From the NCBI GenBank assembly GCA_002269645.1, contig NIVC01000414.1, positions 310,001 through 374,000 on the forward strand: DNA of 64,000 nt, written 5' to 3'. Made by a program: the position numbers and the translations under genes. This DNA comes from Macrostomum lignano (Eukaryota). Of the stretch, positions 1 to 64,000 are shown piece by piece. Under the pieces are notes generated by a model, which was not told the origin of the DNA, did not search any database, and worked only from the letters and a program-made list of their open reading frames with translations. Position 1 is the first letter of the stretch. Each line of letters begins with the position of its first letter.

Positions 1-1684
1 ACTCTGATCCCAATCCAGATCCTCAAACCCACTCTGATCCCAATCCAGATCCTCAAACCCACTCTGATCCCAATCCAGATCCCCAAACCCACTCTGATCC
101 CAATCTAGATCCTCAAACCCACTCTGATCCCAATCCAGATCCTCAAACCCACTCTGATCCCAATCCAGATCCCCAAACCCACTCTGATCCCAATCCAGAT
201 CCTCAAACCCACTCTGATCCCAATCCCGATCCCCAAACCCACTCTGATCCCAATCCCGATCCCCAAACCCACTCTGATCCCAATCTAGATCCCCAAACCC
301 ACTCTGATCCCAATCCAGATCCTCAAACCCACTCTGATCCCAATCCAGATCCCCAAACCCACTCTGATCCCAATCCAGATCCTCAAACCCACTCTGATCC
401 CAATCCAGATCCTCAAACCCACTCTGATCCCAATCCAGATCCCCAAACCCACTCTGATCCCAATCCAGATCCTCAAACCCACTCTGATTCCAATCCCGAT
501 CCCCAAACCCACTCTGATCCCAATCCCGATCCCCAAACCCACTCTGATCCCAATCTAGATCCCCAAACCCACTCTGATCCCAATCCAGATCCTCAAACCC
601 ACTCCAGATCCTCAAACCCACTCCAGATCCTCAAACCCAATCCAGATCCCCAAACCCACTCTGATCCCAATCCAGATCCTCAAACAAACTCTGATCCCAA
701 TCCAGATCCTCAAACAAACTCTGATCCCAATCTAGATTCCCAAACCCACTCTGATCCCAATCTAGATTCCCAAACCCACTCTGATCCCAATCTAGATCCC
801 CAAACCCACTCTGATCCCAATCTAGATCCCCAAACCAACTCTGATCCCAATCCAGATCCCCAAACCCACTCTGATCCCAATCCAGATCCCCAAACCCACT
901 CTGATCCCAATCCCGATCCCCAAACCAACTCTGATCCCAATCCCGATCCCCAAACCCACTCTGATCCCAATCCCGATCCCCAAACCCACTCTGATCCCAA
1001 TCCAGATCCCCAAACCCACTCTGATCCCAATCCAGATCCCCAAACCCACTCTGATCCCAATCCAGATCCCCAAACCCACTCTGATCCCAATCCAGATCCC
1101 CAAACCCACTCTGATCCCAATCCCGATCCCCAAACCCACTCTGATCCCAATCCAGATCCTCAAACCCACTCTGATCCCAATCCCCCCAAACCCACTCTGA
1201 TCCCAATCCAGATCCCCAAACCAACTCTGATCCCAATCCCGATCCCCAAACCCACTCAGATCCCAATCTAGATCCTTAAACCCACTCTGATCCCAATCCA
1301 GATCCCCAAACCCACTCTGATCCCAATCTAGATCCCCAAACCCACTCTGATCCCCATCCCGATCCCCAAACCCACTCTGATCCCAATCCAGATCCCCAAA
1401 CCCACTCTGATCCCAATCCCGATCCCCAAACCCACTCTGATCCCAATCCAGATCCTCAAACCCACTCTGATCCCAATCCCCCCAAACCCACTCTGATCCC
1501 AATCCAGATCCCCAAACCAACTCTGATCCCAATCCCGATCCCCAAACCCACTCAGATCCCAATCTAGATCCTTAAACCCACTCTGATCCCAATCCAGATC
1601 CCCAAACCCACTCTGATCCCAATCTAGATCCCCAAACCCACTCTGATCCCCATCCCGATCCCCAAACCCACTCTGATCCCAAGC
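1..1684. repeat. 30-bp minisatellite (actctgatcccaatccagatccccaaaccc) in a tropomyosin intron; runs off the window start
   Basis: Visible 30-nt periodicity with c/t variants; ends about 25 nt before the acceptor at 1706-1708. Confidence 0.97.
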
Positions 1685-1708
1685 CGCTAATCCAACCAAA
1701 TTCTGCAG

Positions 1709-1847
1709 CAAAATCCTTGAGCTCGAAGAGGAGCTCCGAGTGGTCGGCAGCAACATGAAGTCCTTGGAGATCTCTGAGCAGGAAGCCGCCCAGCGTGAGG
1801 AGTCCTACGAGGAGACCATCCGGAACTTGTCCGAACGACTCAAGACC
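1709..1847 (+). CDS. TPM: Tropomyosin, fused exon 6+7a equivalent ([46 protein letters not shown])
   Basis: ttctgcag acceptor and gtgaga donor; 139 nt equals canonical exon 6 (76) plus exon 7 (63); peptide is classic invertebrate tropomyosin. Confidence 0.96.
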
Positions 1848-2086
1848 GTGAGACCCGCCTGCATGAGTCGCGAGAAAGACATTCAGAAAACTTGTTTTAT
1901 TCAAAAAATATTGATTTTAGTTGCCAGGCCAGGCGTTTCCCCCCGATTCATTTCTACAGCATGCCATGGTTGCTTGTTTTTTTTGCGCGTGTTTTAGAAT
2001 CAGTCTTTGTTTTGAGCTGCATGGAATGCACCATGAAACCATAAACACAGCATCCTCTTTGCATGCCCAACTGAAACAAAATGCAG

Positions 2087-2149
2087 GCCTCAAGCAAGGA
2101 GACTCACCTGGAGAAGCACATTCAGGAGCTGAAGTTCAAAGTAGACGAG
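2087..2149 (+). CDS. TPM: Tropomyosin, putative alternative exon 7b (ASSKETHLEKHIQELKFKVDE)
   Basis: cag/gtag boundaries, exactly 63 nt, phase 0-0, coiled-coil-like peptide alignable to exon 7 (A.Q.E..YE..I..L...LK.). Confidence 0.75.
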
Positions 2150-2439
2150 GTAGCTGCTTGTACTCTTTTTTTCAAATTTTCTTATCCCAGACTCTCGCAT
2201 GCAGCTCGGTTGAACAGGCGTTTCTATCATTGCTGATTACTGCCTGGCAACTTATTTTTATGCCTAGACTTAACTTACCTACATGTACTAACCGTCTCCT
2301 TTATTCTCCACATCTTCCATTCTCATCAAATTTATTCACCTGATCCTAATTCTCTCCGCCCCTACCTGTAAATTACCTTCGATCCTGATTCTCCCCCTGT
2401 AAATTACTCTGTTTCTTATTATTTAAAATCAGAGAAATT

Positions 2440-3020
2440 CCTTTGATTCCAATTCTTCCCTGTAAATTCCCCTGATCCCAATTCTTCCCTGTAAATTCCC
2501 CTGATCCCAAGTCTTCCACTGTAAATTCCCCTGATGCCAATTGCTCCCCTGTAAATTCCCCTGATCCTAATTGCTCACCTGTAAATTCCCCTGATCCCAA
2601 TTCTTCCCCCGTAAATTCCCCTGATCCCAATTGCTCCCCTGTAAATTCCCCTGATCCCAATTGCTCCCCTGTAAATTCCCCTGATCCTAATTGCTCCCCT
2701 GTAAATTACCCTGATCCCAATTCTTCACCTGTAAATTCCCCTGATCCCAATTCTTCACCTGTAAGTTCCCCTGATCCCAATTGCTTCCCTGTGAATTCCC
2801 CTGATTCCAATTCTTTCCCTGTAAATTACCCTGATCCCAATTCTTCACCTGTAAATTCCCCTGATTCCAATTCTTCACCTAGTAAATTCCCCTGATTCCA
2901 ATTCTTCACCTAGTAAATTCCCCTGATCCCAATTCTTCACCTAGTAAATTCCCCTGATTCCAATTCTTCACCTGTGAATTCTCCTGATCCCAATTGCTCC
3001 CCTGTAAATTCCCCTATAAT
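2440..3020. repeat. 30-bp minisatellite (gtaaattcccctgatcccaattcttcacct)
   Basis: Visible periodicity; intronic. Confidence 0.93.
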
Positions 3021-3322
3021 TCCCCCTGTAAATTACTCCAAACCTAATACCCAGACTTCTATTCCCTTTCACTTCTCTATCCAGTCAGTACCTTTTCCTC
3101 TCCTTTTTTTCATGGATCTTCCACAATCGAATCCTGTATTATTTTTTGACTAACCATGTTTTTTGCAATAACTCCTATAAAAACGGAATGCCTCTAAAAC
3201 ACCTTGGATTGATCTGGCCTGGCGATGAATAACAAGAAACAAAGGTTAGACTTTAAAATACTCGAACATTAGCTAGCAGTTGGTGTTTAACAATCTCACA
3301 AAAAACGCACGAAACACCTCAG

Positions 3323-3392
3323 GCTGAGCAGCGAGCCACAGAGGCCGAAAGGCAGGTTGCCAAGCTGCAGAGCGAGGTGGACCGACTGGAGG
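3323..3392 (+). CDS. TPM: Tropomyosin exon 8a (AEQRATEAERQVAKLQSEVDRLE-)
   Basis: ctcag acceptor and gtacg donor; canonical 70 nt, phase 0-1; conserved peptide. Confidence 0.95.
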
Positions 3393-3559
3393 GTACGACT
3401 GAGCACTGTGCTCAACTGCTGCTGTGCCTGCCCAGTCCCAGATTATTATTTTGCTTGCTTGCTAAACTGCCATAAAGTTTACAATACTTCTCAGCTGCAT
3501 GCGAGGGTTTTTGGGTGTTTTGTACTTTCTTTTGGTGCGTGCAATCAAGTGAACTGGAT

Positions 3560-4047
3560 TCCAGCTACCCCAGACGATTCCAGCTACACCTGACGATTCC
3601 AGCTACTACCTGACAATTCCAGCTACCACCTGACAATTCCAGCTACCACCTGACAATTCCAGCTACCACCTGACAATTCCAGCTACCACCTGACAATTCC
3701 AGCTACCACCTGACAATTCCAGCTACCACCTGACAATTCCAGCTACCACCTGACAATTCCAGCTACCACCTGACAATTCCAGCTACCACCTGACAATTCC
3801 AGCTACCACCTGACAATTCCAGCTACCACCTGACAATTCCAGCTACCACCTGACAATTCCAGCTACCACCTGACAATTCCAGCTACCACCTGACAATTCC
3901 AGCTACCACCTGACAATTCCAGCTACCACCTGACAATTCCAGCTACCACCTGACAATTCCAGCTACCACCTGACAATTCCAGCTACCTCCTGACAATTCC
4001 AGCTACCACCTGACAATTCCAGCTACCCCTGACGATTCCAGCTACCT
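3560..4047. repeat. 20-bp minisatellite (ttccagctaccacctgacaa), highly homogeneous
   Basis: Near-perfect 20-nt periodicity. Confidence 0.96.
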
Positions 4048-4149
4048 CATGCTCACTATTTTTTTTTTGTTGAGTACTGTTTGTTGTCACTGTGCATGGT
4101 TTGTTTTATCCCGCATCTCAATAACCTGCATGCAAACTGACAACCCCAG

Positions 4150-4219
4150 GCAGAGCAAAGGGCACTCACCGCAGAACGAGAGGCCCTGCAAATGCAGAAG
4201 GAGCTTGATGAGGCCGAAG
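4150..4219 (+). CDS. TPM: Tropomyosin, putative alternative exon 8b (AEQRALTAEREALQMQKELDEAE-)
   Basis: ctgac branch-like motif, cccag acceptor, gtaaag donor; exactly 70 nt, phase 0-1; starts AEQRA like exon 8a. Confidence 0.85.
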
Positions 4220-4292
4220 GTAAAGAAACTGAGAAATGTCGGAGGAAATTAGAAGTTGTGGATAGGACCCTGTTGGATTCGGGATTCACTGT

Positions 4293-4912
4293 AGGTCGGC
4301 GCCCCTGTCTCTTAGGTTGGCGCCCCTGTCTCTTAGGTTGGCGCCCCTGTCTATTTGATTGGTTGGCGTCCCTGTCCCTTAGGTTGGCGCCCCTGTCCCT
4401 TAGGTTGGCGCCCCTGTCCCTTAGGTTGGCGCCCCTGTCTCTTAGGTTGGCGCCCCTGTCTCTTTGATTGGTTGGCGCCCCTGTCCCTTAGGTTGGCGCC
4501 CCTGTCCCTTAGGTTGGCGCCCCTGTCTCTTAGGTTGGCGCCCCTGTCTCTTAGGTTGGTTGGCGCCCCTGTCCCTTAGGTTGGCGCCCCTGTCTCTTAG
4601 GTTGGCGCCCCTGTCTCTTTGATTGGTTGGCGTCCCTGTCCCTTAGGTTGGCGCCCCTGTCCCTTAGGTTGGCGCCCCTGTCCCTTAGGTTGGCGCCCCT
4701 GTCCCTTAGGTTGGCGCCCCTGTATCTTAGGTTGGCGCCCCTGTCCCTTAGGTTGGCGCCCCTGTCCCTTAGTTTGGCGCCCGTCTCTTAGGTTGGCGCC
4801 CCTGTCCCTTAGGTTGGCGCCCGTCTCTTAGGTTGGCGCCCCTGTCCCTTAGGTTGGCGCCCCTGTCCCTTAGGTTGGCGCCCCTGTCCCTTAGGTTGGC
4901 GCCCTTGTCTCT
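4293..4912. repeat. 21-bp minisatellite (taggttggcgcccctgtccct)
   Basis: Visible periodicity; produces the spurious LGWRPCP ORFs. Confidence 0.95.
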
Positions 4913-4990
4913 TGGGTTGATGAAAATAAAATTTGAAGTTTTCGAAGCCAGCCTCAACCCTGCATCAATCCGGTGAACTCATCTCTACAG

Positions 4991-5073
4991 TTGAGCTGCT
5001 GCAGAAGAAGGACAGCCTCCTGCAGCTGAAGGGCCAGCTGGAGAGCTACTACAAAGAGATTGAGAGCATTTAG
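4991..5073 (+). CDS. TPM: Tropomyosin, putative alternative terminal exon 9b (-ELLQKKDSLLQLKGQLESYYKEIESI*)
   Basis: ctctacag acceptor, phase 1, 83 nt to TAG; same length as exon 9a and starts xELL like it. Confidence 0.85.
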
Positions 5074-5437
5074 GCGGCGTTACAGCACAGGTAGATGCAG
5101 GTGGTTCACCTCAAACACGGCTTGGCTAACTCAAAAATATAATAATTATTATGGAAAGTTATGATACATTATTATTTGGTTTTAATTAGTTTACTCTCAA
5201 ATTGTTAATTCAATCTGCATTTAACCTGCCGCTAGTCTTTAACTTTGTTTGCTTTATTGCACTGATTGCTACCGGTAATTTTATTAAGTGTGAATAATTT
5301 TTATTTATACAATATTGCTACGTGCAAAATATTAACCTGATTTTGTTTAGTTATTCTATCTTAGTAAGAGCGTAATCTTAGCATTGACACTTTAAATACC
5401 AATTTCACTGTGTTCCTCGTACTGTAGATATCTCGGA

Positions 5438-6380
5438 GTCCCACACCCTCGAATCCCACTGCTGTAAATTCCACACCCTCAAATCCCACATCCTCAATTC
5501 CCACTGATTCAAATCCCACACCCTCAAATCCCACTGCTTCAAATCCCACTGCTTCAAATCCCACACCCTCAAATCCCACTGCTTCAAATCCCACACCCTC
5601 AAATCCCACCGCTTCAAACCATACACCCTCAAATCCTACTGCTTCAAATCCCACACCCTCAAATCCCACTGCTTCAAATCCCACACCCTCAAATCCCACT
5701 GCTACAAATCCCACACCCATGCAAAAATCCCACACCCTCAAATCCCACTGCTTCAAATCCCACTGCTTCAAATCCAACTGCTACAAATCCCACACCCTCA
5801 AATCCCACTGCTTCAAATCCCACTGCTTCAAATCCAACTGCTACAAATCCCACACCCTCAAATCCCACTGCTTCAAATCCCACTGCTTCAAATCCCACTG
5901 CTTCAAATCCCACTGCTTCAAATCCCACTGCTTCAAATCCCACACCCTCAAATCCCACTGCTTCAAATCCCACTGCTTCTAATCCCACTGCTTCAAATCC
6001 CCACACCCTCAAATCCCACTGCTTCAAATCCCACACCCTCAAATCCCACTGCTACAAATCCCACACCCATGCAAAAATCCCACACCCTCAAATCCCACTG
6101 CTTCAAATCCCACTGCTTCAAATCCCACTGCTTCAAATCCCACACCCTCAAATCCCACTGCTTCAAACCCCACACCCTCAAATCCCACTGCTTCAAATCC
6201 CACACCCTCAAATCCCACTGCTTCAAATCCCACACTCTCAAATCCCACTGCTACAAATCCCACACCCATGCAAAAATCCCACACCCTGAAATCTCAACTC
6301 CTAGAAATCCCATCCCACACTATCAAAACCAACTCCCAGAAATTCCACATTCTAAAATCCCACACCCTCAAAGTCCCACA
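5438..6380. repeat. 15-bp two-variant minisatellite (aaatcccactgcttc / aaatcccacaccctc)
   Basis: Visible 15-nt periodicity that degenerates toward 6380. Confidence 0.93.
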
Positions 6381-6448
6381 CGCTAAGTTGGCACTCCCCA
6401 AAGTCCCAACAGGTGAAACCTCAACCAACCGCATTCCCCATCCCGCAG

Positions 6449-6531
6449 ACGAGCTCCTGTCCGAGAAGGAACGCTACAAGGGCATCAGCGAAGAACTGGA
6501 CCAGACCTTTGCCGAGCTCACCGGCTACTGA
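6449..6531 (+). CDS. TPM: Tropomyosin terminal exon 9a ([26 protein letters not shown])
   Basis: cccgcag acceptor, 83 nt; hallmark invertebrate muscle tropomyosin C-terminus [11 protein letters not shown]. Confidence 0.97.
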
Positions 6532-7861
6532 ACTCGCAAATCATTTTTTCTGTTTTCTCATTTCACCGCAACAGCTCTCTCTCGGACTTGCTTGCAGACA
6601 TTTGTTTCGCATATATTTATTTATTTCAGCAAACAGTCTGTGAAATATTTAATATGATTTTATTCATTCACCTAGCTGCTCTCTTTCGTATCTGCTTTGC
6701 TTATTGTCAATCAGTTTAGAATTTGTCAATAATCGATTTGCAGTGTTCACCCCACAACAGTTAGAAATTGAAGCCACCCTAAACATGTAGTAGCTACAGA
6801 CTCAAAAACAGACAAATACAGACAACAATATACTCAGACTTGAAAGACTTCTGCATAAGCAGAATTCAATTTCTTTTGTTTCAGTTTAAACAAATTGTCA
6901 TAACGAGCCGACTCCGCTATACGCATTTATTTATTAATGTTTATATTAGAAGGCCGAGCTTAAAAAGATCAATTTTCAGTGAGCTGAGTTAGAAAAGCCG
7001 GGCGCTAAAACTGAAGCCTGGGAAAAACTGAATTAATACGCAGAGGTCGTCACGATTCACGCCGAAAAGGGGAGCGGCTTCAGTCGAACAGGGGTTGACA
7101 GAGTTGATACCCAATCTGAAATAGGCATAACAATAATACTAAACCTTGCGATAAAAATACAATGTCCTCAATACGCTACTGATATTAGCTGGGGGACAAA
7201 AGTAGCATAGTTGGGAAATGGTCAGCTGAGGACGCAGAATACTCCAAAGCGAGTGGAAGTTTAAAAAAATAATAAAACAGATATAAACAACAAAGCATTT
7301 TTGAAAAAAAACTCAAAATCTGTTTTCAGTGATAAAACCTCCTGACAAAGAAAAGCATTGAAACAGTTGGGGAAATATTTATTAGCAAAATATATAGGGA
7401 ACAAATACTGCTGAAAAAAACAACTCTGTTTTTTAGCACACGGCTGAAGGCGGGCGGTTGAAAAGCAAGGAGAGACAAAAATTAAAACAAAATTAGAATA
7501 ATTTTATGCACTACTGCCAGCCAAATGAGGAGCGCAAGTAGTGAGTTGCGACTTAAAATTGAAGCTAGAACAAAGACCTGTTCAATACGGAATAACCTAA
7601 GATCTGGGTAATGAAATTTAGAAAAAAACAACAATATTTGACAAAAAATTTTATGGTTAAATGACAGTCCAGGTTTGAATCTTTAAACATCTGTAATGCG
7701 CATTCTAAATGTGTCATGACATTAAAATGTAATGGATATTATAATTGTTGGCATAATAATGTTATTAATATATGACAAGCAAACAGACAAACGTATTGTA
7801 CTTTGTAAAAAGGACTAAAAAATATTTTGTATCATTTTAAATTTAGGGCAACTCTTATAAA

Positions 7862-9400
7862 TATTCAGGGCCAATTTCTAGAAACATTCAGGGACAATTC
7901 CTAGAAATATTCAGGGACGATTCCTAGAAACATTCAGGGACAATTCCTAGAAATATTCAGGGACAATTCCTAGAAATATTCTGGGATAATTCCTAGAAAT
8001 ATTCTAGGATAATTCCTAGAAATATTCAGGGATAATTCCTAGAAATATTCAGGGATAATTCCTAGAAATATTCAGGGACAATTCCTAGAAATATTCAGGG
8101 ACAATTCCTAGAAATATTCTGGGATAATACCTAGAAATATTCAGGGATAATTCCTAGAAATATTCAGGGATAATTCCTAGAAATATTCAGGGATAATTCC
8201 TAGAAATATTCAGGGACAATTCCCAGAAATATTCAGGGACAATTCCTAGAAATATTCAGGGACAATTCCTAGAAATATTCTGGGATAATTCCTAGAAATA
8301 TTCTGGGATAATACCTAGAAATATTCAGGGATAATTCCTAGAAATATTCAGGGACAATTCCCAGAAATATTCAGGGACAATTCCTAGAAATATTCAGGGA
8401 CAATTCCCAGAAATATTCAGGGATAATTCCTAGAAATATTCAGGGACAATTCCCAGAAATATTCAGGGACAATTCCTAGAAATATTCAGGGATAATTCCT
8501 AGAAATATTCTGGGATAATTCCTAGAAACATTCAGGGACAATTCCTAGAAATATTCAGGGATAATTCCTAGAAATATTCAGGGACAATTCCTAGAAATAT
8601 TCAGGGACAACTCCTAGAAATATTCAGGGACAATTCCTAGAAATATTCAGGGACAATTCCTAGAAATATTCAGGGATAATTCCTAGAAATATTCAGGGAC
8701 AATTCCCAGAAATATTCAGGGACAATTCCTAGAAATATTCAGGGATAATTCCTAGAAATATTCTGGGATAATTCCTAGAAACATTCAGGGACAATTCCTA
8801 GAAATATTCAGGGATAATTCCTAGAAATATTCAGGGACAATTCCTAGAAATATTCAGGGACAACTCCTAGAAATATTCAGGGACAATTCCTAGAAATATT
8901 CAGGGACAATTCCTAGAAATATTCAGGGACAATTCCTAGAAATATTCTGGGATAATTCCTAGAAATATTCTGGGACAATTCCTAGAAATATTCTGGGATA
9001 ATTCCTAGAAATATTCAGGGACAATTCCTAGAAATATTCAGCGACAATTCCCAGAAATATTCAGGGACAATTCCTAGAAATATTCTGGGATAATTCCTAG
9101 AAACATTCAGGGACAATTCCTAGAAACATTCAGGGACAATTCCTAGAAATATTCAGGGATAATTCCTAGAAATATTCAGGGATAATTCCTAGAAATATTC
9201 AGGGATAATTCCTAGAAATATTCAGGGACAATTCCCAGAAATATTCAGGGACAATTCCTAGAAATATTCAGGGACAATTCCTAGAAATATTCTGGGATAA
9301 TTCCTAGAAATATTCTGGGATAATTCCTAGAAATATTCAGGGATAATTCCTAGAAATATTCAGGGACAATTCCCAGAAATATTCAGGGACAATTCCTAGA
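7862..9400. repeat. 23-bp minisatellite (attcagggacaattcctagaaat)
   Basis: Visible periodicity, roughly 65 units; lies just 3' of the IPPK stop. Confidence 0.97.
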
Positions 9401-9467
9401 TAGCAGCTATCAGGGAAGACTGGGCGATTTCTCAATAAAAACTGTGATACAAAAACAAAAAAGCAAG

Positions 9468-9810
9468 TCAGTCCTGCCGGTGGTTCTTCGCCGCAGTCGC
9501 ATCAAAGCCGCGCAACGCCTCGAGATCCTCTTTGTAGTTTAACCGAATTTTGTCGAACGGTTTCGGATCCAAGTCTACTATGGCTAGGTTCATTAGGAGT
9601 CCTCGACCGGACACGGGGTCCTTGGCGTGGGCAACGCTGTCTGGCAGCTCGCTAGCTGGCAGGCGGCTGGGGGCGAGGGTGAGCATGACTGAGCAGTCCT
9701 TGGCAACCAGGGATGTCAGATAGGCCTCGTAGTGCTGCGCGGACTGGATCACCGACAGCGGCGCCTGCAGCGACTCCACGAAGTCCTTCAGGCTGCCCTT
9801 GGAGCAGTCC
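9468..9810 (-). CDS. IPPK: IPPK exon 9, terminal (DCSKGSLKDFVESLQ...LVAKDCSVML...IVDLDPKPFDKI...RQD*)
   Basis: ccccgcag acceptor; carries IPK1 motifs AKDCS and DLDxKP; frame joins exon 8 (TG+G = Trp). Confidence 0.93.
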
Positions 9811-9821
9811 CTGCGGGGTGT

Positions 9822-12115
9822 GACCGATTCTCATGAATCACTCATGACCGATTCTCATGAATCACTCATGACCGATTCTCATGAATCACTCATGACCTTT
9901 TCTCATGAATCACTGATGACCTATTCTCATTAATCACTGATGACCGATTCTTATGAATCACTCATGACCGATTCTCATGAATCACTCATGACCGATTCTC
10001 ATGAATCACTCATGACCGATTCTCATGAATCACTGATGACCGATTCTCATGAATCACTCAGTGCAGATTCTCATGAATCACTGATGACCGATTCTCATGA
10101 ATCACTCAGTGCAAAATTCTCATGAATCACTCAGTGCAAATTCTCATGAATCACTCATGACCGATTCTCATGGATCACTCATGACCGATTCTCATGAATC
10201 ACTCATGACCGATTCTCATGAATCACTCAGTGCAGATTCTCATGAATCACTCAGTGCAGATTCTCATGAATCACTCAGTGCAGATTCTCATGGATCACTC
10301 AGTGCAGATTCTCATGAATCACTCAGTGCAAAATTCTCATGAATCACTCATGACCGATTCTCATGGATCACTCATGACCGATTCTCATGGATCACTCAGT
10401 GCAGATTCTCATGAATCACTCATGACCGATTCTCATGAATCACTCATGACCGATTCTCATGGATCACTCATGACCGATTCTCACGAATCACTCAGTGCAG
10501 ATTCTCATGAATCACTCAGTGCAAAATTCTCATGAATCACTCAGTGCAAATTCTCATGAATCACTCATGACCGATTCTCATGGATCACTCATGACCGATT
10601 CTCATGAATCACTCATGACCGATTCTCATGAATCACTCAGTGCAGATTCTCATGAATCACTCAGTGCAGATTCTCATGAATAACTCAGTGCAGATTCTCA
10701 TGGATCACTCAGTGCAGATTCTCATGAATCACTCAGTGCAAAATTCTCATGAATCACTCAGTGCAAATTCTCATGAATCACTCATGACCGATTCTCATGA
10801 ATCACTCATGACCGATTCTCATGGATCACTCATGACCGATTCTCATGAATCACTCATGACCGATTCTCACGAATCACTCAGTGCAGATTCTCATGAATCA
10901 CTCAGTGCAGATTCTCATGGATCACTCAGTGCAGATTCTCATGAATCACTCATGACCGATTCTCATGAATCACTGATGACCTATTCTCATGAATCACTCA
11001 TGACCGATTCTCATGGATCACTCATGACCGATTCTCATGGATCACTCATGACCGATTCTCATGGATCACTCATGACCGATTCTCATGGATCACTCATGAC
11101 CGATTCTCATGGATCACTCATGACCGATTCTCACGAATCACTCAGTGCAGATTCTCATGAATCACTCAGTGCAGATTCTCATGGATCACTCAGTGCAGAT
11201 TCTCATGAATCACTCATGACCGATTCTCATGAATCACTGATGACCTATTCTCATGAATCACTCATGACCGATTCTCATGAATCACTGATGACCTATTCTC
11301 ATGAATCACCGATGACCGATTCTCATGAATCACTGATGACCTATTCTCATGAATCACTCATGACCGATTCTCATGAATCACTGATGACCGATTCTTATGA
11401 CCGATTCTCATGAATCACTCAGTGCAGATTCTCATGAATCACTCATGACCGATTCTCATGGATCACTCATGACCGATTCTCATGGATCACTCAGTGCAGA
11501 TTCTCATGAATCACTCAGTGCAAAATTCTCATGAATCACTCAGTGCAAATTCTCATGAATCACTCATGACCGATTCTCATGGATCACTCATGACCGATTC
11601 TCACGAATCACTCAGTGCAGATTCTCATGGATCACTCAGTGCAGATTCTCATGAATCACTCATGACCGATTCTCACGAATCACTCATGACCGATTCTCAT
11701 GAATCACTCATGACCGATTCTCATGAATCACTCAGTGCAGATTCTCATGGATCACTCAGTGCAGATTCTCATGAATCACTCAGTGCAGATTCTCACGAAT
11801 CACTCAGTGCAGATTCTCACGAATCACTCATGACCGATTCTCATGAATCACTCAGTGCAGATTCTCATAAATCACTCATGACAGATTCTCATGAATCACT
11901 CAGTGCAGATTCTCATGAATCACTCAGTGCAGATTCTCATGAATCACTCAGTGCAGATTCTCATGAATCACTCAGTGCAGATTCTCATGAATCACTCAGT
12001 GCAGATTCTCATGAATCACTCAGTGCAGATTCTCATGAATCACTCAGTGCAGATTCTCATGAATCACTCAGTGCAGATTCTCATGAATCACTCAGTGCAG
12101 ATTCTCATAAATCAC
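9822..12115. repeat. 24-bp minisatellite (gattctcatgaatcactcatgacc / ...cactcagtgca) filling IPPK intron 8
   Basis: Visible periodicity; source of the spurious MTDSHESL ORFs. Confidence 0.97.
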
Positions 12116-12128
12116 AAGAGCAGCTCAC

Positions 12129-12577
12129 CAAGCGGTATCATTGTCCTGCAGGAACTTGACCAGTCGGTTATAATGCGACAGGGTGCCATCGATACCCAGC
12201 CGATCAAGCAGTTGAACAGACAGAATTCGGCCCAGCACACAGTTGATGCTGAGCTGGGTGGGTTGCTGCTGCTGTTGCTGTTGTTGCTGTTGTTCCTCTT
12301 GCATCCGCCTTGAGCACAGCTGCGAGTAGTGCGAATCAGCTGGATAGGAAAATTCCGCAGAAGCTGACACAGGGGCCTCATCAGAGACGGGTAGCGACTT
12401 GAACTCATAGGTGAGTGCCTGGTAGAGGGTCTCCACAAATCCCGCAATCAGCTGCTCGTCTGTCACCTCGGCGTTGGTTGACGAGGAAGATGACGGAGGA
12501 ATGTCGAAGAACTCGCGGAGACAGGCTGCGAGATCGGCTGGAGACTCGTTGCCGACTATGTAGGCTGGGGTGCCATT
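12129..12577 (-). CDS. IPPK: IPPK exon 8 (NGTPAYIVG...polyQ...ILSVQLLDRLGIDG...DNDTA)
   Basis: cccag acceptor and gtgagc donor; NG follows ...NNLRVFK as in IPK1; Q-x-LD motif; 449 nt, phase-compatible. Confidence 0.88.
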
Positions 12578-12829
12578 CTGGGGTGAGTGGAATGGGGTGT
12601 GTGCTTTTGAGAAGTTGGCATGCGTCGATCGACTGAACATCCGACGTCGACGTTGGATATTTCTAGGAAAAAAAACTTTATTTCTAGGAAAGAGTTTATT
12701 GGGATCGGGTGTTTTTGACGAAGAGTGAATTGGGGTTCATTGTTTTTAGGAATGCGTACTTTGTGACTGTGTTTCTAGGAAATTTCAAATTGTGGTTGGG
12801 TTTTTCTAGGAAACAGTGTACATTGTGAT

Positions 12830-15285
12830 TAAGTTTTCTAGGAAAGAGTGTGTTTTGGGCTGATTGCTTTTAGAAAAGTGTGCATTTCGGTGGAGTTTTT
12901 CTAGGAAAGAGTGTACATTGAGGTTGGGTGTTTATAGGAAAGAGTGTACATTGAGGTTGGGTTTTTCTAGGAAAGAGTGTACACTGCGGTTGTTTTTCTA
13001 GGAGAGTTTATTGGGGTCGGGTGTTTCTAGGAAAGAGTGTACATTGAGATTGGGTGTTTCTAGGAGAGTCTACATTGAGATTGGGTGTTTCTAGGAGAGT
13101 GTACATTGAGGTTGGCTGTTTCTAGAAAGAGTGTACATTGAGATTGAGTGTTTCTAGGAAAGAGTGTACATTGAGGTTGGGTGTTTCTAGGAAAGAGTGT
13201 ACATTGAGATTGATTGTTTCTAGGAAAGAGTGTACAAAGAGATTGGGTTTTCTAGGAAAGAGTGTACATTGAGATTGAGTGTTTCTAGGAAAGAGTGTAC
13301 ATTGAGGTTGGGTGTTTCTAGGAAAGAGTGTACATTGAGATTGATTGTTTCTAGGAAAGAGTGTACAAAGAGATTGGGTTTTCTAGGAAAGAGTGTACAT
13401 TGAGATTGAGTGTTTCTAGGAAAGAGTGTACATTGAGGTTGGGTGTTTCTAGGAAAGAGTGTACAAAGAGATTGGGTTTTCTAGGAAAGAGTGTACATTG
13501 AGATTGAGTGTTTCTAGGAAAGAGTGTACATTGAGGTTGGGTGTTTCTAGGAAAGAGTGTACATAGAGATTGGGTTTTTCTAGGAAAGAGTGTACAAAGA
13601 GATTGGGTTTTCTAGGAAAGAGTGTACATTGAGATTGATTGTTTCTAGGAAAGAGTGTACATTGAGGTTGGGTGTTTCTAGGAAAGAGTGTACATTGAGA
13701 TTGGGTGTTTCTAGGAGAGTGTACATTGAGGTTGGCTGTTTCTAGAAAGAGTGTACATTGAGATTGAGTGTTTCTAGGAAAGAGTGTACATTGAGGTTGG
13801 GTGTTTCTAGGAAAGAGTGTACATTGAGATTGATTGTTTCTAGGAAAGAGTGTACAAAGAGATTGGGTTTTCTAGGAAAGAGTGTACATTGAGATTGAGT
13901 GTTTCTAGGAAAGAGTGTACATTGAGGTTGGGTGTTTCTAGGAAAGAGTGTACATTGAGATTGATTGTTTCTAGGAAAGAGTGTACAAAGAGATTGGGTT
14001 TTCTAGGAAAGAGTGTACATTGAGATTGAGTGTTTCTAGGAAAGAGTGTACATTGAGGTTGGGTGTTTCTAGGAAAGAGTGTACATAGAGATTGGGTTTT
14101 TCTAGGAAAGAGTGTACAAAGAGATTGGGTTTTCTAGGAAAGAGTGTACATTGAGATTGATTGTTTCTAGGAAAGAGTGTACATTGAGGTTGGGTGTTTC
14201 TAGGAAAGAGTGTACATTGAGGTTGGGTGTTTCTAGGAAAGAGTGTACATTGAGGTTGGGTGTTTCTAGGAAAGAGTGTACATTGAGATTGGGTGTTTCT
14301 AGGAAAGAGTGTACATTGAGATTGATTGTTTCTAGGAAAGAGTGTACAAAGAGATTGGGTTTTCTAGGAAAGAGTGTACATTGAGATTGAGTGTTTCTAG
14401 GAAAGAGTGTACATTGAGGTTGGGTGTTTCTAGGAAAGAGTGTACATAGAGATTGGGTTTTTCTAGGAAAGAGTGTACATTGAGGTTGGGTTTTTCTAGG
14501 AAAGAGTGTACATTGAGGTTGGGTTTTTCTAGGAAAGAGTGTACATTGAGGTTGGGTTTTTCTAGGAAAGAGTGTACATTGAGGTTGGGTTTTTCTAGGA
14601 AAGAGTGTACATTGAGGTTGGGTTTTTCTAGGAAAGAGTGTACATTGAGGTTGGGTTTTTCTAGGAAAGAGTGTACATTGAGGTTGGGTGTTTATAGGAA
14701 AGAGTGTACACTGTGCTTGAGTTATTCTAGGAAAGAGTGTACACTGTGCTTGAGTTATTCTAGGAAAGAGTGTACACTGCGGTTGTTTTCTAGGAGAGTG
14801 TATTGGGGCCGGGTGTTTCTAGGAAAGACTGTGAAATGTGGTTGAGTTCTAGGAAAGAGTGTAGTACATCAATGTCGGGTGTTTCTAACAATAAGTGTGC
14901 AGTGGGGTTGACTTTTTTATATGAATGTATATATCGTTTCTGGAGTGTTTCTAGGAAAGTGTGTTTGGAGTTGGGTGTTTCTAGAAAAAAGTTTAGGGCT
15001 GGGGATTTCTAGGAAAGAGTTTCATTGTGATTAAATATTTTTAGGAAAGACTGTACATTGAGATTGGGTGTTTCTAGGAAAGAGTGTACATAGAGATTGG
15101 GTGTTTCTAGGAAAGAGTGTACATAGAGATTGGGTGTTTCTAGGAAAGAGTGTACATAGAGATTGGGTGTTTCTAGGAAAGAGTGTACATAGAGATTGGG
15201 TGTTTCTAGGAAAGAGTGTACACAGAGATTGGGTGTTCTAGGAAAGAGTTTCATTGTGATTAAATATTTCTAGGAAAGAGTGAAG
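12830..15285. repeat. 33-bp minisatellite (tttctaggaaagagtgtacattgaggttgggtg) in IPPK intron 7, with degenerate edges
   Basis: Visible periodicity; source of the SRKECTLRLG ORFs. Confidence 0.95.
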
Positions 15286-15435
15286 ATTAGAGCTAAATGT
15301 CTCTAGAAAACGCTGAACATTAGAACTGAGCAATTTTTGGGAGAGGCCTGCGGGTTTTCAACAAATACAGCACACCTTCGATGGCTGTTCCCAACAAACA
15401 GTAAAACTGATAGAAAAGTCACAAATCCTGCCTAC

Positions 15436-15508
15436 CTTGAAGACTCGCAAATTGTTTTGCGGAGTCTGGATCAGCGACATCAGAGCGGATACCATGCGAC
15501 TTTTAATG
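15436..15508 (-). CDS. IPPK: IPPK exon 7 (IKSRMVSALMSLIQTPQNNLRVFK)
   Basis: tttttcag acceptor and gtagg donor; IPK1 motif QNNLxxFK. Confidence 0.92.
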
Positions 15509-15601
15509 CTGAAAAAAACAATAACACAAACGTGCTTAATATTACGATGCCTGAAATAAAATGAGATCAAGAATTTCAAATGGCAAATTAAGAAAACTCA
15601 C

Positions 15602-15660
15602 CCTGAGAACAGGTCGCATGGACAGTATTGACTTCGGGTCTCGTATTGGCGACCCTTTTT
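15602..15660 (-). CDS. IPPK: IPPK exon 6 (KKGRQYETRSQYCPCDLFSG)
   Basis: ctag acceptor and gtgagt donor; IPK1 motif YCPxDLFSG. Confidence 0.92.
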
Positions 15661-15759
15661 CTAGAGTAAAGGAGAATTCAAAGAAACCAAAGTTAAAAAC
15701 ACTCGTTTAGACCCGATATTAATCACAGTGGCGGTTACAAAACAAGACCCTCAACTAAC

Positions 15760-15849
15760 CAGATGAAACTGCATCAAACAGAAGCGACACCAGGTTCTGC
15801 GGACTTTCTCCTGCACCAAAGTTGACACGGGTATGAAGCCTTGCTTTAC
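15760..15849 (-). CDS. IPPK: IPPK exon 5 (VKQGFIPVSTLVQEKVRRTWCRFCLMQFHL)
   Basis: cacag acceptor and gttagt donor; completes the E-x-K-x-K-x-GF motif; carries the CRxC Zn motif. Confidence 0.92.
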
Positions 15850-15999
15850 CTGTGAAAGCAATTTTGACAATATTTATAAATCTTTCAGAAGCAATTCGTG
15901 TATTGAACTACGAGCGAGCGGAAACTGACCAGGGACTTCCTTGAAGTTGTCTGGATTGGAAACGAGATATATATATAATGCCATAAAATCTAGACTTCC

Positions 16000-16350
16000 A
16001 CATCCAGTAGAGCTCTTAGAAGGCCTTGACTTTTCCCAAAATTAATCCAGTCCAGGAAGAGCTCTAGGAGTCCATGACATTTTCAAAATTAGCGTTCAGT
16101 CTAGGAGAACTCTAGAATTAAAGTCAAAGTCCTCGGCTTTTCGCAGGCTACAGTCCAGTCAAAAGAAAGCTTAAGAAATCCATGACTTTTCCTAAACTAG
16201 CGTCCAGTCCAGGGACAGCTTTAGGAGTCCTTGGCTTTTCCTAAACTAGCGTCCAATCCAGGGAGAGCTCTAGGAGTCCTTGGCTTTTCCTAAACTAGCG
16301 TCCAGTCCAGGGAGAGCTCTAGGAGTCCTTGGCTTTTCCTAAACTAGCGT
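16000..16350. repeat. Degenerate 49-bp tandem repeat (cgtccagtccagggagagctctaggagtccttggcttttcctaaactag)
   Basis: Units start at 16201, 16250 and 16299; older diverged copies lie upstream. Confidence 0.8.
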
Positions 16351-16819
16351 CCACTCAAGGAAAGCTCAAACAGCCAATGTTCGAAGTGTGATCGAAAGAG
16401 AAATCTACTTCTATAAAAATGTCATATTTTCAGTTTAATGATTTAACGTAAAAAGTTGATATCATAAAAAACAGATATTTCAACTTATTTCATATTCCAT
16501 TTATTAGTAATTCCAGATTTTACTATTAAAAATTATAATCCTAAGTATAAGTTTCTAAAAATAAATTGCCTTGAATTTTATGCCCCCCACATTGAGCGAG
16601 AGGTGGACAGCTGCACTGACTGACTCATCGTGAGACAAGGCAAGGCTGAGGTGGTGGGTCACAGGAACAATAAAGAGAGGAGAGAGAGATGGGCTAAGGA
16701 AACCTCGAGACTCAAACGAGCACATTGGCACAATAATAGTAGGTAGACAAATTTTTTGAAAGCTATAAATAAACTGACTGGACAAAAGCATTGCACACAC
16801 ACAGACCAGCAGAGCAAGA

Positions 16820-17989
16820 ATGATGCAGCTACAGAAGCTTCTCAACATGGCACTACTGCTAGCAGTTTTGCTAGCAGACAGAGCACACAGCTCAGATGAT
16901 GCAGGACAGCCAGCACCGGAGTCAGACTCTCCAGACTCCGAGGATTTCACTCCGGAGCAGCTAGCCAAGGCCCGGTCAAATTTGGACAAACTTTTCGACG
17001 AGAAACTCGACGCAAATCGAGATGGGAAGGTGAGCCGTCAGGAGCTGATAGCATGGCTGGCTGAAGCCAACAGACAGCAGGCTGCTAGAGAGCTGGATGA
17101 AACCTGGCAAGCCTACAACCTGACCACTGATGGAGCAGACAGCTTCCTGGACTGGGACAGTCACGCTGCTCGCCGAGCTGCAAGCGTGGACACTGGAACC
17201 GCTTCCGGCTCGGAAGAGGAAAAGGCAAAAGCCAAGCAACAGCAGCAGGCGGAGTTCCAAGCCGAGGTGAAACGAGCTATTGATGAGGCTAGCAAGGAGA
17301 CTGGGATTGACAAAGCCGGCATCAATGTTGGCGTGCCGCAGATGCCACCTCCTGAGACACCGGAGCCGACAAAGTCAACAAGAACGGAAGCTGACGGAGG
17401 CGGCAGCGAGGCGGAGCATCAGCATCGGCTGGCGGTGGAACTCGGCCGCGATCGTCGACGCTGGGAAGCCGCCGACGAGGACGGCGACGGTCGGTTGAAT
17501 CGGCGCGAATTTGCGGCGTTCGCCCTGGCCGAGGGGGCCGCTGAAGGCGCCGCAGCGGCCTCGCCCGCAATGCGCCGGGTGCTGGCGCTGGAGGCCATGG
17601 AGCGGCTGGACTCGGACGGCGATGGCCGAGTGACCCTGGCCGAGTTCCTGGCCGGAGCACCGGCCGCAACCGATCCCAAAGCGCCGGACGAGGATGCCAA
17701 GAATTTCAAGGACGTCTGGGACGTGAACAAGGACGGCTATATGGACGCGGAGGAGATGGAGAAGATGCTGGATTATGTGGACTCGGCTGGACCGGCTCAC
17801 AGCAAGGAGGCTGAGGCTGAAGCTGAGGCGGCCGAGTTGGCCGATGAAGCTGACAGGCTGATGAAGACGGTCGATTCAAACCTGGACGGCGGTCTGAGCA
17901 AAGACGAGGTGCTGGCGAGCCTGACGGACTTCGCCGGCTCTGCTGCTACGGACTACGGCAGCTCGATTGGCATCCATGATGAGCTGTGA
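16820..17989 (+). CDS. CALU: Intronless CREC-family (calumenin/reticulocalbin-like) ER EF-hand Ca2+-binding protein, 389 aa, nested in IPPK intron 4
   Basis: N-terminal signal peptide; EF-hands DANRDGKVSRQE, DEDGDGRLNRRE, DSDGDGRVTLAE, DVNKDGYMDAEE, DSNLDGGLSKDE; CREC motif FxGSxATDYG; C-terminal HDEL; AATAAA at 18265 and 18274. Confidence 0.93.
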   Translation: MMQLQKLLNMALLLAVLLADRAHSSDDAGQPAPESDSPDSEDFTPEQLAKARSNLDKLFDEKLDANRDGKVSRQELIAWLAEANRQQAARELDETWQAYNLTTDGADSFLDWDSHAARRAASVDTGTASGSEEEKAKAKQQQQAEFQAEVKRAIDEASKETGIDKAGINVGVPQMPPPETPEPTKSTRTEADGGGSEAEHQHRLAVELGRDRRRWEAADEDGDGRLNRREFAAFALAEGAAEGAAAASPAMRRVLALEAMERLDSDGDGRVTLAEFLAGAPAATDPKAPDEDAKNFKDVWDVNKDGYMDAEEMEKMLDYVDSAGPAHSKEAEAEAEAAELADEADRLMKTVDSNLDGGLSKDEVLASLTDFAGSAATDYGSSIGIHDEL

Positions 17990-18003
17990 CGCCTTACAGC
18001 TGA

Positions 18004-18238
18004 CTGAGTAGGACTCAATATGCTGAGTAGGACTCAATATGCTGAGTAGGACTCAAGATGCTGAGTAGGACTGAAGATGCTGAGTAGTTCTGAAGATGCT
18101 GAGTAGGACTGAAGATGCTGAGTAGGACTGAAGATGCTGAGTAGGACTGAAGAAGCTGAGTAGGACTCAATATGCTGAGTAGGACTCAAGATGCTGAGTA
18201 GGACTCAAGATGCTGAGTAGGACTCAAGATGCTGAGTG
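18004..18238. repeat. 19-bp minisatellite (ctgagtaggactcaagatg) in the predicted 3' UTR of the calumenin-like gene
   Basis: Visible periodicity between the stop (17989) and AATAAA (18265). Confidence 0.9.
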
Positions 18239-18395
18239 GAACTCCTGATGTCAACAAGTGCTCGAATAAATACAATAAATAAGTCATTAACAATTTTCGA
18301 TGAGTCTAATGTAACAGTTCCTATTTTCGTATTTTATTTTTTCACTTCTTTTGTCCCCTAAAGGAAACTGGAAAAGTACAAATTCACTAACTCAC

Positions 18396-18593
18396 CTTGA
18401 GTTCTATGCACAGAGACGGCCGACCTTCGAGCACGAACTTGTCAAGTTCGATAGGCAGGAAAGCCACATCCGATGTGATGATGGCCTCGTGATAATGCAC
18501 ATCGATGTCCTTTACCAGCCGGTTTTGGGGACGGAAGGGGCGCATCAGGGTGTTGATCTGGGTCAAGTACTCAGTGTCCGCGTGCAGCACTTC
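18396..18593 (-). CDS. IPPK: IPPK exon 4 (EVLHADTEYL...RPQNRLVKDID...RPSLCIELK)
   Basis: ctaac branch point, caacag acceptor, gtgagt donor; IPK1 motifs RP..R..K.ID and LCxExK. Confidence 0.93.
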
Positions 18594-18632
18594 CTGTTGG
18601 TGTTAGGGATTAGCCTGCTGTGTGATTGGGAT

Positions 18633-21600
18633 GACTGACTGCACTCTAAGCTACAAAGACCGGTTCTGTGGTGACTGACTGCACTCTAAGCTACAAAGAC
18701 CGGTTCTGTGGTGACTGACTGCACTCTAAGCTACAAAGACCGGTTCTGTGATGACTGACTGCTCTCTAAGCTACAAAGACCGGTTCTGTGGTGACTGACT
18801 GCACTCTAAGCTACAAAGACCGGTGCTGTGATGACTGACTGCACTCTAAGCTACAAAGACCGGTTCTGTGATGACTGACTGCACTCTAAGCTACAAAGAC
18901 CGGTTCTGTGATGACTGACTGCACTCTAAGCTACAAAGACCGGTTCTGTGGTGACTGACTGCACTCTAAGCTACAAAGACCGGTTCTGTGATGACTGACT
19001 GCACTCTAAGCTATAAAGACCGGTTCTGTGATGACTGACTGCTCTCTAAGCTACAAAGACCGGTTCTGTGATGACTGACTGCACTCTAAGCTACAAAGAC
19101 CGGTACTGTGGTGACTGACTGCACTCTAAGCTACAAAGACCGGTTCTGTGATGACTGACTGCACTCTAAGCTACAAAGACCGGTTCTGTGGTGACTGACT
19201 GCACTCTAAGCTACAAAGACCGGTTCTGTGATGACTGACTGCACTCTAAGCTATAAAGACCGGTTCTGTGATGACTGACTGCACTCTAAGCTATAAAGAC
19301 CGGTTCTGTGATGACTGACTGCACTGCACTCTAAGCTACAAAGACCGGTTCTGTGGTGACTGACTGCTCTCTAGGCTACAAAGACCGGTTCTGTGGTGAC
19401 TGACTGCACTCTAAGCTACAAAGACCGGTTCTGTGATGACTGACTGCACTCTAAGCTATAAAGACCGGTTCTGTGATGACTGACTGCACTCTAAGCTACA
19501 AAGACTGCACTCTAAGCTACAAAGACTGCACTCTAAGTTACAAAGACTGCACTCTAAGCTACAAAGACCGGTTTTGTGATGACTGACTGCACTCTAAGCT
19601 ACAAAGACTGCACTCTAAGCTACAAAGACCGGTTTGTGATGACTGACTGCACTCTAATCTACAAAGACTGCACTCTAAGCTACAAAGACCGGTTCTGTGG
19701 TGACTCACTGCACTCTAAGCTACAAAGACCGGTTCTGTGGTGACTCACTGCACTCTAAGCTACAAAGACCGTTTCTGTGATGACTGACTGCACTCTAAGC
19801 TATAAAGACCGGTTCTGTGGTGACTCACTGCACTCTAAGCTACAAAGACCGGTTCTGTGATGACTGACTGCACTCTAAGCTACAAAGACCGGTTCTGTGA
19901 TGACTGACTGCACTCTAAGCTACAAAGACTGCACTCTAAGCTACAAAGACCGGTTCTGTGATGACTGACTGCACTCTAAGCTACAAAGACCGGTTTTGTG
20001 ATGACTGACTGCACTCTAAGCTACAAAGACTGCACTCTAAGCTACAAAGACTGCACTCTAAGCTACAAAGACCGGTTTGTGATGACTGACTGCACTCTAA
20101 TCTACAAAGACTGCACTCTATGCTACAAAGACCGGTTCTGTGGTGACTGACTGCACTCTAAGCTACAAAGACCGGTTCTGTGGTGACTCACTGCACTCTA
20201 AGCTACAAAGACCGGTTCTGTGATGACTGACTGCACTCTAAGCTATAAAGACCGGTTCTGTGGTGACTGACTGCACTCTAAGCTACAAAGACCGGTTCTG
20301 TGGTGACTGACTGCACTCTAAGCTACAAAGACCGGTTCTGTGATGACTGACTGCACTCTAAGCTATAAAGACCGGTTCTGTGATGACTGACTGCTCTCTA
20401 AGCTACAAAGACCGGTGCTGTGATGACTGACTGCACTCTAAGCTACAAAGACCGGTTCTGTGATGACTGACTGCACTCTAAGCTACAAAGACCGGTTCTG
20501 TGATGACTGACTGCTCTCTAAGCTACAAAGACCGGTGCTGTGATGACTGACTGCACTCTAAGCTACAAAGACCGGTTCTGTGGTGACTGACTGCACTCTA
20601 AGCTACAAAGACCGGTTCTGTGATGACTGACTGCTCTCTAAGCTACAAAGACCGGTTCTGTGGTGACTGACTGCACTCTAAGCTACAAAGACCGGTTCTG
20701 TGATGACTGACTGCACTCTAAGCTACAAAGACCGGTTCTGTGATGACTGACTGCTCTCTAAGCTACAAAGACCGGTTCTGTGGTGACTGACTGCACTCTA
20801 AGCTACAAAGACCGGTTCTGTGATGACTGACTGCACTCTAAGCTATAAAGACCGGTTCTGTGATGACTGACTGCACTCTAAGCTACAAAGACCGGTACTG
20901 TGGTGACTGACTGCACTCTAAGCTACAAAGACCGGTTCTGTGATGACTGACTGCACTCTAAGCTACAAAGACCGGTTCTGTGGTGACTGACTGCACTCTA
21001 AGCTACAAAGACCGGTTCTGTGATGACTGACTGCACTCTAAGCTATAAAGACCGGTTCTGTGATGACTGACTGCACTCTAAGCTATAAAGACCGGTTCTG
21101 TGATGACTGACTGCACTGCACTCTAAGCTACAAAGACCGGTTCTGTGGTGACTGACTGCTCTCTAGGCTACAAAGACCGGTTCTGTGGTGACTGACTGCA
21201 CTCTAAGCTACAAAGACCGGTTCTGTGATGACTGACTGCACTCTAAGCTATAAAGACCGGTTCTGTGATGACTGACTGCACTCTAAGCTACAAAGACTGC
21301 ACTCTAAGCTACAAAGACTGCACTCTAAGTTACAAAGACTGCACTCTAAGCTACAAAGACCGGTTTTGTGATGACTGACTGCACTCTAAGCTACAAAGAC
21401 TGCACTCTAAGCTACAAAGACCGGTTCTGTGGTGACTCACTGCACTCTAAGCTACAAAGACCGGTTCTGTGGTGACTCACTGCACTCTAAGCTACAAAGA
21501 CCGTTTCTGTGATGACTGACTGCACTCTAAGCTATAAAGACCGGTTCTGTGGTGACTCACTGCACTCTAAGCTACAAAGACCGGTTCTGTGATGACTGAC

Positions 21601-22550
21601 TGCACTCTAAGCTACAAAGACCGGTTCTGTGATGACTGACTGCACTCTAAGCTCCAAAGACTGCACTCTAAGCTACAAAGACCGGTTCTGTGATGACTGA
21701 CTGCACTCTAAGCTACAAAGACCGGTTTTGTGATGACTGACTGCACTCTAAGCTACAAAGACTGCACTCTAAGCTACAAAGACTGCACTCTAAGCTACAA
21801 AGACCGGTTTGTGATGACTGACTGCACTCTAATCTACAAAGACTGCACTCTAAGCTACAAAGACCGGTTCTGTGGTGACTGACTGCACTCTAAGCTACAA
21901 AGACCGGTTCTGTGGTGACTCACTGCACTCTAAGCTACAAAGACCGGTTCTGTGGTGACTCACTGCACTCTAAGCTACAAAGACCGGTTCTGTGATGACT
22001 GACTGCACTCTAAGCTATAAAGACCGGTTCTGTGGTGACTGACTGCACTCTAAGCTACAAAGACCGGTTCTGTGGTGACTGACTGCACTCTAAGCTACAA
22101 AGACCGGTTCTGTGATGACTGACTGCACTCTAAGCTATAAAGACCGGTTCTGTGATGACTGACTGCTCTCTAAGCTACAAAGACCGGTGCTGTGATGACT
22201 GACTGCACTCTAAGCTACAAAGACCGGTTCTGTGATGACTGACTGCACTCTAAGCTACAAAGACCGGTTCTGTGATGACTGACTGCTCTCTAAGCTACAA
22301 AGACCGGTGCTGTGATGACTGACTGCACTCTAAGCTACAAAGACCGGTTCTGTGGTGACTGACTGCACTCTAAGCTACAAAGACCGGTGCTGTGATGACT
22401 GACTGCACTCTAAGCTACAAAGACCGGTTCTGTGGTGACTGACTGCACTCTAAGCTACAAAGACCGGTTCTGTGGTGACTGACTGCATTCTAAGCTACAA
22501 AGACTGCACTCTAAGCTACAAAGACTGCACTCTAAGCTACAAAGACTGCA
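18633..22550. repeat. 40-bp minisatellite (gactgactgcactctaagctacaaagaccggttctgtgat) with 21-bp short units, filling IPPK intron 3
   Basis: Visible periodicity over about 3.9 kb. Confidence 0.97.
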
Positions 22551-22571
22551 ACAGCTGTCAGTGGCACTCAC

Positions 22572-22865
22572 AATAGGCGGTATAAACCGAACTCCAAGCA
22601 AATGCTTCATCACAGTCTCAATGTACAAATAGGTCAAATTCAATGATTTAGGCGGTTTCTTCAATTTGCGTGTCTGCAGCTTCTTGATGCTGATGAGGCG
22701 CGAGTGGTAGCACCTGCAGCAGTGAGGAGCCGCTATGGGACAGTCGCAGCTGCCAGACTGGAGTGAAGGGGCTGCAGCATCAGCCGGCTCAACTGCTGAG
22801 ATGGTCGAGTTTGAGCAGTCTGTCGACTCGCAGACTCCCAAGTGGCAGGAGTGGCACAGTTTCGT
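22572..22865 (-). CDS. IPPK: IPPK exon 3 (Cys/His-rich insert followed by LTYLYIETVMKHLLGVRFIPPI)
   Basis: ttccag acceptor and gtgagt donor; 294 nt, phase 0-0; VMKxxLG resembles the IPK1 N-lobe helix. Confidence 0.85.
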
Positions 22866-23179
22866 CTGGAATGTTAAACAAGTAATAAAATATGTTACTA
22901 TGGAAACTAGAAATGCAGGTTAATACTAAATATGAATTTAAAAGATAAAAATTGACTACACGAGGTTTAGGATTTTATATTATAGGGCAAGATTTTCTTG
23001 GCAATCGATGGTAAGAAATATAAAAGTATCAACATTCTGCATCAATCAATATGGACAGAATGGCATGCCTGTTTCTGGTGGCCGAAAGACCGGATTAAGT
23101 TCTGTTGACCTTTATTACTTACTTGCGAGTGGTTCACGTCAAATTATCATTATTATCCATCTCAATATACTCGAATATT

Positions 23180-23815
23180 TACCCTACTCATATCTATCTC
23201 ACCCTACTCATATCTATCTCACCCTACTCATATCTATCTCACCCTACTCATATCTATCTCAACCTACTCATATCTATCTCAACCTAAAGATATCTATCTC
23301 ACCCTACTCATATCTATCTCACTCTACTTATATCTATGTTACACTACTCATATCTATCTCACCCTACTCATATCTATCTCACCCTACTCATATCTATCTC
23401 AACCTACTCATATCTATCTCACCCTACTCATATCTATCTGAACCTACTCATATCTGTCTCAACCTACTCATATCGATCTCACCCTACTCATATCTATCTC
23501 ACCCTACTTATATCTATCTCAACCTACTCATATCTATCTCACCCTACTCATATCTATCTGAACCTACTCATATCTGTCTCAACCTACTCATATCGATCTC
23601 ACCCTACTCATGTCTATCTCACCCTGCTCAAATCTATCTCACCTGACTTATACCTATCTCACCCTGCTCATATATATCTAAACCTACTCATATATATCTT
23701 ACCTATCTATCTCACCCTACTCATAACAATCTAGCTAACCCTACTCATATCTATCTCACCCTACTCATATCTATCTTACCCTACTCATATCTATCTCACC
23801 CTATCCATATCTATC
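23180..23815. repeat. 20-bp minisatellite (accctactcatatctatctc)
   Basis: Visible periodicity. Confidence 0.92.
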
Positions 23816-24318
23816 TCTCGATAGATTCAGTGCAAGGAATTTTACAAAAAAATTGGGATAAAAGCTGAGCCAAAGAGCCGAGCCCAATCACTGTACCCAT
23901 CCCGCTGATAATGCAGGTACAAAACTACACCGCATCAGTTTCAATTGCCCCCGATGCAGCAGAGTTTGCACAGAGGGATTTTCCTCAGACTGGGCACCGG
24001 AAGCACTCGAGGACGGCAGAACCTGACGCGCCAAATACAGCAGAAGACGCAGAGGCAGAAGCAGCAACAGCTGTTGCAGAAATTGCAAAGGCAACAAACG
24101 CATAGCCTGACGGGCTAGTGAGGCCGATAACTTTGGCTAAAAAATTTGGCACAATGTTCCGGGTGTGTGGGTCTGGAATAAGCACTCCATCGGAACTCAA
24201 TCGTTTATTAACAAATTAGGATAATTTTAAAATAAACAAACAAACAACATCTAGAAAACAATATTTCCAAAAAAGTCGATTCTAAATTATTAACTACTAA
24301 AAATATTAAAATGCGTAC

Positions 24319-24381
24319 CTTCTTTGTTGACACTTTCTCGTAGGGCTCCTTGACTTTGCGAAATCTGAGCACTTGACGCTT
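24319..24381 (-). CDS. IPPK: IPPK exon 2 (KRQVLRFRKVKEPYEKVSTKK)
   Basis: ttttcag acceptor and gtacgc donor; IPK1 motif VLRFxK. Confidence 0.9.
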
Positions 24382-24466
24382 CTGAAAACCAACATTAGGC
24401 CATCGTGATCTTTGTGGATTGAATTCAGTTCTTAGACCTCCTGTTTGAACCCCTCCGAACGGATGT

Positions 24467-25105
24467 CGCTACCCTCTCCCTGATGTAGCTACCACCTCCC
24501 TGATGTTGCTACCCTCTCCCTGATGCAGCTACCCTCTCCCTGATGCAGCTGCCCTCTCCCTGATGCAGCTACACTCTCCCTGATGCAGCTACCCTCTCCC
24601 TGATGCAGCTACCCTCTCCCTGATGCAGCTGCCCTCTCCCTGATGCAGCTACACTCTCCCTGATGCAGCTACCCTCTCCCTGATGCAGCTACACTCTCCC
24701 TGATGTCACTGCCCTCTCCCTGATGCAGCTACCCCCTCCGCAGCTACCCTCTTCCTGATGCAGCTGCCCTCTCCCTGATGCAGCTACCCTCTCCCTAATG
24801 TAGCTACCCTCTTCCTTGATGCAGCTATCCTCTCCCTAATGTAGCTACTCTCTCCCCTGATGCAGCTACCCCCTCCCTAATGCAGCTACCCTCTCCCTGA
24901 TGTCGCTACCCTCTCCCTGATGCAGCTACACTCTCCCTGATGTCACTGCCCTCTCCCTGATGCAGCTACCCCCTCCGCAGCTACACTCTCCCTGATGCAG
25001 CTGCCCTCTCCCTGATGCAGCTACCCTCTCCCTGATGCAGCTGCCCTCTCCCTGATGCCGTTACCCCTCCCTGATTCAGCAACCCTCTCATTGATGCCCG
25101 CTACC
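24467..25105. repeat. 20-bp minisatellite (ctaccctctccctgatgcag) in IPPK intron 1
   Basis: Visible periodicity. Confidence 0.93.
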
Positions 25106-25157
25106 CCCCTCAATAACCCACTGCAATTGTGATGCCGCCCAGAGGCCCCCACCTCAC

Positions 25158-25343
25158 CTTCTCATAGGCGGCCACCAAGGTGAAGTTACCTTCACCGCGG
25201 TACTTCAAATCTGTAAGCTGAATGCCCGCCTCCTGCAGACTCATCGGTGCCAGAGATGCTGCGTGAGCCTCCGTCAGGACCACTTCGCCTCCCAGCGAGA
25301 GTTCCACACCTTCGTCCTCTTCTGCAGCATCTTCTTTTGTCAT
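25158..25343 (-). CDS. IPPK: IPPK exon 1 (MTKEDAAEE...LKYRGEGNFTLVAAYEK)
   Basis: ATG at 25343 and gtgagg donor; IPK1 glycine loop YxGEGN. The nine exons total 1755 nt, giving 584 aa plus stop with no frame break. Confidence 0.92.
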
Positions 25344-25469
25344 TGCTTTATTTCTGCTTTTAGTGCCAATACAATTAGTTGGAACAGATTTTGAACACTG
25401 AAATGTATTACAAAATTTTGAATATTTTATCCGAAGTATGATAGAACATTTACAGATAGTGAACTCGAT

Positions 25470-25810
25470 GGATTATGAAATGTATGAATTATGAAGTTTA
25501 TGAATTATGAAATTTATGAATTATGAAATTTATGAATTATGAAATTTATAAATTATGTAAATTTATGAATTATGAAATTTATGAATTATGGAAATTATGA
25601 ATTATGAAAATTATGAATTATGAAAATTATGAATTATGAAAATTATGAATTATGAAATTTATGAATTATGAAATTTATGATTTATGAAATTTATGAATTA
25701 TGAAATTTATGATTTATGAAATCTATGAATTAGGAAATTTATGAATTATGAAGTTTATGAATTATGAAATTTATGAATTTTTGAAGTTTATGAATTATTA
25801 AATTTGTGAA
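25470..25810. repeat. 16-bp AT-rich minisatellite (gaattatgaaatttat) upstream of IPPK
   Basis: Visible periodicity. Confidence 0.9.
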
Positions 25811-26449
25811 TTATAAATAGATAAAAAATGACTTTCTATTAGTTAACAGAAACTAAAATTAAACTAAACCCACAAAGAAGGCAAGCAAAAAATTTGACAT
25901 GTAAAATTGCTTAATAAAAAAGCCGGTATGAAAATTGACAGAACATATTTCTTTAACAATTTTATATTATAAGTCACTCATATTACCAGAAAAATATACA
26001 TGTAGCAGGATTGCAGTGCAGCAACACAGAGTAATTAAATTATTGAACTTTTTGTTAAATAAAACTGAGAAAATATTTTAGGTATTGTACAAATATGTTT
26101 CCATAGTAATTACGCATGCACAATATTTGTTTATGTACATACAGGTACAAACTCTGATTCAGATTAGTAATTGCCGCAATTATATATGCATATAAGACTA
26201 TACACATACTAAGTAACTGCTGAAACTAATCGACCAGATTATTTAAATTTTAAGCAATTAAAGTGTACACTCCACATTTTCGTTGGTTATAAACATGAAC
26301 CAAATATAAATATTTATATATCATATATTTTATTGCACGTTGTTAAATAGAAATAAACTGTATTTATCACAATTTAAGTTTATTGATTAAAGTTATCAGT
26401 GATTGCTGGGTCAGTAAGGTAAGGAAACTTAGATGGGATGGTATTAATG

Positions 26450-27640
26450 CGATCGGATGGGATTGATGGGATTGATAGGATGGGACTGATGGGTGGGAAC
26501 GATGGATGGGCCTGATGAGGTGGGACTGATAAGATGGGACTGATGGGATGGGACTGATAGGGTGGGACTGATGGGGTGGGACTGATGGGGTGGGACTGAT
26601 AAGATGGGACTGATGGGGTGGGACTGATAAGATGGGACTGATGGGGTGGGACTGATAAGATGGGACTGATGGGGTGGGAACGATGGGATGAGACTGATGG
26701 GGTGGGACTGATGGGGTGGGACTGATAAGATGGGACTGATGGGGTGGGACTGATGGGGTGGGACTGATGGGGTGGGACTGATAAGATGGGACTGATGGGG
26801 TGGGAACGATGGGATGAGACTGATGGGGTGGGACTGATGGGGTGGGACTGATAAGATGGGACTGATGGGGTGGGACTGATGGGGTGGGACTGATGGGGTG
26901 GGACTGATGGGGTGGGACTGATGGGGTGGGACTGATGGGGTGGGACTGATGGGGTGGGACTGATGGGGTGGGACTGATAAGATGGGACTGATGGGGTGGG
27001 ACTGATGGGGTGGGACTGATAAGATGGGAGTGATGGGGTGGGACTGATGGGGTGGGACTGATGGGATGAGACTGATGGGGTGGGACTGATGGGGTGGGAC
27101 TGATAAGATGGGACTGATGGGGTGGGACTGATGGGGTGGGACTGATGGGGTGGGACTGATGGGGTGGGACTGATGGGGTGGGACTGATGGGGTGGGACTG
27201 ATAAGATGGGAGTGATGGGATGGGGCTGATGAGATGGGACTGATGGGGTGGGGCTGATGAGATGGGACTGATGGGGTGGGGCTGATAAGATGGGACTGAT
27301 GGGGTGGGGCTGATGAGATGGGACTGATGGGGTGGGACTGATAAGATGGGACTGATGGGGTGGGAACGATGGGATGAGACTGATGGGGTGGGACTGATGG
27401 GGTGGGACTGATGGGGTGGGACTGATGGGGTGGGACTGATGGGGTTGGACTGATGGGGTGGGACTGATGGGGTGGGACTGATAAGATGGGAGTGATGGGG
27501 TGGGGCTGATGAGATGGGACTGATGGGGTGGGGCTGATGAGATGGGACTGATGGGGTGGGGCTGATGAGATGGGACTGATGGGGTGGGGCTGATGAGATG
27601 GGACTGATGGGGTGGGGCTGATGAGATGGGACTGATAATG
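26450..27640. repeat. 14-bp G-rich minisatellite (gatggggtgggact)
   Basis: Visible periodicity; explains the 409-aa SHPISP ORF. Confidence 0.95.
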
Positions 27641-28299
27641 TAAAAGCAAAAGGCTACAGAATTCCCAAGGCAACTAAAAGAAGCAAGTTAAAATTTATAA
27701 GCAGAAAAAATTAGCAAAGCCATTAGTAGGAAATGACTAACACCAGTTGATTTGGATAGAATATAAATCATAATGTATAGTGTCATGCCTAGCAACCCGA
27801 CAGACAATCAGGCTGAATGACAGTTTGATTCCACATATACAGCATTTACAGGAATCCATCATTGCTAAAGTTTTAGCAGGTAAAAAATTAAATTTTCAAT
27901 AAAGAAAGAAAGAAATATCGAATGTGCCAAAAAAATCGCCAAAAACGTAAATAGAGAATTTAAAGTTAAATAGAATCATAGAGAATCATTAAAACGCCGT
28001 TGCTAACGATCGAGTAGCTTAGCTCCTACTCATAGTAGTAGACAAACTATATAGCAATAAATAAACATGAAATGTACAGGTGCAGCAGTGAACCGGAAAA
28101 TCTGGGTGTACCCATTGCGCATTCATTTTGAAAAAAAAAACACATCAAACACCGGCTAAGAGTGCCTGCAGATTGATTAGTCAGTTAGTCAATTATTAAA
28201 TTTCTGGATTGAGCGCTTACTGAATCAATAGCCAGGTAAAAAGATCAATGAAAATAGCTATTTAATAACAGCTAATCATTTTATTATTACATCAATCCT

Positions 28300-29052
28300 T
28301 GTTTGATCAATTAATCGATCGATAAGCATCAATCAATCAATGGATCCATCGATAAAACAATCAACCAATGTATCGATCGATGAAACAATAAATCAATCAA
28401 TGGATCGATAAATCAATCAATCAACCAATGTATGGATCGATAAACGAATCAATGGATCCATCAATAAATCAGTCAATGGATCGATCGATAAATCAATCAA
28501 ACAATCAATTGATCGATCAATAAATTAATCAATCAATCAATGGATTGATCGATAAATCAATCAATCAATGGATCGATCGATAAATCAATCAATCAATGGA
28601 TCGATCGATAAAATAATCAAGAAATCAATGGATCGATCGATAAATCAATCAATAAATCAATGGATCGATCGATAAATCAATCAATGGATCCACCAATAAA
28701 TCAAATAATCAATAAATCGGTCAATGGATCCATCGATAAATCAATCAATCAATCAATGGATCGATATCATTAATCAATGGATCCACCAATAAATCAAAAA
28801 ATCAGTCAATGGATCCATCGATAAATCAATCAATCAGTCAATGGATCGATCGATCGATAAATCAATCAATCAACCAATGGATCGATATCATTAATCAATG
28901 GATCCACCAATAAATCAAAAAATCAGTCAATGGATCCATCGATAAATCAATCAATCAATCAATGGATCGATCGATAAAGCAATCAATAAATCAATCGATC
29001 AATCGATAAATCAATCAATCAATCAACCAACCAACCAATCAATAAATCAATC
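28300..29052. repeat. Degenerate ATCA/ATCG/ATGG compound microsatellite
   Basis: Runs of atcaatcaatggatcgatcgataa. Confidence 0.88.
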
Positions 29053-29308
29053 CAGATAGGCCTCTAATCGCAGCCCATAATTATTGTCACTAATCAATTC
29101 CCAGCACATAAATAAATAACTACATACGCAAAACTCAGCGGGAAAGGATTCACTAGCACAGATGGAGCATCCGGAAAACCCAAGACTGGAAGTAGGAAAG
29201 ACAGGCAAGCAAGCAAAAACAGTCGGTGCTCAAATATAGACTTCAGGGAGATGCAGGAGATTCCTCAAAGAAAGGCGAACACTCGAAAGATTTGAACGAT
29301 TGAATCAA

Positions 29309-29869
29309 TCAGAATGCCGTGACAACCACAGTTGAGTCTGTAGCAACCGGTTGCTGGGCGCTGGCAGTTTCGCTCTGATCACCGGTTGCTACCCCGTTGC
29401 TACCCGTCGAGACTACCAAATCATTACCGCCATTGGCGGAAGCCGCAGCAACAGCTGACGGGCTCAGCCTCCGCTGCAGAGATCGCCTCATCATTGACTC
29501 AACATTATTCTGAGATGCCCGACGCTGCTCAACCACTGAGTCGTCAAGCCGGTGTCCCGGCTCAAATGAGAACGGAGTCCTGGGCAACTCGGCCTCTCTG
29601 GACAGCCCGGGCAGCAGGGAGGCGGCCCGCATGTCAGCCAGACAGTCCCGCAGGCCGTCCAGCACTTCATCCTCGCTGAAGCTGTAATCCGAGGGCAGCA
29701 CCTGGCCAAAGTAGTGCAGCAGGTCTTCATCTGAGCGGAGTCGCAGAATCCGGCGAGAGTGCAGGCGCATCAGGTTGAATGCCATGCCGACTACAGCCGG
29801 CTCCCCAATCGCCATGAACACATCCCAGATGCGGATTGCCAGGGAAAATGGGACGCAGTCCAGGAACAC
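29309..29869 (-). CDS. USP6NL: USP6NL/RN-tre-like TBC RabGAP, terminal exon (VFLDCVPFSLAIRIWDVFM...VVVTAF*)
   Basis: gctcag acceptor; TBC motif P..L..RIWDVF; in frame with the previous exon. Confidence 0.9.
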   Translation of the reverse strand: MFLDCVPFSLAIRIWDVFMAIGEPAVVGMAFNLMRLHSRRILRLRSDEDLLHYFGQVLPSDYSFSEDEVLDGLRDCLADMRAASLLPGLSREAELPRTPFSFEPGHRLDDSVVEQRRASQNNVESMMRRSLQRRLSPSAVAAASANGGNDLVVSTGSNGVATGDQSETASAQQPVATDSTVVVTAF

Positions 29870-29931
29870 CTGAGCGGGATGATTTTCTGTTCTTTGTATT
29901 TATTTGTTGGGGAGAGTTCGGAGTTGCAAAC

Positions 29932-30275
29932 CTGTAATGCAGACACACCTGTAATTCAGACACACCTGTAATGCAGACACACCTGTAATGCAGACACACC
30001 TGTAATGCAGACACACCTGTAATTTAGACACACCTGTAATTCAGACGCACCTGTAATGCAGACACACCTGTAATTCAGACACACCTGTAATTCAGACGCA
30101 CCTGTAATGCAGACACACCTGTAATTCAGACACACCTGTAATTCAGACCCACCTGTAATGCAGACACACCTGTAATGCAGACACACCTGTAATTCAGACA
30201 CACCTGTAATTCAGACACACCTGTAATGCAGACACACCTGTAATTCAGACACACCTGTAATGCAGACACACCAGT
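29932..30275. repeat. 17-bp minisatellite (gtaattcagacacacct)
   Basis: Visible periodicity. Confidence 0.92.
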
Positions 30276-30689
30276 AATTAAGAGACTGGTGTAACCCAGA
30301 CATCTACAAGCACTGCACTCATGATTCAGAGGCAGTACTACATCAGACCACATGCAGCTGCAGTACTACCACACCAACAATGCATGTACCCAGGTCAAAC
30401 CCCTTTATAGAATTGAAAAAGCAATTCTTTAAATTACGCAGACAGTGTAAAAGCAGAATAATTGCGGAAAAAAAGAGAATCAAGTCAGGATCGGAGGACA
30501 AAATTTCCTTTAAAAAAACAACAAAATGCGCAGGGAAATTATATTGCGCACAGAATCTTCCCCAAGGGGAAATGAGGCATGCATCGTGCGTGAGCGCCTG
30601 CGGGGGTTGGGATAAACCCGAAAGCAAATTTGCAAACGATGCATACAGTCACAATTAAGATGGACTGTAAGACTGGCTGGCTGTAAGAG

Positions 30690-31270
30690 GACTGTAGGGT
30701 TCAGATTGGGGACTGTAGAATTCAGATTGGGGACTGTAGGGTTCAGATTGGGGACTGTAGAGTTCAGATTGGGGACTGTAGGGTTCAGATTGGGGACTGT
30801 AGGGTTCAGATTGGGGACTGTAGGGTTCAGATTGGGGACAGTAGAGTTCAGATTGGGGACTGTAGGGTTCAGATTGGGGACTGTAGGGTTCAGATTGGGG
30901 ACTGTAGGGTTCAGATTGGGGACAGTAGAGTTCAGATTGGGGACTGTAGGGTTCAGATTGGGGACTGTAGGGTTCAGATTGGGGACTGTAGGGTTCAGAC
31001 TGGGGACTGTAGGGTTCAGATTGGGGACTGTAGGGTTCAGATTGGGGACTGTAGGGTTCAGATTGGGGACTGTAGGGTTCAGATTGGGGACTGTAGGGTT
31101 CAGATTGGGGACTGTAGGGTTCAGATTGGGGACTGTAGGGTTCAGATTGGGGACTGTAGGGTTCAGATTGGGGACTGAAGGTTCAGATTGGGGACTGAAG
31201 GTTCAGATTGGGGACTGTAGGGTTCAGATTGGGGACTGTAGGGTTCAGATTGGGGACTGTAGGGTTCAGA
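30690..31270. repeat. 21-bp minisatellite (gggttcagattggggactgta) abutting the exon donor
   Basis: Visible periodicity; produces the GTVGFRL ORF. Confidence 0.95.
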
Positions 31271-31275
31271 CTCAC

Positions 31276-31597
31276 CTGCATAAACCACTTGACAGTGTAG
31301 GCGGTGACGGGCACTGCGTGCTTCACGTGCACATGTTTATCCACCCTGGACAGGAACTTCTTTAGGCACTGCTGGTACAGCTCGATGTAGCGATACAGCT
31401 TGGGGAAGGAGGGAATGAACAAGCCGTGCATTGCGTGACGTTTGTCGGTGAACAGCTGCGACAGAGCGAAGAAGGTCTCCTCCTCGTCGTTGAAGTACAG
31501 CAGAAGGAATGCTGCCAGCTGACTCATGCCCTGGCAGTACCCGACATCGATGTTGTACATGCTGTATGCCACCAGCACGTTGAATAGGACTTTCTGC
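31276..31597 (-). CDS. USP6NL: USP6NL-like TBC exon 3 ([32 protein letters not shown]...YTVKWFMQ)
   Basis: ccgcag acceptor and gtgagt donor; catalytic Gln finger GYCQGM and YxxKWF. Confidence 0.96.
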
Positions 31598-31602
31598 CTG
31601 CG

Positions 31603-31637
31603 GATAGATAGACAGATAGATAGTTAGATAGATAGAT

Positions 31638-31700
<63 letters not shown>

Positions 31701-31721
31701 GAGACAGATAGATAGATAGAC

Positions 31722-31756
<35 letters not shown>

Positions 31757-31811
31757 CATATAGATAGATAGATAGATAGATAGAGAGACAGATAGATAGA
31801 TAGACAGATAA

Positions 31812-31854
<43 letters not shown>

Positions 31855-31910
31855 TAGCGACAGAGAGATAGATAGATAGATAGATAGATAGATGGACAGA
31901 TAGATGGATA
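31603..31910. repeat. (ATAG)n/(ACAG)n microsatellite filling TBC intron 2
   Basis: Direct observation. Confidence 0.97.
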
Positions 31911-31925
31911 GAGGGTCAAACACAC

Positions 31926-32122
31926 CTGGGATTGTACCGGACCCGGTAGAAGTCGGTATTCCTGTAGGTGCGGTTCACATCCAGATCAATCTGCCGCACG
32001 TCAGGCGACCGAAGCCGGGCGAACTGCAGCACCTCCGAGTAGGCCACCGGGCTCTGCTTGCGTGCGTCATCGATGCAGAGCAGCTCGTACCAGACTGGGT
32101 AGCGGTACTTCTCTGGGATGCC
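31926..32122 (-). CDS. USP6NL: USP6NL-like TBC exon 2 (GIPEKYRYPVW...RQIDLDVNRTYRN...YNPR)
   Basis: cctag acceptor and gtgtg donor; GIP..R..VW and the Arg finger IDLDVNRT. Confidence 0.96.
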
Positions 32123-32157
32123 CTAGGAAACATAGCGAAGATTAGTAGGTTTTAGTA

Positions 32158-32729
32158 GGCCCAGCAACTGAGGATCTGGGAGGCTTGGGGACAAGCAACT
32201 GAGGATCTGGGAGGCTTGGGGACAAGCAACTGAGGATCTGGGAGGCTGGCCCTGCAACTGAGGATCTGGGAGGCTGGCCCTGCAACTGAGGATCTGGGAG
32301 GCTGTCATAGCAACTGGGGATCTGGGAGGCTGTCCTAGCAACTGAGGATCTGGGAGGCTGTCCTAGCAACTGGGGATCTGGGAGGCTGGTGGCCCAGCAA
32401 CTGAGGATCTGGGAGGCTTGGGGACAAGCAACTGAGGATCTGGGAGGCTGGTGGCCCAGCAACTGAGGATCTGGGAGGCTTGGGGACAAGCAACTGAGGA
32501 TCTGGGAGGCTTGGAGACAAGCAACTGAGGATCTGGGAGGCTGGCCCAGCAACTGGGGATCTGGGAGGCTGGCCCAGCAACTGGGAATCTTGGAGACTGG
32601 CCCAGCAACTGGGGATCTTGGAGACTGGCCCAGCAACTGGGGATCTTGGAGACTGGCTCAGCAACAGGGGATCTGGGAGGCTGGCCCAGCAACTGTGGAT
32701 CTGGGAGGCTGGCCCAGCATCTGGGGATC
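32158..32729. repeat. 28-bp minisatellite (gcaactgaggatctgggaggctggccca); resumes at 33807-33878
   Basis: Visible periodicity; array is interrupted by the MITE at 32730. Confidence 0.92.
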
Positions 32730-33806
32730 GGGTCTACGACAATTGACTGCCGAGCAATTTGACTGCCAACAATTTGACTGCGAACAAAATGACTGCCAAC
32801 AAAATGACTGCCAACAAAATGACTGCCGACAAAATGACTGTCAACAAAATGACTGCCGACAATATGACTGCGGCAATTTGACTGCCGAGCAATTTGACTG
32901 CCAGCGAAATGACTGCCGGAAAAATGATGCTCCTAAAGTTTAGCACTCTCTCAACCCTTTTAAGTCTATGCATGTAGTGAAATATTGTATTTACAAGCTA
33001 GAATGATGCAGAACAGAACACATAACTTTTATACAACAAGCTGTAACAGCTGTTGAAACCCGCGGATTTTGAACAGTGGGAAATGGGAATTCCAATCTTA
33101 GGAACTATTTTGCATATATTCTAAAATCTGAAGTTAAACTCAAGCAAAAGCTTTTATTATTAGAGTTAAACATAACATAGATTACATTCGTGTAAAATTA
33201 GGATTGGAGGCAAACTATTGATATTGTTGGCTGGGGTGCAGCGCAGAATGTCAGAAAAACTCTGGCCTCTACTTCTGCCTCTCGATCCCTATGTTCCTTG
33301 CATCCTTTGAACCTTCTATCTTCTCTTCTGTTTTCTCACTTCTCTCTCGTCTCTTCTCTCTCGTCTCTGCTCTTATCTCCCCTCTCTCATCTGTCATATT
33401 TACTCTCTTATACTGGTATGTTCTCTCACCTCTCTCCTCTGTACTCTTCTCTTTCCCCTCTTTTGACTCCTCTCTTTCCTTAGTCCTCTTCTTTTCCCTC
33501 TTCTATACTCTCTCCCCTTTATTCACTTCTCTCGTCTCTCTGCACTCTGCTCTCTCCGCCTTCATCTCTCATCTCTCATCTCTCTCCTTTCATCTCTCTC
33601 ATCTCTACAATCTCTCCTTTCCCCTGTCTTCTTTTTCAACTTCTCTCTCATCTCTCTCTTCTCTTTTGCATAACGAGAATGCGCCTAGCAAGCTTTGCCG
33701 CTGTCATTTTGTCGGCAGTCAAATTTCCGCAGTCATTTTGTCGGCAGTCAAATTGTGGCAGTCAAATTGTGACAGTCAAATTGTGGCAGTCAATTGTCGT
33801 GCACCC
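32730..33806. mobile_element. Mutator-like non-autonomous TIR element (MITE) with tandem subterminal repeats
   Basis: TIR GGGT(CT/GC)ACGACAATTGACTGCC at both ends; aatttgactgcc arrays inverted at each end; 9-bp direct repeat ctggggatc at 32721-32729 and 33807-33815. Confidence 0.8.
33037..33670 (-). mobile_element. 5'-truncated non-autonomous Helitron 3' fragment nested in the MITE
   Basis: Same 3' end (ccgcgggtttcaacagct...CTTG|T) and CT-rich body as the copies at 35529 and 38265. Confidence 0.7.
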
Positions 33807-33929
33807 CTGGGGATCTGGGAGGCTGGCCCAGCAACTGAGGATCTGGGAGGCTGGCCTAGCAACTGAGGATCTGGGTGGAATTAAACGAACAGACTCACAT
33901 GAAGCCAGAACCGGAACACTCCAGCTCAC

Positions 33930-34307
33930 CTTATAAACTCTCCTAGCAAACTTCAGACTGAATGTGAGCTCTCCAGCAGCATTCTTACTGCACACTTTGT
34001 GCCACCTTGAGAACCGGGAGGCGGCTCCAGCCCCAGCCTGGTTGCTGGGCGCCAGCATTTTGCGCCACTTGGCCTCGCGCTTGCCATCGGCCTGTTTGAT
34101 CCGGTCCTCAGCTGCCAGCACCTCAGCGGGGATGCCGCTACGGTGATAGAAGCCGAAGTGATCGAGCTGGTTGGGCGAGTACTCAGGGTCGGGCGCCTCG
34201 TCCTGCTCTCGGCCAGTCCGGTTGGGCCCGGCGTCGTAACGAGCGACAATTTCACGACGTTCGGCATCGGCAGCGGCCAGCTCGGCGGCTGTTGGCGATG
34301 AGGCCAT
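33930..34307 (-). CDS. USP6NL: USP6NL-like TBC first coding exon (MASSPTAAEL...ERREIVARYDAG...DHFGFYH...KREAKWRKML...RRVYK)
   Basis: RN-tre N-terminal signatures R..IV..YD.G, D.FGF and R..KW.KML; gtgagc donor. An acceptor at 34364-34366 implies an upstream exon, so the start codon is likely but not certain. The four exons total 1458 nt (485 aa). Confidence 0.9.
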
Positions 34308-34559
34308 CTGATGAGCTGCTGCTACAGGGGAATTGAGGCTGACGGTGCGCAACCAGCCATGCGCTGAAAAATAGCACAACACAGTGCAATCTACTAGAAA
34401 GCTGGCATTTTTATTAGCACAATGATTGAAGGCTAAGTGTTTTTTATAAGACTAGGCTAGTTTTATATCTTTTTTGAATACTTGACCCACTTCCAATTGG
34501 TGTAATTTTCATGTTATACTCAGCAACATTGAAAAGTCGCAACTCCATGCGCCAGTGAG

Positions 34560-34826
34560 CAATTTCTCTTGAACTATTCCTAAAATAAAATGTGAGAAAA
34601 CTGATGGGTAGCTTTAATCTGCCCCCACTTTACTTAAGTCTGCTGCGACATAGCCAAGTTGTGTCTATATTTTTTAAATTTCAGATTTAAATCAAATGTT
34701 TTTTATTGAAATAGTTTCACATATTTGCTGAAAAAAACATTTTCAAAGCTAAAAAAATTGGCCAGATGGTTCTCGAAAAATTCAGTGACAGACAGACAGG
34801 CAAACAGAGCAGAATTAGGATATAGA
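34560..34826 (-). mobile_element. Helitron-like element 5' fragment (second family)
   Basis: Minus strand begins A|TCTATATCCTAA followed by a (ctgt)n tract, a Lep1-type Helitron 5' layout; 3' end not identified. Confidence 0.45.
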
Positions 34827-35528
34827 TCATATATATTTTAACACAACCACTTTGTCAATGCAATAAATGGATACTGCTGAGATGCCAAGGCTCATTGGTG
34901 TTGCTTAGATGCTTAGAGTGAAATCTTAGGGCATCTAATATCTGATATCTTAGATTGGACAACCAACTTGAAAGCCAGATACATTTTTCATTGAATACCA
35001 TTTTTTCTTTAAAAAGCAATCCCAAAATTCAAAGTTGCATGTACTATGGGATATTTTGCAACAAATTCAAGCATTGCTGCATTTAACATAAAAATGACAA
35101 ACACAATTGTAGGCTTGCACCCTAGCAGCTCTCAGTGTTGTATTTACCAGCTATTGAGTATTTGTGTGCATTACAGGTTGGCCTCTTTCTATCTCTGTCA
35201 TTCTATATTGGCATACATTTAACTCTAGCCATGCATGTGCCAGCCCTCCATTGACTAATAAATACACACATTGGCACTGACTCGTAATTAGGACTTTACT
35301 ATTAGTACACTTTTTCACATTCAATTTTGAACAAAGTCCAATTCTAAAAAAAAACTAGCTGAAATCCAATTCAGACAATTTAGACTGGGACAAAAAACCC
35401 CAGTTCAAAACATTCTGCTACCAAAGCAAGGTTTAGCCATAGACAAAATTGTCCCCAGTATTTACAAAATTTTACAAAATTTGTTTTATAGTTAAAAAGT
35501 ATAACTGCACATTGCATTTATAAGTTTA

Positions 35529-36213
35529 CAAGCTGTTGAAACCCGCGGATTTTGAACCCGGGGAATTCCAATACCCGGAACTACTTTTGCATGTATTCTG
35601 AAATCTAAGGCCATACACAAACAAAAACTTGTTAATAGTTAGTAGGATAGAGGTAGACATAAAATGGAGCACATTCGTGTAAAATTAGGGTTTGAGACAT
35701 TGTTGGCTGGGGTACTGCGCAGAATGTCAGGCAATGTCTGTCTGACTCTAAAACATATATTGCTAAACTCTGGTCTCTCCCTGACTCTCCCTACGTCCCT
35801 TGGATCCTTTAAAATTTCTATCGTCTCTTTGTTTCCTCTCATCTTTCTCGTCCCTCGTCTCTCCTCTCTGAGGCTCTCTCCTCTCTCCTCTCTCCCCTCT
35901 TCTCTCGTATCTTCCCTCATCTCTCTTCTCTTTCATCTCTCTTATCTCATCTCTTGTCTCTTCTTTTCTCTCTCCTCTCCTCTCTCCTCTCCTCTCTCCC
36001 CCTCTCCTCTCTCCTCTCACCCCCTCTTCTCTCTTATCTTCCTTCTCCTTTCTATTCTTTTCTCTCTTCTCTTAACTCTCTCCTCTACTCTCTCATCTCT
36101 CCCCTCTTCTCTCGTCTCTTCCCACACCTCTTTTCTCTCTCGTCTTTGCTCTCTCATCTTTCCTTTCTCTTCTTTTATCTTTTCTCTCTTATCTCTTCTC
36201 ATTTCTCTCTGCT

Positions 36214-36311
<98 letters not shown>

Positions 36312-38264
36312 GTTATCTCTCCTCCTCTCTCTACTCTCTCCCCTCTCCATTCTCATATTTCCTCTCCTCTCTCCTCACTCACTTCTCTACTTTTGTCTCT
36401 CCTCTCTCCTCTCTCCTCTCGTCTCTGTAACCTCTCCTCTGTTCTCTCTACTCTCCCATCTTTTATCTGTTCACTCTCGTCTCTGCTCTCTCATCCCCCT
36501 CTTTAATCTGGCATCTCTGTCTTATATGTTCTCTCACCTCTCTCCTCTGTACTCTTTTTCTTTCCCCTCTTTTGACTCCTCACTTTCCTTTCTCCTTTCT
36601 TCTTTTCTCTTCTCTTCCCTTTTCTATACTCTGTCTCCCTCTCTTCTCTCACTCCACTCTCCTCTATCCGTTATCTCTCATCTCTCATCTCTCCTTCCAC
36701 CTCTCATCTCTACAACCTTAGAGATGTAGAGATGTATCTTTATCTCTTCTCTCTTCCCTGTACTCTCTCATCTCTTCTTTCACCTGTTTCCTCTCTGCTC
36801 TCCTCTCTGCTGTCTCCTCTCTCCTCTCATCTGCAGCTCTCTGCTCTCTCATCTCTACTCTCTACTCTCGCTTTTCCTCTCTCCCCTCTTCTCTCCCTCT
36901 CTCTCATCGTCATCACCCCCTCATCTCTCCTATTATCTTTTATCTTTTCTTTTATCCCCTCTTTCGCTTCTCTTCTCTTCGAATCGTCTATTCCTTCTTC
37001 TTTCCACTCTCATCTGCCCCTCAGCCATGAGCTGGATTCTTTATCTGGCCTTTGAGGTAAAAGTCTGCCCATCCCTGCTTGGAAAGCCAGTTTGTGAGAC
37101 GTAGTACTCTCATGGTTGTTATCATGCTTTGATCACGTCAGTCATTTTTCTTGCAAATTTGCAGCCCTGAAAGGAATTTGGGTATCTTCAGCTCCACTGC
37201 AGTCTGCATCAGTCTAACAACCAAGGAAATACGCATTTCTTAGAAGGCCATTTAAAATTTACACGGTACCTTTAAACGAAACCTAAAATTTCCATGGTGT
37301 GCCTAATTTAGTAGGATTGTATGTATTTCATTGCATCGCATCGCCTTTTCATAAATCTTTCGCTTTTACAAACCATGCTGGTTAGTGGATTCCCTCGATT
37401 TGCCAATTGCCAATTGCCATCCACTGTTAAACTGCTGCAGAGTTTGCCAATACAGAGAGGAGGGCAGTGGTTAGAATTTCTCACTAAACTGTCATGGCTA
37501 AACGTAGCCTATCCACTCTGGGGGTGCAGAGAAGGCTATTAAAAAGTTATTCCAAAACACTGTACATTCGCTATGTACATTCAGTCCTATTGCCTGACCC
37601 TTCGTCTGGCTCTGGGGAATGAGTGAGTGAGTGGCACAAACAACAGAAAAAGCAGACAAACTTCACATGCTTACAGTTTCTTTTTCGGTTGAGTTACAGA
37701 GTTGAAACTTTACATTTAGATAGAGAATGAGTCAATGAAGAATTGTGTCAAGTTTGAAGTCAATCGCTTTACGTGGAGAAAACTTATGGCAGCTGAAAGT
37801 TAGTCAATTTTGAAACCCTTTTACACATCTGGGCCCAGATCGGGAAGAGAGGCAGGCGGGCGGAGGTTGGGGTGGTTGCTACGCTGAAAAAACAGCCTAA
37901 CTTTAAAAGTGCACAGCGGCTTTCAGGATTAACTTTGAGATTTGAAATTTTACACGATTGTGACAAAATAGTTGAAAATTGCCTGTGTCAAATTTGAAGA
38001 GAATCGGTAGAAGTGGAGCGGCGCTATGGAGGATTAAGTGAAAAAATCGCGCATTTTGAGCAGTTTTTTGTACTTTTAGGTAGGAAGACTTGAGTTTAGG
38101 AAATTAAAAGGTAGCCTAAGACATTCTCCGTAGTGAGTTTAGGGTGGGTGTAAAGTTTGGTGTAATTTGGTTGAGTGGTTTGGGAGTCCATAGCGATCAA
38201 AATTGTCCACACACAGACAGACAGACAGACAGACAGACAGAGTTTTGATTTTTATAGTTAGAGA
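35529..38264 (-). mobile_element. Non-autonomous Helitron, left copy of a head-to-tail tandem
   Basis: 5' TC followed by TCTAACTATAAAAATC and a (ctgt)n tract; 3' ccgcggg...aacagCTTG|T; CT-rich low-complexity body. Confidence 0.8.
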
Positions 38265-39204
38265 CAAGCTGTTGAAACCCGCGGATTTTGAACCCGGGGA
38301 ATTCCAATCCCCAGAACTACTTTTGCATGTATTCTGAAATCTAAGACCATACACAAACAAATTAATGTTAGTAGGATAGAGGTAGACATAAAATGGAGCA
38401 CATTCGTGTAAAATTAGAGTTTGAGGCAAACTTTGATATTGTTTGCTGGGGTACTCCACAGAATGCCAGGCAATGTCTGTCTCTGACTCTAAAACATGTA
38501 TTGGCAAACTCTGGCCTCTCCCTGACTCTCCTATGTCCCTTGGATCCTTTAAAATTTCTATCGTCTCTCTGTTTCCTTTCTTCTCTCTCATTCCTTGTCT
38601 CTCGTCTCTCCTCTCTCTTCTCTCCTCTCTTCTCTCGTATCTTCCCTCATCACTCCTCTCTGATCATCTCTCTTATCTCATCTCTTCCCTATTCTTTTCT
38701 CTCTCCTCTCCTCTCTCCTTTCTACTTTTCGTTTTCTCTCTGCTCTCCTCTCTCCTCTCTACTCTTTCGTTTTCTCTCTCCTCTCCTCTCTCCTCTCTCC
38801 CATCTTCTTTCGTATATTACCTCATCTTTCTTCTCTTTCATATCTCTTATCTCATCTCTTCCCTCTTCTTTTCTCTCTCCTCTCCTCTCTCCTCTCTCCC
38901 CTCTTCTCTCGTCTCTTCCTTGTCCTCTCTATTCTTTTCTCTCTTCTCTTAACTCTCTCCTCTACTCTCTCATCTCTCCTCTCTACTTTTTCCTCTCTCT
39001 CTCATCTCTACTCTCTTCTCTCGTCTCTTCCCTCACCTCTTTCCTCTCTCTCTTTCCTCTCATCTCTTTTCTTGTTTTATCTCTTCTCTCTCCCTCGTCG
39101 CTCGTCTCTTCCCTCACCTCTCTTCTCTCTCGTCCGCTCTTTCATCTCTCCTTTCTCTTGTTTTATCTTTTCTCTCTTATCTCTTCTCGTTACTCTCTGC
39201 TCTG

Positions 39205-39252
<48 letters not shown>

Positions 39253-42200
39253 TCTCCCATCTCTCTTCTCTCTACTCTCTTCCCTCTTCATTCTCCTATT
39301 TCCTCTTCTCTCTCCCTGTCTCTCCTCCCTCCTCTAGTCTCTGTAATCTTTTCTCTCTTATCTCTCCTCTGTTCTCTCTACTCTCCCATCTCTCGTCTGT
39401 TCATCTGCTCTCTCATCTGTCATCTTTACTCTCTTATACGTTCTCTCACTTATCTCCTCTGTACTCTTCTCTTTCACCTCTTCTGACTCCTCTCTTTCCT
39501 TACTCCTTTCTTCTTTTCTCTTCCCTCTTCTATACTCTCTCTCCTCTATTATCTTCTCTTATCTCTCTGCACTCTCCTCTCACCTTTTTCTCTCGTCTCT
39601 TCTTTCATCTGTCTCATCTCTACAATCTCATCTCTTTCCTCTCTCCTCCTCTTTCCTTTACTCTCTCATCTCTCCTTTCTTCCCTCTTCTTTCACCACTC
39701 TCTTATCTCTATCTCTTCTCTTCTCACTCCTCTATCCCCCTCTTATCTCCTCTCTTCTCTATCCTTTCTACTCTCTCCTCTCTAATCTCTCCTCTCCTCT
39801 CGACCCTCTGTCATCTTTTTTCTGCTTTCTCATCTCTACTCTCTTCTCAATCTTCTCTACTCTACTCTCTCATCGATCCTCTGTCTCATCTCTCCCCTCT
39901 TCTCACCTTTACTCTTTCCTCTCCTTCCTTTCTCCCCTCCTCTCGCTTCTTCCTCCCTTCTTCTCTGCTCTCTCCTCACCACTTTTCCTTTTCACTCTCA
40001 TCTGGCCCGCAGCCATGAGCTGGATTCTTTATCTGGCCTTTGAGATAAAAATCTGCCAATCCCTGCTTCGAAAGTACTATCATGGTTGTTATCATTTCTC
40101 ATGCTTTAATCACGTCATTTTTCTGGCCAATTAGCAGCCCTGAGAGGAATTTGTGTATCTCCATTCTCCAGCTCCACCACCACAGTCTGCAGCAGTCTAA
40201 CAACCAAGGAAATACGCATTTCTTAGGAGGCCATTTAAATTTTAAAGTTACCTTATGCGAATCTTAATGTTAAAATTTTCATGGTGTAACTAATTTAGTA
40301 GGATTGCATTGTAATCAGTTATTCATTCATTTTTCGCTATTTTTATAAACCATCCCATATCGCCTTGATTTGCCATCCCTATTTAACTGCTGCGACTTGT
40401 CTATACAGAGGACAGTAGTTTGAATCTCTCGCTAAACTCTCTCCTCTCTACGCCTCTCCACTCGCGGGGTACAGAGAAAGCTATTAAAAAGTTATTCCAA
40501 AACACTGTACATTCGCAATGTACATTGAGCCCTATCGCCTGATCCTTCGCCTGGGGGAATGAGTTGGATGAGCGGCAAACAACAGAAAAAGCAGACAAAC
40601 TTCACATGCTTACAGTTTCTTTTTCGGTTGAGTTACAGAGTTAAAACTTTACATTTAGATAGAGAATGGGTCAATGAAGAATTGTGTCAAGTTTGAAGTC
40701 AATCGCTTTACGTGGAGCAAACTTATGGCAGCTGAAAGTTATTCAATTTTGAAACCCTTTTACTCTCCCATCTTTTATCTGTTCACTCTCGTCTCTGCTC
40801 TCTCATCCCCCTCTTTAATCTGGCATCTCTGTCTTATATGTTCTCTCACCTCTCTCCTCTGTACTCTTTTCTTTCCCCTCTTTTGACTCCTCACTTTCCT
40901 TTCTCCTTTCTTCTTTTCTCTTCTCTTCCCTTTTCTATACTCTGTCTCCCTCTCTTCTCTCACTCCACTTTCCTCTCTCCGTTATCTCTCATCTCTCATT
41001 TCTCATCTCTCCTTCCACCTCTCTCATCTCTACAACCTTAGAGATGTAGAGATGTATCTTTATCTCTTCTCTCTTCCCTTTACTCTCTCATCTCTTCTTT
41101 CACCTGTTTCCTCTCTGCTCTTCTCTCTGCTGTCTCCTCTCTCCTCTCATCTGCAGCTCTCTGCTCTCTCATCTCTACTCTCTCCTCTTGCTTTTCCTCT
41201 CTCTCCTCTTGCTTTTCCTCTCTCCCCTCTTCTCTCCCTCTCTCTCATCGTCCTCACCCCCTCATCTCTCCTTTTATCTTTTCTTTTATCCCCTCTGTCG
41301 CCTCTCCTCTCTTTGAATCGTCTATTCCTTATTCTTTCCACTTTCATCTGCCCCTCAGCTATGAGCTGGATTCTTTATCTGGCCTTTGAGGTAAAAGTCT
41401 GCCCATCCCTGCTTGGAAAGCCAGTTTGTGGGACGTAGTACTCTCATGGTTGTTCTCATGCTTTGATCACGTCATCTTTCTTGCCAATTTGTAGGCTGCA
41501 GCCCTGAAAGGAATTTGTGTATCTTCAGCTCCACTGCAGTCTGCATCAGTCTAACAACCAAGGAAATACGCATTTCTTAGAAGGCCATTTAATATTTACA
41601 CAGTACAGTACCTTTGAAAGAAACCTAAAATTTCCATGGTGTGCCTAATTTAGTAGGGTTGTATTGCATTGCATGGCATCGCCTTTTCATAAATCTTTCG
41701 CTTTTACAAACCATGCTGGATAGTGGTATTAGTGAATTCCCTCGATTTGCCAATTGCCAATTGCCATCCACTGTTAAACTGCTGCAGAGTTTGCCAATAC
41801 AGAGGGGAGGGCAGTGGTTAGAATTTCTCACTAAACTGTTATGGCTAAATGTAGCCTCTCCACTCTCGGGGTGGAATTCCAAAACACTGTACATTTGCTA
41901 TGTACATTCAGCCCTATCGCCTGACCCTTCGTCTGGCTCTGGGGGAATGAGTGAGAGGCACAAACAACAGAAAAAGCAGACAAACTTCACATGCTTACAG
42001 TTTCCGTCCTGATTGAGATACAGAGTTGAGACTTTACATTTAGACAGAGAATAAGTTAATGAAGAATTGTGTCAAATTTGAAGTTAATCGCTTCACGTGA
42101 AGCAAACTTATGGCAGCCCAAAGTTAGTCATTTAAAAACCTATTTGCACCCTTTGCCCAGATCGGGAAAGAGAGGCAGGCGGGTGGAGGTTGGGGTGGTT

Positions 42201-42583
42201 GCTACGCTGAAAAAAACAGCCTAATTTTAAAAGTGCACAGCACCGCTCAGAATTAACTTTGAGACTCGAAATTTTACATGATTGTGCCAAAATATTTTAA
42301 GATTATCTGTGTCAAATTTGAAGAGAATCGGTAGAAGTGGAGCGGCGCTATGGAGGATTTAGTGAAAAAAATGCGCATTTTGAGCAGTTTTTTGCACTTT
42401 TAGGTAGGAAGACTCAAATTTAGGAAATAAAAGGTAGCCTAAGACATTCTCCGTAGTAAGTTTATGGTGGGTGTAAAGTTTGGTGTAATTTGGTTGAGCG
42501 GTTTGGGAGTCCATAGCGATCAAAATTGTCCACACACAGACAGACACACACACACACAGAGTTTTGATTTTTATATGTAGAGA
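38265..42583 (-). mobile_element. Non-autonomous Helitron, right copy with an internal duplication (junction about 40761)
   Basis: 5' A|TCTCTACATATAAAAATC at 42583; 3' CTTG joined directly to the TC of the left copy; internal segments repeated. Confidence 0.8.
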
Positions 42584-43109
42584 TTGGACCTTTTATGTTA
42601 TATTTCAAATAAAATATACAATATTTCAATAAATGACATTTCATTACAATAAGTGGCAAAGACCAAGAATACTTGATTCTAAGGCCTAATCTTACAATTT
42701 GTTAGTTGAAAAGAAGCAATGTTTTAGACAAAGTAAAGATTTCAAAAGGGGTAAAAAGGAATAAATAACACCAGGTAAGCATTTAATATTAATCTAAGAA
42801 ATTATATAGTATTATTAACATTTTAAAAATAATAGTAATAATAAGTCCCCAAGCTGTCCAAGCATGTCTACATTTAAGATGAGAGTAAGATCTAGTTATT
42901 TAAGAAAATAGCAAGTTTTCTTTCTAAAATAACAAAATTATATATACATTAAATATTATTAATAGCAGATTGAGTTTAGATATATGCTTATCAGTAGTAT
43001 ATAGGCAATAGCATGTGGTGATTTTTGGGTATAAGGCCCATAGGGATTGCTCATTTTTATTTATTCCTTTGGACTCATTTTCTCTATTTTTAGCTTAATT
43101 CTTTCACTT

Positions 43110-44030
43110 ATTGCCTATTGATTCATTTTGTGCCTGTGCAAAGGATAGGGGCCTTGGTATTGACTGTTTTGAATTGCTTATACCCTTTTACGAATGGCAA
43201 AATCTGGTGAGCTTCAGAGGTACCAGACACTTTAGTTCATGACTTGTCCCTACTAGCTGCCACTTGCAAGCAATATCAACTTAAAGGAGTGCAGATTAAT
43301 TTTTACAATTATAGATTTCAATATTATCTGTTCTGAAAAAATAAGCTGACAGACAACCTTGATGGTTTTTGCTTGGGCGAGGCAGCGGATGTTCCTTAGG
43401 TTTGTGCTTGGGTGATTGACAGTTTATCCCTACTAATAGGAGAAATGTATATTAAATGCTTAAAGATCCAGTAGAATGTTTAGCCTATTGCAACTAGAGC
43501 ATCTAGAGGTAGAAGGCAAGTGTTTGTGTGATGCCAGTTGTAGGCAAATTGAAGGGCTTAGACATATTTTGTAGCAATGTAATACGCCTTGGGATAAGAG
43601 AGAGGCTAAGAATGATAGAGTTGTTGATTTTGTTGGGAATCAGTTAGAAGGGCTAGAGTATAGTGTGCTTAGAGAGAAATTGTTTGCAACCCCTAGGGGG
43701 CATAGATGGCCTGATTTAATAATACTTACTAAAGACAAAGTTTGGATTATTGATGTCACAATCTGTGTAGATAGAGGTGTAGGGCCTACAGGTCTCACAA
43801 TGGACAACAAGGTTAAACACTATTCTGATGAGACTTGCGATGGAGGTTATAAAAGTAGTAGGCTCTGGTGCCCAGAGCATTGTTGGTTTGGTTTAGAACT
43901 AGAGAGGCTGTTATAAAAAGAAGACTGATGAATGGTTATGGAAGATGGGTGTTCCAATTGAGTTGAAAGGAGGCTGGCTATGGTCAGACTGCTAGAGGGC
44001 TAAGTCTGGTATATGGAATTTTTGTAAAAG
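43110..44030 (+). mobile_element. Decayed 3' fragment of an R2-like (RLE clade) non-LTR retrotransposon: RT thumb, CCHC knuckle and restriction-like endonuclease
   Basis: Broken frames read KDRGLGI..LLIPFLR, W...LL.GEMYI.CLKI, ATRASRGR, C..C...E.L.HIL.QC and RWPDLII...VWIIDVTI...K.KHY; contains stops and frameshifts. Confidence 0.85.
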
Positions 44031-46191
44031 AACAGGAATTAATTTTGTGCAAGTCAATAGTTGTAGTTGGAATTATGGTTATATGTTATTGGTGGCTCTA
44101 GTGTTTGGTAACATCTAGACCAGTTTCAGGAATCCACCTGGCAATCCCAGCTGGTCACCATGTTAATTATGTTGCTCTATTTAAAGAGTTGGCTGACCTG
44201 ACAACCTGGATGGGGGGTTGTACCAGTTTTGCAGCAGTTTCCATGCCATAAAATCAGCTAATATGCCACTTGGATGGTGGGCCAATATAGGCCCAAGCAT
44301 TATTAGCCCAATGTTTCTTTGTGAAACCTAGGATACCATTTCAAATCTAAGAGTAGACCAGCTGGTCTGCTTTGTGATACAATATATGCCATAGCCAATC
44401 ATTACATTATTAGACCCAACAACTAAAAAATCATGCTAATTTTAGACTTTAATACCAGTGGTTTTTTTACTTTTTTATCTATAGGTAATGTCAATGTTGC
44501 TGCTGCTACTACTGTGGCAATTATAAACTTTGTAATGATGGATCAAACTTTTTTTTCATATTGAAATCAAAATCAAAATTTTTTGAGCTTAACAAATTTT
44601 CACCTTTTACTAATCATGCAAAAAAGGTTAATATCTTGCATCTGTATGTATGAGATTACATGTTTTTATAGAATATATTTAATGTTTAAGCCAGAATACT
44701 TTAAATTTAATTTACTTAAAAATTATGTAATAGAAAATGCAAGTATATTATTTATTATACACTATTATATATTATATCTATTATATAATAGAAGTTGTAT
44801 TATTTATACTTCATTGCTGTTTAAGCTAAAGATCTAGATATATCCATTTCATTAAGGCTTCAAGTCTTTAGCCAATTAAAATCCACGCTGATAAGTTCAG
44901 CCAATGGGCTTGTGGAGGTTGAGGTGGATGCAGCACAAGGCCTGGAACAATGTGTACCTGCCCAATCTTTTGTTATAGAAAAGGCAATTCTTGCCTTCCT
45001 GCTAGGTCTTTGAACCGTGCTTCCTTTCACTTCCTATAGGCTTTTTTACTCATTTAGCATGATCATTGATGTCTAAATTGTTAAAATATAACCAAAATTT
45101 TGAAATGATTTTTGTCAAAAAAATTGTCAAAACTTTGTTAGCTAAATTCTTAACATGCCTAACAAATGTAATATTAGTTATTAGTTTCTTGGCTAATCTT
45201 TATAACATTATACTTATTTATAATTTTCCAAGACTTTCTGACTATTATGTGAAAATCATATGGTAAGGCTATGTCTTAGTGGCAAAGATAAAAACAAGCC
45301 ATCAAATAGTGACATGCTATTGCATCTCAAGAATTACCACAGAGTAAAACATTGAGCATGAGAAGCTTGATGAAAAGGTGTAGCAGCAAAAGAAAAAGAC
45401 TATTAATGCACCAATGCTAAGAAAAATAAAAAATTTCTTATATTAAATAAGGTATGTCTTGCCATATAGCTATCAAAGACTTAGACAATCTATATTTATG
45501 GACACCTACTATAAAGACAATTTTTATATATCAGCTAAAATGGCTGCTTATCTATAGGTACCAATGGTTCAATAACTTATTAAAAGTACATAAAACAGGC
45601 ATAAATATGCTTAATTAGCAATGCAATTAAGGTATATTCTTCTTGTGGCTACTTATAATGCAGATTATAAATATCTCTTTAATGTTAAGGGACTGATCAT
45701 GACTGAGAAGAGGAATTGGCTTTCAACTAAAATTAGGCCTACACAACGAAGCTTGTTGTTTACCAAAGCTAATTGGATCTTGAAGCCTTAAATAATCCCT
45801 ATGCTTAATGTCAATGAATAATAATAAATATTATAATTGCAAATAGGCCCATATTTCAAATGAAAATCAATGAAAAATAAACTATAACTCAATTACAAGA
45901 TTGATTGGTTTATTGTCATTAAAATTTTTATTGGAATATGTTTCATTACATAAGATCCAAATTTTAATTATATACAAATTTATATATAACAAATAGAACT
46001 CTTCTTTTGAAAGAGAAAGGGGGGAAACTCTCATCACACAAATTTGATTCCCTAAAATCTATCAGCTAAAATTCTATATCTTGAACCACATCTTCTAAAT
46101 TGTCTCGAAATCCTTTACAAAGCCTTTCAAATAGGCCCTATCATATTTTCCTTGTTTGCAAAAACTGAATATTATTGTCTAGACTTAGGTT

Positions 46192-46378
46192 TAGTGGCAT
46201 AGGGAGGGGGGAGATAATGGGGAAGTATCCCCCTGGAGAGCCTGACCAAAACTTTTATGTTGCCCTTTTTTTCTAAAAATGCTACCATGTGAGCATTATT
46301 ACATTGGTATATCTCCCTGTAGAAAATTCAGCTTTGTGTAGGCCTATCCCCCATAGGAAATTCCTTGCTATGCCCCTG
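46192..46378. mobile_element. Short MITE relic with degenerate CAG(G/T)GGC(G/A)TAG-type TIRs
   Basis: Left tagtggcatagg; right gctatgcccctg (reverse complement caggggcatagc). Confidence 0.5.
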
Positions 46379-48601
46379 AATAAGCTCTGCTATCTTTTCT
46401 CTCCTCATTGCTCTTTCATCTCTCCTCTATCATCTCTTATTGTCATCTGTGCACTCCTCTCTTATAGTTATACTATTATTTTACTACTTTCTTTCCATTC
46501 TTATATTAATCTCTCTCCCTTCTCCTTTCACTTGACTTTTTCTCTCCTCTTATCTTTATTCCTTTACTTATTTCTTCTCCTTCCTCTATTGTTTCTATTT
46601 GTTCTTGTCTCCTCTGTCATCTATTATTTTTTCTATAGGCCCTAGGCCTATGATTTTATCTCTCTTTTCTTGTCTCTTCTCTAATCTCTCCTGTCTCTTC
46701 TCTGTTGTCACCTTCCCTTTCATTTCCTCTCTCTTCCTCTCTTCTCTCTCCCTATTCATTCTTGCCTTAAACCCTTTTCTTTTTTATCTATCATTTCTAA
46801 TCTCTCCTTTCTCAAATCTAATCTATTTTTTTCTATTTTTTTTCTTAAATCTAATCTATTTTTTTCTATCATATATTCTTTTTTCTCTTTTCACTCTTTT
46901 CTTTACTCTCTTCTTTGACTTACTAAAAGTGCCAAATTTATTAAAATCCTTTTTGTGAAACAGAGACTCATCAAAATCCTTTCTCTCTGTGAAAAAGAAC
47001 TCTATCAAATCCAAATTTTCTTTTCAAGAGACTGAAGTTTTTTTAAAATCCAATTTGATAAACTACAATCTAAATTTCTGTTGTCATATTTTAAGCAAAC
47101 AACTTATATCCTCAAAATCAGTGTTGCAAGATCTTTCCAGCAATATAAGTCTGTCTCTCACAAAGTTTACAACTTAAGGAACAGTAAAAAACAATTGAAT
47201 CTCCACATAGTCCTATCTTAGTATCTATCTGGTAAGAGCAGACTTAGGGCCTAGTAAATCAACAAGTTAGCAGTTTTAAAATGAGAATAAGAAAGCTAAG
47301 AATATTGTAAATAAACATTGTAAGGATTTGGAAAAGGCGGCGCTTCAGCTTCAACGTGTTCCTGCCTTCATGGTAGCTTTCCTGCTAAATAAAAACATAG
47401 GCCTAGTCTAAAGACTAAACTTAGACTAAAGATCAAAATCCTAAAAAGTTAGTGAATAAAATTGAAGTGGCTCAGACTAGTCAGCTGTAATCTGTATGTT
47501 TGTTTCGCCAATACGAGAAAAACTCTTTTGTTTACTAAAATCTTTGGGCCTTTTCATATTACTTGCTCTGGTTCCATAACCAGAACCAATTTGTGAAGTA
47601 TAACTTTTTGTCTCCATAACTAGAGGGAGATACATGCTATAAAGTTTTTATTATTGAATGACAATCGCCAAGAATAAAGTGAAAAATTGTGCTAAGTTAG
47701 GTTGTTAAGGCAGTCAAATATTAACAGAGTTTAATAGTTATACTGCTGTTTTTTGGAATTCCGAACCGATTCTGGTTCTGGAATTGGTAATATGAAAAGG
47801 CCCTTTGTTGTCGGAACAAACTTTTTCTAAGAAATTGTTAAACTTGATTTTCCGCGTATTTAAATAGTCGTAATGCCAAGACCAAAATTAAAAATGAGAA
47901 AAATATACCTGATAGTGCCACCAATTTGGTTGGCATGAACTACATTAATCCCAGGAGTAATGTAAATTCCAAGCAGTCAGTTAAAGTAAAATCTAGAACT
48001 GGTCTAACAGGGGGTGTTGATGCGTGCGCTCAACCTCGTGTACCCGTAGTTGTCATAATTATCATAATAAAAGGCTGCATACAAATAGCACCCTGTATAC
48101 CACTTTTTTAGTATATAGAGTTATAATGGTTTTTTATTATTTTATAATTGTACCTCAATAATACTTTACTTTTTTGTTTTATTGCCCTATTTTCTTAGTA
48201 AATGTAAATTTTTTTTGTTTGTATTTGTCTTTGTATCATGTATGAGTCGATGAGTGTGCTTTTGTTACTGATGTCTGTGTAAATGTGTTAATTTTATTGC
48301 AATGTAGGTGGGCCTATATGTCGTATCTTGATGTTATACAATTGCACTTGTTTCGCATTCTAAAACTCTCAGTGCAGTTTTTTCTAGCCCAATTTTTTAT
48401 AACATGTCTTTACTCTTAATATTAACTAAGTTAAGAAACAAAATGTCATTATCTGTAATTTTTAATGATTTAAAGAGATAAAAGTTTTTTAACCAATTTA
48501 AGTTTCTAATTTCTATTTACTGGAAACAATACATTTTGAAAATGCCAGTCATTATAAATATTATAAATATACTTGGCTAGGTCTAATATTTTAGTAATAA
48601 C

Positions 48602-49211
48602 ATTGGTCTACTAAACTGTGGAAACGGATGCAGATATGGAATTGATTTGCATACTAAAATGCAGATACAGATGTGGATTACTATTTTGTGGAATCAATGT
48701 GGATATAAATAGCAGATGCAGAAAATCTCCAGATTTAGGCCCCTAGTTCTATTAACATTGATTCATATATTTTGCTTTATTTTCATTTCTGTTGACTTTC
48801 AAATAAATTGCTCTCATCTCATTCAAATTTATTTTGAATATAATAAATGATAGAATGATAGATGATATTGATATGATATGATAGAAAATCATACACTTTC
48901 TCTGTTTTCAAAAATGATAGTGGAAAAAAAGAAATTTGATTAGGTCTTTTTTGTTACTATAGTTATATGTGAATAGAGATAACAATTTTTATTACTTTTG
49001 AACAAAAAATTATCTAAAAATAAACAGAATTATAAATAAAGCAGAATATAGTTTATCAATGTTTTGACAACTAAATCTAGATATTTTTTGCATTTGCTAT
49101 TTTATTTATATCTGCATTGATTCTACAAAATAGTAATCCGCATTCGTATCTGCATTTTAGTATGCAAATCTATTCTATATCTGCATCTGTTTCCGCAGTT
49201 TAGTAGGTACC
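48602..49211. mobile_element. Foldback/MULE-like MITE with about 120-bp TIRs and a candidate 10-bp TSD
   Basis: 48608-48730 is the reverse complement of about 49080-49206; an inner inverted pair lies at about 48752-48790 and 49030-49064; tagtaataac occurs at 48592 and 49212. Confidence 0.8.
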
Positions 49212-49769
49212 TAGTAATAACTTAGTCTTTTAAGTTTTATTAGATATTATTTGCTTTTGCTAATTGCTAGTATTATAGCACCCAGTAAAATGTGGAATCT
49301 ATAGTGGAATGATAAAATAAGGAATGAGCAATGGAAATCCACTAACTTTATCTAAATGCTTATGTGATGAAAATGTAGCTAAGCCTAAAGTACATTATAA
49401 TCAGTTATATATTAATCTTTTAATAATAGGCCCCTAAAGCCTTCAAAAAATTACTAAACTACTACTACTAGAGAAAAAATTATGATAATATAATGTTGTA
49501 AGGGTTGTCTAACTTATTCTAAATATGTTACTGCAATCACCAAGTACAAGTTTTTGTAGTGTTTCTTTGTTATTCTTATATCTTTCCTATCGTACATACA
49601 TACGCAACTGCTGGTCAAGCTAGCTGATCCAACCACTGTAAATAGTAGTGGACCAGGGTAAGTCACAGAATAAAGTTGACCAAAAACAAAAAAAGCTAAG
49701 AAAAGGCAAAAGGAAAGAGCAATGCAGGGAAGTAAAATAGTGAAGCAAAAGAAAAACAAGTTGCAACAG

Positions 49770-50120
49770 AAGCAAATTAAGTTGCACAAATGATTAGGTA
49801 AGTCGCAAAAGGAGCAAATAAGTTGCAAAAAGATTAGGTAAGTTGCAAAAGGGTTATGTAAGTCACAAAAGGGTTATGTAAGCCCAAAAAGATTAGGTAA
49901 GTTGCAAAAATGATTGGGTAAGTTGTAAAAGAATTAGATAAGTCACAAAAAGGTTAGGTCAAGTTGCAAAAAGATTAGGTAAGTTGCAAAAGGAGCAACT
50001 AAGTTGCAAAAGGAGCAACTAAGTTGCAAAAAGGATTAGGTCAAGTTGCAAAAGGATTAGGTAAGTTGCAAAAAGGATTAGGTCAAGTCCCAAAAGGATT
50101 ATGTAGGTTGCAAAAAGGAT
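49770..50120. repeat. Degenerate 19-21-bp tandem repeat (gattaggtaagttgcaaaaa)
   Basis: Visible periodicity. Confidence 0.85.
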
Positions 50121-52204
50121 GACATTCTTTTATTTTACAATCACCTAGCATTGTCCCTATAGGAGTCGGGACTTGTTATACGATCCCCCCACAGAGGATA
50201 GAAAATTGTTCTTAAAATCAAACTTCAAAATGGGACCATTTCTAAGTGTGTCATTTTTAACATAAAATCTTGTGTCTTATAGAAGTTAGAAGCTTGTCCT
50301 TATATTAATTTTTGTTATGCAATCATTTAAATGGTGAATTTATGTGCAGATCATTGCAAGACAAAACCAAAAGAGCTTGTAGATTTCGACTTAGGATCAC
50401 ACCAATAGTAAAATTGTATTGGAGGGATTGTATGACGAAATGGTAGGAAATTGTCGCTATAATAGATGTTTCAACCAAACAATCAATTGCAAACCGAATA
50501 TGTCTGCAAACCAAAAGCCACCTGGCTCTTTTTATATGGCTCTTTTTGCATGGCCTTTTCGGGCACTACCACCACCCCATTCACCCCCTCACTTTTGTCA
50601 TACGATCACCCCTTGGTATAACACATAGGTCCAATGAACTGGGGGGATCATATGACGAAAATGGAGGGAGCGGCACTTGCAAATCTTATAATGAATACAA
50701 TTTCTTTCTTGAATCCTATAGATCGTTGATAGAGATTGATGTAGCAGTTCGTATCCGAAGCTGCCGTGAACTGGTGCAACTTTGTCATACGATCCCTCTA
50801 ATACAGTTCTACCAATGTGGTGATCGTAATTCAAAACCTACTAGCTCTTTTGGTTTCATCTTGCAATCATCTACATATAACTTCACCATTTAAATGATTG
50901 TATGATGAAAGTGAATATAAGCTATGTGCTTTCATAACCATGCTATGCCCATGATCCTCAAGTTGACTGAAAAGTGAATTGCAGTGATGAATTAGGTTGA
51001 CTGGAAAGTGAGTTGCAATGATTTTGTTCTTGGAAAAAATGTGAAACATACTTTTTTAATAAACTAGAGTGTCTTTTTGACTCTTTTAATAGGGATTGTA
51101 AGACAAGACTTGACCTGCTCAGGGATCGTAAAACAAAATAATGCCCATCCATAGATGTTTTCACATCTTTCTGACAAATTTAAAGTTGAATTTTGCAAAA
51201 ATATGATGATGGAAAAATAATACTAGCAGACATTTCAGGTTGTATAATAATAGGCCCTATTAGTGCTAACCTTTCTTCACATTTGTTGGTCTAACTCAAA
51301 ACCCAAACAAGATAGAAATGAAATTCAAAGGACAATTTTTTCATTGAAAAATTATCTATAGGCCTAGCTTGACACATAAAATGTAAAAATTGGTCCAGGT
51401 ACTAAGAAGCTAAAGCAAAGATTTCAGGATCTTTTGGGACATCTCTCATAGTTGCAAGTGACAATTTTCTGCACAAAAACTGCATCTTTGCTTGTATGAG
51501 TAGCATGATATGCCAGAAAAATGCCTTTTATATTGATTATGATATGCCACCTTTTTGCATCAATCAATAAATATATATATCTTTTTGTAAAAATCTTTTT
51601 AAACAATTTTTTTATATTTATAAAACAAAAATGTTATCACCAACAAATTTTAAATATATAAGGCAATTCTTTAAAATTTATGTTTGTCTTAGTGCTTAAA
51701 ATTAAAATTAAAATTAAGCATCCAGTAAAAAAGTAGCTTATTTATTTGAAACTTCAAAGCTAATTAGTTAATAATAAAATATAAATAGGAAGTTTGTGTA
51801 ACGTTTGGTTGTCTCTGGGTTGTCTCGAGGTGGCCTGGCAGGTCTTTGTATCCCACCGCTGCCACCAGTGTAACGTTTGTCCTTTGCTTCGGTCCTATCG
51901 ATTTGCCTGAAAATTGAACCTAAAACGTTAGCCTTGACTTGGTAGTGTTGCTGCCACCTTGGTGTGCGGACTCGACGCGTCGGCAGAGTTGTCTATCCGT
52001 TACCTAAAATAAAATTAACGAAGACACTTCGGAGCAAAGGCCAAATCTGAAAATGTCTCGACAGTCAATCGTCTCAGTTGAATGCTGCTCGGACCTGAAA
52101 ACCTGAAATGAGAGAGGAGAGCTCGGAGGCAGAGGCTTCACGAGTTAGCCACAATGCTCCGCAAGACAACGCCGTCTAGAGAAAAATGGCTTGCAGATGC
52201 TCCG

Positions 52205-52580
52205 TATTTATAGACAAGCGGACCCCCAAAAGTCACGTGAGTTTCATGCGGTGAGCGCGTGAAACTTCCTTATTTGGGCATTGAAATCATGCGGACGACG
52301 CGTGATTCAAGGCCAACTTCCAAATAAGGCAACCCTGTCACGCAGCAGTGGCATGACTCAAGGTCAGTGGCCACGCACAGCGTGCGTGCACAGTCACGTG
52401 CTTATTCTGTGCTAAAAATAGAACATGGGCGGATGAGTCATCCTGTTTACTCCCTCTAGGCAGCCATTATACTCCGCGCAGGTGATGAGTCATCCTGCTA
52501 CGCTTCCTCAGCGCGAGTGGGAAGACATTGAGTGTGGCTGCCTGCGCCCGCTCAGGCGATGAGTCATTGGGCAGTAAACA
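52205..52580 (-). promoter_or_regulatory. Pol II promoter/enhancer with immediate-early-type motif cluster
   Basis: TATAAATA on the minus strand (52205-52212); CArG CCTTATTTGG (52268) and CCAAATAAGG (52320), each overlapping ACTTCC (ETS core); CACGTG twice; MEF2 CTAAAAATAG (52412); TGA(C/G)TCA at 52354, 52434, 52486 and 52560; forkhead TGTTTAC/GTAAACA at 52444 and 52574; CpG-rich island in AT-rich DNA. Confidence 0.75.
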
Positions 52581-53041
52581 CATAGGCCCAGCACAGAGTA
52601 TCTCTCTCACTAGATCAGGTGGACTGAGCTACTGTGCAGCGGATCACAGCACTCTTAAGGAAAGCTAGTGAATTCTGCTGAATAGCCAGTTAGCAGCCAG
52701 TCACTACACTCTCCCCGTCCAAATTAAATTGCAGCAGCAGAACAATGAATCAATTTTATTTGAAAACAAAATCGGCTCTAATAAGGCCACTGCATAATAA
52801 GTTAATTAGCTACAAAAGAAAAGTAAAATTTATTGCGCGCCAGTCAAAAAGATGGAAAACAAGGCCACACGAATTGCATACGGTATTGCGGATTAACAAG
52901 TGATAGTTTTTAGAGATTAGATTGATTAGCTGAGAAATGTAATAAATTTTGAGATTATTTTGAAATGGAGAAGAATTCCTGATTATTGCGTGTCAGCCTA
53001 ATTGTAAAGATGTAAATGTTGTCATGTAATTTTAATTTTTG

Positions 53042-53470
53042 TTAATAATGAATGAATTTTTCAAAGTCCGTTGGCATGTCGGCAGTTTGACCTAGGAAGA
53101 AAAGGGCCTTTAAGATGGCCAATTCTAGCGTAGTTGGATGCGGTGGTTGCGTTGGTAGGGCGGCAATGTTGCGGCGGGCCACTTCCGAGATAGCTTGCCG
53201 ATGAGCGTTGGCAATAGCCACCGAGAAAGCCTCTCGAATGTTCGTGGGCCATCGGCGACTCAACTGCCAATTCAGGCCAGCCCTCACAAGCAGGCTGATC
53301 AGCTGGCTGATGCCCTCCTCGCTGTGGTCAGGTGGCTCACCTGTGTTGAGGCGTCAGCGTGCTGCGGCCTGGCCTTGATAGCAGCATTGATTGCTTCCAC
53401 TAGCTCCGTTTTTGAAAACAACCTGGGCGGCGACGGGGCAGGCGACAGATGGCGAAAACATTTGTTTCAA
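53042..53470 (-). pseudogene. GC-rich exon-like relic of unknown identity (..SEEGISQLISLLVRAGLNWQ...EKFIHY*)
   Basis: Protein-like reading in an AT-rich background, needing a frameshift to join the upstream part; no clean acceptor or start. Confidence 0.3.
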
Positions 53471-56152
53471 TAGCATTAGCAGATTCAGCAGAATGTTATA
53501 AAAGATTGGGAAAGAAGTAAATCAAAGCAATTGATGCTCATGTAGAATCAATAAAGGTCACAATTTTAATTCAATAATAAAGTTCATTAGTAAGAAGTTG
53601 TTACATTTGCATGACCATTGTCATAAACAAAGAGATTAATTAGGCATTTAGGTAAATTCAAATATATTCCTAATTTTGTAACTTTTCTTTATTTTCTTCA
53701 TATATTTTGCTCTTTCTTTGCATTTTTGGTCATTGACATTGCCATTATGTTAACAATGAATTTGTCATGTTAAATTATAAAAGTACTCATATTAATGCAA
53801 ATCCATTAATCCATTAGTTCAAAAAATCTGAATGGCATTCCATTAGCAATAATAAAAAATCTTAATGCTTATTAATGCTTAATAGCAGATTAACACTTAT
53901 TAATGGACTGGTACCCAACACTGGGCCTGAGTGGTCTAAGGTACATATATTTCTTTAGTCTTTTAAGTGTTACTCAGAATATAGGGTCATAGCAATAAGC
54001 AATGCAGTATATCTTTGCATGAATCCCTAATTCTTATTTCTTGGTAAGTTTCTGAGCACTTTCAAATGTTCAGCCTTGAAATAAGTACCTCATTAAGACT
54101 TTATGTTTATTGAAAATATGGGGTTTGAACCATTGTGTGAGCATATAGATGTTCAAGAGCTGAGATGTTGGTTTATTTAGGGCAGAATTTCACTTGTATA
54201 TATCAATTGGATTTAGGGAGGCACATTTATAACAAATAATAATGATCAAAATTATTTCAAGTATTCAAACAAACTAAAATGATATCTCTAGATTTTGCAC
54301 AACTTTAAAATCAAAAGTATTCAAGTGTAAAATAAAAGTACTTGGGTGCAAAATGTTTGAACAGTTGTATATTATAAGTGCATTTGTATTCAAAGGGTAG
54401 AATTTTATAGATAGAACAATTATTAAAATGCAGGCAAAGTAAAACTAAATGGTTATTACTAAATATAGGCAAAAAGTAAATTGGTAAGTAATGTTTATGA
54501 TGCAAGTTCTTAAATCTAGTTGTCACTTAGTCTTTTAGAATTGGCATGGGTGTAGCAGATCTCAGTAGTATAACCACTTGATTTGGTCAAAGAGCTAATC
54601 AATCTCAATATTGATCAGCTAATGATTTGGTGGTCAACAATTACTGCGGAAATTCTAGTGCATGTGATCTGCCACATCTTGTAGGATAGCAACTGCCTCC
54701 TTATGAGACTACTGTTCTTTCAGAAATTTGCCGCTTGACTAGATCTTGGAGGCCTATGGTAGTTGCTGATACATATCCAGACAAAGAAACACTAAAGTCA
54801 GCATGTGTTATTGGAAATTGTAGCATAGCCTCTCTATATCAGGGCTGCAGGTTTTGATTAATCTGTGCATGACTCTGCAGAAGTTGGCTACCTCCTTTGG
54901 TGGTAATTGTCTCTATCTTGGCAATGAGCTCAGCTGCAGTGATGATCTTTGCTGCCACAGTGGCAAGTTTCTAGGACTCTGTCATGGTTACACTTTATGG
55001 TATGATTTACTTTATTGTGATATCATTATTGGCTCCAAGGAGGCTATTGATGCTGGCAGCTCTGTCAAAGTGTCTTCAAGCATTTGGAGGTGGGTGCAGT
55101 TGCTGGAGCCTCTATCTAGATGGTGCGGCCACCAGTGGATGGAACAGCCCTAATTACCATTGACCTCACTGGGATGGCAACTTGCAAAGCTAGTAGTATG
55201 GCCCTCTTTTTCCTTGGCTCTTCATTAGTTGTAGCTAAGGGCAATCTCTTGGCTTTTCTCCTAGGCATTAAAGGCTTGGTTGGGATGCGCAAAGGCGCCT
55301 TGTTTTCCTGATCATTCAGCTTCTCAACTGGCTTGGCAGCTGGCAGATTTGGCATAATCTCTAATAGCTCTTCTAGAGGCCATAAAGACAAGTTCAGGAT
55401 GTCGTTGTTGCAACCTATGCTAGCTCTTAAGTACTGATCCTTAGTATAGCAACTCTACGCAATTAAATTCTCAGTATAGTAATTCTTAGTATGATACTCT
55501 AGTAAGGTTCTCTTTGAATAGAGGAGGAGTTTGGCTCTGTGAAATATGGAGCCTTCTGGGCTGCAGGGGTCCATATTTATAGGCTAGCAAGATAGGGCCA
55601 ATGAGACACATTAAGATCTAGAAATTCACACTTGCACAAGATATTTGGATCTGGCTAATAGCTTTCAATCAATGCTGTGAAGTAGAAGAGATACGTGAAG
55701 AACACTGGAAGCAGGAACTGCTAGCTAATTTGGACTTGTCTACTGCATTTGTAGTGGTGTAGCACCTGAATCTGCCAGAAGATCTCAAATAAAAAGAGTT
55801 CAAAGAGCAATTGATTGAGCAATTTAGAAGAATTGGTAGTTCCACAGAGAGGAATTTCAAGGAAGAATGCAAGGCAGAAATGAGCCTATAGAGACTTTAG
55901 TAGACTATTTGATTGAGTTGGCATAGCATGCATAAATGTTGAGCAAAAGGAAGAAAATATTGTAAAGCAATTCATCATGAATTATTTTGACTAGGTGACC
56001 CTCAAGAGGGCCATTTATGAGAATTTTAGCTTTAGAAAAGCCAGGGAACTACAAAATTAGATTGAGACCATTAAATAAAGATTATTTAAAGCAATATAAG
56101 ATTGGTAATAATCATCATTCATCATTCAAATGACCAAATGTAAGATTATATA

Positions 56153-56517
56153 GGCACGGGGGCCGTAGCCCAATGGTAGTGCAGCTGCTCTGGTGTGCCA
56201 ACGACCCAGGCTCGATTCCAAGTGCAGTCACATTAATTTGGGGCTGAATTGGAATCTTGGCTTGGCTCTGCTTGTGCAATTAACAGCCTTAAGAGCCAAC
56301 CCCCCCAAGGCGCAGTGAAGTGTACATGCTTAATGATAATATAAAGTTAGTGCCGCTGTACACTCCTGTGTGAGTGTATGCCTGTGTACATATCCACACA
56401 CTTGTATGCCTGCTCAGGGGAGTCAGTGGAATGGGCAGTAATGCCTCTCGCCAGTTATGTGCCTATGTTGTATAAAGTGCACCAGGGTGCACACAACCCC
56501 CCTGTCTCTAAGTAAAT
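56153..56517 (+). mobile_element. tRNA-derived SINE
   Basis: A-box tagcccaatgg (56166), B-box ggctcgattcc (56209), body and AT-rich tail; related copy at 57632-57995. Confidence 0.8.
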
Positions 56518-57631
56518 ATCTATATAGAAGATATACTAGTTACAGTAGTTACTAGAGTATTTAAATGATATATTTTATTATTCAGCATTGTCAAACAACC
56601 CTATTCTTCTTTTTTTGCTAGTTCAAAATAGCTTTATACTTATTTGAAATATTATAATATTGATGGTTTAGACTATTTACTTAATTTTATTACTTAATTT
56701 AATCTTATGAATGCTACCAAAGTTATAATAAGGGTGTTGGTTTTATCTTCTAAAATAATTTCATTGTTGATAGCAAAGTTGTGCTAGGGGTAAATCTTTC
56801 TCTAAATTTCAATTGTTGCCACTAAACTATAGTAAAAAAACTCTATTTCTTTAAATTCATCTGAGCATTTGCCTAAGTGCATATCTAAGTATTTATTATC
56901 CTTTATTGGTAATGTTTCTATTCTATACCAATAGCATTATATATAAATATGGCTTGAGTAGTATATATACTCTAATGGCATATGTACTGCATGTATGATC
57001 TTTTTAGTCCTAGGCATTACCAAGATTAGAGGGTCATGGCCTCTGTACACGATATGTATTATTAGGGATCTACTTTGTATCCCTTTTTCATTAGTATATG
57101 CAGTATGCATATTTTCTCCTAAGTCAAAATCACTTCTCAAAATATTTGTTAGGAATTCACTGTAAAGTTTCTCAACTAACCAGTAAAAGGCTGAAGGCTG
57201 ATTTGAAGCCTAAAAGTGAGACTTGCTTCTCATTGCAAAAAATGCATATATTTATACTAATTTTTGGCTCTTTAAAACAAACTAATTGGAAAAATATTTT
57301 AGAAAATTTAAGTACTTAAACAAAAGTTTTCTTAGTTTTTGTGCACGTTCAAAATGCATATATTTTACAAATTTTTGCATAAAAATGGAAGCCATTAATG
57401 TAGTTTCTACAAACTTATTAGGTTATAAAATGAAGTTCAATTTTTTATAGATTTTAGAGATTCATATTTTGGCAAAGTTGCTATTTTTTTCTTTATTGTC
57501 TTTTACTATACAAGTAGATGTGCAATTAAAATATTGATATTTTTCTGGACAGTTTTTTATGGTTTATTTTACAGTTGGAAGCTTTCTATAATTTTATGGC
57601 TATTGTATCATAATATGTATTGTTAGCATAA

Positions 57632-57995
57632 ATATAGATTTTGATTGAGCATTTGAGCAGGGGCTGTGTGCACCCTGGAGCACATTTAGCAACACTGTCA
57701 CAACTGTTGGGGAAAGATTACTGCCCATTCTGCCAATCTTGAGCAGACAAACAAGAGCACAGATACATATGTAGTCATATACAAAGACAGACACATCAAA
57801 GGCAGGTCCTGGCTTTATTTATATTCAGGCAAGTATACTTCACTGCACCTTAGGGTTGATCTTTGAGAGCATTGAATGGACAAACAGACTGAAGCCAAGA
57901 TTCCAATTTAGCCACAAATTAATGCAATCTGCAATTGGAATTGACAGTGGTAACTAAATGTCAAACTGTGACTTTCTGCCGTAACTGCTGCCTCT
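57632..57995 (-). mobile_element. Diverged copy of the same SINE family in inverted orientation
   Basis: Shares attaatttg.ggct.aattggaatcttggctt, aagg.gcagtgaagt.tac, gaatgggcagtaat and ccagggtgcacaca with the + copy; head decayed. Confidence 0.7.
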
Positions 57996-60900
57996 ATGAA
58001 AACCAGAAGCAGCAATAGCAAGTCCCGCAAGAAACAAAATAGCAAACGCGCTGGCAACACCAGCAGTTCTTGTGGCGCCAAAAATGCAAAACCAGCTAAA
58101 AAATCTCGACAATGTAGAGCTAGCCGTTTTCGCCTCAGTGAGTTAAACTTGGCACCAGAGACCACTCTGTCGCTGAGCAGCAATAGCGGGCTGGGTGGCA
58201 TCTGTACTAGACGGAGCTCCCGATCTCAAACTCGCCTGCAGCAGCTCCAACAGTCTGCAGACAGCACACTGATCATTGGTGAACCAGAGCACCGTCCAGG
58301 GCCTCAGTTAAAACGCGGCGTGACCAGTCAGGTCAGGACTGAAGCCAACGACACCATGCTGAACTTGTCTGCCCCGGCTGTGAGTTTGAGTCGCTCAATA
58401 TCTGCTCCAGTTCGCGGCAGAGCAGCCAGACAGCATCTAGTAGTTGCCAAGCGTCAGAAAGCGGCTGCAACAACGATGGAAAGTCGATTTGCAGACGAAA
58501 GTAAAGCATCGCAGAAGGAGAACCAAGAGAAAGTTGAGGTTGAAAAGCCAACTGCAAGTTGTTGTAATAGGTCAGTTAGTGACACTCAAGAGCAGGAACA
58601 TCCTAGTGCAGCAGAAGTTGAGCATGAGCATTCAAGAATCGCAGCCTCACAAGCTGGCTCATTCTCTCGTGCATCCATGTCAACTGGCGTAAGCAACTAT
58701 GAAAATCAGTCAAATAGCTCTGTAATGGCCAGTACAAAGCTGTCAGACTTGGAAGGCAATGTGGTTCAACCTGAAGTGACTCAAGAGTCTAAAGCCGATA
58801 CTTCTGCAGTCAAGTCAAGAGCAGCTGAAGTCGCTCCTTCTCGATTGGCTGACAACGAAGAGAGACGCAAATCTTGTGAATGTTTAAGCGTGACACAGTC
58901 CGCAGAAGCAACACCAGCAACTGCAGCATTGAGCGACAGAAGTGTCGCCGTGTCAGCTCACCCCAGCAACAGTCAAAATCAGTTAGATGGCTCTGTAGCG
59001 ATTAACACAAAGACTTCGGATGCAACAAAGACAGGCATTGAAGACAATGTGGTTCAATTAGAAGTTACTCAAGAGCCTAATGCTGGTGCTGCATATCAGT
59101 CTTTGTGCTTTTCTGCAGACGAGTCGAGCGCAGCTCAAGCTGATTGCAATGAAGCGAAGTGCAAGTCTAACGGTGAATGTTTAAGCGCGTCGCAAGCTGC
59201 AGAAGCAACACCTTCACCTGCTATAGTGAGTTTCAGTCAGAGCTTAATGAAGTTTGCTTCCACTGCCGCTTCCTCACAGCCTGACTCATTCCCTGGTGTC
59301 TCCATGTCGGCTCGAGCGAGTAACATTCAAAATCAGTCAGGTCGCTCTGCAATGACCAACGAATGCAATCGAACTTCGAGTGTAATTAAACCAGATATTG
59401 AAGACAGTGTAGTTCAATGGGAAGCTTCTCGAGAGCCAAATAATGCCACTTATCAGTCTATGTGCCTATCTTCTAACCAATCAAACAGAGATCAGGTCTC
59501 ACCTTCTCGATTGGCTGATTACAGCAAAGTAAGCTGCACGCCTAGCGAGCATGTTTACGTGTCAAAATCTGCAGAAGCAACATCATCCAAAACAATAAAA
59601 AACCAGGAGAGCTTCAGAAGACCTGTTTCCGTTGCCGCTTCCGGGTCTAGCCCAGTCTCTGGTGTCTTTTCATCGGCTCACGTTAGTAACATTCGAAATT
59701 CCCTTGATAGCTCTGTAGTTGCAAGCACAAAGACTTCGAATGCATTGAAGAAGACAGAGCCAAATGCTGTCACTTATCAGTCTTTGTGCTTCTCTGCAGA
59801 CGACTCAAGCGCAGCTCAGGCCTCATCATCTCGATTGGCTGATTACAGCCGAGTAAATTGCAAGTCGAGCTGTGGACGTTTAAGCGTGTCGCAAGCTGCA
59901 AAAGGATCAGCTTCATCTGCTACATTTGACGGCCGTAAGAGCTCGATAAAGCCTCTTTCCATTGTCGCTTGCGATCCTGACGCAGTCCCTGGTGTCTTCG
60001 TACCGGCTCCTATTAGCAACAGTAATAAATTGTTTCAAGCTCAGTCAGATCAATCAGAGGCCACTAAAAAGCCAAACGCTACTGCATATCAATCTTTGTG
60101 CTTTTCTGCAGACGACTCGAGTGCAGCTCAAGCCTCATTTTCTCGATTGGCTGATTACAGCCGAGTAAATTGCAAGTCGAGCTGTGGACGTTTAAGCGTG
60201 TCGCAAGCTGCAAAAGGATCAGCTTCATCTGCTACATTTGACGGCAGTAAGAGCTCGATAAAGCCTCTTTCCATTGTCGCTTGCGATCCTGACGCAGTCC
60301 CTGGTGTCTTCGTACCGGCTCCTATTAGCAACAGTAATAAATTGTTTCAAGCTCAGTCAGATCAATCAGAGGCCACTAAAAAGCCAAACGCTACTGCATA
60401 TCAATCTTTGTGCTTTTCTGCAGACGACTCGAGTGCAGCTCAAGCCTCATTTTCTCGATTGGTTGATTGCAGTGAAGCGAAATGCAAGTCTACTGGTAAA
60501 TGTTTAAGCGTGCCCAAATCTGTAAAAGCAATATTGAAAAGCAGAGAGAGCTTGATAAAGCCTGCTTCCATTGTTGCTTCCGAGCCTGTCTCATTCTCTG
60601 GTGTCTTTGTTTCGGCTGACGTTGCGACTTATCGAAATCAGTCTAATAACTCTACAGTAGCCAGCACAGAGCCAATAGACTCTCCAGGCAAAGTTGTTCA
60701 GTCAGATGCGACTCAACAGTCAAACGCTGGCACTTATCCGTCTTTGTGCTTTTCTGCAGACTGCTCAAATGCAGCTCAAGCTTCATCTGCTCAAGTGGCT
60801 AATTACAACGAGCTGAGACGGGAATCAAGCGGTGAACTTTTAAGCGCTCCAGAGTCTGCAAGAGAAACATCCGCATCTGCTATGTTGAGTAGTAAGAGCT

Positions 60901-62723
60901 TGGCAAAACCAGTTTTCTTTGTCGCTGCTTCCCAGTCCTCTGGTGTCTTCACATCGGCTCATGCAAGCAGCAGTCAAAATCAGTCAGATTGCTCCGCAGC
61001 GGCTGGCACAAAGCTGACAAACTCAGACAGCAATAAGGATCAATCAGAAGCGATTCAGGATCCAAATGCTGGCACATATCACTCTCTGAGTGCATCTGCA
61101 GACTCATCTCAATTGGCTGAAGACAGCGAACTGAGTTGCCAGTCCAGTAAAGCTTTAAGCGTGTCACAACCTGCTGCAGCAACTGCCGCATCCGCAGTGC
61201 TAAAAATCAAGCCTTGCGCCTCAGACAGAAGCTCGGTAGATGGTCCCAGCTTCACCGAGTTCAGTCAGTCATCCAGCATGTACGCCACTGTCGATGCTGC
61301 CACCGTGAACGACTCGACCATTCGCCGGCAGTACCTCGAGTCGCTGCACGCGTCCGGCATGTACCGAACGATTGCGCAGGCGACACTCAGCGATAGCGAG
61401 ATCCGACGCCAGCTGCTGCCATCCGTTCGACGCAAATCGCTGAAGCGATCAGCAAGTTCAGCCGGACTGGAGTCATTTGTCACCGAGATGGAGTTCACTG
61501 ATAACAACGATGAGACTCGAGCTCGCTGTCTGCCGTCAGTTCTGCGCAGTAGCGCTTGCTCCGACACGAACGATGCGTACGAGACGATTTCTGAGACTAC
61601 CGTGAGCGACGATGAAGTCCGACAAAGATTAGTGGAGTCTGTACATCCGCTTGTGGCAGAGCGGTCCAGAGAAGCAGCTGATGCACCGACATTCGTCACC
61701 GAGGCTGAGTACACAGAGACCGACAGTGAGATCAGGCAGCAGCTTGTGCATTCGCTGCGAGCATCTCGATTGTACACCACAGTGGAGTCGGAGAAGACCG
61801 TGGATGATTCCTCAGTGAGGCGGTGGCACATTGCATCAGTTAGGCCTGAGCGGTCGCTGCCAGATGCCAACAGATCAGGTAGCCAAGTGCTTGAAGGTAC
61901 TTTCACTACAGAATGCGAGTTCACAGATGACGGCACAGCTACAAGAGCCAGGTGCTTGCCTTCTGTCCGAGCTGCTGGCTTTGATAGCAACGAATACGAG
62001 ACTGTGGCTGAGGCTACTGTGGCTGAAGATGAGGCCAGGCGGCAGCTGGTTGCATCGGTCCGTCCGCGGGCTTCTGTGGCTGAAGATGAGGCCAGGCAGC
62101 TCATCAGCGGAGCGTCAGCATCCCGAATATCAAGGACTCAAACCAGGGACGTACCATCCGTCTCTCCCAATGAGCCGAGCGTCGCCGTCTTCGAGACGGT
62201 GTCGGAGACAACGCTGAGCGACGACGAAGTCAGACGGCAGTTCATCGGAGGCGAAGCGGCGGCGGTCGAGCGGACTGCCGAGGCGGCGCCACCGTCGAAT
62301 CGTCGCCGGCATCGCCGAGCTTCCGCGGACTCGAGCTACTTCTACGACCCGCACGGCTGCCTGAGCCAGGAGGCCAAGTCCCGCCGGGTCAGCCTGGCGC
62401 CGCACCTGCTGCCGCTGGCCAGCTTCAGCTTCTTCTGCGACGAGCGCGGCCGCGAGTTCGACCTGTCGGCGCTCCGCCAGGTGAGCCTGCAGACCAGAGA
62501 CGTTGACGAGCAGCGGCTGGCCATCGAGGCCGCCGTGGCGAAGGCATCGCGGTGGAGCCGGCGGATCCGCAACAACCCGCCGGTGCGGCTACGGCCCCCC
62601 GGCAGCGTGCGGGTGTTCGGCTTTCTGCAGCACCCGGTGCGCATCATGGACCGCGTGCTCATCGGCTTCCTGGAGCCGGCGGAGCACCAAAGACTCAAGC
62701 GGCTGCTCGATGACCGTGGATGA
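57996..62723 (+). CDS. Intronless 1575-aa orphan protein: basic N-terminus, Ser/Ala-rich 104-119-aa repeats, about 25-30-aa 'DxExRRQL' repeats and a GC-rich C-terminal domain
   Basis: Uninterrupted 4728-nt ORF; repeat spacings are all multiples of 3; AATAAA at 63211. No family recognised. Confidence 0.85.
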   Translation: MKTRSSNSKSRKKQNSKRAGNTSSSCGAKNAKPAKKSRQCRASRFRLSELNLAPETTLSLSSNSGLGGICTRRSSRSQTRLQQLQQSADSTLIIGEPEHRPGPQLKRGVTSQVRTEANDTMLNLSAPAVSLSRSISAPVRGRAARQHLVVAKRQKAAATTMESRFADESKASQKENQEKVEVEKPTASCCNRSVSDTQEQEHPSAAEVEHEHSRIAASQAGSFSRASMSTGVSNYENQSNSSVMASTKLSDLEGNVVQPEVTQESKADTSAVKSRAAEVAPSRLADNEERRKSCECLSVTQSAEATPATAALSDRSVAVSAHPSNSQNQLDGSVAINTKTSDATKTGIEDNVVQLEVTQEPNAGAAYQSLCFSADESSAAQADCNEAKCKSNGECLSASQAAEATPSPAIVSFSQSLMKFASTAASSQPDSFPGVSMSARASNIQNQSGRSAMTNECNRTSSVIKPDIEDSVVQWEASREPNNATYQSMCLSSNQSNRDQVSPSRLADYSKVSCTPSEHVYVSKSAEATSSKTIKNQESFRRPVSVAASGSSPVSGVFSSAHVSNIRNSLDSSVVASTKTSNALKKTEPNAVTYQSLCFSADDSSAAQASSSRLADYSRVNCKSSCGRLSVSQAAKGSASSATFDGRKSSIKPLSIVACDPDAVPGVFVPAPISNSNKLFQAQSDQSEATKKPNATAYQSLCFSADDSSAAQASFSRLADYSRVNCKSSCGRLSVSQAAKGSASSATFDGSKSSIKPLSIVACDPDAVPGVFVPAPISNSNKLFQAQSDQSEATKKPNATAYQSLCFSADDSSAAQASFSRLVDCSEAKCKSTGKCLSVPKSVKAILKSRESLIKPASIVASEPVSFSGVFVSADVATYRNQSNNSTVASTEPIDSPGKVVQSDATQQSNAGTYPSLCFSADCSNAAQASSAQVANYNELRRESSGELLSAPESARETSASAMLSSKSLAKPVFFVAASQSSGVFTSAHASSSQNQSDCSAAAGTKLTNSDSNKDQSEAIQDPNAGTYHSLSASADSSQLAEDSELSCQSSKALSVSQPAAATAASAVLKIKPCASDRSSVDGPSFTEFSQSSSMYATVDAATVNDSTIRRQYLESLHASGMYRTIAQATLSDSEIRRQLLPSVRRKSLKRSASSAGLESFVTEMEFTDNNDETRARCLPSVLRSSACSDTNDAYETISETTVSDDEVRQRLVESVHPLVAERSREAADAPTFVTEAEYTETDSEIRQQLVHSLRASRLYTTVESEKTVDDSSVRRWHIASVRPERSLPDANRSGSQVLEGTFTTECEFTDDGTATRARCLPSVRAAGFDSNEYETVAEATVAEDEARRQLVASVRPRASVAEDEARQLISGASASRISRTQTRDVPSVSPNEPSVAVFETVSETTLSDDEVRRQFIGGEAAAVERTAEAAPPSNRRRHRRASADSSYFYDPHGCLSQEAKSRRVSLAPHLLPLASFSFFCDERGREFDLSALRQVSLQTRDVDEQRLAIEAAVAKASRWSRRIRNNPPVRLRPPGSVRVFGFLQHPVRIMDRVLIGFLEPAEHQRLKRLLDDRG

Positions 62724-62776
62724 CCACTGGATGGCAGGAACTCCTGTTAAAGGGTCGCAACGCTTTTCGGGTTGTT

Positions 62777-62975
62777 GGGTAGCCAGCCTCCCAGATCCTC
62801 AGTTGCTGGGCCAGCCTCCCAGTTGCTGGGCCAGCCTCCCAGTTGCTGGGCCAGCCTCCCAGTTGCTGGGCCAGCCTCCCAGTTGCTGGGCCAGCCTCCC
62901 AGATCCTTAGTTACTGGGCCACCAGCCTTCCAGATCCTCAGTTGCTGGGCCACCAGCCTCCCAGGTACCCAGTTG
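62777..62975. repeat. 28-bp minisatellite family (ctgggccagcctcccagatcctcagttg), reverse complement of the 32158 array
   Basis: Direct sequence match to 32158-32729. Confidence 0.9.
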
Positions 62976-63749
62976 CAATTTCAATAATTTGTGCCCAATC
63001 AGCCACTACAGACTCGCCCACATGAACTGCATCGGCATGTCCTGAAGGTGCACTGCATCATTGTTACTCATGTTTTTAGCAATTCCATTTTCTTACACAG
63101 CTTTTTAATCTGAAATTTGCTCTGCTGGGCTGTCTGCCACTCTGTTAAATCGCGCAAATTAATTTTAAACTTTTATTGCAGAATATTTTATAACTTTTAC
63201 ATACTTTTACAATAAATTGACGTGCAGCAGGGTCATTGGGTCATGTTTCTATTGTGAAAGCATTTTTGTTAACTAAAAATTCTGGATATTTGTGCTGCTT
63301 TAAAATCAACCCAGTTTCATCCTCTACATTTTTTGTAGAAACAAGTTTTCCGTTTATACTACTGCCAACATTTTTAGTAGTAGTATAAATAGCATTAGTT
63401 TAAATTTGAATCATATTAATCTAATAATATTGCACATATTCGCGTCATAAAGTACCTTGTTATTGTTATTGCTGGGCCATGTTGTCATATTGTTATCTGC
63501 ATTGTTTTTAGATGCATTTTTAATGTATAATACGCTCGTAAATCATTGCTATTTGTTTATATTGTCGCTAGTTAAATATTTATTAGTGTGTCTCACAGCA
63601 GCTCAATGTTCAACTCCAGCTGCTGCACATGTACATTTCCATTTGTATAAATATCTGATATGAACATCCATTGTGTTTATTAGTGCTCACTTATTTATTC
63701 ATAATCCTGAGCTGTCTTCTCATGGCTTTTCTCACCACTCTCACTCACC

Positions 63750-63870
63750 TTCACCCATCTCCCTCTCACCCATCTCCCTGTCACCCATCTCCCTCTCACC
63801 CATCTCCCTGTCACCCATCTCCCTCTCACCCATCTCCCTGTCACCATCCCCCTCTCCATCTCCTTCCCCT
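63750..63870. repeat. 15-bp minisatellite (tcacccatctccctc)
   Basis: Visible periodicity. Confidence 0.88.
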
Positions 63871-64000
63871 GCAGCAGGCTGGCAGCCGCAAGTCTCTGAG
63901 AATTTCTCACTCAGCTCAGTTTCTGGCATGGCCCCCTCATTCCGAGTTTCTTTGCGCTCCGCTCGCCCCACCTGTTTCTTTAATTAGCAACAGTCTCTCA

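Follow-up and report, generated by a model that had tools for sequence, protein, structure and literature searches.

Module A, an array of nine head-to-tail repeat units within a 1575-residue orphan protein of Macrostomum lignano, still gains units by non-allelic homologous exchange (unequal crossover or gene conversion), and one unit was gained after the separation of the three subgenome copies of the gene. Substitutions in module A are close to neutral, while module B and the C-terminus of the same protein are under clear purifying selection. We judge it probable, though well short of certain, that module A represents a lineage-specific coding tandem repeat, near-neutral and homogenised, in an orphan M. 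lignano protein. As a repeat region it is ordinary and under weak constraint, and the motif scaffold proposed from an earlier inspection of the DNA (the sequence-only reading) is unproven. That reading had also called the array still expanding, and here it was correct: the homeologous copies do not all have the same number of units, and the additional one is a recombinant chimera.

The gene and its repeat array

The window, a stretch of 64,000 nucleotides from M. lignano contig NIVC01000414.1, carries on its forward strand a single-exon open reading frame at 57996..62723, complete including its stop codon; an in-frame stop at 57969-57971 lies 5' of the first ATG. GC content is 48-52% in the reading frame but falls to 34-38% over the 4 kb that precede it (54001-58000). 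Three subgenomes have been documented in M. lignano (PMC10733133), and the gene is one of three syntenic homeologous copies, the other two being Mlig027983.g1 and Mlig000416.g2. With three copies only, in syntenic flanks about 95% identical, the locus is unlike a transposon. The frame is intact in all three copies, and the indels that distinguish them, of 312, 57 and 12 nt, are all multiples of 3; the 57-nt in-frame indel is a repeat in module B. A re-analysis of RNA-seq data (PMC7336406 Table S8) gives 98, 130, 135 and 143 reads for Mlig000416.g2 in four body fragments and places the gene in the class "Non-Specific". Neither a described family nor an untranscribed locus with frameshifted copies was found when both were looked for. 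Full-text search of the literature for Mlig027983 returned no mention, and the gene IDs had no match in the accessible portions of the supplements of PMC5816591 and PMC5730564.

The encoded protein begins with a region of 145 residues (57996..58430) that is basic by its sequence, with a net charge of +21 and clusters of K and R. The protein has neither a signal peptide-like start nor any hydrophobic or transmembrane-like segment (maximum 19-residue hydropathy 1.28), and by prediction it looks intracellular. The suggestion of germline or adhesive/secretory expression finds no support in the even counts over the body fragments or in the N-terminus.

Module A follows at aa 146-1127 (window positions about 58431-61376), in units of approximately 105-120 residues. 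The pattern Y[QPH]S[LM][CS][FLA]S matches once in each of units u1 to u7, with Tyr codons at 59094, 59451, 59775, 60087, 60399, 60735 and 61077; the spacings of 357, 324, 312, 312, 336 and 342 nt are all in frame and correspond to unit lengths of 104-119 aa. Both the seven positions and the six spacings had been given exactly by the sequence-only reading. A leave-one-out profile scores each unit at 34-109 bits, against a maximum of 10.4 bits among 200 composition-matched shuffles per unit. The repeats as such were thus correctly recognised, but the extent first proposed, 58740-61200, is too short, because there is an extra 5' unit and because the last unit reaches about aa 1127-1130 by the unit profile. 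The same profile finds no further copies in six frames in the rest of the 64-kb window.

The outermost 5' unit, u-1 (aa 146-252; 58431..58751), is very degenerate, lacks the YQSLCFS core, and is detectable by the unit profile only, with a match at aa 146-258 (i-Evalue 3.5e-6) that lies outside the training set. It is followed by u0 (aa 253-357; 58752..59066), also degenerate, with ESKADTS in place of the core. This unit corresponds to the degenerate copy that the sequence-only reading had placed near 58780, and it is real, scoring 41.5 bits leave-one-out against at most 10.3 for shuffles. Pattern, alignment and leave-one-out profile all identify u1 (aa 358-476; 59067..59423). In u2 (aa 477-584; 59424..59747) the core reads YQSMCLS, or YQSMCPS in the other two copies. 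Three central units follow: u3 (aa 585-688; 59748..60059), u4 (aa 689-792; 60060..60371) and u5 (aa 793-904; 60372..60707). The core is YPSLCFS in u6 (aa 905-1018; 60708..61049), or YPSLYFS in the copy designated L002, and has decayed to YHSLSAS in u7 (aa 1019-1127; 61050..61376), whose tail runs into module B.

Similarity among units is not confined to YQSLCFS. The blocks SRLADY, C..LSVSQ, IKPxSIVA and GVFxSA also align, unit-wide, and the proposal that the diverged copies keep a hydrophobic and cysteine core holds insofar as the core is conserved but not insofar as it restricted conservation to the core. Amino-acid identity is 54-92% among u3, u4 and u5, compared with 34-46% for u0 and 29-38% for u7 to the other units. 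The outer aligned units are therefore the least similar, with u2 (38-41%) as an exception, and the motif has decayed in u-1, u0, u2 and u7. The edge units are decaying.

A recently gained chimeric unit

The third homeologous copy, L001, is without exactly one 312-nt unit, u4, which is present in both the window and L002. This unit joins the head of u5 to the tail of u3. In the window, u4 equals u5 at all informative sites from unit nt 1 to 81 and equals u3 from nt 92 on, so that the recombination junction falls within 60140..60151, just 3' of the motif-coding block; in L002, unlike the window, the switch occurs between unit nt 33 and 45. In both copies the tail of u4 has the u3 variants private to that copy (C at nt 176 in the window, T at nt 91 in L002), and the gain probably happened twice, independently, to judge from these sequences. 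Tandem Repeats Finder (TRF) describes 59775-60472 as 2.2 copies of period 312 with 97% matches. Together with the absence of the chimera from L001, this bears out the view that the 312-nt copies arose by recent duplication.

The exchange junctions lie in or adjoining the longest inter-unit DNA identity, which is the stretch encoding YQSLCFSADxSSAAQAS. Silent sites in this part of the unit are unusually well preserved. Among units, pS is 0.36 in the head block, lower than the 0.51 of the remainder (bootstrap P = 0.036), and the lowest synonymous divergence, with pS of 0.08-0.18, is found in the segment AAQASxSRLAD. Given the same residue, two units use the same codon in 87 of 97 pairs (90%) in the core, against 342 of 513 (67%) elsewhere. 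Over-conservation of synonymous sites in the core points to homogenisation at the level of DNA.

These observations suggest a history for the array. Its nine units would be an insertion between the basic N-terminus and the conserved module B and C-terminal region, and their number changes by unequal crossover or gene conversion in or beside the best-conserved block of DNA. The frame of the array may be kept open because a stop or frameshift would delete the constrained downstream parts. Homogenisation would then account for most of the conservation of the "motif", leaving room for no more than a modest amino-acid constraint in the central units, and the most likely role of module A in the protein would be that of a flexible polar spacer.

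Selection on module A and the case for a docking motif

Summed over the three copies, dN/dS in module A is 0.86 (21.5 synonymous and 60.5 non-synonymous changes), no different from neutral (binomial p = 0.51) and different from the rest of the protein (Fisher p = 0.001), where the values are 0.29 for the N-terminus (aa 1-212), 0.32 for module B and 0.18 for the C-terminus, the most constrained part. Replacements per codon between copies number 0.076 in the 22-residue core and 0.076 in the rest of the unit, although the core count is small, 10 replacements in 132 codons, so that these numbers could not reveal a two-fold constraint on the core. Replacements at core residues include C to Y, L to P, and, in unit 3 of one copy, Y to C. 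Because the genome is neopolyploid, redundancy of the three copies may have relaxed selection only recently. Divergence between units (pS about 0.5) far exceeds that between subgenome copies (dS about 0.04), and the persistence of the array despite this is compatible with some benefit.

The strongest competing explanation is that PNAxxYQSLCFSADxSSAAQAS is a selected short linear docking motif and that the array forms a multivalent scaffold or condensate region, its valency rising by unit gain. Several observations agree with it. Among units, no block is better conserved than the core, where pN is 0.14 as opposed to 0.39 in the remainder; polar sequence that has no confident fold is punctuated by aromatic and hydrophobic patches; a unit was recently gained; and the gene is transcribed, with the remainder of the protein constrained. 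The ratio pN/pS among units is 0.43 in the core and 0.81 in the rest, but pS is also lower in the core. For u1, u3, u5 and u6, which are the best preserved, pN/pS is 0.39 in the head block and 0.92 in the rest at similar pS (0.36 and 0.39), and the head-block differences are mostly synonymous, the pattern that selection on the amino acids of a motif would yield. With all six units, the contrast in pN/pS between head block and rest has a bootstrap P of 0.086. Amino-acid constraint is thus hinted at in four central units only. Against the docking motif stand the near-neutral dN/dS of the array across copies, the equal replacement rates in core and flanks together with the loss of defining residues, the decay of the motif in four units, the existence of a paralog without the array, and the over-conserved silent sites with exchange junctions among them, which homogenisation can explain. 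Preservation of a multivalent short linear motif by selection is therefore only weakly supported, and we regard a selected docking motif as possible but on balance unlikely.

A more elaborate version would make module A a functional "sticker-and-spacer" valency module, Macrostomum-specific and part of a probably nuclear protein, in which the Tyr/Cys/Phe core serves weak docking or self-association and independent unit gain in two of the three copies is an adaptive tuning of valency after the recent genome duplication. We find this doubtful. The periodic patches YQSLCF, IKPxSIV and GVF could provide weak multivalent contacts, and if they did, exact sequence would count for less than composition and valency.

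An AlphaFold2 model of the unit, built from a shallow alignment of 12 rows of paralogous units, has a pLDDT of 52, a pTM of 0.11 and no secondary structure. The composition of module A is 21% Ser, 14% Ala and only 19% hydrophobic residues. The Ser/Ala-rich, disordered context described by the sequence-only reading agrees with both results, and from the model the units are probably disordered. Several conserved blocks of alternating hydrophobic residues along the whole unit might have indicated a small folded beta-rich domain, with YQSLCFS, LSVSQ, SIVA and GVFVS as strands, but this is very improbable in view of the model, the composition, near-neutral change outside the head block, and the lack of any Pfam or PDB match.

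Relatives, module B and comparable systems

The view that the protein is an orphan without known domains stands. Pfam searches with the whole protein and with each part separately returned nothing above cut-off, and with the whole protein no match at E <= 1. In the PDB, no significant match was obtained with sequence profiles built on the unit, on module B together with the C-terminus, or on the C-terminus by itself, the best hits being ribosomal protein uS14 at E of about 1. An exhaustive phmmer (HMMER) search of 1.84 billion representative proteins returned only M. lignano proteins. Among these is the paralog P0003 (UniRef A0A1I8JIT1; 1335 aa), which is more distant than the homeologous copies. 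No Pfam domain supports the name that it carries in the database, "Histone-lysine N-methyltransferase ash1".

Module B (aa 1091-1440; 61266..62315) consists of about ten copies of a 25-30-aa motif, [YF]xT[VI]xExT[VL]xD[SD]x[IV]RRQ[LY]xxS[VL]. The conserved C-terminal region (aa 1441-1575; 62316..62720), with the signature SYFYDPH...RVSLxPxLLPL...NNPPVR...VRVFG[FY], shows approximately 50% identity to aa 809-927 of P0003; its AlphaFold2 model is of low confidence (pLDDT 44), too poor for comparing folds. P0003 shares both this region and module-B motifs (four copies), at 37-50% identity, but there the shared region is in the middle of the protein, ahead of a Gln-rich tail, and module A is missing: neither the unit profile nor BLAST found a match for it. 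Derivation of module A from module-B motifs was considered and rejected, as module A scores too low with the module-B profile to be reported, whereas 163 of the 300 shuffled versions were. A LEM domain in module B was likewise rejected: PF03020 reaches 15.6 bits, short of its gathering score of 24, and covers only positions 4-15 of the 40 in the profile, on "TLSDSEIRRQLL".

Intragenic tandem repeats whose unit number changes by unequal recombination are familiar from yeast FLO and other cell-wall genes, from involucrin and from mucin VNTRs. Module A resembles these coding minisatellites in its head-to-tail, in-frame units and in a copy number that differs between gene copies, in a chimeric new unit with its junction in the best-conserved block of DNA, and in central units that are homogenised while edges decay and substitutions are near neutral. 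It differs in its long units (312-357 nt), in the absence of a signal peptide and a predicted intracellular location, and in that homeologous subgenome copies of a neopolyploid, rather than population alleles, are compared.

Ki-67, a basic nuclear protein, has repeats of about 122 aa with a short conserved "Ki-67 motif". Unit length, a short core in disordered sequence, one uninterrupted coding stretch and basic regions are all echoed here, but the likeness is architectural only, for the 1575-aa protein is not similar to Ki-67 in sequence and lacks an FHA domain, a PP1-binding motif and the FKEL core, and K167R and FHA have no Pfam match at E <= 1.

The kinetochore protein KNL1 carries an array that has undergone recurrent, lineage-specific expansion, with central homogenisation and decay of other units, for which unequal crossover was proposed (Tromer et al. 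2015, PMC4558858). Module A shares with it a disordered array of short-motif units with expansion, homogenisation and decay. A very divergent form of a repeat-bearing chromosomal scaffold, either KNL1/Spc105 (module B being the MELT-like repeats) or Ki-67 (module A being Ki-67-type repeats of about 120 aa), would accommodate these parallels as well as the basic N-terminus, the sequences TEMEFT, TECEFT and TEAEYT in module B, and a "FAD...KEN" common to the protein and P0003. By the membership criteria of PMC4558858 (SILK, RVSF, MELT, and RWD domains with a coiled coil), however, neither the 1575-aa protein (P0001) nor P0003 has a match to [SG]IL[KR] (SILK) or [RK][VI]x[FW] (RVxF), and Pfam detects no C-terminal RWD domain or coiled coil. 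Strict MELT matches once (MEFT, aa 1165) and twice more when loosened; the three sites lie in module B, and module A has none. The conserved C-terminal region extends over only some 130 aa and sits mid-protein in P0003, homology to KNL1 is undetectable, the phmmer search yields no relative outside M. lignano, and the purifying selection demonstrable within species on KNL1 motifs contrasts with the weak signal in module A. With the defining motifs missing and the domains undetected by Pfam, both identifications are rejected and retain scarcely any probability.

That the locus is not a real gene, but a chance reading frame, pseudogene, transposon ORF or assembly artefact, is a reading with next to no probability, favoured by the want of homologues outside the species and of known domains, and refuted, as far as sequence evidence reaches, by a 4.7-kb frame open in three of three syntenic copies with indels in multiples of 3, dN/dS of 0.18-0.32 outside module A, reads in four RNA-seq libraries, a GC content well above that of the upstream DNA, and a paralog alike in module B and the C-terminus.

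As a near-neutral, homogenised coding repeat, the locus offers a clean, datable example of disordered repeat growth, of modest importance in itself. The three neopolyploid subgenome copies act as internal replicates, in which the same unit appears with two junctions, both at the motif-like block. DNA homogenisation can keep the "motif" of a young array similar, and any claim of a short linear motif should therefore wait for a check of conservation at silent sites. The analysis also flags a small, species-restricted family of M. lignano proteins sharing module B and the C-terminal region; because these parts are constrained, they would be better functional targets than module A.

Extent of the repeat array

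An ORF scan finds an uninterrupted reading frame of 1575 aa at 57996-62723 (+), with an in-frame stop just upstream of the first ATG and a GC content of 48-52%, versus 34-38% across the 4 kb upstream. All seven Tyr codons of the pattern Y[QPH]S[LM][CS][FLA]S lie exactly where the sequence-only reading had placed them, its motif spacings of 357, 324, 312, 312, 336 and 342 nt are reproduced exactly, and Tandem Repeats Finder reports 59775-60472 (period 312, 2.2 copies, 97% matches). Units are named u-1, u0 and u1 to u7 from the N-terminus. When the inter-motif stretches are aligned, similarity extends over the entire unit, beyond the core alone, with conserved blocks EPNAxxYQSLCFSADxSSAAQAS, SRLADY, C..LSVSQ, IKPxSIVA and GVFxSA. 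Each unit, tested with a profile of the remaining units, scores 34-109 bits, while 200 composition-matched shuffles of each unit stay at or below 10.4 bits. The unit profile adds one more unit, highly degenerate, at aa 146-258 (i-Evalue 3.5e-6); a six-frame scan of the window with it turns up no others. By motif scan and unit profile, the array, module A, comprises nine units at aa 146-1127 (58431-61376, +); it is present at the originally proposed 58740-61200, its true span being somewhat wider.

Several other features of the window were recorded. A 15-nt tandem repeat TCACCCATCTCCCTC at 63751-63856 (7 copies) translates to (SPISL)n within an ORF of 104 aa, a reading that is probably meaningless. 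Multiple strong EF-hand matches (EF-hand_1, E = 5.5e-22) mark a 389-aa ORF at 16820-17989 (+) as the probable gene, or a large exon, of a calcium-binding protein. Adjacent ORFs at 10628-11413 and 11482-12159 (+), each with helix-hairpin-helix and Gp5_trimer_C-type Pfam matches that may be repeat-driven, look like a repetitive or low-complexity paralogous pair. Very strong strand asymmetry in GC skew at 1-2000 (-0.64), 26001-28000 (+0.59) and 38001-40000 (-0.59, with an AT skew of -0.52) suggests simple or satellite-like repeats.

Gene copies and exchange between units

Matches in protein database searches are exclusively Macrostomum lignano entries. Two represent homeologous copies of the gene, L001 (PAA69356.1 / Mlig027983.g1) and L002 (PAA73223.1 / Mlig000416.g2). 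L001 is syntenic with the window, with flanks ~95% and coding part 96-97.5% identical, and dS between pairs of the three copies is 0.035-0.042. M. lignano is a neopolyploid for which subgenomes S, L1 and L2 have been described (PMC10733133), and three copies at this divergence fit those three subgenomes. The reading frame is intact in all three, and the indels among them (312, 57 and 12 nt) are each a multiple of three.

L001 lacks exactly one 104-aa unit. At informative sites, window u4 matches u5 throughout nt 1-81 and u3 from nt 92 onward, so that u4 is a chimera of a u5 head and a u3 tail, the product expected of unequal exchange between u3 and u5. L002 also carries u4, with the u5/u3 switch between nt 33 and 45, and each u4 tail shares the private u3 variants of its own copy (window nt 176 C; L002 nt 91 T). 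Two independent duplications are the most parsimonious account, the alternative being a single duplication with several later gene conversions; under either, non-allelic exchange has recurred since the subgenome split. Both junctions lie within or adjoining the motif-coding DNA, where u3 and u5 share their longest run of identity. Amino-acid identity to the remaining units is lowest at the outer aligned units (u0, 34-46%; u7, 29-38%), and u3, u4 and u5 are 54-92% identical among themselves. Diverged outer units with similar u3-u5 are the usual picture for unequal-crossover arrays, and a like pattern has been reported for the KNL1 repeat array (PMC4558858). The earlier description of the array as still expanding is thus borne out by a unit number that differs between copies and by an extra unit that is recombinant.

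Outside module A, L001 carries one more 19-aa (57-nt) repeat, VAEDEARRQLVASVRPRAS (alignment columns 1341-1359), in module B, the shorter-period downstream repeat, and a 4-aa insertion, ADSA, ahead of SYFYDPH, so small in-frame repeat gains happen there too. From ~80 nt past the stop codon, at 62800-62976, a 20-nt unit, CAGTTGCTGGGCCAGCCTCC, is tandemly repeated 5.2 times, together with a related repeat of 31 nt. This array is several-fold longer in L001 (14564-15132) than in the window and so likewise varies between subgenome copies.

A positional RNA-seq re-analysis counts 98, 130, 135 and 143 reads for Mlig000416.g2 (length 4743) in fragments A-D, fragment A being cut anterior to the testes, and classes the gene 'Non-Specific' (PMC7336406, Table S8). 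The gene has neither a neoblast nor a germline label (PMC7336406, Table S6) and is OvI_down in the octets-versus-isolated comparison (log2 fold change -0.98, adjusted p = 0.028; PMC7336406, S6). The gene is therefore transcribed. The reads are not confidently assignable to one of the copies because these are ~97% identical. An untranscribed locus or frameshifted paralogs, named in advance as evidence against the sequence-only reading, were not what we found: reads occur in 4/4 fragments and 3/3 copies are in frame. Its suggestion of germline or adhesive-cell expression is not supported by the same class, label and reads, fragments A-D showing nothing to indicate that expression is confined to testis, ovary or tail (adhesive organ).

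Selection on module A and its core

With changes summed over the three copies, dN/dS is 0.86 in module A (21.5 synonymous and 60.5 non-synonymous changes), 0.29 in the N-terminus (aa 1-212), 0.32 in module B (aa 1091-1440, 61266-62315, +; motif period 25-30 aa), which is under purifying selection, and 0.18 in the C-terminal region (aa 1441-1575, 62316-62720, +), where constraint is strongest. The substitution pattern of module A differs from that of the remainder (Fisher p = 0.001) and does not differ from neutral expectation (binomial p = 0.51). Replacements per codon are 0.076 in the 22-residue core and 0.076 in the remaining module A; those between copies in the seven-residue core include L->P and C->Y, and a Y->C in u3 of L002 is seen directly in the sequences. 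Among diverged window units, the nine-codon core has a pN of 0.14 versus 0.39 elsewhere and a pS of 0.33 versus 0.48, and same-residue pairs use the same codon in 87/97 cases in the core and 342/513 elsewhere. AAQASxSRLAD, just downstream, has the lowest pS of the unit (0.08-0.18), its pN not being low. Such silent-site conservation in and near the core is a signature of DNA-level homogenisation.

The stronger version put forward from sequence alone, that the array is a multivalent docking motif kept by selection, draws on the head block, the motif-bearing start of the unit. Its pN/pS in u1, u3, u5 and u6, the units kept best, is 0.39 versus 0.92 in the rest at similar pS, which favours some amino-acid constraint; over six independent units the values are 0.59 and 0.83 (bootstrap P = 0.086). 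To that extent the claim of a preserved motif is weakly supported, but the near-neutral dN/dS of module A and the equal replacement rates of core and flank speak against the rest, and we consider a selected docking array rather unlikely. We read the bulk of the unit as effectively neutral, the head block as at most modestly constrained in central units, and concerted evolution as the source of much of its apparent conservation. The open frame is no proof of module A function, because the constrained parts downstream would likewise be lost with any stop codon or frameshift in module A.

Protein family and proposed mechanism

The earlier remark that no known domain is recognisable holds: Pfam searches with the entire protein and with separate parts found no family, and PDB sequence searches found nothing significant. 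When aa 376-1575 were compared exhaustively by phmmer with 1.84 billion representative proteins, two proteins only came back, both from M. lignano: the L001 copy and a more distant paralog, P0003 (UniRef A0A1I8JIT1, 1335 aa; E = 1.6e-39), whose database label 'ash1' is without Pfam support. Module B and the C-terminal region are common to P0003 at 37-50% identity. The module B motif [YF]xT[VI]xExT[VL]xD[SD]x[IV]RRQ[LY]xxS[VL] occurs in ~10 copies in the window protein and 4 in P0003, and the C-terminal region, with the pattern SYFYDPH...RVSLxPxLLPL...NNPPVR...VRVFG[FY] and neither a Pfam nor a PDB match, is ~50% identical to P0003 aa 809-927. Unit profile and BLAST find no trace of module A in P0003, so module A is an addition specific to this gene; module B and the C-terminus define a small family, to date from M. 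lignano only.

In both paralogs 'FAD' is followed by 'KEN' within 6-11 residues (window 58488-58523, aa 165-176; P0003 aa 36-51); a conserved KEN-box degron is a possible reading, the local alignment not being significant by itself. The protein looks intracellular, possibly nuclear, because its N-terminus, with a net charge of +21 across 145 aa, is strongly basic and shows neither a signal peptide-like start nor a hydrophobic segment. AlphaFold2 gives a 12-row unit alignment a pLDDT of 52 and a pTM of 0.11 with no secondary structure, and models the C-terminal region poorly (pLDDT 44).

In its gain, homogenisation and decay, module A resembles coding minisatellites in general and the KNL1 repeat array (PMC4558858), and in layout it recalls the Ki-67 repeats. 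Membership is not supported for KNL1 (no SILK or RVxF motifs, a single MELT-type match), Ki-67 (no FKEL) and LEM (15.6 bits versus a 24-bit Pfam cut-off, covering 12 residues of one module B instance).

Module A is a coding tandem repeat, weakly constrained and probably disordered, in which units are gained and lost through unequal exchange seeded where its DNA is most conserved. In the mechanism we propose, the array may serve as a flexible polar spacer at most, its periodic aromatic/hydrophobic patches perhaps supplying weak multivalent contacts, and module B and the C-terminal region would hold the specific function. As a whole we find this account fairly likely, and we judge the locus to be an orphan gene with a lineage-specific, probably disordered repeat array.
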